Positions 1 through 64,000 of a stretch of DNA of 64,000 bases are shown one piece after another. The translations under genes were made by a program, and so were the position numbers. The DNA comes from Flavobacteriales bacterium (lineage in GTDB: Bacteria > Bacteroidota > Bacteroidia > Flavobacteriales > UBA1820). A model generated the notes under the pieces. It made no database searches, had not been told where the DNA came from, and saw nothing but the letters and a program-made list of their open reading frames with translations. Numbering within the stretch: the stretch's first letter is position 1; every line of letters starts with the position of its first letter. Location: positions 680 to 64,679 of the forward strand of contig JAGAUI010000008.1 of the NCBI GenBank assembly GCA_017620815.1, read 5' to 3'.

Positions 1-949
1 GGCTATTGGCACGGGCTGTAAGATGACGCAATTCGGCGTAGCGTTCAGCCAATTTTTCTGATGGCACACCCTTATCTACCTCTTTATCCTCATCCATACC
101 CTTGATTTTATCAAGCAATTTCTGTGCTTTGACAGAATATTCACTAGGCATAATAGCCACAGCAGAAGGGAATGCAAGACCAGTAAGAAGACCCGCAATA
201 GTAGCGTGAACACCAGATGTCAAGAATTGTGTCCAAACAACTAGGATGCCGACCGCATAGTAGAAGAATTTGGTGCGATTGTGCATCATATTGGCTACAA
301 AGAGGATTATTACACCCACTAGACCAAATGCCAACGCCTGGAAGTTAAGATGGTCTGTATAGAATATAGCTATGACAAGCATAGCTCCTATGTCATCGGC
401 TACAGCTAGAGCCATAAGAAATACCTTAAGAGATATAGGTACTTGTTTTACAAGTAGCGACATCACAGCTAGAGAAAATGCTATATCGGTAGCGGTAGGA
501 ATACCCCAACCACGCATAGCCAAATCATGTTCACCTGTTGCCACCACCATCGCTACATATATAAGAGCAGGAACCAACATTCCCCCAACAGCAGCGCCTA
601 CTGGAAGTATAGCTTTCTTAAATGAAGATAGTTTACCTACCAATATCTCTCTCTTAATTTCCAGACCTATACTGAAAAAGAAAATAGCCATCAAAAAGTC
701 ATTGACTAAAAGCTCAAGGCTCTTGATAGTAAAGGTCATAAAATAAGTTACTTTTTGCACCTCTACTCCATTTTCCAGTATAGTTTCTATGTGAGGAGCA
801 AGGTTAATGGTATGAGGGTGTCCCCATACGTAATGGTAGCTTTCAGGAGACACATTTGCCCAAATGAACGCTGCCACAGCCGATAAAAATAGCAGTGCCC
901 CACCAAATGTAGAACTCATAGCTATCTCTTTTACTTTTTTATAGGTCAT
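1..949 (-). CDS. nhaA: Na+/H+ antiporter NhaA (3' end runs off the left edge of the window)
   Basis: Not in the ORF track. Manual translation from ATG at 949 gives NDFLMAIFFFSIGLEIKRE, GWGIPTATDIAF and LAVADDIGA, which are NhaA signature motifs. Confidence 0.93.
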   Translation of the reverse strand, partial: MTYKKVKEIAMSSTFGGALLFLSAVAAFIWANVSPESYHYVWGHPHTINLAPHIETILENGVEVQKVTYFMTFTIKSLELLVNDFLMAIFFFSIGLEIKREILVGKLSSFKKAILPVGAAVGGMLVPALIYVAMVVATGEHDLAMRGWGIPTATDIAFSLAVMSLLVKQVPISLKVFLMALAVADDIGAMLVIAIFYTDHLNFQALAFGLVGVIILFVANMMHNRTKFFYYAVGILVVWTQFLTSGVHATIAGLLTGLAFPSAVAIMPSEYSVKAQKLLDKIKGMDEDKEVDKGVPSEKLAERYAELRHLTARANS

Positions 950-1035
950 AATCGTTCCCTTAACGGGTGTTTGTAGTTAATAGTTAATATTTTATATTTT
1001 CATCATGTTTATATGATGTGCATATCAATCTTTCG

Positions 1036-1043
1036 CAAAGATA
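1036..1043 (-). promoter_or_regulatory. Bacteroidota primary-sigma -7 box (TATCTTTG) for nhaA
   Basis: Matches TAnnTTTG in the intergenic region, about 87 nt upstream of the nhaA ATG. Confidence 0.6.
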
Positions 1044-1091
1044 CAGACAAATGTCCAAAAAGAATAAAAAAAGTATTTAATTTTCACTTAT

Positions 1092-2384
1092 TTATTCCAT
1101 CATTCGCATTAGGTCCTGCCCTATATCACGACGGCAGTATTTGCCTTCATATGATATTTTTTCAATGTTTCCATAGCTCTTTTTAAGAGCCTCACGGAAA
1201 TCCTCATCATATGAAGTAACACACAGCACACGACCTCCAGCTGTTACTATCTCGCCATTTTCATTAAGAGCTGTTCCCGAATGGAATACTATGCTGTTTT
1301 CATCCACTGCATCAAGACCTTTAATTACTTTTCCTTTTTCGTATGCTTCTGGGTATCCTCCACTTACCAGTACCACCGTAACAGCTGCACGAGAATCTAT
1401 ATGAAAATCCACTTCGCCAAGACGTCCCTGTGATGCAGCCCATAGAGCCTCCAGCAAGTCGCTTTCTACACGAGGGATAACAGCTTCGGTTTCTGGGTCT
1501 CCCATACGCACGTTATACTCTATAACCTTTGGAGTACCATCTACATTTATAAGCCCAAAGAATACAAATCCAGTATAAACTATACCGTCCTTTTCAAGAC
1601 CTTCTACCGTAGGACGCACTATGGTATCCTCTATCTTTTTCATAAATGCTTCATCGGCAAAAGGTACAGGGGATACAGCACCCATACCGCCAGTATTAAG
1701 ACCAGTATCGCCTTCGCCTATGCGTTTATAGTCTTTGGCTGTAGGGAGCAGTTTATAGTCTTTACCATCTGTTATAGCAAATACCGAAAGCTCTATACCA
1801 GATAGAAATTCTTCTATCACCACCTTGGCAGATGCCTGTCCAAATTTTGCATCGAGTATCATCTCTCGTAGAGATGCTTTGGCCGTAGCGGCATCGGGAA
1901 TGATAAGCACACCTTTACCTGCTGCCAATCCATCGGCTTTAAGCACATAAGGAGCTTTAAGGCTATCTATAAAAGCATCGGCTTCGTCTATATTTTCTTC
2001 TGTAAAGCTGCGATATGCAGCAGTAGGTATGCCATGACGCATCATAAACTCTTTGGCATATTCTTTACTTCCTTCCAGACGAGCACCTTCGCGGGATGGG
2101 CCAAAAACACCTACATGGGATATCTCTTTATCACCTTTTATAAAATCATATATGCCATTTACCAAAGGGTCTTCTGGGCCTACCACCACAAATTTTATAT
2201 CATTTTCTATGATAGCTTTTTTTATAGAATCAAAATCTGTAACCTTGATAGGTAGATTTTCTCCCAACGAAAGCATACCTGCATTCCCCGGAGCTATAAA
2301 TAGCTTATCACACATAGGGCTCTGTGCTATTTTCCAAGCCAAAGCATTTTCACGGCCACCTGAGCCTAATATCAATACGTTCAT
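1092..2384 (-). CDS. purD: phosphoribosylamine--glycine ligase
   Basis: Motifs GSGGRE, KADGLAAGKGV and NTGGMGA; 430 aa. Confidence 0.97.
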   Translation of the reverse strand: MNVLILGSGGRENALAWKIAQSPMCDKLFIAPGNAGMLSLGENLPIKVTDFDSIKKAIIENDIKFVVVGPEDPLVNGIYDFIKGDKEISHVGVFGPSREGARLEGSKEYAKEFMMRHGIPTAAYRSFTEENIDEADAFIDSLKAPYVLKADGLAAGKGVLIIPDAATAKASLREMILDAKFGQASAKVVIEEFLSGIELSVFAITDGKDYKLLPTAKDYKRIGEGDTGLNTGGMGAVSPVPFADEAFMKKIEDTIVRPTVEGLEKDGIVYTGFVFFGLINVDGTPKVIEYNVRMGDPETEAVIPRVESDLLEALWAASQGRLGEVDFHIDSRAAVTVVLVSGGYPEAYEKGKVIKGLDAVDENSIVFHSGTALNENGEIVTAGGRVLCVTSYDEDFREALKKSYGNIEKISYEGKYCRRDIGQDLMRMME

Positions 2385-2385
2385 C

Positions 2386-3894
2386 TTATAGTGTTTTAAT
2401 GTTACTTTCTATTATATACTGGGACATAGAGTCGGCTATACGGCGGTCATTGGATAGACGAGGGAGTTTATTCTGCCCCCCTAGCCGTCCTACCGATTTC
2501 ATATAAGCATCAAATGCTCCTTTACTTACCGAACTTATCACCGCCTCTCTTAATATCTTACCTTCTATAAGGTCTTTGTAATATACATTCTGCTTCTGCA
2601 TCTCTTCATCTACACATCTAGCAAAATCCTGTAAATCTACCGTCTTTTCAAACTCCACCACCCACTCATGATATGGCAACCCCTCACTAGGTGTTACCAT
2701 AGGAGCAACGGTAAATTCTCTTACTATGGCTCCTGTCTTGCTACATGCTACACCGATGGCCTGCTCCACTTCCTTGCCTATCACATGCTCTCCAAATGCC
2801 GATGTAAAATGTGCCACACGTCCTGTTACACGTACACGATATGGTTTTCTGGAAGTGAACATGACGGTATCTCCTATGCTGTATGCCCATAGACCGCTAT
2901 CGGTAGTGAGGATAACGGCATAGTTAACACCTTCTTCCACTTCCCATAGAGGCAAACGTCGAGCATTTGCAGTGCCATACTCCTCTACAGGTATAAACTC
3001 ATAAAATATCCCCGAATGTACCTCTAGGAGCATATCATCTGCATTGGGAGAGTCGGATGCTGCTATGAAACCCTCGCTAGCGGGATAAGTTTGGAGGATA
3101 TCTACCTTACGACCTATCATCTCTTCAAACCTCACACGATATGGCTCATAGCTCACACCACCTGTTACCATCAATGAAAAATGAGGATAAAGTTCCCCTA
3201 TCTTTTTACCACTACGGCTCATAAGACGTTCAAAATACATCTGCAACCACGATGGTATGCCAGATATAAGTGTCATGTTCTCCCCTACAGTTTCATCTAC
3301 CACTGCCTCCACCTTTCTTTCCCAGTCTTCTATGCAGTTGGTAGAGAACGAAGGTTTGCGATTAGATTGGAGGTATGCAGGGACATGATGTGCCACTATA
3401 CCCGATAGACGTCCTATCTTTATACCGTTTTTCTCCTCCAGAGCAGGACTACCTTGCAAGAAAATCATCTTGCCTCCCACATAATCTATATTTCCTGTTT
3501 TAAGAATATAACGCAACAGCATATTGCGGGTGGATTTTATCTGATGACGTAATCCACAGCTGGTAAGAGGTATGTACTTACTACCCGACGTTGTCCCCGA
3601 AGTCTTGGCAAAATAAGCAGGGCGTCCGGGATATAGCACGTCTTTCTCTCCCGATGCTATGCGTTCTATATATGGTCGCAAATCATCATATGTGACCACT
3701 GGGACATTACCCCTATACGCTTCATAGTCATGTATCCTATCCATAGAATGTTCACGACCATACACCGTACGTGAGGCTTTTTTAAGTAGTCTAGATAGCA
3801 CATCACGTTGTGCATCATGAGGAGAGTCATAATACTTCTTCTCCCTAGATAACACCACGCGAGCAAATATTTTTGATAGATATTTCTTCATCAC
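2386..3894 (-). CDS. GH3 (auxin-responsive promoter) family acyl-adenylate/amido synthetase-like protein
   Basis: Motifs TSGTTSGSKYIP, YPASEGF, YSIGD and C-terminal GGQNKLPRL. Confidence 0.88.
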   Translation of the reverse strand: MMKKYLSKIFARVVLSREKKYYDSPHDAQRDVLSRLLKKASRTVYGREHSMDRIHDYEAYRGNVPVVTYDDLRPYIERIASGEKDVLYPGRPAYFAKTSGTTSGSKYIPLTSCGLRHQIKSTRNMLLRYILKTGNIDYVGGKMIFLQGSPALEEKNGIKIGRLSGIVAHHVPAYLQSNRKPSFSTNCIEDWERKVEAVVDETVGENMTLISGIPSWLQMYFERLMSRSGKKIGELYPHFSLMVTGGVSYEPYRVRFEEMIGRKVDILQTYPASEGFIAASDSPNADDMLLEVHSGIFYEFIPVEEYGTANARRLPLWEVEEGVNYAVILTTDSGLWAYSIGDTVMFTSRKPYRVRVTGRVAHFTSAFGEHVIGKEVEQAIGVACSKTGAIVREFTVAPMVTPSEGLPYHEWVVEFEKTVDLQDFARCVDEEMQKQNVYYKDLIEGKILREAVISSVSKGAFDAYMKSVGRLGGQNKLPRLSNDRRIADSMSQYIIESNIKTL

Positions 3895-4754
3895 ATACCA
3901 AAGTTGATATAGTCTTCAGGATTTACAGACTTACCTTTTATCCATAGTTCAAAATATACCGATGTATTGCTTTTGGCACTAGAACCACTTATGGCTATTT
4001 GTTCACCTTGTGATACACGGTCTCCCACTGACACTGGTATAAGACCTAGGTTTTTATATACCGATATTATGTTTTCGCTGTGCTGAAGGATGACTACATT
4101 GCCTGTCTCTGGAGACCAATCTTTATAGAGAACAGTCCCTGCTAGCGTTGCAAAGACTGGCATATTACTACCCGCATCTAGGGTTATATGACATTCATCG
4201 GTAGTATAGTCATATGGCGTTGTTATCACCGCACCACGCATAGGAGACGAAAAAGAGAGTATATTACGGGATACAGCTGCATTGCGGCGTGCAGCCTCTA
4301 GTTTTTTATCTATGGAATCACGATATACAGAATCACTTGCCGAGGCATATATCTTCTCTCGTGCCACACGAGAGAGTGAGTCCACATATGCCGAATCCTT
4401 AAATTCTTCTACTTTCACCTCTCCAGACACCACATCACGCATAGAAAGTATAAAGACCTCGTTAATGTCTTGACGGGAGGAAAGGGAGTCTAGACGATAT
4501 AACAATTCTGCTGTCTGTCTTCTCAAATGTGGAATATCATCTATAGATATATAAGTTTTAAGGGGGGTATAACGTATGAGTAGAACCGTACCTGCTATAA
4601 GCAGAACAACTATAGTTAGCAGTGAGAAAAACAGGCTTATAGGGCGTAATTTTATAGAAAATATCTCGTGAAACATCTCTTCGTCAAACAAAATGAATTT
4701 AAGACGAGATGTAAATCTTCTTTTAAGTCTTTTGAAAAAACCTACCTTTTTCAT
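3891..4754 (-). CDS. membrane-anchored M23 peptidase-like protein (probably catalytically degenerate)
   Basis: N-terminal TM helix, coiled coil, and M23 C-terminal fold motifs (GNVVILQH, VGDRVSQGEQIA, FELW...VNP). The HxxxD and HxH Zn motifs are not intact. Confidence 0.75.
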   Translation of the reverse strand: MKKVGFFKRLKRRFTSRLKFILFDEEMFHEIFSIKLRPISLFFSLLTIVVLLIAGTVLLIRYTPLKTYISIDDIPHLRRQTAELLYRLDSLSSRQDINEVFILSMRDVVSGEVKVEEFKDSAYVDSLSRVAREKIYASASDSVYRDSIDKKLEAARRNAAVSRNILSFSSPMRGAVITTPYDYTTDECHITLDAGSNMPVFATLAGTVLYKDWSPETGNVVILQHSENIISVYKNLGLIPVSVGDRVSQGEQIAISGSSAKSNTSVYFELWIKGKSVNPEDYINFGM

Positions 4755-4840
4755 GAGCCAAATATATACTACCTTATAATCTACAAAGATAGTAAATACC
4801 TGCCAATAAAATATCTTAAAGAGATTATAAAAGCGACATT

Positions 4841-5506
4841 TTATCTCTTTTTATTTATAGACTTCAATGCCTTCTCTCCTACTATAGTTGCAGTGATGAT
4901 ATCTTTGGATAAATCTAGAGAACGTGCCGGCGAATACTCACGTCCATAATAAATCATTTGAAGGTGAAGGTCATGCCATTTGTGGGGAGGGAATAGACGT
5001 TTGGCATCGCGTTCTGTCTGCTCTACGTTTTTTCCCGAAGTAAATCCCCATCGTGTCATCAAGCGATGTATGTGTGTATCTACAGGAAAAGCCTCATAAC
5101 CAAACGCTTGAGACATAAGAACCGATGCCGTTTTATGTCCCACTCCGGGCAGTGATTCCAGCTCTTCAAACGTGCGTGGAACCTGACCTTTATATTTATC
5201 TACCAGTATCTGGGAGAGAGCCTTGATGTTACGTCCTTTGGTAGGAGAGAGACCCACAGGACGGATAACCTCTATGATACGTTCGGTAGGAATTGTTATC
5301 ATCTCCTCTGGAGTAGAAGCCATTGCAAAAAGTGCAGGAGTGGTTTTGTTTACACGAGCATCTGTACTTTGTGCCGAAAGAAGAACAGCTATAAGAAATG
5401 TATATTCCGATGTATAGTCTAGAGGAATGGCAGGATTTGGATACAACTCTTCTAGTTTATCCATCACATATTTTACCTTTTGTTTCAAGGTCATTCTCAC
5501 TGCCAT
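4841..5506 (-). CDS. nth: endonuclease III (HhH-GPD DNA glycosylase)
   Basis: Motifs LLSAQSTD, LPGVGHKTA and VDTHIHR. Confidence 0.93.
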   Translation of the reverse strand: MAVRMTLKQKVKYVMDKLEELYPNPAIPLDYTSEYTFLIAVLLSAQSTDARVNKTTPALFAMASTPEEMITIPTERIIEVIRPVGLSPTKGRNIKALSQILVDKYKGQVPRTFEELESLPGVGHKTASVLMSQAFGYEAFPVDTHIHRLMTRWGFTSGKNVEQTERDAKRLFPPHKWHDLHLQMIYYGREYSPARSLDLSKDIITATIVGEKALKSINKKR

Positions 5507-5515
5507 ATACCTTAT

Positions 5516-5977
5516 CTATCGTTTTTTAAGTCTATCTAAGTCACGTTTTACATCACGTTCTTTTATAGTTTCTCGTTTATCATATAGTTTTTTACCTCTA
5601 GCTAGTGCTATTTCTAGTTTGGCGAGGCCTGCTTGATTTATAAACAGACGTAAAGGGACTATAGTAAGCCCCTTGTCCTTCACCGAACGCGATAAACGAC
5701 GCAATTCTGTACGGGTGAGTAGCAGTTTACGTTCGCGACGAGAATTATGATTATAATATGTAGCGTGGGAGTATTGGTCTATATTCATATTGATGATATA
5801 TAGCTCCCCCTCGTCTGTCATCTGGCAGAAACTTTCGGCTATGCGACCTTTTCCCTCTCTCAAAGACTTTATCTCGGTGCCACACAGCACGATACCAGCC
5901 GTTAGTTTATCCAGTATTTCATACTCAAAACTAGCACGGCGGTTCTGTATAGAGACGTTTGATGCACGAGATTTCAT
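5516..5977 (-). CDS. smpB: SsrA-binding protein
   Basis: Motifs [21 protein letters not shown] and GKKLYDKRE. Confidence 0.97.
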
Positions 5978-5986
5978 AGATAATGA

Positions 5987-6907
5987 TTATTTATGGGAGA
6001 GAAGTTTTTTACTCTCTCTTTTTTCGCGAATGTTATTAAGAACAGCATTGAGAACTACGGTGAGAAGTATTACTGCTGCACCAGCATAGAAATGAGGCGA
6101 CATACGTTCATCGGCAAATAATATCACAGCCATCACCATAGAATATATAGGCTCCATGTTTATGTTAAGGGTAACGGTAAACGGAGTAAGATAACGGAAG
6201 AGCTGTATCATCTTGACATTGGTAAAGGCGGTACATCCTATCGCCAATGTAAAGATAAGGATAGCATCTTTCATATCTACCTGTGTAAACCCAGCCCAGA
6301 ATCCATCTATAAAAGAGAAAAGAGTCGTTACAACCACTACCGCACCTATCATCTCCCACATGATAACCATTACCGTATCATTGGGCATAGCGGCAGACCA
6401 TTTGCCATTGATGATAGAATAACAAGCCGAAAGAAATGACGCTATAAGAGCTATCACTACCCCGCTTTCCATAGCATCATTTCCATCCACCGAATCACGA
6501 ATAATATATACACCCCCTATCACTATAAGACCTAGTAATACTTCATGAATACGCAATCTACGATGGAAAAATATAGGCTCTAGAAAAGAAGTGAAAAGAG
6601 CTCCTGTGGCGAGCATAGCCATCGTAACGGTAACATTGGCTGTCTTGATAGCCTCAAAAAACGCCACCCAATGCAACCCTATCACACCACCAGATAGTAT
6701 CATCAAGATTAGTTTCTTCCAACCCGGGAAAATAGTATATCCCTTTATCCATACATATAAAAACAGCACTATGAACGTAATACCTGTACGATATACGGTT
6801 ATAGCTGTAGATGGAGTGTCTATATAACGCCCCATTATCCCTGTAAATCCAAATATAAACACTAGCAGATGCAGTGTAAGATATGGTCCTACTTTACTTT
6901 TTGGCAT
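5987..6907 (-). CDS. EamA/DMT family transporter
   Basis: About 10 TM helices with motifs LHWVAFFEAIK and INMEPIY. Start refined to the ATG at 6907 (MPKSK). Confidence 0.88.
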   Translation of the reverse strand: MPKSKVGPYLTLHLLVFIFGFTGIMGRYIDTPSTAITVYRTGITFIVLFLYVWIKGYTIFPGWKKLILMILSGGVIGLHWVAFFEAIKTANVTVTMAMLATGALFTSFLEPIFFHRRLRIHEVLLGLIVIGGVYIIRDSVDGNDAMESGVVIALIASFLSACYSIINGKWSAAMPNDTVMVIMWEMIGAVVVVTTLFSFIDGFWAGFTQVDMKDAILIFTLAIGCTAFTNVKMIQLFRYLTPFTVTLNINMEPIYSMVMAVILFADERMSPHFYAGAAVILLTVVLNAVLNNIREKRESKKLLSHK

Positions 6908-7991
6908 TTTTATAAGTGTAATAAGCAATTATAGTAAATAAAATGTTGGGTATCCATACCCACAGCAATGGGAATGCGTCTGTTCCTTGGGCGGCTATCG
7001 TTTCAAATATACGCAACATAAATAGATATGCAGCCATGAGCGTGATACCTATTGCTATGTTTATACCTGTACCTCCGCGTTTTTTACGGGAACATAACGT
7101 AACGGCTAGAACTGTGAGTATGATGGTAGAAAAAGGCATTGACAAGCGTTTATAGCGTTCTGTTTTAAGAGCTCGCACCCCCGCCGAACCTCTTTCTATT
7201 TCTTTTTCTATGATTTGAGATAGTTCTATGGTATTTTTCTTTTCTCCCACATTTTTCTCCATAGCAAAATCATCTGGAGTAAAAGCAAATGCTGTATCTA
7301 TAGAGTATTCAGACCTTAATCTTTCTGTGCCATCGGGATTTATATCGCGTATAAAACACGTTGTAAGCTTAAAGGTAGATGAGTCTTTATCATAGGAGAT
7401 GTAGTCGGCATTGAGTTTTTTTATCATCACTCCCGTAGAGTCATAAGTCTCTAGAGTAAAACGGTTACCAGTATTGGTTTTGGTACGCCACTCCTGCATA
7501 TAGATTATCTGCCCGGGAGCTATCTGCTTATGGATATTCTGTTTATACTCCTCATCAAAACTCTTTCCTCCCTTGACATACTTCTCTTCAAATGCTAGGC
7601 GGCGTATATTGGAAGAAGGGATGATGAAGTTATTAAACATAAGTGATACCAACGTTATGATTACAGCTCCTATGATATATGGTCTTAAGAATCGGTCATA
7701 TTTAACCCCTGCCGAAAATATAGCTATAATCTCACTTCGTGCTGCAAATTGGGAGGTAAATATAGTCGCTGCTAGAAATACCACAAGCGACATATACATA
7801 CTGCCATAGTATATGCAAAAATCCATATAGTATGTAAGGATATGGGACATAGGAGCTTCATAGTTGAGGAATTTGTCTATCTTTTCAGACATATCCACAA
7901 CTATTGCAAGTACCAGTATAATGAGTTCTGTCATTATAAAAGTACCCAGAAAGTTTTTGAGGATGTATCTATCCAGTATCTTAAAACTCAT
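6894..7991 (-). CDS. LptF/LptG family LPS export permease
   Basis: KILDRYI N-terminus, SEIIAIFSAG, 3+3 TM layout around a periplasmic domain, and WIPNILF. Confidence 0.9.
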   Translation of the reverse strand: MSFKILDRYILKNFLGTFIMTELIILVLAIVVDMSEKIDKFLNYEAPMSHILTYYMDFCIYYGSMYMSLVVFLAATIFTSQFAARSEIIAIFSAGVKYDRFLRPYIIGAVIITLVSLMFNNFIIPSSNIRRLAFEEKYVKGGKSFDEEYKQNIHKQIAPGQIIYMQEWRTKTNTGNRFTLETYDSTGVMIKKLNADYISYDKDSSTFKLTTCFIRDINPDGTERLRSEYSIDTAFAFTPDDFAMEKNVGEKKNTIELSQIIEKEIERGSAGVRALKTERYKRLSMPFSTIILTVLAVTLCSRKKRGGTGINIAIGITLMAAYLFMLRIFETIAAQGTDAFPLLWVWIPNILFTIIAYYTYKNAKK

Positions 7992-8000
7992 ATCCTTTAT

Positions 8001-9131
8001 TTATAGACGATTACTCATTTTTCTTACCATCATATCTTTCCACGCTGCAAAATCCCCAGCCAATATATGTTCTCTCGCCTCGCGTACAAGCCATAGATAG
8101 AAACCTAGATTGTGGATAGATGCTATCTGTTTACCTAGGAATTCCTCGGCAGTGAAAAGATGACGCAGGTAAGCCTTACTATATGCTGTATCCACCCAAG
8201 TGATACCCATAGGGTCTATAGGAGAGAAATCATCTGCCCATTTTTTATTTTTGATATTGATACTACCTTCGCTAGTGAAAAGCATACCATTACGAGCATT
8301 GCGAGTAGGCATAACACAATCCATCATATCTATACCCAATGCTATGTTTTCTAGTATATTGATAGGGGTACCTACACCCATTAGATAACGTGGTTTATCC
8401 TGTGGGAGTATTCCACACACCAGTTCCACCATTTCATACATCACTTCATGGGGTTCTCCTACCGAAAGTCCTCCTATCGCATTACCATCTGCCCCTACCG
8501 ATGCTATCTTTTCTGCCGAAATAGTCCTCAAATCCATATATGTAGAACCTTGTACTATGGGGAAAAGTGACTGCTTGTAGCCGTAAAGTTCTGGATTTTG
8601 TGATAGATAATCCACACATCTATCCAACCAACGATGTGTCATTCCCATAGATGCACGAGCATATGAATAATCACAAGGATATGGAGTACACTCATCAAAT
8701 GCCATTATAATATCGGCACCTATCTTACGTTCTATCTCCATAACGCTTTCGGGAGAGAAAAAGTGAAGACTGCCGTCTATATGGGATTTGAATTTAACTC
8801 CTTCTTCTTTTATCTTGCGGGTAGATGATAGCGAATAAACTTGGTAACCACCACTATCGGTAAGGATAGGACGCTCCCAACCTATGAAACGATGCAATCC
8901 TCCTGCCTTCTGGAGAATATCTGTCCCGGGGCGTAAATACAGATGATATGTATTACCCAATATTATACGGGCATCTATATCATCACGCAATTCACGTTGG
9001 TGGACACCTTTTACACTACCCACTGTACCTACTGGCATAAATATAGGCGTAGGTATATCTCCATGAGCTGTAGATATAACTCCTGCTCTGGCCGATGAAT
9101 GTGGGTCTTTTTTATTTATCTCAAATTTCAT
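8001..9131 (-). CDS. tgt: tRNA-guanine transglycosylase
   Basis: Motifs TPIFMPVGT, LGNTYHL, TDSGGYQ and DCVMPTRNAR. Confidence 0.97.
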   Translation of the reverse strand: MKFEINKKDPHSSARAGVISTAHGDIPTPIFMPVGTVGSVKGVHQRELRDDIDARIILGNTYHLYLRPGTDILQKAGGLHRFIGWERPILTDSGGYQVYSLSSTRKIKEEGVKFKSHIDGSLHFFSPESVMEIERKIGADIIMAFDECTPYPCDYSYARASMGMTHRWLDRCVDYLSQNPELYGYKQSLFPIVQGSTYMDLRTISAEKIASVGADGNAIGGLSVGEPHEVMYEMVELVCGILPQDKPRYLMGVGTPINILENIALGIDMMDCVMPTRNARNGMLFTSEGSINIKNKKWADDFSPIDPMGITWVDTAYSKAYLRHLFTAEEFLGKQIASIHNLGFYLWLVREAREHILAGDFAAWKDMMVRKMSNRL

Positions 9132-9200
9132 AAATCTATATTCTATCCAAACTCTGCAAAGATAGTGATTTTGTCGTAGAGAATATGCCTCTTTTCTACC

Positions 9201-9392
9201 CTAGCTTTTATTTACTTTGTTCTTTTTTTCCTTATGACGATAATACAGCACTATTATGAGTATTGCCACTATTACAGCTAATGGATAAACACTCACCATA
9301 TACAGAGATGCAGCTACTGCTACACCCCATAGAAACGTACGAGGAGAAAACCATAACCACACCACTACTAGAACTATGAGAGCTGCTATCAT
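9201..9392 (-). CDS. small hydrophobic membrane protein
   Basis: 63 aa, hydrophobic with a basic tail, starting 2 nt after the stop of the upstream ORF. Confidence 0.55.
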   Translation of the reverse strand: MIAALIVLVVVWLWFSPRTFLWGVAVAASLYMVSVYPLAVIVAILIIVLYYRHKEKKNKVNKS

Positions 9393-9394
9393 TA

Positions 9395-9775
9395 TTACCT
9401 ATCGGGATATAATTCGTCTAGTATGGCGAGTCTTTTCTGCCACTTGTTCCACGAACGTTTATATGTGTTCATCACACATCGACTCATGCTATAACGCAAG
9501 ACACACATCTCGTCATCAACTCTTTCTGTTACCCTTAAAAGTGGCAGTACGAGGTCTGTATAACGAGTAATGATTGCTCCACGTGGTACGCTACGGGCAT
9601 ATTCTATCTCTAGTATTGAAAGATAGACATCGGCAGCGGCATTTTTATCTCCTTCAGCAATTAGAGATTTGGCTTCGCTTTCTTTTTCTGGGTAATAGAT
9701 TTTTATCCCACCTCTCTTTTTAAGGTAAGCTCCCACTATCACCAATGCCGATACTATGATTACAAGTGTTATCAC
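9395..9775 (-). CDS. hypothetical protein with N-terminal membrane anchor
   Basis: 126-aa ORF with a GTG start, preceded by a TACATTTG -7 box at about 9795-9802 (minus strand). Confidence 0.6.
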   Translation of the reverse strand: MITLVIIVSALVIVGAYLKKRGGIKIYYPEKESEAKSLIAEGDKNAAADVYLSILEIEYARSVPRGAIITRYTDLVLPLLRVTERVDDEMCVLRYSMSRCVMNTYKRSWNKWQKRLAILDELYPDR

Positions 9776-9859
9776 AATACTTATCTTTTAAATGCAAATG
9801 TAGTTCTTTATATCCTTACATCAAAAAATTACATTATACTTATAACCTTACCCCCAAAA

Positions 9860-9895
9860 ACGCCAGCTCCGCTGGCGTGCCTTCCATGGAAGGCA
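9860..9895. repeat. two abutting GC-rich palindromes (REP-like)
   Basis: ACGCCAGC-tcc-GCTGGCGT directly followed by TGCCTTCC-at-GGAAGGCA in an AT-rich intergenic region. Confidence 0.5.
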
Positions 9896-9910
9896 AACTC
9901 CCTCACATTA

Positions 9911-9943
9911 AAAAATGCGGCTCGCACAGCGAGCCGCATTTTT
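9911..9943. terminator. intrinsic terminator downstream of the amidase gene
   Basis: AAAAATGCGGCTCGC-aca-GCGAGCCGCATTTTT. Confidence 0.85.
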
Positions 9944-9959
9944 CAGATGTCTATTTATT

Positions 9960-11678
9960 TTATTTGTTTTTATATGGTTTTGGTGCTGGAGCATCACTTC
10001 CTGGCACTTCAGAAAGGAATTTTTCTACGCCCCATATCACACGTTCCATCATCTCCTGACGGAAAGCAGGGTCTTGTATCTGTGCAGACTCTTGAACCAC
10101 ATTAAGGAATAGAGTTTCTACCAGCACACATAGATATTCGGTAGGTTGGTTAAGGGAGAAATTAAAGTTACCTATGTTACCAAAGTTCTTAACGTCCATC
10201 TCCAGCAGGCTGTTAAGTATAGCTACCGATAGAGCTTTATGGCTCAAATGACGATAATATGTGCTTGTTCCTTTGAGGTCTAGCGGAGTACCACCTGCAT
10301 TACAGTGGATAGATATAAGTATATCGGCAGCTGCTTCACGGGCTTTATCACGGCGGTCGCTCATATCTACATTTTCCTTACCTTCACGAGTAAGGACAAC
10401 CTTTGCTCCTTTATCTTCCAGTATCTTTTTAAGACGTTGTACCATATCATATGTGAGTTCGTCTTCGTTGGTTCCGTTTATGGTACGGGCTCCTGTGTAT
10501 GGTTTTCCGTGTCCTGCGTCAAGGGCTATGGTAAGATTGCTTATCTTAAGGCTTTCTGGACGATGTTTTACATTGACAACCAAACTTTTTCCTTCATAAG
10601 ACACGCTATAACCCCATATCTGTGGGTCTTTAAGGTCTATGTCTATACGTATAACATCATCCTGTTCCTGGATATAGCTTACGTTTTTGATAGCTTTGTA
10701 GTCTTTATGTGTTATCCAGTTACTGTTACATGCTGCTCCATATAGACGTACCGATATACGTGATAGAGCTACATCTTCTGTTATGGTATATGGCAATTTT
10801 TCATCCAGCCCTACCATAACTCTATCATATCCTTTGGAAGATGATATATGCCAAGAACCTGTAAGAGATGTAGGAGCAAATGTACCGTTTGGCTGTATTT
10901 CCATATATGACACTGGTATCCAAGCATTGATATTTTTGGAAAGGCGTACTTTATACATATCATTTACACGCCCTATGATACGCATACATATTCCTTCTGA
11001 AAGATAGTTAATCTTGGCACCACCTAGACGGTCGCTACCTAGTCCGTAGTTAAGGTATGCTCCTTCTGTAGTTTTACCTACTAGATATGAAGATTCCATC
11101 ATCTTAACATCGGCTTTAACAGGTTGTGCTACTGTTTCATCACCTGTGGCTATAACCACTTCTATAGGTGCATCAAACGCTTTGTCGTCTTTTTTTACCA
11201 CATATACACCCTGGTATGTGCCTTTATCATCTACCTCATAAAGAGGTTCCCCTCCCAACCAAGTGAGTTTGGCTCCAGGCAGCGAAGATAAGCGTATGCG
11301 TATCTCATCTCCTTCTACTACTTCCATACGAGAAGCAGGGGAAATTTTCACATTTTTAATGATAGGAGTAGTGATAGGTTCTGGCACTGGACGGTCTGCA
11401 TAGACTGTAGTGTACTCTACTTTATCACCATTTGATGCTTTTACAGTGATTTTGTTCACTCCTTTTTCAAATTTGATACGAGCAGCCCATTCACCTGTGT
11501 AATAGATAGGATATTCTACGCCTTGAACTGTTACGGTACCGTTTTTGGGGCCAACACCCATTATATTCATAGTAGCAGAATATGTAGTATCTGGCAGTCC
11601 GCGGGATACTTTGAGTTCCTGTGCAGACATCTGGATGGCTAGCACTGCACACGTAATAGTAAATAATAATTTTTTCAT
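9960..11678 (-). CDS. secreted N-acetylmuramoyl-L-alanine amidase (Amidase_3)
   Basis: Signal peptide from the ATG at 11678 (MKKLLF). The C-terminal domain carries the Zn/catalytic motifs DAGHG, SIHCNA and LVETLF. Confidence 0.9.
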   Translation of the reverse strand: MKKLLFTITCAVLAIQMSAQELKVSRGLPDTTYSATMNIMGVGPKNGTVTVQGVEYPIYYTGEWAARIKFEKGVNKITVKASNGDKVEYTTVYADRPVPEPITTPIIKNVKISPASRMEVVEGDEIRIRLSSLPGAKLTWLGGEPLYEVDDKGTYQGVYVVKKDDKAFDAPIEVVIATGDETVAQPVKADVKMMESSYLVGKTTEGAYLNYGLGSDRLGGAKINYLSEGICMRIIGRVNDMYKVRLSKNINAWIPVSYMEIQPNGTFAPTSLTGSWHISSSKGYDRVMVGLDEKLPYTITEDVALSRISVRLYGAACNSNWITHKDYKAIKNVSYIQEQDDVIRIDIDLKDPQIWGYSVSYEGKSLVVNVKHRPESLKISNLTIALDAGHGKPYTGARTINGTNEDELTYDMVQRLKKILEDKGAKVVLTREGKENVDMSDRRDKAREAAADILISIHCNAGGTPLDLKGTSTYYRHLSHKALSVAILNSLLEMDVKNFGNIGNFNFSLNQPTEYLCVLVETLFLNVVQESAQIQDPAFRQEMMERVIWGVEKFLSEVPGSDAPAPKPYKNK

Positions 11679-11890
11679 ATAAGTAATGATATTGGTATTT
11701 ATATTTATTCTTGTGATAAGCAAATGTAATAACTTTTGGACATAAATATCTACTATACTTTATCTTTTTTTTGACTCAAATTCCACATATAAACTTGTTA
11801 AATTTTTAACAAAATATATTATTTTATTTAAAAAACATCATTTTTATCACCATACATTTGCATCTGAAAAAAAACACACATTATAACCCG

Positions 11891-13126
11891 ATGATTAAAT
11901 TATCTCAATCACAAGAATACAGCATAGGAGGTGTTTCTGCCACAGAAATAGCCAAAGAGTACGGCACACCACTATATGTCTATGACATATCTACCATAGA
12001 ATCCCAATACAATAGACTAGATGCTGCTTTTTCATCCATTGGCAAACGCCGTATAAATTATGCTATGAAAGCATTGAGCAACATCAATATCCTACGCACC
12101 ATGCGTCGTTTGGGAAGTGGTATAGATGCCGTTAGCATTAACGAAGTGATGTTGGCATTAAAAGCAGGATTTGCTCCTTCAGACATCATTTATACCCCTA
12201 GCGGTGTAGATATGGAAGAGATAGACATAGCCGTAGAGTTGGGGGTAAACATAAACATAGACAGCATGGTAGCTCTAGAGGAGTTTGCTAGGCGTCATAA
12301 GGATACACCTGTAGGCATACGCATAACTCCCCACATAGTAGCTGGCGGCAATGCCAAGATATGCACAGGAGGTATTGACTCAAAATTTGGAATATCTATA
12401 CACTATCTAGACCGCGTAGAAGCTCTATCTCGTGAGACAGGACTTAAGATAAACGGCATACATATGCATACGGGCAGTGATATTTATGACGTAGATGTAT
12501 TTTTGCGTGGTGCCGAAATCCTCTTTAATGCAGCCTCTCGCTTTCCTGTAGAATACATAGATTTTGGTAGTGGATTTAAGGTACGTTATCGCGATACAGA
12601 CCGTGCTACAAATGTTGAATTACTGGGAGAAAAGCTATCGGCAGCGTTTAATGCCTTTTGTGAAAAAGCAGGACGTGATATATGCTTCATGATAGAACCC
12701 GGCAAATTCCTAGTGAGCGACAGCGGCACACTACTAGTAGGTGTAAACTGGGTGAAACAAGCTCCTGTAACCACATTTGCACAGGTAAACAGCGGTCTTA
12801 ACCACCTTATACGTCCTATGATGTATGACGCATACCACCACATAGTAAACATATCCAATCCTTTTGGAGAGATAAAAGACTATAACGTAACTGGATACAT
12901 ATGTGAAACAGACAATTTTGCACAGAACCGCCCTATAAACGAAATACGCAAGGGTGATGTCCTAGCCATAATGAATGCCGGTGCATATGGTTATACTATG
13001 GCTAGCATGTATAACAGTCGTTTCCGCCCTGCTCAAGTAATGGTCAAAGACGGTCGTTGCCATCTTATCTCTCGTCCCGACACTCTGGAAGATATACTTT
13101 CTACACAGATAGATTTGGGAGAGTAA
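11891..13126 (+). CDS. lysA: diaminopimelate decarboxylase
   Basis: Motifs YGTPLYVYD, YAMKA (PLP lysine), SKFG, HTGS, EPGKF and GYICETD. Start refined to ATG 11891, downstream of a TACATTTG box at 11853-11860. Confidence 0.96.
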   Translation: MIKLSQSQEYSIGGVSATEIAKEYGTPLYVYDISTIESQYNRLDAAFSSIGKRRINYAMKALSNINILRTMRRLGSGIDAVSINEVMLALKAGFAPSDIIYTPSGVDMEEIDIAVELGVNINIDSMVALEEFARRHKDTPVGIRITPHIVAGGNAKICTGGIDSKFGISIHYLDRVEALSRETGLKINGIHMHTGSDIYDVDVFLRGAEILFNAASRFPVEYIDFGSGFKVRYRDTDRATNVELLGEKLSAAFNAFCEKAGRDICFMIEPGKFLVSDSGTLLVGVNWVKQAPVTTFAQVNSGLNHLIRPMMYDAYHHIVNISNPFGEIKDYNVTGYICETDNFAQNRPINEIRKGDVLAIMNAGAYGYTMASMYNSRFRPAQVMVKDGRCHLISRPDTLEDILSTQIDLGE

Positions 13127-13147
13127 TAGCAAGATTTTTTTGAAAAT

Positions 13148-13177
13148 AAAAAAGCGGCAGCCTAAAGGCTGCCGCTT
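13148..13177 (-). terminator. intrinsic terminator closing the phage-like operon
   Basis: AAAAAAGCGGCAGCC-taaa-GGCTGCCGCTT; the long U-tract lies on the minus strand. Confidence 0.85.
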
Positions 13178-13253
13178 AATAAATACACTAACAACTCAAC
13201 ATTATTTATAAAAACTAACCCTAAAAATAAGAAATTCAATCTTTCAATCCTTC

Positions 13254-13742
13254 CTACTGCATAGAAAGAGGTGTTGCTATCACCTTTGCTTTGCCATCGG
13301 CTTTAAGGATAGTGGCAGTAACTGTAATCAAGAACATACCACTACGAGAGAACGAAGCATTGAATTTGGCCACTACCCTAGCACGAGGGATTTCTATCAC
13401 CATACCAGATTTTGGAGTAACACGTATGCTCATCTCTACAGTAGGTATGACCTCGGGAGCATTCCATGAGCCGTTATCTCCTTTATTTCCTCCTAGAAGA
13501 GATACCAGAGTATCTACATCGGCGTCCATTATAGAGAACGAAAGAATGATTTTACCGGGACGTGATACGCTTACTATAGGAGTATCACACTCTTCGGCAT
13601 AGTGTTCTATTTCTTCTGGTTCATTCTGTGTAAGGGTACATGAGTCTTGGTATGTCATACCTAGGACTTTATATTGGCTATCTTCTGCCTCTACTGCTTT
13701 GGCTTCTATTTTTGAAAGTCCAAATGTTGCTATACTTGCCAT
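13254..13742 (-). CDS. phage major tail (tube) protein
   Basis: 162 aa with patterns I recognise from Bacteroidota siphovirus tail tubes (GLSKIE, LGMTYQDSCTLTQ, FSIMDAD, WNAP, IPRAR). Lies directly after the tail terminator gene. Confidence 0.75.
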   Translation of the reverse strand: MASIATFGLSKIEAKAVEAEDSQYKVLGMTYQDSCTLTQNEPEEIEHYAEECDTPIVSVSRPGKIILSFSIMDADVDTLVSLLGGNKGDNGSWNAPEVIPTVEMSIRVTPKSGMVIEIPRARVVAKFNASFSRSGMFLITVTATILKADGKAKVIATPLSMQ

Positions 13743-13806
13743 TTTTTTAATTTATTAAAGGTTTATAATCTTATGATTGGTTTGGTATAATTTTACATTA
13801 GTTTAT

Positions 13807-14214
13807 CTAAAACGCTCCTCTCAAAGAGACACATATCTCCATATGGCAGCAGAACATATCGTCCTCACGAGAGAAACGTTGTGAATCTACCCACGATAGA
13901 CAGCCAGCATAGAATACTTCGTCTATCCCGTCAAATATAAGTCCAGATAGATATTCCAGACGTTTGAAGTCTGGCACCATATCTACGGCATCGGCTCGTG
14001 AAGAAAAGATAGGAGAAGAATAAATATCTATCTTGACCCTTGCCGTTTCTCCTGCACGAGATATAAAATCCTGAGCATAGATGACTATATCTTCTTTATC
14101 ACTACCAGCTGGACGTACAGATTTATAGACACCTCCTGTTATCTGCCGTGCCACCTCCAATGCCATTATACGATGATACACGTGTGAGAGTATCGAAAAA
14201 TGGGATTTTGTCAT
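13807..14214 (-). CDS. phage tail terminator/completion protein
   Basis: 135 aa with the motif ITGGVYKSVRPAGSDKEDIVI; lies immediately before the tail tube gene. Confidence 0.65.
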   Translation of the reverse strand: MTKSHFSILSHVYHRIMALEVARQITGGVYKSVRPAGSDKEDIVIYAQDFISRAGETARVKIDIYSSPIFSSRADAVDMVPDFKRLEYLSGLIFDGIDEVFYAGCLSWVDSQRFSREDDMFCCHMEICVSLRGAF

Positions 14215-14240
14215 ATCATATTAAAGGTTTGGGGTAAGTT

Positions 14241-14555
14241 TTATATCCACATTTTACAGCCTATGGGAGATGATATGAAACATCTAGCACGTCCTGTGGT
14301 AAGCAAGAATCCGTCTGCACCATCTAGGATTTTGATAGGAGTACCGTCTTTTATAGCCGGTGTTCCAGCAGGCATATATACCACATAACTATAACGATAA
14401 TCTTCGCCGCTGGATAGTACTATATGTTGTCCCGAACCATTGCGTACGGCTCGGCATATGCAGTGTTCGCTGTATGAGGGGAGTGATGATTCATTATTCC
14501 CATTATCCTGTTCTATGTCCATCACCTCTAGGACATTGTGATATAAATCAAACAT
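14241..14555 (-). CDS. phage head closure (stopper) protein
   Basis: 104 aa, beta-rich, with YSYVVYMP...GTPIKI...CKMWI; lies after the adaptor gene. Confidence 0.6.
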   Translation of the reverse strand: MFDLYHNVLEVMDIEQDNGNNESSLPSYSEHCICRAVRNGSGQHIVLSSGEDYRYSYVVYMPAGTPAIKDGTPIKILDGADGFLLTTGRARCFISSPIGCKMWI

Positions 14556-14579
14556 AATATACTTTTCTGTTTTATTTAA

Positions 14580-14903
14580 TTACCATATATGTGAACTGTC
14601 TTTTATAGCATTACCCGATGCTGTTATACACATATCTTCTACATGTCCATAACGTCTATAAATACTTTCGGCCATCTGGGCTAACATTTCTCTATCTTCT
14701 ATAGTGATAGAAAAACCATCCATAGTTACCGATGGTGTAGTTGATAACATCATATATACATCTGCACGGGCAAGCATAAAGGATTCGGTAGGGCCGCTGT
14801 ATGCAGCACCTCCATCTATGTTTCTGTCTATAAATATCCTCTCTAGATATTTTTCATCTAGTGGATAACCGACAGTCATCTTAAGAGCTTCTAGGATAGT
14901 CAT
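14580..14903 (-). CDS. phage head-tail adaptor/connector (DUF6706-like)
   Basis: 107 aa, helical, with MTILEALK...LARADVY...PSVT...IYRRYG; lies directly after the capsid gene. Confidence 0.65.
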   Translation of the reverse strand: MTILEALKMTVGYPLDEKYLERIFIDRNIDGGAAYSGPTESFMLARADVYMMLSTTPSVTMDGFSITIEDREMLAQMAESIYRRYGHVEDMCITASGNAIKDSSHIW

Positions 14904-14930
14904 AATTCCAATTTTTCTGAACGTAAAATA

Positions 14931-15002
14931 GCGACCGACTCTTTCTATGTGGACATCTTACCACACATCTCATACATACAGCCCACAAGAAAGAGCGGTC
15001 GC
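14931..15002 (-). promoter_or_regulatory. long stem-loop (attenuator or mRNA-stabilising hairpin) between capsid and neck genes
   Basis: GCGACCG(A)CTCTTTCT(A)TGTGG pairs with CCACAAGAAAGAGCGGTCGC, giving about 20 bp with two 1-nt bulges. It is followed by TATTTT on the minus strand. Confidence 0.6.
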
Positions 15003-15039
15003 ACAACTAACACACTTTATACACTATCATTACTATACA

Positions 15040-16116
15040 TTATTCTGCATTTGTATCATAGAGGTAACATCTGTCTGCATTACCCCATACAGGCAGAGCA
15101 TTTGCTATGCCTTTGGTTACTTCGGTAACAGGGTCTTCGGTAGAGTATTTTTTGATGAGGATATGTTCTTTTTTCACTTTGGTTGCCACGCCATCTACTA
15201 CCATTTCATCGGCCATAGGAGCGTGATATGTGTAACCGCACTTCATCTCTGGGACAAATGTAACTATACCTTTCTCCCATGGATTTACTGTCTGACGAGT
15301 TCCATCTGTTTTTTCTATAGTTACATATGTATCTATGATACGTATCTCTGGCAGACGATGAGCTACAAGAGCCATATTGACATCATCTACATTAGGAACT
15401 TTTATACGTCCTACCTGTGGCACCCATGAAGAACAGAAATCCACTGCTTCGTCTGTTGCCATCATGTTATAAAATGTATCTATATCCATAAACAGGTATT
15501 TGAGAAGGATACCTTCACCTGTGGCACGTTCTACCATAGCTCTTATATCTGAAATAGGAGTAGCAGTAGCTGCGTTTTCTGCCTTCCAAGCTACAGATGA
15601 TGATAGTTTATGTTCTGCAGGAACACCAAAATCAACCGATGTCTCGGTAACTATACCAGCATTGTTATCACTATCCAGTACAAATCCTCCTGTAGAAAGA
15701 GCTCTTAATGCCAACCATTCCAGACGAGCATTTATTCCCTTGAAACAGAAGTCTGTATCTCCATACACCCAAGCCATAAGGGCTCGCTGTCCTTCCTCGC
15801 TACCATAGTAGTACTGTAGGTGTTGATATTCGTTAAGGTCAGACTCTTCTTTTACACGAGTGATTTCTATCTTTGGTATCTTACCAGTGAGACGTTCTAC
15901 TACGTTGCGGGTCTTTTTGGGAGCGGCACTGTTATATGACACAACGTCGGCAGCTACATTTATGCCGTATTCGCCAGAAAGTGCTCGCCATGTAAGTGTA
16001 GGCGTAAACATCACTGGAAATATAGATGGATAATAAAATTCATCTAGTGTGTATGAATCCATTACCGCTTGCAAGTCATTTTGAGTAAACTCTTTTATCA
16101 AACTCTTTTTCATCAT
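15040..16116 (-). CDS. major capsid protein (HK97 fold, lambda gpE / Phage_cap_E-like)
   Basis: 358 aa with motifs ADVVSYNSAAP, IPKIEITR, RLEWLALRALSTG, VDFGVP, PISDI and DPVTEVTKG...LPV. Confidence 0.88.
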   Translation of the reverse strand: MMKKSLIKEFTQNDLQAVMDSYTLDEFYYPSIFPVMFTPTLTWRALSGEYGINVAADVVSYNSAAPKKTRNVVERLTGKIPKIEITRVKEESDLNEYQHLQYYYGSEEGQRALMAWVYGDTDFCFKGINARLEWLALRALSTGGFVLDSDNNAGIVTETSVDFGVPAEHKLSSSVAWKAENAATATPISDIRAMVERATGEGILLKYLFMDIDTFYNMMATDEAVDFCSSWVPQVGRIKVPNVDDVNMALVAHRLPEIRIIDTYVTIEKTDGTRQTVNPWEKGIVTFVPEMKCGYTYHAPMADEMVVDGVATKVKKEHILIKKYSTEDPVTEVTKGIANALPVWGNADRCYLYDTNAE

Positions 16117-16185
16117 TACTTAATTTTTGGTTTAACGGTTTATAAATTATTTCCTTTTTTGATTATAAAATAAATAAAAAAAGAT

Positions 16186-16698
16186 TTATTCTTTGAATTT
16201 TCCCATAAGAGGAGAATCGCTACGCATAGAGCGAATATAAGCCTCTACCGCACTACTATGTCCCTCATGACGTACAGCACCTTCAGGGCGGGAGATTTTG
16301 GAGATATTATGGTCATTCTGCTCTTGGAGGAATGATTTATATGCGGTCTGAATAGCATCGGCTGCTTCCTGCCAACTAGAGTGAGCATCATCTATTTCAA
16401 GGGTTGCTCTCCAGAAATACTCTGGGACTTCACGGGAAGTAAGTTCGTCTGCAAGAGCTTTTTTAAATCCTGCTATCACTTCTTCCTGTGAATGATATTC
16501 GGCTAATTCTTCCTCTGAAGCAGCCAGTTGCTCGTAACTACCTTTCAACACCTCCAAAAGAGGCACATACTGCTCATAGGCAGCCTCCTGTAACTGTATA
16601 TCATCGGGATTGTTTCCCTCTATAATAGAAGATAATGCAGTAAGGACACTTTCTTCTATCATAGGATAATCGGTTTTAAGTTTCTCTGAAATCTTCAT
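16186..16698 (-). CDS. putative capsid scaffolding protein
   Basis: 170 aa, acidic and helical/coiled-coil, immediately upstream of the major capsid gene. Confidence 0.55.
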   Translation of the reverse strand: MKISEKLKTDYPMIEESVLTALSSIIEGNNPDDIQLQEAAYEQYVPLLEVLKGSYEQLAASEEELAEYHSQEEVIAGFKKALADELTSREVPEYFWRATLEIDDAHSSWQEAADAIQTAYKSFLQEQNDHNISKISRPEGAVRHEGHSSAVEAYIRSMRSDSPLMGKFKE

Positions 16699-16758
16699 AC
16701 TTGTTTTATGGTTTGTGTTATTAAATAATTGGTTTTATTTTCTGTAATACAATCTTCA

Positions 16759-16766
16759 CAAATATA
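16759..16766 (-). promoter_or_regulatory. -7 box (TATATTTG), candidate internal promoter for scaffold-capsid-neck-tail genes
   Basis: TAnnTTTG match in the 97-bp AT-rich gap between terL and the scaffold gene. Confidence 0.55.
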
Positions 16767-16795
16767 CTAAATAATTATCAAATAAGAAAGAATTA

Positions 16796-18118
16796 TTAGA
16801 AAAATATTTCTAGAGTCTTTTTCTCCCCCACGTCTTTAAGTTCAAAATACATACGCATCATAAGTGCATCGGCTACGTCTGGCGAACGACCTAGATTTTC
16901 TTTCATCTCACGTTTTGACACTATAGATAGACGTTGAGCAACAGTAATATCGGCTGCTTTTATCTCTTGCATCTCTTCTATGATACGGTCTTTAAGACGT
17001 ACATCATCTACATTTATTCTTATCATAGAACGATTTACATAGTCTGCCCACAGGAAATAGCATTGGTTTTTGAGGTTGGAGAAATTCTGTTGTTTACCTC
17101 TTACCATTATAGGCGATGAATTATTTACAAATCCCTTACATCGCAACGTATCCACTACACCCCCACCTACTCCGTCTTCGTCACATATTACATGAGAGAG
17201 GAGGACTCCATGCACTGCACACATATCTCTTATAATAGCCGATGTTTCATCTACACCGCTTCTAGGCATTACCTTTATACTTTCACACATAAGACCGTAC
17301 CACAGGCATATGACAGTACTATCACTACCAAAACGAGCTATATCGGCTGTGATATATCTCTCATCTTTTTTCACCTCTCGTGGGGAGAACATATCTATGA
17401 TTTTATCATAGTTCATAAGTGCCGATGGGTCTTCGTCATACTCCCAAGAGCCATATAACAGCCTATCTCTAGAACGAGAATCAAGACCTTTGAGGCTATC
17501 CTTGTAATGTGATGAAATGTAAGGATTATCACCTACCAGCGAACTTATAAACCTTTTATCCTCGTCCAAAACACCTTCTTTCCACGGTTTATAAAAACGA
17601 TTATAAACATACCCTCTGGAAGGGTTACACGTTCCCAAAATCTTGGGTATGAGATTATAATCATTAAGTCTATACCTTATACGAGAACGAACTATATTCC
17701 ATGCTTTGAGAGATATCTGATTACACTCATCTATAAAGGCTCCCGTTACTTCCAGTGAACCCAATTCGTCAAAATCTGGGTCTGATGGTCGTGATTGGAG
17801 GGGTTTGAGTACTATGACAGATGATGTAGGACGCAAGAGGATTTCTCCACGGCTTTCGTTATAAGAAAAGGCATCGGCAGGGATATCCTGCATACGTGCT
17901 ACATAACGTAATGTATTGAGCGTAGTCTGTCTAAGTGTAGTAAGACGACTTCTTGCCACCAAATAACGGCTTTCTGGATACTTAAAAAGACATTTGAGTA
18001 CCCAGTAACACCCCAGTACAGATTTACCCCCACCCGCTCCACCTCCATAGAGGATTTCGCGGGTGGTAGCATCTTCTAGAAAGTCAAGAGCCTCTGTTTG
18101 TTTTATCGTCAGTTCCAT
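16796..18118 (-). CDS. terL: phage terminase large subunit
   Basis: Walker A GGGAGGGKS, Walker B AFIDE, coupling motif GTCNP, and nuclease motifs ADIARFGSD and SPDVADA are all intact. Confidence 0.93.
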   Translation of the reverse strand: MELTIKQTEALDFLEDATTREILYGGGAGGGKSVLGCYWVLKCLFKYPESRYLVARSRLTTLRQTTLNTLRYVARMQDIPADAFSYNESRGEILLRPTSSVIVLKPLQSRPSDPDFDELGSLEVTGAFIDECNQISLKAWNIVRSRIRYRLNDYNLIPKILGTCNPSRGYVYNRFYKPWKEGVLDEDKRFISSLVGDNPYISSHYKDSLKGLDSRSRDRLLYGSWEYDEDPSALMNYDKIIDMFSPREVKKDERYITADIARFGSDSTVICLWYGLMCESIKVMPRSGVDETSAIIRDMCAVHGVLLSHVICDEDGVGGGVVDTLRCKGFVNNSSPIMVRGKQQNFSNLKNQCYFLWADYVNRSMIRINVDDVRLKDRIIEEMQEIKAADITVAQRLSIVSKREMKENLGRSPDVADALMMRMYFELKDVGEKKTLEIFF

Positions 18119-18539
18119 AACTTTTACGTTCGTTCCACACTACTGTCGTTGGAGTATTTTCCATCGCCGTATGATTTATGTTAAGACCTAGTAATTTGGA
18201 GCGTTGTTCATTACATCGTCTTATTTCAGATAGATAACGAGCATCGCCACCGCCTTCGTCAAGAGATTTTGACTCCTCCCAAGCCTGCCATAATTCAGCC
18301 TCCAATGCGTCTATTTTTTTTAATTCCAATGCTCGCATTATCTTCTGGTCCTCTATCGTACTATTTTCTCCCCATGACTCTAGAATCTCAGAAAGAAGTC
18401 TATTTAGTTTTCTAGGATACATCTTTTCTCCCGTTAGATTATGTACACGAGCCATTATCTTGGCTTTTGAATAGCCTTTTATGTAGCATTCGGCTATTAT
18501 CTCTTTTACTCTTTCTTTTTCAAATTCTTTTTCACTCAT
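18084..18539 (-). CDS. putative terminase small subunit
   Basis: 151 aa, helical, with an N-terminal HTH-like segment and LWQAWEESK...GDARYL...RSKLLGL. Overlaps the terL start by 35 nt. Confidence 0.7.
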   Translation of the reverse strand: MSEKEFEKERVKEIIAECYIKGYSKAKIMARVHNLTGEKMYPRKLNRLLSEILESWGENSTIEDQKIMRALELKKIDALEAELWQAWEESKSLDEGGGDARYLSEIRRCNEQRSKLLGLNINHTAMENTPTTVVWNERKSYGTDDKTNRGS

Positions 18540-18581
18540 CGTTTATCCTTCACATTTGTTATCAATAAAGAAATTTATTTA

Positions 18582-18848
18582 TTAAAAAATATATACTATC
18601 TCGTCTTCACATTGGTCAAATAACGTGTCTATGAAAAAATCCTCCAATGCCCTTTCAGATGGTAAGACATGGCGAAATTTCTTTTTACTCTTCTTTCCAC
18701 CCTTGCATTTTACAGGTTCTGATACCCAAGTTACATCATCTACCTTACGACGTTTCATAGTCATGGAAGCCTCTATCTTTTTAAGCTCATCTAGTCTTTC
18801 TATGGCTATCTTACGCTGCTCTCTGAATTCTTCTTCTGTAATAATCAT
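18582..18848 (-). CDS. hypothetical protein (phage-like, basic middle and acidic tail)
   Basis: 88-aa ORF co-oriented with terS, with an AT-rich leader. Confidence 0.6.
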   Translation of the reverse strand: MIITEEEFREQRKIAIERLDELKKIEASMTMKRRKVDDVTWVSEPVKCKGGKKSKKKFRHVLPSERALEDFFIDTLFDQCEDEIVYIF

Positions 18849-18878
18849 TGCTTTTTTGATAATTTTAATTATATAAAA

Positions 18879-19130
18879 TTATAATTTATTATTTTCACGA
18901 CGTTTATCAATTACCCTTGTCCTATTTATAGAGTTGAGTAATACATCGCGTACAGTATCTTGGTAACGAGCATAGGCCTCTCTTATGAGTTCCACATCGT
19001 TATCACATAGATGTAATCTATTTTTAAGAATATAGTCTGTGGGTATCCCTATGTATGATACCACACCATTTTCACAGATGGGATAATCCAGTTTCATCTG
19101 CCTTAATTGTACATATGTGCTTCTTTTCAT
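18879..19130 (-). CDS. hypothetical protein, first gene of the phage-like operon
   Basis: 83-aa ORF downstream of a -7 box at 19180-19187. Confidence 0.6.
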   Translation of the reverse strand: MKRSTYVQLRQMKLDYPICENGVVSYIGIPTDYILKNRLHLCDNDVELIREAYARYQDTVRDVLLNSINRTRVIDKRRENNKL

Positions 19131-19179
19131 AACAACTATAAAATTAATACAATCACTATATTTTAGAGTTTTAGCCCTA

Positions 19180-19187
19180 CAAATATA
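19180..19187 (-). promoter_or_regulatory. -7 box (TATATTTG) for the phage-like operon
   Basis: TAnnTTTG match about 50 nt upstream of the first ORF. Confidence 0.55.
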
Positions 19188-19327
19188 TCAATTTTTGTAT
19201 AAATGAAAAGAAATTGCTACAAATTTTTTTTCACATAAAAACAGACGTATTATTGACAAATAAGATGATTTGATAAAATAATCAAAAAAACAAATTCAAA
19301 AAATTGACTTATATAGACCAAATATGC

Positions 19328-19335
19328 TATTTTTG
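19328..19335 (+). promoter_or_regulatory. -7 box (TATTTTTG) for the divergent XRE regulator
   Basis: TAnnTTTG match with a TTG ending 21 nt upstream (-33-like). Confidence 0.5.
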
Positions 19336-19377
19336 AACTAGAAAAACAACACAATATATGTAAATCCACACTATCTT

Positions 19378-19641
19378 ATGCCTAAATTAAAAAATCCCGA
19401 AATCCAAAAGGAAATAACTCATAGAGTTATAAGTTCCATAGAAAGACTCATAGAACTAGGATTGGTACGCAACCAAAAAGAACTATGCCTTGCCTCTGGA
19501 TATAAAGAAGCCAACCTATCCAAAGTAATGAATGGTGAACGCCAAGCACCACTTATGCTACTTCACTTCCTGTCTTTTTCATACGGCATCTCTACCGAAT
19601 GGCTAATACTAGGAAATGGTACTATGTTTAAAAACAAATAA
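19378..19641 (+). CDS. XRE/CI-like helix-turn-helix regulator (no peptidase domain)
   Basis: NQKELC...ANLSKVMNGER...YGISTEWLILGNGTMF is a typical Cro/CI HTH pattern; 87 aa. Confidence 0.85.
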   Translation: MPKLKNPEIQKEITHRVISSIERLIELGLVRNQKELCLASGYKEANLSKVMNGERQAPLMLLHFLSFSYGISTEWLILGNGTMFKNK

Positions 19642-19657
19642 TTATTAAAATATCCAC

Positions 19658-19694
19658 ATAAAAAAGCTCGCCCCCGTGGGGCGAGCTTTTTTAT
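19658..19694. terminator. bidirectional intrinsic terminator
   Basis: ATAAAAAAGCTCGCCCC-cgt-GGGGCGAGCTTTTTTAT between convergent genes. Confidence 0.9.
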
Positions 19695-19714
19695 ATAAGT
19701 ATTATCTATTCGGT

Positions 19715-20341
19715 TTATTTTTTGGTAGTTACGAGAATCACACCATTTTCACTACCACCACCATATAGGCTGGCTGTACCGTCTTTAATAACCTCTACTT
19801 TATCTATCATATTTGGGTCAAGGTTTGCTGACTCTAGGTTATCTACACGTGTACCATCCACCAAATATAGGTTACATCTATTACCGCGGAAGAACACATA
19901 ACCATCTTCATAGATAACGCCTGGGGATTTACTTTCTACTATACTTTTAATAGATTTATAACCAGTAACTTCATCTGCACGCATAGTTGCTTTGGCAGTA
20001 GTTGCTGTATGCTGGTCTATAAGACCTTTGGCTATAGCCTTGTCCATATCAGAGAACTGAAGTGTTACATCTAGCACAGTCTGTTTTTTACCTACTTTGA
20101 TGTATTGAGATACCACTCCATCACCAGCTACTATAACGTTGAGTTCTTTTGGTCCCAATTCCACAGAATATTTACCTTCTGCATCGGTATAAGCAACTTT
20201 TTTGGTTCCCTGTACAGCGACTTTAACACCTTTTATAGGAGCATCACCAAATTTTACAGTTCCAGTAAGAGTACGGTTTTGGGCAAATACTACCGCAGAT
20301 ACAGCCATAAGCGATAGAGCAAATAATGTTTTTAATTTCAT
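19715..20341 (-). CDS. secreted CarboxypepD_reg-like + TonB-receptor plug domain protein (no beta-barrel)
   Basis: Signal peptide, then TDAEGKYS, then plug motifs LYLVDG and EVIKDGTASLYG...NGVILVTTKK at the C-terminus. Confidence 0.82.
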   Translation of the reverse strand: MKLKTLFALSLMAVSAVVFAQNRTLTGTVKFGDAPIKGVKVAVQGTKKVAYTDAEGKYSVELGPKELNVIVAGDGVVSQYIKVGKKQTVLDVTLQFSDMDKAIAKGLIDQHTATTAKATMRADEVTGYKSIKSIVESKSPGVIYEDGYVFFRGNRCNLYLVDGTRVDNLESANLDPNMIDKVEVIKDGTASLYGGGSENGVILVTTKK

Positions 20342-20553
20342 CTTTAGTATTATTTAGCGTTATATAATTCTTATTCTTTGGTGCTCCAAATGTATAAATT
20401 TTTTTTAATCTCACCATCATATTAACATAATTTTATCATTTCTTCCATTCCCTCCCCACGATGTATAAAAATTGTTTCCACATATAGAGATAAATGAGTA
20501 TCTTTGCACGATTATAAATACATTACAATACACATAAATACACATATTATAAG

Positions 20554-21834
20554 ATGAATTCATTGGGAAGACACATACTAGTAGAGTTTTTCGGTTGCAA
20601 ACCCGAAATTATGAATGACGTAGCTGGCATAGAAAAATCTATGGTAGATGCTGCATCTCGAGCAGGAGCTACTGTTATAAATTCTACATTTCACCATTTT
20701 TCACCCTACGGAGTATCTGGCGTTGTAGTGATACAAGAAAGCCATCTAGCCATACACTCATGGCCAGAATACGGTTATGCTGCTGTGGATTTGTTTACAT
20801 GTGGAGAATCTGTTGACCCATGGATATCATTTGATTACCTCAAAGAAAAATTTGAAGCACAGAATTATTCTGCCATAGAATTGCGTCGTGGTTCTCGTGT
20901 TCTTCTCACTCAGCTAGACTTTGACCTAGCCTCTATGCGTGAACAGAATAAAAAACACACCAATCCTCAAATGTACACACGTAACGTATGGTTCACAGAC
21001 AAGGACGACAACCAAGCCCTTTCTTTACGCCATACAGGCGAAATCCTCTATGATGAGACATCTCCATACCAACGCACACGTGTTATAGACACATACGGCT
21101 ATGGCAAGGCTCTTACCATAGATGATATGTTTATGTGTACAGAACGTGACGAAGCCCACTATCACGAGATGATTTCTCACCCTGTAATGCTCGCTCACGG
21201 AGGAATTAAAAAAGTACTTATCATTGGCGGAGGAGATGGTGCCAGCGTACGCGAGATATGCCGTCACAAGGGGGTAGAGAAAATAGTAATGGTAGAGATA
21301 GACGCCAATGTAGTTGATGCCTGCAAAAAACACCTCCCACAGACAGCTGCCGCATTTGATGACCCACGCGTAGAACTTATCATAGGTGATGGTATAGCTT
21401 ATGTAGAGAATGCTCCTCAAGGAAGTTTTGATTACATCATAGTAGATGGTAGCGACCCTGTAGGCCCTGCCGAAGGTCTTTTCTCTGAAAAATTCTACAC
21501 AGACTGCCGCAACGCTCTTACAGAAGGCGGTGTTCTTATCACACAGGGAGAATCACCTCTATTTAACGAACGTACATTTGCAGAACTTAACGCTTGTCTT
21601 AAACGCATATTCACTCCTTCACAGGTACGCACCATGCTATTCAGCATACCTACATACCCTACTGGTCTATGGAGCTTCCAGACAGCAGTAAAAGGAGAAC
21701 TAGATATACCTGCACTAGACGTATCAGTGATAAAAGAATTTGAAAAAGAAAACACACTTAAATACTACAATAGTGACATACATCGTGCGGCATTTGCTCT
21801 GCCCAACTATGTAAAAAAGATGCTCAATGAGTAA
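20554..21834 (+). CDS. speE: fused S-adenosylmethionine decarboxylase (SpeD) / polyamine aminopropyltransferase (SpeE)
   Basis: N-terminal GRHILVE...[13 protein letters not shown]...DLFTCG (pyruvoyl E-S cleavage site). C-terminal YHEM, IGGGDG, VEID and DGSDP. Confidence 0.93.
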
Positions 21835-22861
21835 TAAAGAGACACATAATAATTTTAACCCAAATGATACGGGTGTGAATAATGGGAACTTTTTCGGGTT
21901 CCCATATTCATTACAACAGGCCGATGTAGTAGTCTATCCAGTGGAATGGGACGTTACCACTTCCTATGGCGGAGGAGCTTCCCGTGGGCCAAAAGCGATA
22001 CTTGATGCATCTCCACAACTGGATTTTTATGATTGGGATTATCCACATGCTTGGGAGAATAAGATAGGTACAGCCTATGCCAATGAAGCTATCTCTTCTG
22101 CCAATGCTCCTATGCGTAAACTTGCAGAAAGCGTTATATCCCACCTAGAAAATGGAGGCGATAAAACAGCTGTCATAAAAGACATTGAAACCATAAATAA
22201 AGCCTCACGAGAGATGGTAGAGCGTGTAAAGAAAGACACTAGAGCTTTACTTGATGATGGTAAAAAAGTAGTTCTATTGGGTGGAGACCACTCTACTCCG
22301 CTGGGATATATGCAATCATTGGCAGAAAGTGGAGAAAAATTTTCTATCCTGCACATAGACGCCCACGCAGACCTACGTGATGCATATGAAGGATTTGAGT
22401 ATTCACATGCCTCTATAATGTTCAATGCTCTTAAAATTCCACAAGTAGAACGCCTGGTACAGGTGGCTATACGCGATACATGTCCAGATGAAATAGAACT
22501 GGTTAAAAAAAGCGGTGGAAGGGTAAGACAGTTCCCATATCCTCTTCTTGCTGCAAGAGAATTCTGTGGTGAGAAATGGCACGATATATGCCATTATATA
22601 ATAGAAGCATTGGGAGAGAGAGTGTATGTGAGCTTTGACATAGACGGTCTAGACCCATCGCTGTGTCCTGGCACAGGAACTCCTGTGGCAGGAGGTCTTA
22701 CATTCTACCAAGCAACATATCTACTGCTAATGCTTAAAAATTCTGGACGTGAAATAATAGGAGCAGACCTTAACGAAGTATGTCCTTCATCTGAAGAGAA
22801 TGAATGGGATGCCAATGTAGGAGCTCGTATGCTTTATAAACTATGCTCCCTCATATCATAA
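21827..22861 (+). CDS. speB: agmatinase / ureohydrolase
   Basis: Metal-binding motifs GGDHS, DAHADL and SFDIDGLDP...PGTGTP. Overlaps the speDE stop. Confidence 0.88.
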
Positions 22862-22888
22862 TATCACAGAAATAAAATTTGACACATA

Positions 22889-22921
22889 AAAATCCCAAAG
22901 ACGACGAGCCTTTGGGATTTT
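22889..22921 (+). terminator. probable terminator of the polyamine operon
   Basis: AAAATCCCAAAG...CTTTGGGATTTT hairpin, followed by a TACATTTG -7 box at 22927-22934. Confidence 0.6.
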
Positions 22922-22966
22922 ATATCTACATTTGTAGCATAGATAACCACATCATTAAACATATAT

Positions 22967-24595
22967 ATGAATTCATCTCTATTGAAATACATACGTATTG
23001 CACTAGCAAGCGTTGTTTTTATACTCATCACAGCATATTTTCTGGATTTTTCATCTAGCATTCCGAACGTCCACATACAGGACATACAACTAATACCCGC
23101 CATACTACACTCTATGTGGATAGCAGTAGGAATTCTACTGTTGCTCACATTTGTGATGGGACGTGTGTACTGTTCTACACTATGTCCTCTAGGGATAATG
23201 ATGGACATCATATCCTTTACAAGCGGACGTGGTAAAAAGAAAAATTTTAAAAACAAAAACTCTCGTTACTCTTACACCAAGGCCCACAACATATTACGTT
23301 ATACGCTACTAGTGGTGTGTATAGCAACATATTTTATATCAAGTGCTTTTATAGTCATACTAGCCCTAGACCCTTATTCCAACTACGGACGCATAGCACA
23401 GAACGTATTTGCACCTATATATTACAGCATAAACAACACCATTAGCTGGTTTGCTAGTGAAGTAGGACTACACGGCACTTATATGATGGGATATGACACT
23501 TTTTCGTGGATAGGAAGCGGAGTATCATTTGCTGTTTTGCTCTTAGTAGGCTATATGGCTTATACCCGCGGACGCCTATGGTGTAACACTATATGTCCCA
23601 CAGGTGCATTTTTGAGTCTATTGTCTCGTTTTTCACTACTCAAGATAACTCTAGACAAAAAGATGTGTACGTCTTGTGGGATGTGTGCATCGGCATGTAA
23701 ATCTAGCTGTATAGACCACAAAAATAAAACCGTAGATAATTCACGATGTGTAGTATGCTTTAACTGCCTAGGGAGATGTTCTCGTGGTGGAGTGAAATAC
23801 AGTCTTTCACTTCCTTGGAAAAAGGATAAAAAGCCTGCCGATACTTCAGATGTAAAAAAAGACTGCAATACTATATCTCGTCGCGATTTCCTAGCCACTG
23901 GTGCTGCCATCACCTTCACTGCCATAGCTGCCAAAGCCGCCTCCAAAGACACAGCTAAATCCCAACGCCGAGTATGTGCCCTGGTAAAAGAATGCCCTCG
24001 CGGACGCGGTTGCAATTTTAATAGAATATGTTATGTAGAGGGTGAACGACTACCTGTAGCCCCTCCCGGAGCATTGGGTATAGAGATATTCAATGATGCT
24101 TGTACAGGCTGTCATCTATGTATCGCCAAATGTCCTTCGGGGGTATTGGTACCATCTATCACACAGTACGGGGCTCGTGGTTTCCTCCAACCCGTCATGC
24201 GTTATGATGGAGGACACTTCTGTGCCTATGACTGCAATGTGTGTGGAGATGTATGTCCTACCGGTGCTATACGCCCTCTTACAGTAGAACAAAAACATTC
24301 TGTACAGGTAGGTATAGCACACCTTTTCCCCAGCAAATGTGTGGCATTTGCTCGTGATTATGACTGCGGAGCTTGTGCAGAACATTGCCCAGTGGGGGCT
24401 GTACACATGGTAGTAAACAGTCGTGGAATACCTGTCCCTGAAATCATCCCCGAGGTATGTATAGGATGTGGAGCTTGTGAACAGATATGCCCAGAAAAAG
24501 CCATACTGGTCTATGGACATAAAGTTCACCGTCGTGCCCAAGTCCCAGAAAAAGAAGAGGCAAAAGAGATAAATCTAGACGGATTTGGATTTTAA
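22967..24595 (+). CDS. membrane-bound polyferredoxin (NapH/MauN-like + NapF/MauM-like 4Fe-4S protein)
   Basis: TM helices with two CxxxCP motifs, multiple CxxCxxCxxxC clusters and an internal SRRDFL motif. Confidence 0.88.
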   Translation: MNSSLLKYIRIALASVVFILITAYFLDFSSSIPNVHIQDIQLIPAILHSMWIAVGILLLLTFVMGRVYCSTLCPLGIMMDIISFTSGRGKKKNFKNKNSRYSYTKAHNILRYTLLVVCIATYFISSAFIVILALDPYSNYGRIAQNVFAPIYYSINNTISWFASEVGLHGTYMMGYDTFSWIGSGVSFAVLLLVGYMAYTRGRLWCNTICPTGAFLSLLSRFSLLKITLDKKMCTSCGMCASACKSSCIDHKNKTVDNSRCVVCFNCLGRCSRGGVKYSLSLPWKKDKKPADTSDVKKDCNTISRRDFLATGAAITFTAIAAKAASKDTAKSQRRVCALVKECPRGRGCNFNRICYVEGERLPVAPPGALGIEIFNDACTGCHLCIAKCPSGVLVPSITQYGARGFLQPVMRYDGGHFCAYDCNVCGDVCPTGAIRPLTVEQKHSVQVGIAHLFPSKCVAFARDYDCGACAEHCPVGAVHMVVNSRGIPVPEIIPEVCIGCGACEQICPEKAILVYGHKVHRRAQVPEKEEAKEINLDGFGF

Positions 24596-24610
24596 GAGGA
24601 GGGAAGATTT

Positions 24611-25282
24611 TTAATAAGTTGCTCCCATACTAGAATTTATCATTATGCGTGTTTTTTTACCCGCATCACTGTTCTCATTGTTACGTCCATCTTTAAGACG
24701 AATGATGACTGCTCCGTTACGGGCATCACGACCATAGATAACACAGTCTGCCATATTTTTAATGATAGTAATACTATACACATCATAGGGATTGGCTGCT
24801 TCAAGGGAAGGCACGCGGACTCCGTCAACCATATAGTACATACACATCTGCCCTCTTATCACTACATAATTTCCCGATGTAAAACAACCCGGAAAACGAC
24901 CGTCTATCATCTTGGAAAATGTGTTATCATCTATAGTAGGATAGTATGTATCACCCTTTACCATCTCTACCACAGGAGCAGTGTTTATCTTAAATGATAT
25001 ATTTTTTGAAGTATCCTTTACAGATACACTTTTGCTTTTGTGCAGTATATCATTATAATAGACTTTTATCTTTTTATCATCTGGGGAGAGATTTATGGCG
25101 TATGTCCCATCTGCAGATGTAAGTGTATGGGATTCGCTTTTATTGGCACGTATTACAGCTCCTTTGACAGGATTTTTTTCCATATCTACCACACTACCCT
25201 TTATAATATAGTTCTGGGCATAGATAGATATACTTTCTATCATAGTGGTTAAAATCATCACACAAAATACCACTCTTTTCAT
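24611..25282 (-). CDS. second CarboxypepD_reg-like + TonB plug domain protein (no beta-barrel)
   Basis: Signal-like N-terminus (start refined to 25282), TSADGTY, YYMVDG and IYGRDARNGAVII. Confidence 0.75.
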   Translation of the reverse strand: MKRVVFCVMILTTMIESISIYAQNYIIKGSVVDMEKNPVKGAVIRANKSESHTLTSADGTYAINLSPDDKKIKVYYNDILHKSKSVSVKDTSKNISFKINTAPVVEMVKGDTYYPTIDDNTFSKMIDGRFPGCFTSGNYVVIRGQMCMYYMVDGVRVPSLEAANPYDVYSITIIKNMADCVIYGRDARNGAVIIRLKDGRNNENSDAGKKTRIMINSSMGATY

Positions 25283-25477
25283 AATCATATTATTTTTTAT
25301 CGTTTGATATGTCTTCACTGCCTCAAATATAGACATAAATATCCCTCTATCATTATTTTTATAATTTATTTAACCTAAAAGTATCTCAAAACAGATTAAC
25401 ACACTGGAATTATGCAGATTAAGAGAAAAAACTCTACATTAGCATATATAAAAACAGAACTTAAAAACCCTACCAAA

Positions 25478-26164
25478 ATGTTTGAACTACCACCACTACC
25501 CTACACCTATGATGCACTAGAGCCATACATAGATGCCACTACAGTAGAAATCCATCACGACCGCCACCATGGCACCTACACAGGAGCCCTTAATGTCGCC
25601 ATCAAAGGCACTCCGCTAGAGGGGAAGAGTATCATAGAGATTTTTGACGAGATAGAGAACTATCCTGCTGCCGTACGTAACAATGGCGGAGGATATGCCA
25701 ACCATAACCTTTACTGGCAGATACTAGCTCCCAAAGGCACTTCTGAACGACCAGTAGGCGAGATAGCAAGCATAATAGATAGCACCTATGGTTCATATGA
25801 AATATTCCGCGATAAATTTTCAGATGCAGCTATGGGAGTATTTGGCAGCGGATGGGTATGGCTAGTGGTAAAGCCCGACTGCAGTCTAGAAATATGCACC
25901 ACCGCCCTGCAAGACAACCCTATGATGCTATTGGGTGGCTCCCGCAAAGGATACCCTATCCTAGGTCTTGACCTATGGGAACACGCCTACTACCTCTCCT
26001 ACCAAAACCGCCGTGTAGAATATATCAAGAATTTTTTCCACATCATCAATTGGTACATAGTGGACAGTCTTTACCACGATGCCTTGCTATACTATGGTTG
26101 TGATAATGACAGCACCAATGCTCCGCTGGGTAAAGAGCCTCAACAGGATATGGAAAAAGAATAA
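25478..26164 (+). CDS. sodA: superoxide dismutase (Mn/Fe)
   Basis: Motifs FELPPLPY, HHDRHH, NNGGG..NH, FGSGW and DLWEHAYY. Start refined to ATG 25478. Confidence 0.92.
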   Translation: MFELPPLPYTYDALEPYIDATTVEIHHDRHHGTYTGALNVAIKGTPLEGKSIIEIFDEIENYPAAVRNNGGGYANHNLYWQILAPKGTSERPVGEIASIIDSTYGSYEIFRDKFSDAAMGVFGSGWVWLVVKPDCSLEICTTALQDNPMMLLGGSRKGYPILGLDLWEHAYYLSYQNRRVEYIKNFFHIINWYIVDSLYHDALLYYGCDNDSTNAPLGKEPQQDMEKE

Positions 26165-26172
26165 ACATCATA

Positions 26173-26201
26173 AAAAAGGCAGCCCTTCGGGCTGCCTTTT
26201 T
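26173..26201. terminator. bidirectional intrinsic terminator
   Basis: AAAAAGGCAGCCC-ttc-GGGCTGCCTTTTT between convergent sod and psd. Confidence 0.9.
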
Positions 26202-26223
26202 ACCATGGCCTATCTTTTATATA

Positions 26224-26901
26224 TCATTTTTCTTCTTTGGGAGCTTCGGCTATTACCGTTTCACCTCCGCGAACTTTCTGCCCCAAATCCACCATCACAT
26301 CAAAATCCAGAGGCAATAAAACGTCCACCCTGCTACCAAATTTTATAAATCCAGAATCCTCCCCACGATGTGCCGTTTGCCCCACCATAGCATAGTTCAC
26401 TATACGGCGAGCCATTGCACCAGCTATCTGACGATATAGTATCTTACCCATAGCAGGATTATCTATCACTACCGTAGTGCGTTCGTTCTCACTAGAAGAT
26501 TTCGGATGCCAAGCCACGAGGTATTTTCCGGGGTGATATTTGGAGTATTCCACCATACCTCCCACAGGATAACGTGTAACGTGGACATTGGTAGGAGACA
26601 TAAATACCGATATCTGACGCATATTGCAGTGGAGGTATTCGCCTTCATAGACCTCTTCTATCACCACTACCTTACCATCTACTGGAGATAGTATCTGCGT
26701 GTCTTTCACTCCTTCTATATATCGTTTGGGATTACGGAAGAACTGTGTGATAAGCACATATGTAAGCGATGTTATAAAAAGCACTACCAAGAAAACCCAT
26801 TGTGATTCCACAAACTGGAACGTAAGCAGGTTTATAGTTACCATCAGTGCAAAAAGCGATAGTAGTATCTTTTTCCCCTCTCTATGTATAGAAAATTTCA
26901 T
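26224..26901 (-). CDS. psd: phosphatidylserine decarboxylase proenzyme
   Basis: Motifs FFRNP, SPVDGKV, FMSPTNVH and the KFGSRVD self-cleavage site. Confidence 0.93.
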   Translation of the reverse strand: MKFSIHREGKKILLSLFALMVTINLLTFQFVESQWVFLVVLFITSLTYVLITQFFRNPKRYIEGVKDTQILSPVDGKVVVIEEVYEGEYLHCNMRQISVFMSPTNVHVTRYPVGGMVEYSKYHPGKYLVAWHPKSSSENERTTVVIDNPAMGKILYRQIAGAMARRIVNYAMVGQTAHRGEDSGFIKFGSRVDVLLPLDFDVMVDLGQKVRGGETVIAEAPKEEK

Positions 26902-26908
26902 ATCTTAT

Positions 26909-27766
26909 TTATATGCAAAAAAATAGAAAAATAATAACAAATGGCACAACCATTATAAAACTATCCAGACGGTCTAGAATACCTCCATGCCCAGGCATTA
27001 TACGACCAGAATCCTTAACGCCTGCATCACGTTTGAACATAGACTCCACCAGGTCTCCTGCCGTACCTGCCATACATACTATTACAGCCATCACTATCCA
27101 TACCCACATAGGGTATTCTCCTATGAGAAAATACAGAGCCACCGCTATACCTATGGTTCCAGCCACACCGCCTATAAAACCTTCTATGGTCTTTTTGGGG
27201 GATATACGTTCAAATAATTTGTGGCGACCCATTGATATCCCAAATAGATATGCAAACGTATCATTACTCCATAGCAGAGCAAAAAGTCCCAATATAACCC
27301 ATTTGCTAGTTACGACAGGTAGGAGCATTGACATAGCAAATGGCACACTCACATAGACAATAGCCACCACAGATGATGATACTTGTCTTACCGCATCACC
27401 TCCAGCAGTAAAGAGTGCCACTATAAAGGCTATAAAAATACCCAATATAGATACCACAATACCAGCCAAAATATACTGCATGTCTAGTCCCGTACACCAT
27501 GAGAGAGATGTGTACATCATACCTATGTGTATCACAAAGACAACTATTTTCATAGCCATATTAAGAGACATCATACGCGACATCTCTATCATAGCAATAG
27601 CCGAGGCCACCATCACAAATGCTATAAACGAATAATCACTATATAAAATACTATAAAGCAATATACCCACATACACCACTGCCGAAAGGGCTCTTATGGG
27701 CAGCGAAGCTGCTATGAATTTTTCTTTTACACTCTTACGAGGAGCGGGATTTACATTTTCAGACAT
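26909..27766 (-). CDS. cdsA: phosphatidate cytidylyltransferase
   Basis: Motifs SPKKTIEG and [33 protein letters not shown]. Confidence 0.95.
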
Positions 27767-27777
27767 AAATATATGTA

Positions 27778-29778
27778 TTATGATTCTTTTTCTGTTGTAT
27801 CGCTAGCAGGAGCAGTTTCTTCTTTTTTATCTTCAACTGCAACATCTACTGTCTTTTCTTCATCAAAAGGACGAGGGCCAAATATAGCTTCTAGGTCTTC
27901 CTTAAAGATTACTTCTTTTTCCAGCAATTGTTCTGCCAGACGTGTGAGTTTGTCTTTATTGGCAGATAGGATATCTATAGCTCTCTGATACTGTTCTTCT
28001 ATGATTTTGGATATTTCTTCATCTATGGCTTGGGCGGTTTTTTCGCTGTATGGTTTGGTAAATCCATAGTCGCGTTGTCCTGTTGAGTCATAGTAAGTTA
28101 TATTACCCAGACGTTCATTAAGACCATAGATAGTTACCATAGCACTCGCTTGACGGCTTACTTTTTCAAGGTCTGAAAGAGCTCCTGTGGATATTTTATC
28201 AAATATCACTTTTTCGGCAGCACGACCACCCAGTGTAGCACACATCTCGTCGAGCAGCTGCTCACTAGTAGTTATCTGACGTTCTTCTGGCAGATACCAC
28301 GCTGCTCCCAACGACTGACCACGAGGAACAATAGTAACTTTTACCAGAGGAGCCGCATGACGCACCAGCCAACTCACCGTAGCATGTCCTGCTTCGTGGA
28401 AAGCGATAGCTCGTTTTTCGGCAGGAGAGATTATACGCGTACGTTTTTCAAGACCTCCTACTATGCGGTCAACAGCCGAAAGAAAGTCTTCTTTTTCTAC
28501 ATGGTCTTTATTGCGACGAGCAGCTATAAGAGCCGCTTCATTACATACGTTGGCTATATCGGCACCAGAGAATCCGGGGGTTTGACGTGCTAGGAATGCT
28601 ATATCCAAACCATCGGCCAGTTTCAATGGTTTAAGATGAACACGGAATATAGCTTCACGTTCTGGAAGGTCTGGAAGGTCCACATATATCTGACGGTCAA
28701 AACGTCCCGCACGCAATAGTGCTTTATCTAGGATATCGGCACGGTTGGTAGCGGCTAGGACTATAACATTGGTATCGGTCTGGAAACCGTCCATTTCTGT
28801 AAGCAGCTGGTTAAGTGTGTTTTCACGTTCATCGTTACTACCTGTAACTGCATTTTTACCACGGGCACGTCCTATGGCGTCTATCTCGTCTATGAAGATA
28901 ATGGCAGGGGATTTTTCTTTGGCTTGCTTAAAGAGGTCGCGTACACGGCTTGCTCCCACACCCACAAACATCTCTACAAAATCTGAACCCGAAAGCGAGA
29001 AGAAAGGCACGCTAGCCTCACCTGCTATCGCTTTGGCGAGTAGGGTTTTACCTGTACCCGGAGGGCCTACTAGGAGAGCACCTTTGGGTATCTTACCTCC
29101 TAGACGTGTGTATTTGTCTGGTTCACGCAAGAAATTAACTATCTCTTGCAGTTCTTCTTTGGCACCTTGTAGTCCTGCCACATTTTCAAATGTAACCTTG
29201 ATACGGTCATTCTCATCAAATACACGAGCCTTGCTTTTACCTATGTTAAACACTTGTGAGCCTCCTCCTGCTGCACCACTCATGCGTGTCATCATAAATA
29301 TAAAGAAGCCTATCATAAGTATAAATGGCAACCAAGAAAGTATATTTCCCAGAGCATTGGAAGGGACTTCTTTTTTAAGCATCACTTCCAGTGAATTTTT
29401 ATCTACCACTTCGTTAAATGTCTTTTCAAAATTGGCCGCATCTACAAATATGACCTTGAAATGTGGCGAAGTGTTATTTGGACTGGTAGAGTTTACGCGG
29501 TCTTTATAGCGTCCGCTTTTAAGTGCATCGCTTGTGAGGAACACATTGGCATAGTCTTTGTTATAGACTACGACCTCGCGTACATCTCCCGATGGCAGTA
29601 TCTCATTAAAGAACTCACGTTGAGATAGTTCACGAGCCGTTGTTTCTGAACTATAAAAATACTCTATGCCCAGTATAGCAACTACTATCATTGCACTTAC
29701 CCACCAGAATCCTAGAGGCGAACGTCTGCCTTGAGGGTTACGGGTAGGGGGGACACGGTTATTGTCATTTTTTTCCAT
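27778..29778 (-). CDS. ftsH: ATP-dependent zinc metalloprotease FtsH
   Basis: Two TMs, [14 protein letters not shown], the SRH region and HEAGH. Confidence 0.97.
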
Positions 29779-29818
29779 TAGGTTTTATTATTTAAAGGTT
29801 TATATGTGGTTAGTATTA

Positions 29819-30184
29819 TTAGTCTTCTAGATGTGTTATACGAGCATCACCCCATAGGGACTCTATATCATAAAATGCACGTGTATGCTCTTCAAATACA
29901 TGTACTACTATATCGGCATAGTCTATAAGCACCCAAGTAGATGCTCCCTCTCCCTCCACATGCCAAGGATGTTCTTTAAGACTGCGAGACACTTCTTTTT
30001 GTACCGCTCCTGCTATACTTCTCACATGAGTAGTAGAACCACCAGTACACAGTATAAAATAACTGCACACCGCACCATCTATCTCTCTCATATCCATTAT
30101 AGTTATATCTTTGGCTTTTATTTCAGAGAGCTGATGCAGGATTTCGGTAAGAAGAGCATCTGTCGTTGGTTTCTTTTTTATCAT
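29819..30184 (-). CDS. rsfS: ribosome silencing factor
   Basis: Motif WVLIDYADIVVHVF...FYDIESLW. Confidence 0.95.
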   Translation of the reverse strand: MIKKKPTTDALLTEILHQLSEIKAKDITIMDMREIDGAVCSYFILCTGGSTTHVRSIAGAVQKEVSRSLKEHPWHVEGEGASTWVLIDYADIVVHVFEEHTRAFYDIESLWGDARITHLED

Positions 30185-30271
30185 ATTGTGGTATTTATAT
30201 TTTTACTACTTTTGGCAAATTACAAAATTACTCAAAATTCCCGATATTTGGACATTCTTTATGAAAACATT

Positions 30272-31024
30272 ATGATAGAAAAAAAGACACCACATATAGA
30301 GATACACCACTATGAGAGTATTGACTCCACATCATCACAACTCAAACGAATGATAGAGAGTGATGAAAACACAGAACAATACACCGTAGTTACCGCCTTT
30401 AACCAATGTGGAGGCCGAGGTCAAGGTGAAAATCGTTGGAGTTCATCGGCAGGAAAGAACCTTACTTTTTCCCTCTTGTTACGTCCTATGATAGACGCTT
30501 CGTCACATTTCTATCTCAATATGTGTATATCACTGGGCATAAAGAAAGCTCTTGAAAAGCACATAGACAGAATCAAAATAAAATGGCCAAACGACATCTA
30601 TGTAAACGATAGCAAACTATGTGGAATACTCATAGAAAGCACCATAAAAGGCACTGCTATCATACGTTCTGTGGTGGGCATTGGCATAAACATAGAGCAA
30701 AAAAAGTGGGAGAACTGGGTGCCAAATCCTATTTCGCTATCTATGTGTGGAGTCCAAAACATAGACAAAGACTCTCTTATGAGAGAGATAATAACATCTA
30801 TACACGATATGCTATCCATGCTACTAGATGGAGAAAAAGAAAAAATATCTGCATTGTATCACGATGTGATGTATAGAAAAGACACCGTAGCTCTTTACAA
30901 CGACATAAACGGGACATTTGAAGGGGTGATACAGGGTGTAGATGAGGGAGGCCGTCTTATTATAAAGGATTACGCTACTGGAGAAAAAAAATTCTATATG
31001 TTCAAGGAAGTAAGATACTTATAA
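30272..31024 (+). CDS. birA: biotin--[acetyl-CoA-carboxylase] ligase
   Basis: Motifs DSTS, QCGGRGQ, KWPND, KLCGIL and GIGIN. Start refined to ATG 30272. Confidence 0.92.
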   Translation: MIEKKTPHIEIHHYESIDSTSSQLKRMIESDENTEQYTVVTAFNQCGGRGQGENRWSSSAGKNLTFSLLLRPMIDASSHFYLNMCISLGIKKALEKHIDRIKIKWPNDIYVNDSKLCGILIESTIKGTAIIRSVVGIGINIEQKKWENWVPNPISLSMCGVQNIDKDSLMREIITSIHDMLSMLLDGEKEKISALYHDVMYRKDTVALYNDINGTFEGVIQGVDEGGRLIIKDYATGEKKFYMFKEVRYL

Positions 31025-31063
31025 AAAGATAAAATATATGGTTGTTAAAGCTATACATCTGTC

Positions 31064-31110
31064 ATTTAAAACCAAAAGGCTCGCCTCGGGCGAGCCTTTT
31101 GGTTTTAAAT
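31064..31110. terminator. bidirectional terminator with a 22-bp perfect stem
   Basis: ATTTAAAACCAAAAGGCTCGCC-tcg-GGCGAGCCTTTTGGTTTTAAAT. Confidence 0.85.
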
Positions 31111-31307
31111 TACCTATCTTTTTTACGTCTGGCCTTATCCACTTGGGAGAATATTATAGCTGCCGCAGCAAAAGCCAACGCAGCATATAACATCATACTC
31201 TTGTCTTTGTCTTCCAGATTATCCATCATATGACGTGCTACCAGTAAACACACCGCCACGATGGCAAAAAACCTATGCAACCAAGTTATAAAAATACTTT
31301 TCTTCAT
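31110..31307 (-). CDS. small two-TM membrane protein
   Basis: 65 aa, 11 nt downstream of era and followed by a terminator. Confidence 0.6.
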   Translation of the reverse strand: MKKSIFITWLHRFFAIVAVCLLVARHMMDNLEDKDKSMMLYAALAFAAAAIIFSQVDKARRKKDR

Positions 31308-31318
31308 CCCTCTCTACA

Positions 31319-32215
31319 TTAAAATTCATACCCGAAATGACGCAGCGAATTTTTATTACTCCGCCAACCATCGTTAACCTTTACAAATGTTTCTAGATAC
31401 ACCCTCTTACCAAAGAAACGTTCCATATCTTCGCGGGCTTCTATACCCACTTTCTTTATGGCAGCACCCTTATGACCTATGATTATAGGACGTTGCGAAG
31501 CCCGTTCTACATATATCACTGCACGTATGCGTATGATATCTTCTTCTTCCAGAAATGATTCTGTCTCCACCTCTACCGAATATGGCACTTCTTTGGTATA
31601 ATTGAGTAGTATTTTCTGGCGGATGATTTCGTTTACAAAAAAACGTTCTGGTTTATCGGTAAGGGTGTCCTTGGGATAGTAAGCAGGGCCTTCGGGTAGC
31701 AGTTCCACTATCCTATCCAGCAAGTCTTCCACCGCAAATTTCTCTCGTGCCGAAATAGCGTGTATCTCCACACGAGGCAGTTTTTCACTCCAGAATTCAA
31801 CCACTTCTTCCAGTCGGTTTTGGTCTATCGTGTCTATCTTGTTTATCACCAGTAGCACTGGCACGGTAGCTGTTTCTATTTTGCGATAAAAAGTAGGGTC
31901 TTTGAGTTCTTTTTCACCGGGTTCTATCATATAGAGTAGTATGTCGGCATCTTCAAATGCACTTTTTACAAACTCCATCATATTTTCCTGCAGACGATAT
32001 GCTGGTCGTATTATACCCGGTGTATCACTCAATACCACTTGGAAATCATCTCCACTTACCACTCCTAGTATTCTATGACGTGTAGTCTGTGCCTTGGATG
32101 TGATGATAGATAGCTCCTGCCCTACCAGAGCATTCATCAGGGTGCTTTTACCCACGTTTGGATTGCCTATGATATTAACAAATCCACTGCGATGTTTTTT
32201 GATATTTTCTTCCAT
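31319..32215 (-). CDS. era: GTPase Era
   Basis: Motifs GNPNVGKS, QTTR, DTPG and NKID, plus a KH domain. Start refined to ATG 32215. Confidence 0.96.
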   Translation of the reverse strand: MEENIKKHRSGFVNIIGNPNVGKSTLMNALVGQELSIITSKAQTTRHRILGVVSGDDFQVVLSDTPGIIRPAYRLQENMMEFVKSAFEDADILLYMIEPGEKELKDPTFYRKIETATVPVLLVINKIDTIDQNRLEEVVEFWSEKLPRVEIHAISAREKFAVEDLLDRIVELLPEGPAYYPKDTLTDKPERFFVNEIIRQKILLNYTKEVPYSVEVETESFLEEEDIIRIRAVIYVERASQRPIIIGHKGAAIKKVGIEAREDMERFFGKRVYLETFVKVNDGWRSNKNSLRHFGYEF

Positions 32216-32220
32216 GAGTG

Positions 32221-32228
32221 CAAAAGTA
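32221..32228 (-). promoter_or_regulatory. -7 box (TACTTTTG) 5 nt before the era ATG
   Basis: Minus strand reads TACTTTTG-CACTC-ATG. Confidence 0.6.
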
Positions 32229-32386
32229 TGTCTTTTTATGTAAATTTCTGCCTTTACACCCATATCTTTCATAGCAAAAATGTCGTTTTTTTGGTACTTT
32301 CTTACTACCTTTGCACGGATATGTGTGCCTATACCACACACATCTAGCATAAGGATAACAGAAAGAATAAATTAAAAAAATATATT

Positions 32387-33385
32387 ATGCTCAAAATAGG
32401 AGTATTGGGTGCTGGACACCTAGGAAAGATACACATCCGCCTGCTTAAAAGTAGTACGCACTATGAACTAGTAGGTTTTTATGACACGATGAAAGAAAAC
32501 GCAACTCGTGTAGAAGAAGAACTAGGAGTAAAATCTTGGGATGATGTAGATGCACTTATGGATGCTGTGGACGTGATAGACGTTGTTACACCTACCACTC
32601 ATCACTTCTCGTGTGTCATGAAGGCAATAGAAAAAGGCAAACACGTATTTGTGGAAAAACCCATAGACTTCACTATGGAGCAAGCCGAAATGATGATAAA
32701 GGCACTGGAAGAAAAAGGGCTTAAAGGACAGGTAGGACACGTAGAGCGTTATAACCCTGCCTTTACCGCTGTCAAAGACTCTATCCACTCCCCTGCCTTC
32801 ATAGAGGCTCACCGTCTATCCCAATTCAATCCCCGCGGCACAGACGTCCCTGTCGTTCTAGACCTGATGATACACGATATAGACGCCATACTCTCTATCG
32901 TCAAATCTCCCGTAAGAAGCATAGCTGCCAGCGGAGCCAAAGTGATAAGTGAGACTCCAGACATAGCATCGGCACGTATAGAGTTTGAGAATGGATGTGT
33001 AGCCAACCTCACTACCAGCCGCATATCTATGAAGACTATGCGTAAAACCCGCATCTTCCAACGCGATGCTTATATCACCGTGGATTTCCTTAAAAAAGAA
33101 GCCGAGGTATTGCGTATGCACGATGCACCAGAGAACCCAGACCCATATGCTATGATACTCACTACAGCTGAAGGTCGCAGCAAAGAGATAATGTTTGACA
33201 AGCCAGCCATTCCAGATACCAATGCCATACTGGAAGAACTCAACACATTTGCCGAGGCGATAGAAAACGACACTACTCCTATCGTTACCTTCCGCGATGG
33301 CACAGCGGCATTGCGTGTGGCACTGGATATAATGAAAGACATAGACCGTCATATAGAACGCATAGAAAACAACGAAAGGAAATAA
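32387..33385 (+). CDS. Gfo/Idh/MocA family oxidoreductase
   Basis: Motifs GAGHLG, VEKP, GHVERYNP and DLMIHDID. Confidence 0.9.
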   Translation: MLKIGVLGAGHLGKIHIRLLKSSTHYELVGFYDTMKENATRVEEELGVKSWDDVDALMDAVDVIDVVTPTTHHFSCVMKAIEKGKHVFVEKPIDFTMEQAEMMIKALEEKGLKGQVGHVERYNPAFTAVKDSIHSPAFIEAHRLSQFNPRGTDVPVVLDLMIHDIDAILSIVKSPVRSIAASGAKVISETPDIASARIEFENGCVANLTTSRISMKTMRKTRIFQRDAYITVDFLKKEAEVLRMHDAPENPDPYAMILTTAEGRSKEIMFDKPAIPDTNAILEELNTFAEAIENDTTPIVTFRDGTAALRVALDIMKDIDRHIERIENNERK

Positions 33386-34687
33386 ATGATGAAAAACTCC
33401 AAAGAACTTTCGGTATGTATCATCACACTCGGATGTCAGAAAAACTGGTGTGATAGTGAGACTCTAGCAGGGCATCTTTCTATGCAGGGGATAAATGTTA
33501 CTCACGAAAAGGACGGGGAAATAGTTATAGTAAACACCTGTGGGTTTATAGGTGATGCCAAAGAAGAGAGCATTAACGTTATACTTGAACAAGTAGAACG
33601 CAAGAATCGCGGGGAGATAAGCCACGTCTATGTCATGGGCTGTCTATCCCAACGCTATCGTGAAGAGCTTAAAGAAGCCATACCAGAGATGGACGGGATA
33701 TATGGAGTAAACGAGATGAAAGACGTTCTATCCACACTAGGGGCAAAATACCTCCCCGAAGCCGAAGGACGTCGTATGCTATCCACTCCTAAACACTATG
33801 CTTACCTTAAAATTTCGGAAGGATGTGATAGACATTGCTCGTACTGTGCTATACCTCTTATAAGAGGAGGCCATGAGTCTGTCCCTATGGAAAAACTAGT
33901 AGATGAAGCTCGTTATCTAGCAGAAGGAGGAGTAAAAGAACTTATCCTCATAGCCCAAGACCTTACATACTATGGGCTGGATATATATGGAGAACGTCGC
34001 CTAGCCGAACTCATTCGCCGCATAGCACAAGTGGAAGGTATAGAATGGATACGTCTGCATTATGCTTATCCACATGGTTTTCCAGACGATGTTATAGATG
34101 TTATGGCCAGCGAACCAAAAGTATGCAAATACATAGACATACCCCTCCAACACATATCTGACCGCATCCTTACATCTATGCACCGCGGTGCCTCTCGCAA
34201 ACAGACAAACGAATTGCTTAAAAAACTGAGAGAGAGAGTACCGGGTATAGCCATACGCACGACCCTTATAGTAGGATATCCGGGTGAGAGTGAGCAGGAA
34301 TTTGAAGAACTTAAAGAGTGGGTAAAAGAGCAGCGTTTTGACCGTCTGGGTTGCTTTACATACAGCGAAGAAGAAGGAACCGATGCTGCACGTCTGGAAG
34401 ATGACATCCCACAAGAAGTCAAAGAAGAACGCAAGGAAGCCATCATGGAACTCCAACGCGACATCACCTGTGAACTCAACGCCCAGAAAGTAGGTAGTAC
34501 TATACGCGTCATCATAGACGATGAGAATGATGATATATATATGGGACGCACAGAACACGACTCTCCCGAAGTTGACTGTGATGTATTCATAGACAAAGAA
34601 AAATGGAGAGTACCTGTAGGTGATTTTGTCAAGGTGGAGGTTACTTCATCTGGGGTGTATGATATATTTGGAATACCTGTTCCATAA
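33386..34687 (+). CDS. rimO: ribosomal protein S12 methylthiotransferase
   Basis: LGCQKN, NTCGFI, radical-SAM CDRHCSYC, RLHYAYP and a TRAM domain (DSPEVD). Confidence 0.94.
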   Translation: MMKNSKELSVCIITLGCQKNWCDSETLAGHLSMQGINVTHEKDGEIVIVNTCGFIGDAKEESINVILEQVERKNRGEISHVYVMGCLSQRYREELKEAIPEMDGIYGVNEMKDVLSTLGAKYLPEAEGRRMLSTPKHYAYLKISEGCDRHCSYCAIPLIRGGHESVPMEKLVDEARYLAEGGVKELILIAQDLTYYGLDIYGERRLAELIRRIAQVEGIEWIRLHYAYPHGFPDDVIDVMASEPKVCKYIDIPLQHISDRILTSMHRGASRKQTNELLKKLRERVPGIAIRTTLIVGYPGESEQEFEELKEWVKEQRFDRLGCFTYSEEEGTDAARLEDDIPQEVKEERKEAIMELQRDITCELNAQKVGSTIRVIIDDENDDIYMGRTEHDSPEVDCDVFIDKEKWRVPVGDFVKVEVTSSGVYDIFGIPVP

Positions 34688-34711
34688 GGAAGATTAAAAT
34701 AAGTAAAAGCT

Positions 34712-35485
34712 ATGTTGGAAAGTTTATCATTTGGGCTTAAGGACATCATAGATATCACGGTGGTGGTATTTCTGGTTTATCAGGTATATCGTCTGGTGAG
34801 GGGGACGGTAGCTGTAAACATATTTATAGGTATAGCTGCCCTTTTCCTACTCTATAAACTGGTGGAAGCACTACATATGAGTCTTCTAAGCGGTATCCTA
34901 GGACAATTTATGAGTATAGGTGTACTGGCACTAGTGATACTTTTCCAGCAAGAGATACGCCGTTTTCTTATCCTCATTGGCACCAATAATTTCTTCACCA
35001 AACACTTTTTCTCTCGTATAAAACGAGCTCCAAATCTTCCCGAACGCCTAGACGTAAAAGAGATAGCATCGGCTTGTTTTGAGATGGGAAAATCTCGTAC
35101 AGGAGCCCTTATAGTGATAAAAAAATCATCACTTCCTCTTATAGAGACATCGGTAGGAGATGTGCAGAACATAGTCCCCACTCAATCCATTCTAGAGAGT
35201 ATATTCTATAAAAACAGTCCTCTGCACGATGGAGCTATAGTAATAGAAGACGGTCGTATAGTTGCCACACGCGTTATACTTCCTGTATCTCGTAACAAAA
35301 ACCTACCCGAAGAGTATGGCACACGACATCGTGCGGCGGTAGGAATATGTGAAAAATCAGATGCTGCGTGCATAGTCGTTTCAGAAGAAAGAGGCAAGGT
35401 TACCTACATCAAAGGCGAGACCATAGAGATTATGAAAGATGAGAAAGAGCTAGAAACTCGCATAGCACAAGAATTAGAAATGTAA
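34712..35485 (+). CDS. cdaA: diadenylate cyclase (CdaA/DacA type)
   Basis: Three TMs, FQQEIRR, and intact catalytic motifs HDGA and GTRHRAA. Confidence 0.9.
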   Translation: MLESLSFGLKDIIDITVVVFLVYQVYRLVRGTVAVNIFIGIAALFLLYKLVEALHMSLLSGILGQFMSIGVLALVILFQQEIRRFLILIGTNNFFTKHFFSRIKRAPNLPERLDVKEIASACFEMGKSRTGALIVIKKSSLPLIETSVGDVQNIVPTQSILESIFYKNSPLHDGAIVIEDGRIVATRVILPVSRNKNLPEEYGTRHRAAVGICEKSDAACIVVSEERGKVTYIKGETIEIMKDEKELETRIAQELEM

Positions 35486-35516
35486 ACCATATAGAAAATA
35501 AAAACATACATATAAA

Positions 35517-36692
35517 ATGGAAGTAAGTAAAAGATATGCAGGACGTGGTGTTTCGGCATCCAAAGAAGACGTACACAACGCCATTAAAAACGTTGACAAA
35601 GGGCTATTTCCCGGTGCATTTTGTAAGATAATACCAGACTATCTCACAGGCAGTGATGAGCATTGTGTAGTTATGCATGCCGATGGTGCTGGCACCAAAT
35701 CATCATTGGCATATATGTATTGGAAGAAAACAGGAGACCTTTCGGTATGGAAAGGCATAGCTCAGGATTCGCTTATAATGAACATTGATGACCTGCTATG
35801 TGTGGGAGCTACCGATAATATCCTACTCTCCTCTACCATAGGTCGTAACAAAAACCTTATCCCCGGCGAAGTAATAGCAGCTATTATCAACGGCACCCAA
35901 GAACTACTAGACGAGATGCGTGGCTATGGAGTAAATATCATATCTACAGGCGGTGAAACAGCCGATGTAGGCGACCTAGTACGCACCATCATAGTGGACA
36001 GCACCGTTACTGCCCGTATGAAAAGAGCCGATGTGATAGACAACTCTCATATTCAGGCAGGTGACGTGATAGTAGGTCTAGCCTCATATGGCCAATCTAC
36101 ATATGAGACAGGATATAACGGTGGTATGGGTTCAAATGGTCTTACATCGGCACGTCATGATGTATTCTGCCACTCTCTAGCAGAAGAGTTCCCTGAAAGC
36201 TATGACCACGCTGTTCCAGAAGAGTTGGTATTTTCGGGAAGTAAAAACCTTACCGATGCTGTGGAAGGAAGTCCTCTTGACGCTGGCAAACTAGTCCTTT
36301 CTCCTACCCGCACATATGCTCCGGTGGTAAAAAAGGTTTTGGATAAATTACGTCACCAGATACACGGTATGATACACTGTTCTGGTGGTGCCCAGACCAA
36401 GATTCTACATTTTGTAAATGGTCTTCACATCATCCAGGACAATCTTTTCCCTATTCCTCCATTATTTGCTATGATACAGAAAGAGAGTGGTACAGACTGG
36501 AGAGAGATGTACCAAGTATTTAATATGGGACACCGTATGGAATTCTATGTTCCTGCCTCCATAGCCGATGAAATAATATCTATTTCTGAATCATTTGGTA
36601 TTCCTGCTCGCGTGGTAGGTCGTGTAGAAGCCTATGAAGAAGGAAGCAAAAAACTCACTATCGTGAGTGAAAATGGCACATTTGAGTATTGA
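35517..36692 (+). CDS. purM: phosphoribosylformylglycinamidine cyclo-ligase (AIR synthase, Bacteroidota type)
   Basis: Motifs HADGAGTKS, GGETADVG, GSNGLT and VFNMGHR. Confidence 0.9.
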   Translation: MEVSKRYAGRGVSASKEDVHNAIKNVDKGLFPGAFCKIIPDYLTGSDEHCVVMHADGAGTKSSLAYMYWKKTGDLSVWKGIAQDSLIMNIDDLLCVGATDNILLSSTIGRNKNLIPGEVIAAIINGTQELLDEMRGYGVNIISTGGETADVGDLVRTIIVDSTVTARMKRADVIDNSHIQAGDVIVGLASYGQSTYETGYNGGMGSNGLTSARHDVFCHSLAEEFPESYDHAVPEELVFSGSKNLTDAVEGSPLDAGKLVLSPTRTYAPVVKKVLDKLRHQIHGMIHCSGGAQTKILHFVNGLHIIQDNLFPIPPLFAMIQKESGTDWREMYQVFNMGHRMEFYVPASIADEIISISESFGIPARVVGRVEAYEEGSKKLTIVSENGTFEY

Positions 36693-36712
36693 TAAACAGT
36701 AACCTGATATAA

Positions 36713-37792
36713 ATGGCAACATCACTTTTAGAAAAATTAGAAGGTCTTAAAACCCGTTTTGACGAAGTAGCAGACCTCATTATCCAGCCAGACGTCATCG
36801 CCGACCAAAAACGATATATGGATTTGGGTCGCCAGTATAAACAGCTGGAAAAGATAATGGATGTCTATAAACGCTATAAAAACGTACTTGACAATATAGA
36901 CGAAGCCCGTGAAATCATACGCGAAGGCGGTGATGCAGAAATGGTAGAAATGGCTCGTATGCAACTAGAAGAGTCTGAACCACAAGTTCTTCCACTAGAA
37001 GAAGAGATAAAATATCTCCTCATACCTCGTGACCCAGAAGACTCCAAAAACGCAATGGTAGAGCTCAGAGGCGGAACAGGTGGCGATGAAGCTGCTATTT
37101 TTGCAGGAGACTTTTACCGTATGTATAGCAAATATGCCGAAAGCAAAGGTTGGCGTCTGGAAGTTATGGACTTTAACGAAGGCACATCTGGTGGGTACAA
37201 GGAAATGATATTCAAACTCTCTGGCGAAGACGTATATGGCACCATGAAATTTGAAGCTGGTGTACACCGCGTTCAGCGTGTTCCTGCCACCGAGACACAA
37301 GGTCGTGTACATACCAGTGCAGCTACATGTATCGTTATGCCCGAAGCCGAAGAATTTGACATCTACATAGACCCAAAAGACATACGTAAGGATACTTTCT
37401 GCTCTAGTGGTGCTGGTGGTCAGTCGGTAAATACTACATATTCGGCAGTACGTCTTACCCACATCCCTACTGGTATAGTGGCTCAATGTCAAGACGAACG
37501 TTCGCAGCTCAAAAACCTAGAAAAGTGTATGACTGTTCTACGTTCTCGTCTTTACGAGATAGAATATCAGAAACGTCTGGAAGAAGAAGCCAAAAAACGT
37601 AAATCTATGGTATCCAGCGGTGACCGTAGTGCCAAAATACGCACATATAACTATCCGCAAGGTCGTGTTACAGACCACCGCATAGGTCTTACACTATATA
37701 ACTTGGCCGATATAATGGGAGGTGATATCCAGAAGATAATAGACGAACTTACCATAGCCGAAAACGCCGAAAAACTCAAAGAAATGGAATAA
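36713..37792 (+). CDS. prfA: peptide chain release factor 1
   Basis: PAT (PxT) anticodon motif, GGQ and [14 protein letters not shown]. Confidence 0.97.
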
Positions 37793-37814
37793 TAACTCTT
37801 AAATACTTAATACA

Positions 37815-38537
37815 ATGAAACACTTTATTTTTGCTCTACTAGCAGTATGCACACTATCTCTACAAGCACAGGTCAAACAGTATGCCGCCGATGTTCATAA
37901 AGGCGAAAACGGAAATGTTGACCTTCCATATCGTTACCTAGCACCAGAGGCAACTCCTCGCGGTGTGAAATACCCTCTAGTTATCTTTTTGCACGGTAGC
38001 GGAGAAAGAGGCACAGATAACGAAAAACAACTATTCCACGGTAGCGGTCTTTTCCTTAACCCTGTAAACCAAGAAAAATACCCTGCTTATGTCATCATTC
38101 CTCAATGTCCCGAAGGCAAGACTTGGAAAAGAGATGATGTAGCTCCTACCGTTATCTCTCTTATAGAAAAATACAAAAATCTACCACAGGTAGATGATTC
38201 CCGCATATACATCATAGGTCTGTCTATGGGTGCATATGGAATCTATGACATCGTTACACGTCGTCCAGACCTATTTGCTGTAGCTGTGCCTATATGTGGA
38301 GAAGGTAACGTAGAAAAACTACCAGTAGCCAAAGACATAGCATTCTCTATCTACCACGGTGATGCCGACCAAGCTGTACCAGTAGAAGGTTCTCGTGAGG
38401 CTTATGTGGCACTTAAAAAAGCTGGTTGTAAGAACTTGAGATACACAGAATTTGCTGGCACTACACACAATAGCTGGAACCCAGCATTTAACACTCCAGA
38501 TTTCCTTAAATGGATATTCTCAAAACGCAGAAAATAA
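37815..38537 (+). CDS. secreted alpha/beta-hydrolase (esterase/phospholipase/peptidase-like)
   Basis: Signal peptide, FLHGSGERG, GLSMG nucleophile elbow, HGDAD and HNSW. Confidence 0.85.
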   Translation: MKHFIFALLAVCTLSLQAQVKQYAADVHKGENGNVDLPYRYLAPEATPRGVKYPLVIFLHGSGERGTDNEKQLFHGSGLFLNPVNQEKYPAYVIIPQCPEGKTWKRDDVAPTVISLIEKYKNLPQVDDSRIYIIGLSMGAYGIYDIVTRRPDLFAVAVPICGEGNVEKLPVAKDIAFSIYHGDADQAVPVEGSREAYVALKKAGCKNLRYTEFAGTTHNSWNPAFNTPDFLKWIFSKRRK

Positions 38538-38549
38538 TACATAAGATAT

Positions 38550-39380
38550 ATGAATTACGCTCAACTAGTCGCACAGATAAAACAGAAAAAAAGTTTTCTA
38601 TGTGTAGGTCTAGACCCCGACATTAACAAAATCCCATCCCATCTATTATCCTCACAAGACCCTCTATATGAGTTCTCACGTGAGATAATAGATGCCACCG
38701 CACCCTATGCTGTAGCCTACAAACCAAATAGTGCATTCTATGAAGCACAAGGATGGAAAGGGATGCTGTCATTTGAAAAGACTGTAGAGTACATACGTCG
38801 CAACTATCCCGATATTTTCATCATTGCCGATGCCAAACGTGGCGACATAGGAAACACATCGGCTATGTATGCACGTACGTTCTTCCAGACTATGGATTGT
38901 GATGCGGTAACAGTAGCTCCATATATGGGTAAAGATTCTGTAAGTCCATTTCTGGATTTTGACGGGAAATGGGTTATACTGCTAGCCCTTACCTCCAATG
39001 CAGGTGCCGCCGATTTCCAATTCACAGAAAGCACAGACGGCTCTCTACTCTACGAGAAAGTAATAAAGACTTCTCAAGAGTGGGCATCACATGAAAATAT
39101 GATGTATGTAACAGGTGCCACCAAGGCCGAATACTTTACTCGTATAAGAGAATTGGCTCCTCGTCATTTTCTATTGGTACCGGGAGTAGGAGCACAGGGA
39201 GGCTCACTGGAGGACGTATGTCGTTATGGTCTTACAGAAGATTGCGGACTTCTTATAAACTCTTCCCGTGGTATCATCTATGCTTCACACGGGGAAGATT
39301 ATGCTAGTGTGGCAAAAGAAGAAGCTCACAAGATACAGAGCGTAATGGAAAATATCCTTACTACATCACATATCATATAA
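38550..39380 (+). CDS. pyrF: orotidine-5'-phosphate decarboxylase
   Basis: Motifs [17 protein letters not shown] and PGVGAQGG. Confidence 0.96.
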
Positions 39381-39383
39381 GAT

Positions 39384-40031
39384 ATGCCATTCATAGGTGA
39401 GAGTTATTTTTACCACGCACGCATAGGACGGTGGAAGATAGAGGAAACAGAATCTACCCTCAGAGCAGGGATAGATGTGTCATCTGCTACTATGGCACGT
39501 ATAAACTCCTCCAAGAGTTCCAGCCGTAGAGCCGAGATTCTAGCGTCCAGACGTCTTATGCATCGTATGGGAATATCAGACCACAACGTCATCTACTCTC
39601 CACAGGGTAAGCCTATGATGAGAAACGGCATGTATATAAGCATAAGTCATTCACATGGAAATGTATGTGTAGCTACATCTGAATACCCCATAGGCATAGA
39701 CATACAGAAGATAGACCGCAAGATAAAAAATGTACTATCGTGGTTCTTGCACCCAAAGGAGAGTAACGAAAAACGTCGCGATGAGCTATTGCGTATGGCT
39801 CTGCTGTGGAGCGGGAAAGAAGCCCTTTATAAATTGGAAGGAGATGATAGAATTTCTATGCGAGATTTCCAGATAAGACTCCCCTCCTCTATAGATAGAG
39901 AAGGTTATTTCCCTGCCATCCTGCATAGAAAAGGAGAAAAGACCAAAATCTATCGTATGTACTACTCTCACGATGATAATTACGTTATGGTTCACGCCTT
40001 ACGCATAGAGAAACTATCTGAAGAATACTGA
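39384..40031 (+). CDS. 4'-phosphopantetheinyl transferase family protein
   Basis: Motifs GKP, SISHS, GIDIQ and WSGKEALYK. Confidence 0.88.
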   Translation: MPFIGESYFYHARIGRWKIEETESTLRAGIDVSSATMARINSSKSSSRRAEILASRRLMHRMGISDHNVIYSPQGKPMMRNGMYISISHSHGNVCVATSEYPIGIDIQKIDRKIKNVLSWFLHPKESNEKRRDELLRMALLWSGKEALYKLEGDDRISMRDFQIRLPSSIDREGYFPAILHRKGEKTKIYRMYYSHDDNYVMVHALRIEKLSEEY

Positions 40032-40124
40032 TGTCAAACTTGCATAAAAAGCATTGAAAAAATCAGTAAATTTGCTATCTCAAAAAAAAGAAGCGATTCT
40101 ATATAAAAAAGAAAACAATTGATT

Positions 40125-41555
40125 ATGCCAAACATACTAGCTATAGTAGGACGTCCCAATGTAGGGAAATCCACTTTTTTTAACCGCCTTACTCAATCCC
40201 GCCGTGCCATAGTAGATTCTGTGGCGGGTGTTACACGCGACCGTCATTATGGTAAAAGCGACTGGAACGGTGTGGAATTTTCTGTGATAGACACAGGAGG
40301 ATATGTGAGAGGTTCAGACGACATATTTGAAGGAGAGATAGCCAAACAAGTTCTTCTAGCCATAGAGGAAGCTACAGCAGTACTATTTATAGTAGATGCA
40401 CAGACAGGTATCACCACAAGCGATGAGGAAGTGGCCGATATATTACGTCGTTGTAAGAAACCTGTTTTTCTAGCTGTCAATAAAGTAGATAGTTCTGTAC
40501 ATGAGACTCTCACTGCCGAATTTTATTCGTTGGGACTGGGTACACCCTACTCTCTTTCGGCTATAAATGGTAGTGGTTCTGGTGACCTACTGGACGAGAT
40601 AATAAAAGTCTTCCCAAAAGACCAAGGTGCTGCTATTTCTATAGAAGACGCATATTATTCGTCTGTTAAAAACACCGAAGAGAACATAGAAGAACTATTT
40701 GATGAAGATGGCAACCCCATAGAGCCAGATGAAGACATAGAGGAAGAAAGACAAGACGATGAAAATGCCATACCTCGTGTAGCTATCATTGGTCGTCCAA
40801 ACGTAGGTAAATCATCACTTGTCAATGCACTCCTAGGAGAAGAACGAAATATAGTTACCAATATAGCTGGAACCACTCGTGATGCTATACATACTCTTTA
40901 TAACCGTTTTGGACATAATTTCTACATAGTAGATACTGCCGGATTGCGTAAAAAGAGTAAGGTAGAAGAAGACCTTGAGTTTTATTCTGTGATGCGTTCT
41001 ATACGTTCCATAGAAAATTCAGATGTATGTATGCTTCTCATAGATGCCACACAGGGTTTTGAAGCACAAGACCTCAATATCTTCCATCTGGCAGACAAGA
41101 ACAAGAAAGGCATAGTCATTCTAGTAAACAAATGGGACCTCATAGTCAAGGACAACAAGACTATGCGTGAGTATGAAAAACGCATACGAGAGAAAATTAT
41201 GCCATTTACAGACGTTCCCATAGTATTTGTATCGGCACTAGAAAAACAACGCATCTTCAAGGCGATAGAAATAGCTATGCAGGTATATAAAAACCGCCGC
41301 CGCAAGATACGCACACGCGAACTCAACGAAGTAATGATACCTATCATAGAAAGCACTCCTCCACCTTCTACCAAAGGTAAATACATCCGTATCAAGTTCT
41401 GCACACAGCTACCTACACACACGCCTAAATTTGCATTTTTTGCCAATCTACCTCAATATATCAAAGACCCATATAAAAGATTTATTGAGAACAAATTGCG
41501 TGAAAAATTTGATTTCAACGGTGTTCCTATAGATATTTTCTTCCGCAAAAAATAA
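40125..41555 (+). CDS. der: ribosome biogenesis GTPase Der (EngA)
   Basis: Two GRPNVGKS G-domains and a C-terminal KH-like domain. ATG at 40125. Confidence 0.97.
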
Positions 41556-41571
41556 TAATCACACCATACTC

Positions 41572-41608
41572 ATAAAAAAGCATCGGGCTCTGCCCGATGC
41601 TTTTTTAT
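41572..41608 (+). terminator. intrinsic terminator after der
   Basis: ATAAAAAAGCATCGGGC-tct-GCCCGATGCTTTTTTAT. Confidence 0.9.
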
Positions 41609-41734
41609 ACCCATTAGTTTATATATTTACATATACATAGATATTTTGAGGATTATTATGATAGATTTTGACATAAAAAAACTATCTTAGCATTTTATTT
41701 TTACACATAGTATGTCATATACCTCATAATATAT

Positions 41735-42964
41735 ATGAAAAACACACAAAACACTGAAAAACAGATAATACTGCTCACCGTATCGGGAGAAGACCGTCCG
41801 GGACTTACCACCTCTCTTATGGGAATTTTGGGACAATACGGAGCAGATATTCTGGATATAGGTCAGGCAGACTTGCACCAATCTCTTAACCTAGCCATAG
41901 TATTTGAGATGGGAGCAGGAGAAGAATCGGCTCCTGTACTCAAGGACTTGCTTATGAAGAGTTATGAACTAGGTCTTAACATTCGTTTTACGCCTATGAC
42001 CAAAGACGAATATATCCAATGGGCCAATAGCCGTAACATTCGCCGTAACATAGTAACCGTACTATCACGCAATCTAGATGCTCAACAAGTCCACGAAGTA
42101 ACACGTGTGATAGCTCGCTATAACCTCAACATACGCACTATAAGCCGTGTAACCCACCGTCCTTTCCCAGACGATAACGAACGCAAAGTATGTCTTGAAC
42201 TTAAGGTAGAGGGAGAAATAATTGACCGCGAAGCATTAACACGTGAGTTTCTAGAAATATCCTCCCGTGTGGGTATAGACATCTCATTCCAAGAGGACGA
42301 CATTTACTATCGCAATCGTCGTCTGGTATGTTTTGATATGGATAGCACCCTTATACGCACAGAAGTAATGGACGAACTAGCTCGTCGTGCTGGTAGCGGC
42401 GATGAAGTATGTGCCATAACAGAAAGTGCCATGAGAGGAGAGATAGACTTCCGCGAGAGCTTTACCCGCCGTCTTTCTACACTTAAAGGACTACCAGAAA
42501 GTGTACTTGAGGAAGTTGCCGAAAGCCTTCCCCTTACCGAAGGTGCAGAACGTCTTATCTCTACCCTTAAACGCTATGGGTATAAAACAGCCATCATATC
42601 GGGTGGGTTCTCATACTTTGGCGAATACTTGAAAAAGAAACTAGGTATAGACTATGTATTTGCCAACGAATTGGAGATAAAAGACGGGCATCTCACAGGT
42701 GGATATGTAGGGGATATAGTAGATGGTCCTCGCAAGGCAGACTACCTTAAAACCCTTGCCAAGATAGAAGGTATATCCACCCAGCAAGTAGTAGCATTGG
42801 GAGATGGAGCAAATGACCTTCCTATGTTGCGTATAGCTGGGCTAGGAATAGCCTTCCAAGCCAAACCAACGGTAAAAGAAAACGCCTCTCACGCCATTTC
42901 CTCTATGGGACTGGACGGGGTGCTGTATCTGCTAGGATATAGAGATAGACACATAGAAAAATAA
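41735..42964 (+). CDS. serB: phosphoserine phosphatase with N-terminal ACT domains
   Basis: GEDRPG ACT domain; HAD motifs DMDSTL, SGGF and GDGAND. Confidence 0.95.
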   Translation: MKNTQNTEKQIILLTVSGEDRPGLTTSLMGILGQYGADILDIGQADLHQSLNLAIVFEMGAGEESAPVLKDLLMKSYELGLNIRFTPMTKDEYIQWANSRNIRRNIVTVLSRNLDAQQVHEVTRVIARYNLNIRTISRVTHRPFPDDNERKVCLELKVEGEIIDREALTREFLEISSRVGIDISFQEDDIYYRNRRLVCFDMDSTLIRTEVMDELARRAGSGDEVCAITESAMRGEIDFRESFTRRLSTLKGLPESVLEEVAESLPLTEGAERLISTLKRYGYKTAIISGGFSYFGEYLKKKLGIDYVFANELEIKDGHLTGGYVGDIVDGPRKADYLKTLAKIEGISTQQVVALGDGANDLPMLRIAGLGIAFQAKPTVKENASHAISSMGLDGVLYLLGYRDRHIEK

Positions 42965-42982
42965 CAATTAACACATATAGAT

Positions 42983-44977
42983 ATGAGTCAAAACATAGAA
43001 GAAAAAAAACCAATAGAACTCCCAGAAAATGCCTTCCGTGAGTTGCATGAAGGCGAGGAGTATCGTCCTGTGATGTCCCCAGACAAATCATATCCCGAAA
43101 TCAACCTATGGTCTGTTTCTTGGGGTGTGGTGATGGCTGTAGTATTTTCGGCAGCAGCTGCATTTCTAGGGCTTAAAGTAGGACAGGTATTTGAGGCTGC
43201 TATACCTATTGCCATTATAGCTGTAGGTCTTTCAAGTGCTGCCAAACGTAAAAACGCTCTAGGAGAAAATGTCATCATTCAGTCCATAGGAGCTTGTTCT
43301 GGTGTGATAGTTGCAGGTGCTATCTTTACACTTCCTGCTCTCTATATCCTCCAACGCACCAACCCAACCCTTACAGTAAACTTTATGGAAGTATTCCTTA
43401 GTTCGCTGCTAGGTGGTATCCTAGGAATACTTTTCCTTATACCTTTCAGAAAGTATTTTGTGAAGGATATGCACGGCAAATACCCTTTCCCAGAAGCAAC
43501 AGCTACCACACAGGTGCTTATTTCGGGAGAGAAAGGAGGCAGCCAAGCTCGCCCACTTATCATAGCTGGTCTAGTAGGTGGTCTTTATGACTTTATACTA
43601 TCTACATTCTCATGGTGGAGCGAAGTTCTTTCTACCAAAATCCTACCTTGGGGTATGGAAATAGCAGACAAAGCAAAACTGGTCTTCAAGATAAACACAG
43701 GTGCTGCTGTATTAGGATTGGGATATATAGTAGGGCTTAAATACTCTACCATAATATGTGCTGGTTCTATATTTGTATGGTTTATTATCATTCCTCTTAT
43801 AGGTGTAGTATTCCCAGAGGCAGCTGCTTCGCTCAATGGTGATGTAACTACCCCTGTATCACAGATGAGCCCAGAAGTTATATTTACGACATATGCACGT
43901 CATATAGGTATAGGCGGTATAGCTATGGCAGGTGTGATAGGTATCATACGTTCATGGGGTATCATCAAGAGTGCAGTAGGTCTTGCTTCTCGTGAGTTCT
44001 CTGGTAAAAAAGCAGACGATAACGTCAAACGTACAGACCGCGATATCTCTATGAAGACCATTATGATATGTGCTGGTATAGCACTGGTGGCTACATTTAT
44101 TTTCTTCCAGTTTGGAATTATACATAACTGGATGCAGAGCATCATAGCTTGGGTGGTGGTAACAGTTATAGCATTCCTATTTACTACAGTCGCTGCCAAT
44201 GCGATAGCTATAGTAGGCACCAACCCTGTTTCTGGCATGACTCTTATGACACTTATATTGGCTTCTGTAATACTAGTGGCTGCTGGTCTTAAAGGAACAT
44301 CTGGTATGGTAGCGGCTCTTATCATAGGTGGTGTGGTATGCACTGCTCTAAGTATGGCTGGTGGATTTATCACAGACCTTAAGATAGGATATTGGTTGGG
44401 TTCTACTCCTGCCAAACAGCAGACGTGGAAATTCCTAGGAACTCTAGTTTCAGCCGCTACTGTAGGTGGTGTGATACTGGTGCTTAACAAGACTTATGGT
44501 TTTGATGCTGCAAATGGAGGTCTTGTAGCGCCTCAAGCCAATGCTATGGCTGCCGTTATAGAACCTCTTATGAGTGGTAAGAGTGCACCTTGGTTGCTAT
44601 ATGGTATAGGTGCTGTGATAGCTCTTATCCTTACAGGGCTTAAAATACCTGCTCTGGCATTTGCTCTGGGTATGTTCATTCCTCTAGAACTTAACACTCC
44701 GCTTGTAGTGGGTGGTCTTGTGAGCTGGTATGTAAGCACACGTAGCAAAGACGCCTCTGTAAACAAATCCCGTATGGAGAAAGGAACACTACTTGCTTCT
44801 GGATTTATAGCTGGTGGTGCTCTTATGGGAGTGGTAAGTGCTACTATGCGTTTTGCAGGTTTTGAATACTCTCACTCTATGAGCGAAGGCGTGATGCAGG
44901 CTCTTGCTCTGGTAATGTATCTGCTTATAATTGTATTCCTCGCTTGGTATAGCATGAAAGAGGATAAAAAAGCATAA
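42983..44977 (+). CDS. OPT family oligopeptide transporter
   Basis: Motifs LGLKVG, ENVIIQ, PFPEA, NPVSG, DLKIG and APQA; many TMs. Confidence 0.92.
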   Translation: MSQNIEEKKPIELPENAFRELHEGEEYRPVMSPDKSYPEINLWSVSWGVVMAVVFSAAAAFLGLKVGQVFEAAIPIAIIAVGLSSAAKRKNALGENVIIQSIGACSGVIVAGAIFTLPALYILQRTNPTLTVNFMEVFLSSLLGGILGILFLIPFRKYFVKDMHGKYPFPEATATTQVLISGEKGGSQARPLIIAGLVGGLYDFILSTFSWWSEVLSTKILPWGMEIADKAKLVFKINTGAAVLGLGYIVGLKYSTIICAGSIFVWFIIIPLIGVVFPEAAASLNGDVTTPVSQMSPEVIFTTYARHIGIGGIAMAGVIGIIRSWGIIKSAVGLASREFSGKKADDNVKRTDRDISMKTIMICAGIALVATFIFFQFGIIHNWMQSIIAWVVVTVIAFLFTTVAANAIAIVGTNPVSGMTLMTLILASVILVAAGLKGTSGMVAALIIGGVVCTALSMAGGFITDLKIGYWLGSTPAKQQTWKFLGTLVSAATVGGVILVLNKTYGFDAANGGLVAPQANAMAAVIEPLMSGKSAPWLLYGIGAVIALILTGLKIPALAFALGMFIPLELNTPLVVGGLVSWYVSTRSKDASVNKSRMEKGTLLASGFIAGGALMGVVSATMRFAGFEYSHSMSEGVMQALALVMYLLIIVFLAWYSMKEDKKA

Positions 44978-45004
44978 AAGACATATTGATTATGTACACC
45001 CGGC

Positions 45005-45033
45005 AACGCCCGCTCCTATAGGGAGCGGGCGTT
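45005..45033 (+). terminator. probable terminator after the OPT gene
   Basis: AACGCCCGCTCC-tatag-GGAGCGGGCGTT with a weak U-tract. Confidence 0.65.
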
Positions 45034-45149
45034 ATGCTTGCAAAGCATAAAGCCTTAACACTCTGGACATTGCATATATAATTTTTATATATCACTCTTT
45101 TTATATACATTTGTCATTTAAAAACCTTTATTCTATACACTAGATATAA

Positions 45150-46202
45150 ATGAAAGCCTACTGGACACATCGTCGCCTTATATTCAAATCCCCTGCTGGG
45201 ACATCACGTGGCACACTACTCCACAAGGACACTTGGTATCTGGTGCTAGATGACAGCGGATATACAGCGATAGGTGAAGCGGGAATGTTCCGTGGACTTT
45301 CATGTGATGATGTGCCACATTATGAAGAAGAATTAGACGCTCTATGCAGTAGGATAAACAGTGGCAGTATCCCCTCCCCTAGTGAATACGAGTCTTATCC
45401 TTCTATAAGATTTGCTCTTGAGGTTGCACTAGGTAAAATGGAAGCTATGAAAGAAGGCAAATGCTATATGGACAGTCCTTGGGTGAGAGGGAAAGAAGGT
45501 ATAGCAGTAAACGGGCTTATATGGATGGGCAGCCATGATAATATGGTTGAGCAGATAAAGACCAAACTAGACGCTGGATATACTTGCCTTAAAATGAAGA
45601 TAGGAGCGATAGCATGGGAAGAAGAGCTATCTATTATAAAGGCATTGCGTAGTGAGTTTACATCATCAATGCTCACATTAAGAGTAGATGCCAACGGAGC
45701 TTTTACTCCCTCCACTGCTCCTGCTATACTGGACACATTGGCACGATATGAGGTACATTCCATAGAACAACCTATACGTGCAGGACAGGTAGAAGAGATG
45801 GCTCATCTGTGTGAGACAACACCTATACCCATAGCTCTGGACGAAGAACTGATAGGGATAAGAGAGCCTCTCACATTGCTTGATACTATACGTCCTCAAT
45901 ACATCATATTAAAACCTACGCTACTAGGAGGGTTTAATGCAAGTAGAGAGTGGATGTCATCTGCTAGAAAACATGAAATAGGATATTGGGTAACATCTGC
46001 CCTAGAATCAAATGTAGGGCTTGATGCAATAGCTCGTTTTACATACATAGAAGGTGATATAAATTTTCCTCAAGGTCTAGGAACTGGTATGCTATATCAC
46101 AATAACATACCATACCCTTTTGAGATAAGAGATGCTCGTTTTTATATGAACGGCACTCCTCATAGCGATAAGGAGTTATATCATCTCATTACAGAAAAAT
46201 AA
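45150..46202 (+). CDS. menC: o-succinylbenzoate synthase (enolase superfamily)
   Basis: Motifs KMKIG, RVDAN, IEQP, LDEEL, LKP, SALES and GLGTG. Confidence 0.85.
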   Translation: MKAYWTHRRLIFKSPAGTSRGTLLHKDTWYLVLDDSGYTAIGEAGMFRGLSCDDVPHYEEELDALCSRINSGSIPSPSEYESYPSIRFALEVALGKMEAMKEGKCYMDSPWVRGKEGIAVNGLIWMGSHDNMVEQIKTKLDAGYTCLKMKIGAIAWEEELSIIKALRSEFTSSMLTLRVDANGAFTPSTAPAILDTLARYEVHSIEQPIRAGQVEEMAHLCETTPIPIALDEELIGIREPLTLLDTIRPQYIILKPTLLGGFNASREWMSSARKHEIGYWVTSALESNVGLDAIARFTYIEGDINFPQGLGTGMLYHNNIPYPFEIRDARFYMNGTPHSDKELYHLITEK

Positions 46203-46217
46203 AAAACTACCATACAA

Positions 46218-47231
46218 GTGAACAAAGATTATAAAATATCTATCATCGTTCCCATATATAACCGTCCAGACGAACTAGACGACCTGCTACATAGCATAGA
46301 TATGGCTCGCATACCCGAAGGCATGAGCTATGAAGTTGTGGTAATAGAGGATGGTTCGGCTATAAAATCAGATGCTGTATGCAGACGTTGGGAAGAGAAG
46401 ATGGACATAAAGTATTTTGCCAAGGAAAATACAGGTCCTGGAGCTTCTCGTAACTATGGCATGGAACGTGCCAATGGTGATTATTTTGTGATAGTGGATT
46501 CAGACTGCCTACTTCCAGAGGGTTATTTTATGACTCTTAATGACATCATATCTACTCCCGATGCTCCCGATGCCATAAGCGGCCCCGACCGTGCCCACCA
46601 CTCTTTCACCGATGTGCAGAAGGCAGTAAATTACGCCATGACTTCGTTTTTTACCACTGGAGGATTGCGTGGAGGGAAGAACAATGTATGTGGCACACGC
46701 CAGTTGCGTAGCTACAATATGGTCATTTCACGCCACGCATATGATATGTCGGGAGGATTCTCACGTCAGCGTGTAGGTGAGGACATAGAATACACTCACC
46801 GCCTATGGGCAAACGACCTCACCACCCAATGGAACGAAAGTCTTTATGTTTACCACAAACGCCGCGATACTCTTTCAGACTTTTATCGTCAGGTATATGA
46901 TTTTGGTCGTGCTCGTCCTATCCTTAACCGCATGTTCCCCGGCACTGCCAAACTTACATATATGTTCCCTTCGCTATTTGTGGGGTTTGTGGCACTTTCC
47001 ATTCTCACTGGGGCATTTGCTCCTATATGGTTTGCTCCGCTATGGTTGTACATGCTTATCATTTTTATATCTTCATCTTACATAAATAAAGACCTAACGG
47101 TAGGGCTTACATCTGTCGCTGCTGCTCTTATAATGCTTACAGGATATGGTCTAGGCTTTATAGTCACATCATGCCGCCTCATATATTATAACGACGTTGT
47201 CAAAGCCTTTCCTTATATGTTCAAACACTGA
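46218..47231 (+). CDS. GT2 family glycosyltransferase
   Basis: Motifs IVPIYNR, EDGS, DSDC and GEDIE, with C-terminal TMs; GTG start. Confidence 0.9.
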   Translation: MNKDYKISIIVPIYNRPDELDDLLHSIDMARIPEGMSYEVVVIEDGSAIKSDAVCRRWEEKMDIKYFAKENTGPGASRNYGMERANGDYFVIVDSDCLLPEGYFMTLNDIISTPDAPDAISGPDRAHHSFTDVQKAVNYAMTSFFTTGGLRGGKNNVCGTRQLRSYNMVISRHAYDMSGGFSRQRVGEDIEYTHRLWANDLTTQWNESLYVYHKRRDTLSDFYRQVYDFGRARPILNRMFPGTAKLTYMFPSLFVGFVALSILTGAFAPIWFAPLWLYMLIIFISSSYINKDLTVGLTSVAAALIMLTGYGLGFIVTSCRLIYYNDVVKAFPYMFKH

Positions 47232-47254
47232 TAATAATCATAAAAAATACTATT

Positions 47255-47929
47255 ATGCGTAAAAATATCTATACATTATTACTATTGCTATTTGCACTTA
47301 CAGCTATGGCACAGACCACAGATGCTGGTTGGATAGAAATAAATCCAGATATACATCTATTTAAGAACAAAAAATGGTTCTTCACCCCCGAAGTAGGTTA
47401 CCGCTCTACCAATTTCAAAGGCAGTCATCAGTTTATGTTCCGTCCTCACGTAGGATATAAAATGAACAAACACTTTTCATATGAACTAGGTGCTTCTTAT
47501 GTAGTATCTTGGAGTAATTTTACCGCCACAAAACACGATGCAAGTCTTTACCAACACGTAAGTGCATCTACTGGGAGCTGGAATGAATTCTCTCTAGGTA
47601 TGCGTGTACGTATAGAAGAAGGTATTTCACACCCTGTAGGTGGCGATAACATATTCACAGCGAGATTGCGTGTACGTCCACATATCAAGTATAATCTGCC
47701 ACTGCTTAAATCAAAATCACTTTATATTCAGGCATTGCTTGAAAACCACACCTATCTTGCCAATCGCGACAAACTTAACGACGCTCTATGGTTGGCTGGT
47801 CGCCTAGGTGTAAGTCCTTCCAAACGTTTGCGTATGATATTTGAATACAACTACGCCCTCACATATAAACCAGCCAATACTACATATGGCAACCGTTTCC
47901 GTTTGATAACTTACTATAAGTTCTTATAA
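47255..47929 (+). CDS. outer-membrane beta-barrel protein (DUF2490-like)
   Basis: Signal peptide, amphipathic strands, and RVRIEE and RLRVR patterns. Confidence 0.65.
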   Translation: MRKNIYTLLLLLFALTAMAQTTDAGWIEINPDIHLFKNKKWFFTPEVGYRSTNFKGSHQFMFRPHVGYKMNKHFSYELGASYVVSWSNFTATKHDASLYQHVSASTGSWNEFSLGMRVRIEEGISHPVGGDNIFTARLRVRPHIKYNLPLLKSKSLYIQALLENHTYLANRDKLNDALWLAGRLGVSPSKRLRMIFEYNYALTYKPANTTYGNRFRLITYYKFL

Positions 47930-47944
47930 TACAATTTATTTTTC

Positions 47945-47981
47945 TCAAAAACGCAGCCCCTTTCAGGGGCTGCGTTTTTGA
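47945..47981. terminator. intrinsic terminator
   Basis: TCAAAAACGCAGCCCCT-ttc-AGGGGCTGCGTTTTTGA. Confidence 0.9.
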
Positions 47982-47985
47982 TTTT

Positions 47986-48090
47986 AAAAAAACAGTCCCA
48001 CCTTGCGGTGGGGCCATCTTATAGCAGTTTTCTGCTATACCCTGAATACTTATTTATGGATATTTATCGCCTTATAAAACATAATATATA
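47986..48090 (-). ncRNA. candidate independent small RNA (or 10-aa micropeptide mRNA)
   Basis: TATATTTG -7 box at 48096-48103, internal hairpin TATAGCAG-aaaa-CTGCTATA, and terminal hairpin CCCACC-GCAA-GGTGGG followed by U7. Confidence 0.5.
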
Positions 48091-48142
48091 CTGTGCAAAT
48101 ATAATATATTTTTCATAGAAAAAAACATTGATACATTATTTT

Positions 48143-48191
48143 TATGGACAAAAAAAGGTCGCCCTTTCAGGGCGACCTTTTTTTGTCCATA
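48143..48191. terminator. terminator with a 23-bp perfect stem
   Basis: TATGGACAAAAAAAGGTCGCCCT-ttc-AGGGCGACCTTTTTTTGTCCATA. Confidence 0.88.
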
Positions 48192-48197
48192 TTTTGT

Positions 48198-49193
48198 TTA
48201 TAGTTTCATATCACCTTCTACTACCCACCCCGCACGTTTCATACATAAATGTACCATCAATGCTATAACGGCAGGAGCTATGAAATACACGAGTATAATT
48301 TCAGTTACCAACATAGTATTTGACATCGTTCCACTCATAGTAGCATACGCAGCCAATGGCCCTACAAGTCCCGCTGTCCCCATTCCTGCCCCTAGAGCAT
48401 TATTGGTCATGCCAAGCCAAACGGTAGATACAGGCCCCATCACAGCCGAAGCCACAGTAGGTGCCAACCAAATGATAGGCTTACGAGCTATATTTCCTAT
48501 CTGTAACATAGACGTTCCCAATCCCTGTGAGATAAGCCCACCTATACCATTATCACTGTAACTTATCACAGCAAAACCTATCATCTGTGCACAACAACCA
48601 GCCGTAGCTGCACCTGCTGCCAGTCCATCCAATCCCAACATTATACATATAGCCGCCGAACTTATAGGCAATGTAAGTATGCATCCCACCACCACAGCTA
48701 CCACTACTCCCATCATAAAGGGAGAGAGTTGTGTAGCATTGTTAATGATTTCTCCTAGATATAACATCATATCATTTATAGGGCTGCAACAATAATGAGC
48801 AAAAAGACCTCCCGCCACTATCGTAACCATAGGAGTGAGTATTATATCTACAGGTGTGCGTCTAGATATTAACTGTCCTATCTCGGCAGCTATTATCACA
48901 GAAAGATATGAGCCCACAGGCCCTCCATACTTATAACCCAATGCCCCCACGATAGAGGATGAGATGATGACCAACGTATCATATTTTATACCCACAGCCA
49001 TGGCAAGACCTATACAAGAACCTACCAATGGTGATGAAGCCGAAAGAGCATCGGCTATAAAAGAGAGAAATGAGAGGCACTCTATCTTGGCTATTTGGGA
49101 GATGATAAGACCCAATATAAGCGAACAAAATAAACCTTGAGCCATATAGCTCAATGCCTCTACCACATATTTTTTAAAGAGTGTTTTCACCAT
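48198..49193 (-). CDS. PTS EIIC-like membrane protein (PTS_EIIC_2 family)
   Basis: Motifs MAQGLFCSL, LTLPISSAA, AAGAATAGCCAQMIGF, QGLGTSMLQ and GMGTAGLVGP. Start refined to 49193. Confidence 0.85.
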   Translation of the reverse strand: MVKTLFKKYVVEALSYMAQGLFCSLILGLIISQIAKIECLSFLSFIADALSASSPLVGSCIGLAMAVGIKYDTLVIISSSIVGALGYKYGGPVGSYLSVIIAAEIGQLISRRTPVDIILTPMVTIVAGGLFAHYCCSPINDMMLYLGEIINNATQLSPFMMGVVVAVVVGCILTLPISSAAICIMLGLDGLAAGAATAGCCAQMIGFAVISYSDNGIGGLISQGLGTSMLQIGNIARKPIIWLAPTVASAVMGPVSTVWLGMTNNALGAGMGTAGLVGPLAAYATMSGTMSNTMLVTEIILVYFIAPAVIALMVHLCMKRAGWVVEGDMKL

Positions 49194-49221
49194 ATACCTT
49201 ATATTATATACATCATATAAA

Positions 49222-49244
49222 CCGAGCAGCCTGTGGCTGCTCGG
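49222..49244 (-). terminator. probable terminator or attenuator after pncB
   Basis: CCGAGCAGCC-tgt-GGCTGCTCGG with a short U-tract on the minus strand. Confidence 0.6.
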
Positions 49245-49258
49245 CATTAAATTCAGTA

Positions 49259-50437
49259 TTATTCTATACCCAGTATTTCTTTGGCTAGATAGATTGCGTG
49301 AGCATCTCCCGTATATTTACCGGAGCTATCAGAAAGTTTAACGGTAGGCGACCATATATCACCTTCTATAAGCACATCGCTTAGTTTTATAACCATATTC
49401 ATAGCTTCCAGACCTACATCATTGGTAAAGTTTGTTCCTATACCAAATGACATACCTATCTTTCCCCTACAATGCCCAGCTATCTTTTCTACCACAGGAG
49501 GGGTAAGAGCATCTGAAAATATGATGGTTTTGGATACAGGGTCTATGCGGTGTTTCTTATAGTGAGCTATGATATTATCGGCAAATGTGAGAGGGTCTCC
49601 GCTATCATGACGCACCCCATCAAATAGTTTTGAGAATTTTTTATCAAACGAATGGAAGAATGAAGCCGTAGTAAAAGTATCTGAAAGGGCTATACCTAGG
49701 TCTCCTTGATATACATTGACCCAGTTATCCAGTCCCATTCTATTGGCCATACGATAACCATACCAAGCCGCATGGAACATAAACCATTCGTGAGCATGAG
49801 TACCTATAGGTATCACGTTATAATCCATAGCTAGACGCACATTTGATGTACCTATATAGTTATCACCTCCACACTTCTGGAGTTCCTCAACCACCATTTC
49901 CTGCACACGATAACTATGACGGCGACGCGAACCAAATTCTGCTATCTTTACATCCAGAGCTTTATATGTCTCCATCTTGGAGCGTGTAATGGCTCTCACT
50001 TCTTCATCTGGCAGACGTTCCTGTTCTGTCATCATATAGTATAGTTCTGAAATAAGCGACATGAGTGGCACCTCCCATAGTATAGTACGATACCAGTAAC
50101 CTTCTATCGTGATAGATAGTTCTCCACCTGTCTGTACTATGGTTAGTTCGCTGCTATCATAGCGATAACCAGCCAAAAAATCCATATAGACAGGGTCTAG
50201 ATAAGGACACTTACGAGCAAAGTATGCCTTTTCTTCTCGCGTGAGGGCAAGATTTTCCATCATTCGTGTCTGCTCTTTGAGTGCTTCGGCAAAACCTTCT
50301 GGGAAGACGTGTTTTCCTCTATTTACAAAACGGTAACGCACTTTTGCTTTGGGAAAAAGCTTGGTTACAGCATTCTGCATCGTGAATTTGTAGAAATCGT
50401 TATCCAATAGCGATTTTATTATCTGTGGATATTTCAT
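49259..50437 (-). CDS. pncB: nicotinate phosphoribosyltransferase
   Basis: Motifs LDNDFYKFTM, EFGSRRR, GTHAHEW, RHDSGDP and FGIGT. Confidence 0.95.
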   Translation of the reverse strand: MKYPQIIKSLLDNDFYKFTMQNAVTKLFPKAKVRYRFVNRGKHVFPEGFAEALKEQTRMMENLALTREEKAYFARKCPYLDPVYMDFLAGYRYDSSELTIVQTGGELSITIEGYWYRTILWEVPLMSLISELYYMMTEQERLPDEEVRAITRSKMETYKALDVKIAEFGSRRRHSYRVQEMVVEELQKCGGDNYIGTSNVRLAMDYNVIPIGTHAHEWFMFHAAWYGYRMANRMGLDNWVNVYQGDLGIALSDTFTTASFFHSFDKKFSKLFDGVRHDSGDPLTFADNIIAHYKKHRIDPVSKTIIFSDALTPPVVEKIAGHCRGKIGMSFGIGTNFTNDVGLEAMNMVIKLSDVLIEGDIWSPTVKLSDSSGKYTGDAHAIYLAKEILGIE

Positions 50438-50600
50438 GGTATAAAGATATTATTTCTTACGAGTAGCTAAATTATAAAAAAGACAAATAATTTTCATAGA
50501 AATGACTTTAAATTTCAAAACTATCATATAATTTTATTCCACATCAAAATTTTTCCCTACATTTGAAAGATTTTAGAATTAAAACACACAATATAAAGAC

Positions 50601-51701
50601 ATGGAACACAATACAGAAGTAGAGCTTAAAAAAACGGCTCTTAACTCCCTTCACTACTCATTGGGAGCCAAGATGGTACCATTTGCAGGATGGGATATGC
50701 CTGTGCAGTACACTGGAGTAAACGTAGAACATGAGACCGTAAGACACGGTGTAGGTGTATTTGACTGCTCACATATGGGAGAATTCTTCATAAGCGGGAA
50801 AGGAGCTCTTCCTCTTATCCAGAAAGTATGCTCAAACGACGCCTCCAAACTATATGACGGTAAAATCCAATACTCTTGCCTTCCCAATGGTCGCGGAGGC
50901 ATAGTAGATGACCTTTTGGTATATCGTCAAGACGAAGAGCATTACATACTGGTAGTCAATGCATCAAACATAGACAAAGACTGGCAGTGGATTTCTTCAC
51001 ACAATGACACTGGTGCTGTGATGGAAAACCGCAGTGATGCCCTATCTCTTCTAGCTATCCAAGGTCCAAAGGCTGTAGAAGCCCTACAATCCCTCACAGA
51101 CGTAGAACTAGGCAAAATGGAATACTACACCTTTACCACAGGACGTTTTGCAGGATATGATGACATCATTATTTCGGCTACTGGATACACAGGTGCAGGA
51201 GGTTTTGAAATCTACTTCCCCAACGAGATAGCCGAAGATATGTGGAAAAAAGTATTTGAGGCTGGTGCTGCATATGGCATAGCACCCATAGGTCTAGGTG
51301 CTCGCGACACATTGCGTCTGGAAAAAGGTTTCTGTCTATATGGCAATGATATAGATGATACTACATCTCCTATAGAGGCAGGACTTGGCTGGATTACCAA
51401 ATTCACCAAAGAATTCACAGACTGTGAAATCCTTAAAGAGCAGAAAGAAAAAGGCGTATCCCGCAAACTTGTAGGTCTAGTACTAGTAGATAAGGGTGTA
51501 GCTCGTCATGGATATCCTATCACAGATGAAAACGGAATAGAGATAGGTCAAGTAACATCTGGTACTATGTCACCTAGCCTTAAAAAAGCGATAGCTATGG
51601 CATATGTCCCTACCGAAAAATCTAGCGTAGGCAGCATAGTATATGTAAAAGTCCGCGAAAAACTACTCAAAGCAGAAGTAGTTAAAATGCCTTTTTTGTA
51701 G
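50601..51701 (+). CDS. gcvT: glycine cleavage system aminomethyltransferase T
   Basis: Motifs FAGWDMP, FDCSHMG, TGYTG and GARDTLRLE. Confidence 0.96.
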
Positions 51702-51845
51702 TATAGATAGGATTTTGCTTCAATTTTATCATTCATTATGCTTATTTTGACAAATAAGTGTAATAATGATATGTTTTGTTGCATTTTAACAGAAATACTT
51801 CATACATTTGCCTCAATTATACAAAAATTCAAAAAACAAAATGAT

Positions 51846-52907
51846 ATGAAAATAGAGATTGAAAAATGCAGTAAGTCCCGTATAGGGGAAATGGATTTCA
51901 GCCAGAGTTTGCCATTTGGCAAATACATGAGCGACCATATGTTTATATGTAAATGGGAAAACGGAGCATGGGGAACACCTCGTATCACTCCTTATCAAAA
52001 GCTTTCCATAGCTCCATCTAGCAAGGTATTCCACTATGGACAAGCTATATTTGAGGGAATGAAAGCCTTCCGTGATAAAAACGACAAGATTTTCCTTTTC
52101 CGCCCAAAAGACAATATAGAACGCTTTAATAAATCGGCTGTGAGAATGAACATGCCCGAATTCCCAGAAGACCTTTTCTATGAGGCTCTACACACACTAG
52201 TGGGAATGGATAGAGATTGGGTGCCTAGTGGCGAAGGACGTTCATACTACATACGCCCATTTATGATAGGATGTGAAGAGGCTCTTAATGCTGTACCTAG
52301 TGCCGAATACATATTTATGATAATAGGAGGACCTGTAGATGCTATCTTCAAAGGCGAAGTAAAAGTAAAAATAGCCGACCACTTCTCTCGTGCAGCCAAC
52401 GGAGGCACAGGTTTTGCCAAATGTGCTGGCAACTATGGCGGACAGTTCTACCCCTCTACCCTAGCCAAAGAAGAAGGTTATCAGAGTGTTATATGGACAG
52501 ATGACTCCACACATACACATCTGGAAGAAGCCGGACAGATGAACTACATGATGCGTATAGGAGACACATTGCGTACAGCTCCAGTATCAGATAGAATACT
52601 AGATGGTATCACACGCCGTAGCATACTACGCCTAGCCGAGGACATGGGCATCAAGACAGATGTAAGTCCTATACTGGTAGAAGAAGTACTAGAAGCTGGT
52701 CGTCGAGGCGAGATAAAAGAAGCATTTGGTTGCGGTACAGCAGCCGTTATAAGCCCTATAAGCGGACTAGGCTATAAGGATACACATATAGATATCCCAG
52801 CCCTCCCAGATGAAGAATCATTTGGTGAGCGTTTACGTCAGCGTATATTTGACATACAATACAACCGTACGGAAGACCCTTATGGTTGGCGTGTAGAAGT
52901 AAAATAA
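51846..52907 (+). CDS. ilvE: branched-chain amino acid aminotransferase
   Basis: Motifs HYGQAIFEGMKA, AKCAGNY, ILDGITR and GTAAVISP. Start refined to 51846. Confidence 0.93.
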   Translation: MKIEIEKCSKSRIGEMDFSQSLPFGKYMSDHMFICKWENGAWGTPRITPYQKLSIAPSSKVFHYGQAIFEGMKAFRDKNDKIFLFRPKDNIERFNKSAVRMNMPEFPEDLFYEALHTLVGMDRDWVPSGEGRSYYIRPFMIGCEEALNAVPSAEYIFMIIGGPVDAIFKGEVKVKIADHFSRAANGGTGFAKCAGNYGGQFYPSTLAKEEGYQSVIWTDDSTHTHLEEAGQMNYMMRIGDTLRTAPVSDRILDGITRRSILRLAEDMGIKTDVSPILVEEVLEAGRRGEIKEAFGCGTAAVISPISGLGYKDTHIDIPALPDEESFGERLRQRIFDIQYNRTEDPYGWRVEVK

Positions 52908-52913
52908 CAATTA

Positions 52914-52945
52914 AAAAAAGGCTGCCCTTTCGGGCAGCCTTTTTT
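52914..52945. terminator. bidirectional intrinsic terminator
   Basis: AAAAAAGGCTGCCC-tttc-GGGCAGCCTTTTTT between convergent ilvE and tpiA. Confidence 0.9.
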
Positions 52946-52988
52946 ACACTAGATAGATAGTGTTCAGCATTTATAACTCAAGGCAGCA

Positions 52989-53753
52989 TTAGCATTTAAA
53001 ACCATCTATAACGGCTTTGAAATCGGCTGCTTTAAGAGATGCACCACCTATAAGACCTCCATCTACGTTTGGTTTTGCAAATATCTCTTTGGCGTTCTTT
53101 GGATTACAAGAACCTCCGTAAAGGATAGAAACTTCTTCGTCTACTTCTTTGCCATATTTTTCGGCTACCACTGCACGTATATGTGCGTGTATTTCTTCGG
53201 CTTGTTCTGGAGTAGCTGTCTCTCCTGTACCTATTGCCCATACTGGTTCGTATGCTAGAACTATGTTTTTCCATGCTTCGGCAGGAAGATGGAACAGTGC
53301 ATTTTTAACCTGCTCTTCTACTACTTCAAAATGTTTACCAGCTTTACGTTCTTCTAGTACCTCACCTATGCAGAAGATAACTTCTAGACCTTCTGCTAGA
53401 GCAGCATCTGTTTTTTCTGCTAGAAGAGCATCTGTCTCACCGAAATACTGACGACGTTCAGAATGTCCTAGTATGACCTTGGTAGCACCAGCACTCTTGG
53501 CTATAGGAGCAGATACTTCACCAGTATATGCACCAGATTTCATCTGATGTATGTTCTGCACTGCTACTGCAACACCTGTTCCTTTGAGGGCTTCGGCAAC
53601 AGCATAAACATTTGTGAATACAGGAGCAACTACAACCTCTACTCCACATAGACACTGTCCTTCCAATTCTTTTTTAAGGTTTTCTGCCAACTCTAGACTC
53701 TCTGGCAGAGTTTTGTTCATTTTCCAGTTTCCTGCTACGATTTTACGTCTCAT
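52989..53753 (-). CDS. tpiA: triosephosphate isomerase
   Basis: Motifs AGNWKMN, GHSERR, AYEPVWAIGTG and YGGS. Confidence 0.98.
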   Translation of the reverse strand: MRRKIVAGNWKMNKTLPESLELAENLKKELEGQCLCGVEVVVAPVFTNVYAVAEALKGTGVAVAVQNIHQMKSGAYTGEVSAPIAKSAGATKVILGHSERRQYFGETDALLAEKTDAALAEGLEVIFCIGEVLEERKAGKHFEVVEEQVKNALFHLPAEAWKNIVLAYEPVWAIGTGETATPEQAEEIHAHIRAVVAEKYGKEVDEEVSILYGGSCNPKNAKEIFAKPNVDGGLIGGASLKAADFKAVIDGFKC

Positions 53754-53782
53754 TTCTTTTAATGTTTTTGAATTATTATTAT

Positions 53783-54859
53783 TTATTTTATTGATTCCTT
53801 GGAAATTATAGTCCCTTTCTGAAGATGCACTATAGCTGGACGCGAACGTACTATGGTTTTTATCATCACAGGGTCGGCATACATTACTGGTTGTAACAAT
53901 CCCATAGACGCAAATCTTTCAGACGAAGCATTGGACACTATCCATACGGGGGAGTCTTGTTCATCTGCCCATTTTTTTACTTTTTCCCACGTCTTTTCAT
54001 CTACCGCATCATAGTCATAACACAGTATAAGATATATGTCTTTTTCATCAAGTAGGATTTCTGTCATATCCCCACCATAGATATCCATCACCATAAAATT
54101 CTCTATCGATGGGCGATATCCGTCTTTCACTAGGACAGATTTACGCGATACAAATCTCGCCTCACGTATGTTCCAAGGCTCATCCTCATCGGTAAATTTA
54201 TGTTTTTTACCATCTATCTCATACACCCATCTGTTTTCATAGACAGGCAGCTGTGCATCAGGAGGTATCGTCATAGCCTCTTTTATATTAACCCCCACTT
54301 TATATGGGCGGAAGTCTATAAGAGGTTCGTTGTGCAGAGCATAGTATGACATACCATACACCACTGCAAATGCTAGAGCGACCACACTCATGGACGTACG
54401 GAATCCCGCTATAGGTTTTATAAAGCGTTGCCATACTATGAGTATGATTATCATCACACATATTACGACATTCTTTATAAACGACTCCCAAGCCCCCATA
54501 GGTATCGCATCTCCAAAACATCCGCAATCACTCACAGCTCCTGTTATAGCAGTGTATAGAGTGAGTAACATAAAAGCCCCATTCAGTACAAAAAGCGTCC
54601 ATAACGTAAAGACCTTAAAACGTCCTAGTAGCAACGATAAACCCAGTATAAGTTCCAATGCTATAAGAGCTATTGAAAGGTCTTCTGCCAATGGGAGAAA
54701 AAAAGGCATATTCAGAGCCTCGGCAGAAAGGTAGTCTTCTATCTTAAATGCCAGCCCTAGAGGGTCGATTAGTTTTACAAATGAAGAAAACACAAACGTA
54801 AGCCCTAGTATTATCCTCAGAGCCACAGTTATCGTTTTCTTATGGGTTCTTTCTATCAT
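53783..54859 (-). CDS. DoxX/MauE-like membrane protein (BT_3928 family)
   Basis: Motifs KLIDPLG, DCGCFGD and DFRPYKVG; conserved neighbour of tpiA in Bacteroidota. Confidence 0.85.
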   Translation of the reverse strand: MIERTHKKTITVALRIILGLTFVFSSFVKLIDPLGLAFKIEDYLSAEALNMPFFLPLAEDLSIALIALELILGLSLLLGRFKVFTLWTLFVLNGAFMLLTLYTAITGAVSDCGCFGDAIPMGAWESFIKNVVICVMIIILIVWQRFIKPIAGFRTSMSVVALAFAVVYGMSYYALHNEPLIDFRPYKVGVNIKEAMTIPPDAQLPVYENRWVYEIDGKKHKFTDEDEPWNIREARFVSRKSVLVKDGYRPSIENFMVMDIYGGDMTEILLDEKDIYLILCYDYDAVDEKTWEKVKKWADEQDSPVWIVSNASSERFASMGLLQPVMYADPVMIKTIVRSRPAIVHLQKGTIISKESIK

Positions 54860-54874
54860 ATATTTACAATGAGC

Positions 54875-55441
54875 TTACCACTGCCCATTTTCCATCATTT
54901 TAATAAGAGCAAATGCCGAATAATTCACCATATCATAATAGTTGGCATCTATACCTTCAGATACTTTGGTTTTACCGCCATTGTCTTCTATCTGTTTCAC
55001 GCGTAGTATCTTCTGCAGAATGATATCACACAGCGATGATATACGCATCTCCCGCCAAGCCTCTCCATAGTCGTGATTTTTACACATCATCAGTTCTTTG
55101 GACTTCTGGGCATATTTAAGATATAGAGCCGATGCTTCCTCTGGATTCATATCGGGACGTTCTACAACTCCTTTTTCTATCTGGATAAGGGCTATGATGC
55201 TATAATTAAATATCCCTATCCATTCTGGTAGCTCGCCTTCGTCCACCATCTTGACGGTATTTTCTTGGATAGAACGTATGCGTTGAGCCTTGATAAATAT
55301 CTGGTCTGTAAGAGATGGCATACGCAATATTCTCCACGCTGCTCCGTAGTCTTCTAGTTTGCTAAAAAACAGTTTACTACAACGCTCTATCACCTCATCA
55401 AACTGCTCACCTGTACGTTTTAAATCTACCCCTGTTGCCAT
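54875..55441 (-). CDS. DUF1599 domain protein
   Basis: Tandem repeats KLEDYGAAW and KNHDYGEAW; conserved context. Confidence 0.85.
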   Translation of the reverse strand: MATGVDLKRTGEQFDEVIERCSKLFFSKLEDYGAAWRILRMPSLTDQIFIKAQRIRSIQENTVKMVDEGELPEWIGIFNYSIIALIQIEKGVVERPDMNPEEASALYLKYAQKSKELMMCKNHDYGEAWREMRISSLCDIILQKILRVKQIEDNGGKTKVSEGIDANYYDMVNYSAFALIKMMENGQW

Positions 55442-55538
55442 ATTTAAATTTCTTTTTTATGGAAGAATTATCTTTTTGTTTATCCCCCCAAATTTATGGA
55501 TTTTTTTCTATCCTGCCAATATCATTTTATGGCATATA

Positions 55539-55886
55539 TCACATATATTCCAACTCATTTACCAGTTCTTCCATACCTCCTACAGCCATAGCAGCTATGA
55601 TAATAATACCTATGTAAAGAGCTACGATTACTACCCACATTATAAGGACAGCCTTCGCCCAGTTGCTGCGGTTTTTATTTCCCGCACCGAATGCCCATAC
55701 AAATACCATTATTATATTTACCAAAGGTATCATCATCACCACAAACGTAAGTATCCAATCCCCTATCCCCATCACCTTTTCATTTTCTTGATGATAGTTA
55801 TATAGTGGCATTTGTGGTTGTTGTGAGCCAAATGGCGGGATATTCTGATTGTTATCCCCTTGATAGTTCTGTGTGTTCTGTTCCAT
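55539..55886 (-). CDS. small membrane protein
   Basis: Q/N-rich N-terminus, then MIPLVNIIMVFVWAF...NWAKA and TM segments. Confidence 0.75.
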   Translation of the reverse strand: MEQNTQNYQGDNNQNIPPFGSQQPQMPLYNYHQENEKVMGIGDWILTFVVMMIPLVNIIMVFVWAFGAGNKNRSNWAKAVLIMWVVIVALYIGIIIIAAMAVGGMEELVNELEYM

Positions 55887-55898
55887 AGTAGTTTTACT

Positions 55899-56972
55899 TT
55901 ATGATAAAATAATTACTCGTTTCCACTCTGTTGCTTTTTTTATCACCTCTTCATCTTCCACCACATTTCCTTTTTTATCTATGACATACTCTTTACCATT
56001 ATATTTTACAATGGCTCTTCCACCATTAAATAGAGATACTTCATCATATATGCAAGGTATCACTAGATTGCCATCACCATCTATATATCCCCACTTACCA
56101 TTCTTCTTTACAGGCATCAATCCTTCACTATGCATTCTATACTGTTCATATTGTGAGGTATCCACTCTCATTAAACTTCCTTCAGCAGATATTACATAAT
56201 CATATTTACCAGATGTAAATTCTTTGGTCAGGAGATTAAACATTACATTCTCTCCTTTATCCAGCACCTCTACATTGGCATCGTTAAGGCTGTGATTAAA
56301 TATAGCATCATATTTGGCTTCCAGTATTTCATTGCCATTTATATCTATTATTCCATACTTATTTTTCTTTTTCACCTTGTAATATACTCCTTCATACAAC
56401 ACCCCTAAATCATCATACATTATAGGCAATACGACTTTACCATCCAGGTCTATTACGCCCCATTTGCCGTCTTTTTCAACAGCAGCATATCCGTAATAGT
56501 AATTTTTATTATTATCATATATGAGAGGTACTACAAGTTTCATCGTAGTATCTATATAGCCACATTTTTCTTCTCTCGATGTTCCTATCTTTCTTACCAC
56601 AGCTCGTCCAGAATGAAAATCTCCACATGAAGCATACTTAAAGCCCATAAGTAATTTCCCTGTCCTATCCATATATGAAGCATTGTCATTGCTCTTAACA
56701 ATAGACCAACCATCCACATCAACCCGCATCACCGCCATACGCCCATCTTTTAAATTTCCTATATGAGCATAATCATAAGGCCCATTTATCACATTACCCA
56801 GTGAGTCTGTAAGATACTTTTCGCTAGGTTTAACATATCTCAATTGTAGATTTTCACCTAGTTCGGCTACATATACGCTATCATTATATACCAGAAAATC
56901 ATTCCTAAAACTCACCTGTGAGAAAACTTCCCCACAGCATACAAAACATATAAATAACAATACCCGTTTCAT
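55899..56972 (-). CDS. WG-repeat (KWG) beta-repeat protein
   Basis: Signal peptide and repeated KWGVID, KYGIID and KWGYID units. Confidence 0.88.
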   Translation of the reverse strand: MKRVLLFICFVCCGEVFSQVSFRNDFLVYNDSVYVAELGENLQLRYVKPSEKYLTDSLGNVINGPYDYAHIGNLKDGRMAVMRVDVDGWSIVKSNDNASYMDRTGKLLMGFKYASCGDFHSGRAVVRKIGTSREEKCGYIDTTMKLVVPLIYDNNKNYYYGYAAVEKDGKWGVIDLDGKVVLPIMYDDLGVLYEGVYYKVKKKNKYGIIDINGNEILEAKYDAIFNHSLNDANVEVLDKGENVMFNLLTKEFTSGKYDYVISAEGSLMRVDTSQYEQYRMHSEGLMPVKKNGKWGYIDGDGNLVIPCIYDEVSLFNGGRAIVKYNGKEYVIDKKGNVVEDEEVIKKATEWKRVIILS

Positions 56973-56995
56973 ATATTTAGTTGTTTATAGGTTTT

Positions 56996-57946
56996 CTAAA
57001 AGACATCTCGCACTACGGCAGCGATGTTATCGGCTCGGCTCATAGTGTAAAAATGAATGGCCGGCACACCATGAGAGATAAGAGAACGACACTGCTCTTT
57101 ACACCATTCTATGCCTATCTCTCTTACCTGTGCATTATCCCGAGCCTTTTCCACCGCCATTGCCAAATCCTGCGGAATATCGGTACCGAAAACCTGTGGG
57201 AGGACATTAAGCTGAGTCTTGGTAGAGAAAGGTTTAAGCCCCGGAATGATAGGTACATTTATCCCCGCAGCCCTGCATTTATCTACAAAATCATAAAATT
57301 TATCATTATCAAAGAACATCTGCGTAACTATGTAATCTGCTCCTGCATCTACTTTTTCTTTAAGGTGAGATATATCCATAGTCATATTGGGACTTTCAGA
57401 GTGTTTTTCTGGATAACCCGCCACACCTATACAGAAATCGGTAGGGGTGGGATGCTCTACCTCTCCACTTACATAGCGTCCGTGGTTCATGTCTTGTATC
57501 TGTCGCACCAGATTACTTGCATGCAGATGTCCTCCCTCCACTGGACGGAAGGTGTTCTCCCCTCTTATGTTATCTCCTCGCAATGCTAGGACGTTATCTA
57601 TCCCTAAAAAATTCATTTCTATAAGGGCGTCTTCGGTGTCTAGGACAGAAAAACCTCCACATATAAGGTGAGGCACCACATCTATACCATAACGAGCCTG
57701 TATAGCTGCCGAAATACCTACCGTACCGGGACGTTTGCGGACGATTCTTTTTTCCATCAGTCCGCCTTCGCGTTCTATGAATTTAACTTCCTCGCGGTGA
57801 TACGTTACATTTATGTATGATGGGTCGTATTCGCGTAGGGTGTCTATCGTGTTGTATAGAGTATTTATAGTATCGCCTTTAAGAGGTGGTAATAGTTCAA
57901 ATGCAAAAAGCGTTTTACCTGCCTTGAATTTTTCTATAATCTTCAT
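56996..57946 (-). CDS. metF: 5,10-methylenetetrahydrofolate reductase
   Basis: Motifs FELLPP, VPHLIC, LALRGD, VAGYPEKH and TQMFFD. Start refined to 57946. Confidence 0.94.
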   Translation of the reverse strand: MKIIEKFKAGKTLFAFELLPPLKGDTINTLYNTIDTLREYDPSYINVTYHREEVKFIEREGGLMEKRIVRKRPGTVGISAAIQARYGIDVVPHLICGGFSVLDTEDALIEMNFLGIDNVLALRGDNIRGENTFRPVEGGHLHASNLVRQIQDMNHGRYVSGEVEHPTPTDFCIGVAGYPEKHSESPNMTMDISHLKEKVDAGADYIVTQMFFDNDKFYDFVDKCRAAGINVPIIPGLKPFSTKTQLNVLPQVFGTDIPQDLAMAVEKARDNAQVREIGIEWCKEQCRSLISHGVPAIHFYTMSRADNIAAVVRDVF

Positions 57947-58059
57947 AATCTTATCTATTATCTCATAATGCAAAGATGATGATTTTTTTGACATTTAACA
58001 TTGAATAAGAGCATTTTTTTATGTAATTTATATATCACTATTAACCAATACTTTCAACT

Positions 58060-58665
58060 ATGAAAAAGAACATTAAAATCGTTATTCTACTATCTATCCT
58101 ATCCTGTATAAGCAGCACGACTTATGCCCAAGTAAGCCTAGGAATGAGAGCAGGTGTAAACCTTTCTTCGCTACCTACCAAACTAGAATCTGGCGGAGTA
58201 AAAGTAGATGCAGACGATATGAGTGGTCTTACTCGTTTCTATGTAGGAGCTACGGTAGATGTACCTTTTACTTGGCGATGGCATATGCAGACAGGGCTTG
58301 ATTTCTCGTGGCAAGGTGGTAAAGCAAGTGGAGATAAGATGCGTTCCACACAAATGCAAATACCTGCCCTTGCCAAGATGTATGTCATAGAACGTATGCC
58401 TGTATTACTAGGTGTGTATGGCAGCTATGCCATATCCAATAAAATAGAGGTAGATGGAGAGAAATACTCTCTTGATGACCTGTATAACAAATGGGACTTT
58501 GGTATGCAGGCGGGTGTAGCTTATGAGTTTGACTTTGGAATGGTGGTAGAGTTCCGTTACTTAAGAGGATTCTTAAATCTCGCCAAAAACGAAGCTGTAC
58601 AAAATGGCGTCGAGGTAAAAATGCACAACCAGACCTTCCAGATAGGAGTAGGCTTCCGTATGTAA
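58060..58665 (+). CDS. outer-membrane beta-barrel (PorT/OmpA-like porin family)
   Basis: Signal peptide, GMRAGVN, FRYLRG and C-terminal FQIGVGFRM. Confidence 0.82.
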   Translation: MKKNIKIVILLSILSCISSTTYAQVSLGMRAGVNLSSLPTKLESGGVKVDADDMSGLTRFYVGATVDVPFTWRWHMQTGLDFSWQGGKASGDKMRSTQMQIPALAKMYVIERMPVLLGVYGSYAISNKIEVDGEKYSLDDLYNKWDFGMQAGVAYEFDFGMVVEFRYLRGFLNLAKNEAVQNGVEVKMHNQTFQIGVGFRM

Positions 58666-58689
58666 GTTCATAATGTCATATATTATGAG

Positions 58690-58718
58690 AAAAAACACGA
58701 GGATACCTCGTGTTTTTT
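58690..58718 (+). terminator. intrinsic terminator
   Basis: AAAAAACACGAGG-ata-CCTCGTGTTTTTT. Confidence 0.85.
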
Positions 58719-58765
58719 TGTATGAATGATTTTTATGAACTACATTTGCAGTACACACACTATCT

Positions 58766-59200
58766 ATGCGTCAGAAAACGATAAACATATATAAAAATTA
58801 CAAACATTTTATAATCTACACCATCATAGGATTTTGGTGTGAGATTATAGATTTTGCTCTTTTTTATTTTCTAGACCACATATGTGGAGTATATGTGCTA
58901 TATGCTCACCTTACGAGTGTAAATGTAGGACTGATATGTAGTTTCCTTACCAATACCAAAGTCAATTTCCGTACACCAGACCGTATGTTCCGCCGAGCAG
59001 TTTCGTTCTTTACCATAGCATGGACAGGGCTGGCTATGAGTACCATAATGATGTGGTTTATGGTGGAATACATAGAGATGAACGATATGATAAGTAAACT
59101 GATAACCATCGTTCTAGCGGGGATTTTCCAGTACTTGATGAACAAACGCTTTACTTATCGTTCGGCAACACAGAAAAACATAATGATAGATAAAGAGTAA
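58766..59200 (+). CDS. GtrA family protein
   Basis: Four TMs with FIIYTIIG...SFLTN...F and YLMNKRFTY. Confidence 0.85.
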   Translation: MRQKTINIYKNYKHFIIYTIIGFWCEIIDFALFYFLDHICGVYVLYAHLTSVNVGLICSFLTNTKVNFRTPDRMFRRAVSFFTIAWTGLAMSTIMMWFMVEYIEMNDMISKLITIVLAGIFQYLMNKRFTYRSATQKNIMIDKE

Positions 59201-59204
59201 CCTT

Positions 59205-59251
59205 ACTCGTCAAAAAAGCGGCAGCCTACGGCTGCCGCTTTTTTGACGAGT
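59205..59251. terminator. bidirectional terminator with a 22-bp perfect stem
   Basis: ACTCGTCAAAAAAGCGGCAGCC-tac-GGCTGCCGCTTTTTTGACGAGT. Confidence 0.9.
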
Positions 59252-59262
59252 CATTTTTTATA

Positions 59263-60405
59263 TTACATACAAGAACGCAATATCTTTGCGGCTAGTTTTC
59301 CATCTACATTACCAGCCTCGCCATAGGCGGCACCTCGTTCTGTAAAGCGACGTTCTATCTCACATATAGTATCTTCACCTATATTATTTTCAGAAAGACG
59401 AGTAGTAAGCCCAAGTGAGCGGAAGAAATCCTCGGTACGGCGTATAGCCTCGTCTATCACCTCGTTTTCACTACCCTCATTTATTCCCAGCACTCTGTGA
59501 GCATATTGAAGTATCTTGCCCTTTTTCTGTTCTCTTAACACGCGTAGCATTCCAGGGAACACTATAGCCAATGTCTCTCCGTGAGTAATTCTGTGTAGAG
59601 CCGTTAGTTCATGACCTATCATATGTGTTGCCCAGTCTTCGGTAACACCCATAGCCACATAACCATTAAGCCCCATCGTTGCCGATAGCATAAAGTCTGC
59701 CATAAGGTCATAGTTACACTTGTCCTGCTTTATAAGCGGAGCTATCTCCATCACAGTAGATAGCAGGCCTTCTGCCCAACGGTCCATAACTCTGCTCTGT
59801 GAGGTAGTTGTCATATACTGCTCCATCACATGTACAAATGTATCGGCTAGGCCACACGCCACCTGATGTTCTGGCAGAGAATATGTAACCTCTGGGTCTA
59901 GGATAGAAAACACAGGATAACGGCTGTAAAAAGCATATTTTTCACGAGTCTCATATCTGGAAATGACCGCTCCGCTATTCATTTCAGAGCCTGTAGCTGG
60001 AAGCGTAAGAACCGTAGCCAGTGGCACAGTATCTTTATATGCACCTCTCTTTACCAGTTCCCAAGCATCTCCGTCATATTTTATACCTGCAGCTATCAGT
60101 TTGGTACCATCTATCGTGCTACCTCCACCTACCGCCAGCAAGAAGTCTATCTTTTTCTCCTTACCTATGGCTATAGCCTTCTTTAAGGTCTCTATGGAAG
60201 GATTGGGTTCTATTCCCCAAAATTCCTCCCACTCTCTACCTTTAAGAGCCTCTACTACTTGCTCATAGACTCCATTCTTTTTTACGCTTCCCCCACCGAA
60301 TGTTATCATAAGTCTAGCATCACTAGGGATAAGACTCGCCAGTTTGGCTATCTGCCCACGTCCAAATACAAGACGTGTAGGGTTTTGAAATACAAAATTT
60401 TTCAT
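59263..60405 (-). CDS. iron-containing alcohol dehydrogenase (YqhD/BdhA-like)
   Basis: Motifs GGGSV, GIEPNP, VGGGSTID, ATGSEMN and WATHMIGHE. Confidence 0.92.
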   Translation of the reverse strand: MKNFVFQNPTRLVFGRGQIAKLASLIPSDARLMITFGGGSVKKNGVYEQVVEALKGREWEEFWGIEPNPSIETLKKAIAIGKEKKIDFLLAVGGGSTIDGTKLIAAGIKYDGDAWELVKRGAYKDTVPLATVLTLPATGSEMNSGAVISRYETREKYAFYSRYPVFSILDPEVTYSLPEHQVACGLADTFVHVMEQYMTTTSQSRVMDRWAEGLLSTVMEIAPLIKQDKCNYDLMADFMLSATMGLNGYVAMGVTEDWATHMIGHELTALHRITHGETLAIVFPGMLRVLREQKKGKILQYAHRVLGINEGSENEVIDEAIRRTEDFFRSLGLTTRLSENNIGEDTICEIERRFTERGAAYGEAGNVDGKLAAKILRSCM

Positions 60406-60425
60406 CTTCTACTTTTTCAATGTTC

Positions 60426-62840
60426 TTATTTCTCTTCCAGTGCCAATGGTATAACTTCACTCATGTGTGTTACATAATGGAAGTTAAGTCCTCGCAAATA
60501 ATCTTGATTTATCTCTTCTACATCTTTGCGGTTGGCAGCACATAGAATGATATCGGTTATACCCGAACGTTTGGCAGCCAATATCTTTTCCTTGATACCT
60601 CCCACTGGCAGCACTTTACCTCTCAATGTTATCTCTCCTGTCATAGCTATACCACGACGCACACGACGTCCTGTAAGGACAGATACTATAGATGTGAGCA
60701 TCGTAACACCAGCCGAAGGACCATCTTTTGGAGTAGCACCTTCTGGAACGTGGATATGGATATTGGTTTTGGAGAGTTCCTCACTATCTATACCGAAGTC
60801 TTCGGCATGAGATTTTATGTACTGAAGGGCAATAGTTGCCGATTCCTTCATCACTTGTCCTAGATTACCTGTCATAGACAGTTCTCCTTTACCTGCCGAA
60901 CGTGTGGACTCTATAAATAGGATATCGCCTCCCACTGCCGTCCAAGCAAGCCCTGTAACTACTCCCGGCACATCTATCTCCTCATATTTATCACTCTCGC
61001 GAGGGACACCCAGTATCTTCTGCACGTCATCAAATGTAAGGTCTGAATTGTATTCCTCTTTCATTACCAGACTCTTGGCACAATGACGTACTATCTGTGC
61101 TATCTTTTTGTCTAGCTGACGTACACCAGACTCACGAGTATATCCATCTATAAGGCGTTCCATCACCTCATCACTTATAGTTATAGGATGACGGCTCATA
61201 CCATGTTCTTTGGTCTGTTTTGGGAGGAGGTGACGTTGAGCTATCTGTATCTTTTCCTCCATAGTATAACCATTTATCTCTATTATCTCCATACGGTCAA
61301 GCAATGCAGGCTGTATAGTAGATAGATTATTGGCAGTGGCTATAAACAAGATTTTGGACAGGTCATATGGAGATTCTAGGAAGTTATCATAGAACGTATT
61401 GTTCTGTTCTGGGTCTAGGACCTCTAGCATTGCCGATGATGGGTCTCCCTGCATACCTTGTGATAGTTTATCTATCTCGTCCAGTACAAATACGGGATTG
61501 GATACTCCAGCCTTTTTTATAGACTGAATGATACGCCCCGGCATAGCTCCTATGTATGTCTTACGGTGTCCGCGTATTTCGGCCTCATCGCGTAGTCCAC
61601 CTAGTGATATACGCATATACTTACGACCTATGGCATCGGCTATGGAACGTCCCAATGAAGTCTTACCGACTCCCGGAGGGCCAAACAAACACAATATAGG
61701 AGCCTTCATATCTCCTTTCAGTTTGAGGACAGCTATGTATTCCAGTATGCGACGTTTTACATCATCTAGCCCATAGTGGTCTTTGTCCAGTATCTTCTGG
61801 GCACGTTTAAGGTCAAACTTATCCTTGGAGTATTCTCCCCATGGAAGGTCCAACATCAATTCCAGAAAATTGCGTTGCACCGAATAATCTGGGGATTGAG
61901 GGTTCATGCGTGTGAGTTTTGCCAGTTCCTTATCAAACGTTTTGGCTATATCATCTCCCCATTTTTTGCTACGGGATTTTTCACGCATCTCTTCGGCTTC
62001 GCTTTCGGCACTACCACCACCTAGCTCTTCGGCTATGGTCTTCATCTGCTGATGAAGGAAGTATTCGCGTTGTTGCTGGTCTAGGTCTTCGCGTACCTTT
62101 GACTGGATATCATTACGCAACAGGGCCTTTTTTATCTCCATTCCCAGAAGACGTATAGCCATCATACCGCGTTCATATATATCGTTGATACACAGCAGTT
62201 CATATTTTTTGGCAAGAGGTATAGGAGCATGAGCAGATATGTAGTTCACTGTCGTTGCTCCACGGCGTAGGTTTTCGGTAGTAAATACAGCCGACATTCC
62301 TCCAGCTATCTCGTTATTAAGACGATTAAGGGTTTCCTTTATCTCGTCTATCATGGCATTGAATTCTGGGGTGTTTTCATCATCTGATGTTTCTTTTTCA
62401 CGTCTGGAATATGTAACGCGTATAAAAGGTTCATAATCCACCACCATATCTATATCTATACGACCTTTACCATGCAGTATAGCCGTATAGCTACCATCTG
62501 GCATTTTAAATGTTTTAAGCACCTGTGCCACCACACCAGTACGGTATATATCGTCCTGACGGGGGGATTCTACTTTGGCATCTATCTGGGCACATACAGC
62601 TATCATAGAGGAATGCTCTACCGCTTCCTCTATGAGTTTTTTACTGCTCTCTCTTCCTATGCTCACAGGCATTATAACGCCTGGGAATAGCATCATATTA
62701 CGCAATGGAAGCAGTGGCAGTACCGATGGATAATCTGCTTGTTTATCTTGAGTGTCGTCCTCTATCACCTCGGTTACTACGGGGATGATTTCGGTTTCTG
62801 AAGAAAAAATTTGGTCCAATGACAAATTGTCTATTTTCAT
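60426..62840 (-). CDS. lon: ATP-dependent protease La
   Basis: LON N-domain, GPPGVGKTS, catalytic PKDGPSAG and GGIKEK. Confidence 0.97.
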   Translation of the reverse strand: MKIDNLSLDQIFSSETEIIPVVTEVIEDDTQDKQADYPSVLPLLPLRNMMLFPGVIMPVSIGRESSKKLIEEAVEHSSMIAVCAQIDAKVESPRQDDIYRTGVVAQVLKTFKMPDGSYTAILHGKGRIDIDMVVDYEPFIRVTYSRREKETSDDENTPEFNAMIDEIKETLNRLNNEIAGGMSAVFTTENLRRGATTVNYISAHAPIPLAKKYELLCINDIYERGMMAIRLLGMEIKKALLRNDIQSKVREDLDQQQREYFLHQQMKTIAEELGGGSAESEAEEMREKSRSKKWGDDIAKTFDKELAKLTRMNPQSPDYSVQRNFLELMLDLPWGEYSKDKFDLKRAQKILDKDHYGLDDVKRRILEYIAVLKLKGDMKAPILCLFGPPGVGKTSLGRSIADAIGRKYMRISLGGLRDEAEIRGHRKTYIGAMPGRIIQSIKKAGVSNPVFVLDEIDKLSQGMQGDPSSAMLEVLDPEQNNTFYDNFLESPYDLSKILFIATANNLSTIQPALLDRMEIIEINGYTMEEKIQIAQRHLLPKQTKEHGMSRHPITISDEVMERLIDGYTRESGVRQLDKKIAQIVRHCAKSLVMKEEYNSDLTFDDVQKILGVPRESDKYEEIDVPGVVTGLAWTAVGGDILFIESTRSAGKGELSMTGNLGQVMKESATIALQYIKSHAEDFGIDSEELSKTNIHIHVPEGATPKDGPSAGVTMLTSIVSVLTGRRVRRGIAMTGEITLRGKVLPVGGIKEKILAAKRSGITDIILCAANRKDVEEINQDYLRGLNFHYVTHMSEVIPLALEEK

Positions 62841-62996
62841 ATTGATGTCAGTTATTATCTAGTGTTTATGTCAAAAATCAGTCATAATGTCATATCCACA
62901 TATCTATATCCACACAGCACCCTATATCCATCTGCTTGATTTCCATAGACATAATGCAACCACATGTAGATTTTCATCACGACTTACACATATAGT

Positions 62997-63012
62997 TGCA
63001 AATCCCGTGCCA
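62997..63012 (-). promoter_or_regulatory. sigma54-type -24/-12 promoter for lon
   Basis: Minus strand reads TGGCACG-GGAT-TTGCA, an exact match to TGGCACG-N4-TTGCW. Confidence 0.7.
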
Positions 63013-63109
63013 ATCCTATCCCTAGTGCCAAAATAAACACTTTTTTTCACTTTTTTACGCAAATATAGTATATTTGCACCTATCATAATCATAGTAACTA
63101 TTTTATACA

Positions 63110-63751
63110 ATGGGAGAATTATTGACATTTGCTCTTACGGTATTCGTAGGATTTTTTGCGGTGATGAACCCCCTTACCAAGACTCCAGTCTTTATGAGTC
63201 TTACACAAGGCGTAAGTGTGGAAAAACAACACCGCGTAGCCCGCAAAGCAGGTATAGCAGCCTTTATCATTTTGGTATGCTTTATACTGCTGGGGAAATA
63301 CATCTTTTTCCTCTTTGGGCTTACTATACCTTCGTTTAAGATTACGGGTGGAGTGATATTATTCTGGGTAGGATTTGAGATGTTGCAGTCCAAACGCTCC
63401 TCTATCCCCAACCCCCGCGAAGTGAATTTTGACGAAAGTATATCTATCTCTCCGCTTGCAATACCTATCATAAGTGGGCCGGGAGCTATCATTACGGGTA
63501 TGAACTTCATGGCCGATGCCGACTGGATACGCACACTCATAGTGGTAGCTATGGCAGCTCTTATATGTTACTTAAACTTTTTGGCTTGCTGGTGGAGTGA
63601 TATCATCATGCGTTTTATAGGCGAAAACATAATGGTAGCCATCCACAAACTGATGGGTATGGTACTGGCTATACTTGGCTGTAATATGATACTTGATGGT
63701 ATAGATGTATTTATGGAAAACGGACTACTAGGAATAACACTTGCCTCATAG
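63110..63751 (+). CDS. MarC family membrane protein
   Basis: Motifs VMNP, FKITGG and PLAIPIISGPGAI. Confidence 0.92.
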   Translation: MGELLTFALTVFVGFFAVMNPLTKTPVFMSLTQGVSVEKQHRVARKAGIAAFIILVCFILLGKYIFFLFGLTIPSFKITGGVILFWVGFEMLQSKRSSIPNPREVNFDESISISPLAIPIISGPGAIITGMNFMADADWIRTLIVVAMAALICYLNFLACWWSDIIMRFIGENIMVAIHKLMGMVLAILGCNMILDGIDVFMENGLLGITLAS

Positions 63752-63775
63752 TTATAAAATCACATAAATAAGAAA

Positions 63776-63802
63776 GACTCGCCTAAGGCGAGTTTTTTTT
63801 TT
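63776..63802 (+). terminator. intrinsic terminator after marC
   Basis: ACTCGCC-taa-GGCGAGT followed by a long T run. Confidence 0.85.
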
Positions 63803-63818
63803 ATATTCTTTCTTTTGA

Positions 63819-64000
63819 CGGGGAAGCCCCAGTGGTGCAGCCACCACGGCGGGGAAGCCCCGCTGCTGGTTTTAAATATTCTCAATGAGAAAAAAAGTGT
63901 CCCCTTTGTTTTTCCCGAAGAATTTGGTAAAAAATTGGAAAAAGAGCCGAGACTTTGCTTTGCACAGCAAAGCTGGTTTTCGAGGCTCCCAATTTTTTGG
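63819..64000. repeat. structured non-coding element (MITE/REP-like or ncRNA), possibly cut by the window edge
   Basis: Direct repeat CGGGGAAGCCCC at 63819 and 63850 flanking GTGGTG-cagc-CACCAC, plus a long imperfect hairpin at 63929-63998. Confidence 0.45.

What the first reader, a model, noticed from the sequence alone, without database searches (positions are those of the whole stretch)
13148..19694. Minimal, intact, integrase-less virion module: candidate domesticated phage-particle system (GTA-like) in a Bacteroidota host
Seen: about 6.4 kb between lysA and a plug-domain gene holds two small ORFs, TerS, TerL, a scaffold, a gpE-like capsid, an adaptor, a closure protein, a tail terminator and a tail tube in canonical siphovirus order, plus a divergent XRE regulator. 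TerL keeps all its ATPase and nuclease motifs. Every ORF is open, the gaps between the co-oriented ORFs are at most 136 bp, and both ends have terminators. There are no integrase, replication, lysis, portal, tape-measure or tail-tip genes, no broken remnants, and no att repeat or tRNA at the edges. Established: decaying prophages usually leave pseudogenes, whereas gene transfer agents (RcGTA, Brachyspira VSH-1, Bartonella GTA) are chromosomally fixed virion modules, often split over several loci and under host control. Inference: whole-gene losses with intact survivors suggest the host selects to keep the module. It could be the head/neck core of a split-locus GTA (I know of no characterised Bacteroidota GTA) or another repurposed particle.
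Basis: partly seen in the sequence, partly recalled or inferred. Interest (0 to 1): 0.9.

Follow-up and report, generated by a model that had tools for sequence, protein, structure and literature searches.

The report
Scattered domesticated phage-particle genes in gut Flavobacteriales
The virion-gene cluster is real and is the largest piece of a phage-derived, DNA-packaging particle system whose other genes sit singly among host genes, kept intact in all nine species of an uncultured gut Flavobacteriales genus, which makes it look like a gene transfer agent in a phylum where none is described.

Summary
Window 13254-19641 carries ten co-oriented intact ORFs (two small ORFs, TerS, TerL, scaffold-like, gpE-type capsid, adaptor-like, head closure, tail completion, tail tube) plus a divergent XRE-like gene, with terminators at both ends and no tRNA or att repeat. 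All are open in 9 of 9 species of the genus, mostly beside the same host neighbours. MCP and portal were found in 0 of 52 other genomes of the order. In the three unsaturated species pairs dN/dS is 0.00-0.17 for most genes (up to 0.39), like host neighbours, and the gene tree matches the host-neighbour tree. The chaperone keeps its -1 frameshift site in 9 of 9 species. The loci share a promoter motif (ATTTCYTTTTTGATWAT): 58 exact sites in nine genomes, 48 beside these genes, and none for the reversed pattern. The motif was not found in related phage loci. Best reading: an old, host-controlled, multi-locus GTA-like system. Particle production, packaged DNA and transfer are untested. I found no printed Bacteroidota GTA.

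The parts
13152..13177 (-). terminator hairpin after the tail tube gene (shared with the convergent lysA-type gene)
   Evidence: 11-bp stem, 8 GC pairs, T run
13254..13742 (-). tail tube protein, 162 aa
   Evidence: phrog_6767 8e-39; AF2 pLDDT 82; Foldseek top hits are siphophage tube proteins
13807..14214 (-). tail completion / terminator-like protein, 135 aa
   Evidence: phrog_5597 4e-10; matches the annotated 'tail completion protein' of Porphyromonas phage005b, E 8e-6
14241..14555 (-). head closure protein, 104 aa
   Evidence: phrog_13251 2e-12; matches the annotated 'head closure protein' of Porphyromonas phage005b, E 3e-6
14580..14903 (-). adaptor-like protein, 107 aa (by position)
   Evidence: phrog_32776 1e-4; 31% to the ORF after the MCP in L039; the same slot holds a 103-107 aa ORF in related prophages
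15040..16116 (-). major capsid protein, gpE type, 358 aa
   Evidence: Phage_cap_E 1e-20; phrog_29 7e-48; 81-94% identical in 8 of 8 congeners
16156..16166 (+). shared motif TTTTTGATTAT, inverted, between the scaffold-like gene and the MCP gene
   Evidence: (D4); an exact 17-mer lies at the same place in G004
16186..16698 (-). scaffold-like acidic protein, 170 aa (by position only)
   Evidence: no family; 36-72% identity in 8 of 8 congeners; dN/dS 0.08-0.11 in the three unsaturated pairs
16759..16785 (-). internal promoter-like variant of the motif, ahead of the scaffold-like gene
   Evidence: a related block lies upstream of this gene in 9 of 9 species
16796..18118 (-). large terminase, 440 aa
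   Evidence: Terminase_3; ATPase and nuclease acidic residues invariant in 7 orthologues; 48% to Flavobacterium phage 11b TerL
18084..18539 (-). small terminase candidate, 151 aa, overlaps TerL
   Evidence: 965 distant relatives; HTH families in some; helical model; top Foldseek rows are small terminases at weak E
18561..18574 (-). motif core with one mismatch, ahead of TerS
18582..18848 (-). small ORF B, 88 aa, function unknown
   Evidence: no family; found in 7 of 8 congeners (the G002 contig ends first)
18853..18863 (+). shared motif TTTTTGATAAT, inverted, between ORF A and ORF B
   Evidence: an exact 17-mer lies at the same place in G004
18879..19130 (-). small ORF A, 83 aa, first gene of the operon, function unknown
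   Evidence: no family; 7 of 8 congeners
19175..19189 (-). conserved block GATATATTTGTAGGG, read as the -7 element of the operon promoter
   Evidence: ATATTTGTA conserved in 6 of 6 aligned species; the -7 reading is recalled knowledge of Bacteroidota promoters
19278..19288 (-). shared motif TTTTTGATTAT in the XRE/ORF A divergent region
   Evidence: conserved in 6 of 6 aligned species (GACTAT in one)
19378..19641 (+). XRE-like small regulator, 87 aa, divergent
   Evidence: phrog_9710 3e-12 and repressor PHROGs; 71-84% identity in the 5 congeners where the contig reaches it
19655..19697 (.). 20-bp-stem hairpin between XRE and the Plug-domain ORF

Best explanation
The window holds the largest locus of an old, domesticated siphovirus-derived particle system of a GTA-like kind. 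Its morphogenetic genes are spread over at least seven chromosomal places.

Shown:
- A complete-looking set of head, packaging, neck and tail genes exists, and only one copy of the capsid and portal genes was found in G000.
- Each piece lies between housekeeping genes and is intact in all nine species of the genus.
- The pieces co-diverge with the host and are under purifying selection.
- The tail chaperone keeps its -1 frameshift site.
- The loci share a promoter-embedded motif that was not found in the related phage and prophage loci fetched here.

Inferred:
- A regulator switches the motif-bearing promoters on together. Candidates are the conserved XRE-like protein or the two small leading ORFs.
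- Portal, scaffold-like protein, capsid and minor head protein build proheads, and TerS/TerL fill them with DNA.
- Closure and completion proteins join a short tail. The tail is built from the tube protein on a tape measure a third of the usual length, with G/GT chaperones, a minimal distal tail protein and a long, variable tail-tip protein.
- A variable lysis cassette releases the particles.
- In G001 three of the genes lie 80 kb and 325 kb apart on one contig, so no single head could carry the set. The cargo must be host DNA or some defined segment, not a phage genome.
For: Off-window parts in G000.
- Portal: C38:7794-9224, between tig-clpP-clpX and an RND efflux operon (SPP1_portal 7e-48).
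- Tape-measure fragment: C8:37160-38608, 482 aa, aligns only to positions 1209-1692 of 1708 of phrog_9959. It lies between an Omp85-like gene and rpoZ.
- Chaperone G: C22:22611-23087, with an overlapping -1 frame.
- Distal-tail-like protein: C24:11820-12251, 143 aa.
- Tail tip: C12:33022-36369, 1115 aa (Prophage_tail; phrog_19846 3e-168).
- Minor head protein: C16:1-2556, runs off the contig.

Conservation. Each of these is in 9 of 9 genus genomes with open frames. MCP and portal are in 0 of 52 other genomes of the order.

Fixed positions. Portal lies beside tig in 6 of 8 congeners, TMP beside the Omp85-like gene in 8 of 8, chaperone beside rsmD in 7 of 8, and Dit beside susD in 8 of 8. The misses are contig-limited.

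Common origin. Related prophages carry the portal homologue (32-51% identity; 44-51% in 17 of the 19 loci that have one) in the same locus as the MCP homologue, usually 2-8 kb upstream of it.

Selection. In the three unsaturated pairs dN/dS is 0.00-0.17 for most genes. The exceptions are minor head 0.15-0.39, ORF A 0.25 in one pair and tube 0.31 in one pair with dS 0.03. Host neighbours give 0.02-0.14.

Trees. The concatenated phage-derived genes and the host neighbours give the same topology.

Frameshift. The slippery A_AAG_GGN and about 40 invariant nucleotides are conserved in 9 of 9 species. The -1 frame stays open for at least 102 codons.

Motif. The 19-mer with up to 2 mismatches occurs 4 times in 1.73 Mb, all upstream of system genes. 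The exact 17-mer occurs 58 times in nine genomes and the reversed pattern 0 times; 48 of the 58 lie beside system genes by my coordinate comparison. The extended motif is absent from 1.59 Mb of related phage and prophage loci.

No integrase nearby. G000 has only two tyrosine recombinases, neither on a contig that holds a system gene.

Distances in G001. Chaperone at C1:32 kb, TMP at C1:113 kb and tail tip at C1:438 kb, with the other parts on other contigs.
Against: - No particle, packaged DNA, transfer or expression has been observed. All genomes are metagenome bins of uncultured bacteria.
- No holin or endolysin is common to all nine species. The DUF5675 cassette is found in 6 of 9, and one of those has a stop codon.
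- 'Scaffold', 'adaptor' and TerS are assigned by position or by weak fold evidence.
- No prohead protease was looked for.
- The truncated tape measure and distal tail protein could mean a crippled tail rather than a short one.
- The main cluster has moved in the G000/G004 lineage.
- In G000 versus G004, most system genes show higher dS than four of the six host neighbours. I cannot explain this.
- Who binds the motif is unknown, and G000 and G004 lack a good copy ahead of the tail-tip gene.
Confidence: 0.7

Rival explanations
1. A domesticated particle kept for a purpose other than gene transfer. It could be a PBSX-like killing or lysis particle, or a particle that delivers a defined cargo, with host DNA packaging incidental.
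For: The architecture and selection evidence is the same as for the best explanation. The tail-tip protein is long and its C-terminal part varies (open frames 1107-1860 aa, identity 44-75%), as expected for a part under receptor or arms-race pressure. Lysis genes vary between clades.
Against: TerS, TerL with invariant nuclease and ATPase residues and the portal are all under purifying selection. A pure killing particle would not obviously need them. Nothing here separates 'transfer' from 'kill'.
Confidence: 0.2
2. Decaying remnants of one or more prophages with no function: a recent deletion remnant in the window plus chance leftovers elsewhere.
For: There is no integrase, replication or lysogeny module at the locus. 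The tape measure and distal tail protein are truncated relative to their phage relatives.
Against: Every piece is open in 9 of 9 species whose host neighbours are only 44-71% identical. dN/dS is far below 1. The frameshift site and the promoter motif are conserved at nucleotide level although dS is saturated between clades.
Confidence: 0.03
3. A phage satellite or helper-dependent element (PICI or cf-PICI like) that borrows missing parts from an infecting phage.
For: The locus on its own lacks portal and tail-tip genes, as some satellites do.
Against: It has no integrase, att site or tRNA. The missing parts are encoded by the host chromosome itself at fixed places. It is inherited vertically with the host, and MCP and portal were found in 0 of 52 other genomes of the order.
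Confidence: 0.03
4. Structural genes kept as an anti-phage device, for example proteins that poison assembly of related incoming phages, without forming particles of their own.
For: The relatives of these genes are phages of Bacteroidota. Single phage genes retained for defence are known in general (recalled).
Against: A whole coherent set is kept, including the chaperone frameshift, terminase catalytic residues and a common promoter. That is far more than interference would need.
Confidence: 0.04

Closest known systems
RcGTA of Rhodobacter capsulatus and its relatives in Rhodobacterales
   Same: Phage-derived, vertically inherited and under purifying selection, with a multi-locus 'genome' separated by hundreds of kb and co-regulated, so it cannot carry itself. 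In passages of PMC5026251 I read: at least 24 genes in five loci, with local synteny to host genes.
   Different: In RcGTA the core head-tail genes stay in one cluster of 17 ORFs (about 15 kb). Here portal, minor head protein, chaperones, tape measure, distal tail and tail tip are each single genes at their own place. The capsid is gpE type and the nearest relatives are Bacteroidota phages, so the origin is independent. I made no direct sequence comparison with RcGTA proteins. RcGTA activity is demonstrated; this one is not.
Other described GTA-like elements: PBSX (Bacillus), VSH-1 (Brachyspira), BaGTA (Bartonella), Dd1 (Desulfovibrio), VTA (Methanococcus), FpGTA (Faecalibacterium)
   Same: Chromosomal tailed-particle gene sets without a replicating phage. 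FpGTA is also a gut commensal element with a main operon and a second operon (passages of PMC12946183).
   Different: None is from Bacteroidota. The list of hosts in PMC12946183 names none, and searches found none. Those elements have one or two loci, not seven or more singletons with one shared promoter motif.
Temperate siphophages of Bacteroidota: Porphyromonas phage005b, Riemerella RAP44-like phages, Flavobacterium phage 11b, Cellulophaga phi10:1
   Same: Homologous parts. To phage005b: MCP 36%, portal 44%, tube 34%. To phage 11b: TerL 48%. The order MCP, adaptor, closure, completion, tube is the same.
   Different: The phages are contiguous genomes of 36-54 kb (48.7 kb for phage005b) with integrase, replication and lysis genes and a 1357-aa tape measure. 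This system has none of the first three at its loci, and its tape measure is 482-511 aa.
Bracovirus-type domestication in parasitoid wasps (recalled, no call)
   Same: Viral structural genes dispersed through the host genome, no longer packaged, and kept co-expressed. This is an analogy for the architecture only.
   Different: Eukaryotic host and an unrelated virus. The comparison is recalled, not tested.

Membership tests
Gene transfer agent (functional class) | Phage-derived structural genes resident in the host chromosome and inherited vertically | tested here: met
   9 of 9 species carry them; host neighbours are conserved; trees are congruent
Gene transfer agent (functional class) | Genes maintained by purifying selection rather than decaying | tested here: met
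   dN/dS 0.00-0.39 in unsaturated pairs; all frames open
Gene transfer agent (functional class) | The particle cannot carry all the genes needed to make it | tested here: inconclusive
   The genes lie on different contigs and 80-325 kb apart on one contig in G001, so the architecture says yes. Head capacity was not measured.
Gene transfer agent (functional class) | Particles contain more or less random host DNA | not testable with these tools
   Needs VLP DNA sequencing. No such data were laid.
Gene transfer agent (functional class) | DNA is delivered to and recombined in recipient cells | not testable with these tools
   ComEC and DprA homologues exist, but they ring in 10-11 of 14 control genomes, so this does not discriminate.
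Gene transfer agent (functional class) | Production under host or common regulatory control | tested here: inconclusive
   A shared motif sits at the loci. It is absent from related phage loci. Its binder and its signal are unknown.
Intact or recently deleted prophage | Integrase, att repeats or a tRNA site, replication and lysogeny modules, contiguity | tested here: not met
   the parts are scattered
Phage satellite (PICI, cf-PICI) | Integrase and att site, mobility between strains, dependence on a helper's parts | tested here: not met
   No integrase or att site; vertical inheritance; the missing parts are host-encoded
RcGTA-like family (homology) | Orthology to the RcGTA head-tail cluster genes | not tested
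   No RcGTA sequence was compared. The nearest relatives found are Bacteroidota phages. The only RcGTA row is rank 43 in the tube fold search.
Siphovirus tail assembly module | Programmed -1 frameshift giving G and GT chaperones upstream of the tape measure | tested here: met
   A_AAG_GGN in 9 of 9 species with the -1 frame open for at least 102 codons. Here, however, the gene is not next to the tape measure gene.

The most novel reading that the evidence does not exclude
This is the first gene transfer agent of the phylum Bacteroidota, and it arose independently from a Bacteroidota siphophage. It is also the most fragmented bacterial case known. The core morphogenetic genes themselves were scattered as singletons before the genus radiated. 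They are held together as a regulon by one host-evolved promoter/operator motif, a bacterial parallel to the dispersed viral genes of polydnavirus-bearing wasps.
Probability: 0.5. Interest if true: 0.92.

Novelty: new variant of a known kind. Interest (0 to 1): 0.86.

Why it matters
GTAs are known from few lineages, mostly Alphaproteobacteria. A 2026 paper calls FpGTA the first in the human gut (passages of PMC12946183). A Bacteroidota example in ruminant, bird and human gut bacteria would widen where capsid-mediated gene exchange can be expected.

The architecture also matters for detection. No prophage or GTA finder that looks for clusters would see singleton portal, tape-measure or chaperone genes. 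The 17-nt motif gives a direct handle for finding the regulon and for testing its regulator.

The system also offers a natural experiment on how a virus genome can be taken apart and kept working.

Tried and rejected
Searches that found nothing.
- Lambda-type and HK97-type portal families have no match in G000. Only the SPP1 type hit.
- PDB sequence searches found nothing for TerL or the tube profile, and only E 0.63 for DUF5675.
- TerS versus the TerS of Flavobacterium phage 11b shows no similarity.
- The word-based homologue search for TerS found only genus members.

Expression. No RNA holder is listed. Runs X19 and X20 are only guessed to be RNA. Their short contigs lie on lysA, the Plug ORF and parts of the cluster alike, so nothing can be said about expression.

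Origin of the motif. I tested whether the motif is the late promoter of the ancestral phage. There are 0 extended matches, and 8 weak one-mismatch core matches in coding-like contexts, in 1.59 Mb of related loci. This is rejected for the relatives sampled.

Extra motif-bearing loci. Ten of the 58 exact sites, in G001, G002 and G005-G008, precede small unknown proteins, TPR lipoproteins and a 156-aa protein. These have no Pfam family and no G000 homologue at E 1e-5, apart from a weak lipoprotein hit. Their role is open.

ORFs not counted as parts. C12:32577-32969 (130 aa) and C16:2700-3224 (174 aa) look like non-genes by composition. C12:36387-37361 (324 aa, after the tail-tip gene) is found only in G004 among the flanks available.

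Competence genes. ComEC and DprA are present but not discriminating.

Limits. Supplementary files of the two papers were not opened, and they may list further GTA hosts.

Full report
**What is at the coordinates.** One search lists ten co-oriented minus-strand ORFs between 13254 and 19130 and a divergent 87-aa ORF at 19378-19641. The largest gap between co-oriented ORFs is 136 bp.

- TerL (440 aa) matches Pfam Terminase_3 and phrog_2. The 358-aa protein matches Phage_cap_E and phrog_29.
- The 162-aa protein folds with pLDDT 82. Its best Foldseek matches are siphophage tail tube proteins such as Douge, Bxb1, YSD1 and lambda gpV.
- The 104-aa ORF matches the annotated head closure protein of Porphyromonas phage005b, and the 135-aa ORF its tail completion protein.
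- TerS is supported by its overlap with TerL and by 965 distant relatives in a profile search. Of 42 sampled relatives, 41 fall in one PHROG and some carry HTH or Terminase_5 families. The model is helical, and its top 14 Foldseek rows are all small terminases, though at weak E.
- 'Scaffold' and 'adaptor' are positional names.
- TerL has an invariant GGGAGGGKS, an invariant GAFIDE and conserved acidic residues at 259, 313-315 and 414/417 in seven orthologues. Reading these as Walker A, Walker B and nuclease residues is recalled knowledge.
- Hairpin terminators close both ends. The window has no tRNA and no flanking repeat above chance.
- One contig of an independent bovine-gut run covers 11500-21000 with 57 differences, so both junctions are real.

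**The host.** The window is part of a 1.73 Mb, 99.5% complete bin. Record titles of its congeners describe uncultured gut Flavobacteriales, among them UBA1820 and Candidatus Merdimorpha stercoravium. DNA runs holding the stretch are animal gut metagenomes from 12 studies.

**Conservation of the cluster.** The MCP is found once, intact and 81-94% identical, in 8 of 8 other species of the genus, and in 0 of 52 genomes of 17 other families of the order. The eleven genes are colinear and full-length wherever the contigs reach. The flanks differ. In G001, G003, G005, G006 and G007 the cluster lies between homologues of G000 C31:5217-6359 and C33:33277-33888. In G004 the XRE side abuts homologues of C20:26906-28445. 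The lysA/Plug context is therefore derived.

**The missing parts are elsewhere.**
- An SPP1-type portal (476 aa) lies alone between tig-clpP-clpX and an RND efflux operon on contig C38.
- I took all ORFs of 31 related prophage loci and of 22 phage or viral loci and searched them against the genome. This found five more places:
  - a 482-aa C-terminal tape-measure homologue between an Omp85-like gene and rpoZ;
  - a 158-aa chaperone with an overlapping -1 frame, between a beta-propeller gene and rsmD;
  - a 143-aa distal-tail-like protein between an OmpA-family gene and susD;
  - a 1115-aa tail-tip protein after lptD;
  - a minor head protein of at least 852 aa on a short contig.
- A three-gene cassette, C12:17848-19122, looks like a lysis module. 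It encodes a one-TM coiled-coil protein, a DUF5675 protein and a lipobox protein with a C-terminal TM.
- In related prophages the portal homologue (32-51% identity; 44-51% in 17 of the 19 loci that have one) lies in the same locus as the MCP homologue, usually 2-8 kb upstream of it. The scattered genes and the cluster therefore come from one kind of phage.

**The scattering is ancestral and fixed.** Portal, tape measure, minor head protein, chaperone, distal tail and tail tip are each present with open frames in 9 of 9 species, on different contigs from one another. The same host neighbour is alongside in 6-8 of 8 congeners, and the misses are at contig ends. The DUF5675 cassette is present in only 6 of 9 species and is broken in one of them. 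Three species without it have a 156-aa unknown protein behind the same motif.

**Selection and history.** In the three species pairs with unsaturated dS, most system genes have dN/dS of 0.00-0.17. The minor head protein gives 0.15-0.39, and ORF A (0.25) and the tube protein (0.31, at dS 0.03) are higher in one pair each. Host neighbours give 0.02-0.14. Across the deep splits the MCP (81-87%) is more conserved than trigger factor (64-71%). The concatenated system genes and the concatenated host neighbours give the same tree.

**Two nucleotide-level signatures.**
- The chaperone gene keeps a slippery A_AAG_GGN, embedded in about 40 invariant nucleotides, in 9 of 9 species. The -1 frame is open for at least 102 codons and runs 212-215 nt past the G stop. 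This is the G/GT arrangement of phage tail assembly genes (recalled: Xu et al. 2004).
- The loci share a promoter block of the form TTG, 5-6 nt, wTATTTCYTTTTTGATTATATTtG.
  - The 19-mer with up to two mismatches occurs four times in the genome, all just upstream of the portal, tape measure, minor head and DUF5675 genes.
  - The exact core occurs 3 times, against 0-3 (mostly 0) in 20 shuffles.
  - The block is conserved upstream of portal in 9 of 9 species, Dit in 9 of 9, TMP in 9 of 9 (counting the GACTAT variant), minor head in 7 of 9 and tail tip in 7 of 9. Variants precede the chaperone and scaffold-like genes.
  - The exact 17-mer occurs 58 times in the nine genomes and the reversed pattern 0 times. 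By comparing coordinates I place 48 of the 58 beside system genes.
  - In the window, all three copies of TTTTTGATWAT lie in intergenic spaces of the cluster, and one is conserved in the XRE/ORF A region.
  - The extended motif is absent from 1.59 Mb of related phage and prophage loci. It looks like a feature of the domesticated system and not of the sampled phages.

**Interpretation.** A decaying prophage, a satellite and an assembly artefact are each contradicted by these data. What remains is a selected, co-regulated, DNA-packaging tailed particle that cannot carry its own genes. Three of those genes lie 80 and 325 kb apart on one contig in G001. That is the genomic definition of a GTA-like system. 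Its function is not shown. The short tape measure, minimal distal tail protein and variable tail tip fit a reduced tail with evolving specificity.

**Literature.** Searches for GTAs with Bacteroidetes, Bacteroidota or Flavobacteri* returned no such system. Passages of PMC12946183 list the known hosts, none of them from Bacteroidota. Passages of PMC5026251 describe the five-locus RcGTA, whose core cluster stays together.

Noticed in passing
G000 versus G004, all system genes (no window coordinates): Between the two closest species, dS of most system genes (0.56-2.5) is higher than that of four of six host neighbours (tig 0.52, rpoZ 0.49, ompA 0.27, susD 0.30). Their terminal branches are also longer in the system-gene tree. 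The other close pairs do not show this. Allele exchange or faster evolution in this lineage is possible.
   Followed up: partly
L198-L207 (G001:C1:5600-9400, G002:C1 and C29, G005:C103, G006:C13 and C34, G007:C3, C30 and C43, G008:C102): Ten exact copies of the motif in congeners precede genes that are not known parts: small beta-rich-looking proteins followed by TPR lipoproteins, and a 156-aa protein in G002, G005 and G008. They have no Pfam family and no clear G000 homologue. They may be further regulon members or clade-specific lysis genes.
   Followed up: partly
G003:C114:5137-6461; G006:C52:69085-77979; G006:C80:1856-3115: Second, more distant copies of chaperone, Dit and TMP (G003), of tail tip, Dit and DUF5675 (G006) and of a portal (27% identity, G006) lie clustered. 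They look like ordinary prophage pieces in those congeners.
   Followed up: no
window 19700-26200 and G000 contigs C31 and C33: The main cluster has different neighbours in G000, in G004 and in five other species. C33 ends 451 bp beyond the gene that flanks the cluster in the others. This points to a rearrangement in the G000/G004 lineage.
   Followed up: partly
L012:9908-11311 (-), L016:7954-9624 (-) and 9736-11310 (-), L015:9527-10900 (+): Very long open frames (457-556 aa) run antisense to the MCP and TerL genes in several congeners. They are probably a codon-usage effect.
   Followed up: no
G000:C24:43086-44051: A 321-aa N6/N4 DNA methyltransferase resembles phage methyltransferases (phrog_67 2e-55) and is hit by ORFs of related prophages. 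No motif copy was seen beside it.
   Followed up: no
window 9960-11723: A 587-aa Amidase_3 protein with PHROG endolysin matches lies two genes from the cluster. It is probably a host cell-wall amidase. Its conservation next to the cluster was not checked.
   Followed up: no
G000:C16:1-60 and C21:61695-61754: The last 20 residues of the C16 minor head frame recur at the end of contig C21 (100% identity). The gene probably continues onto C21, which would bring it near the 1113-1234 aa seen in most other species.
   Followed up: no
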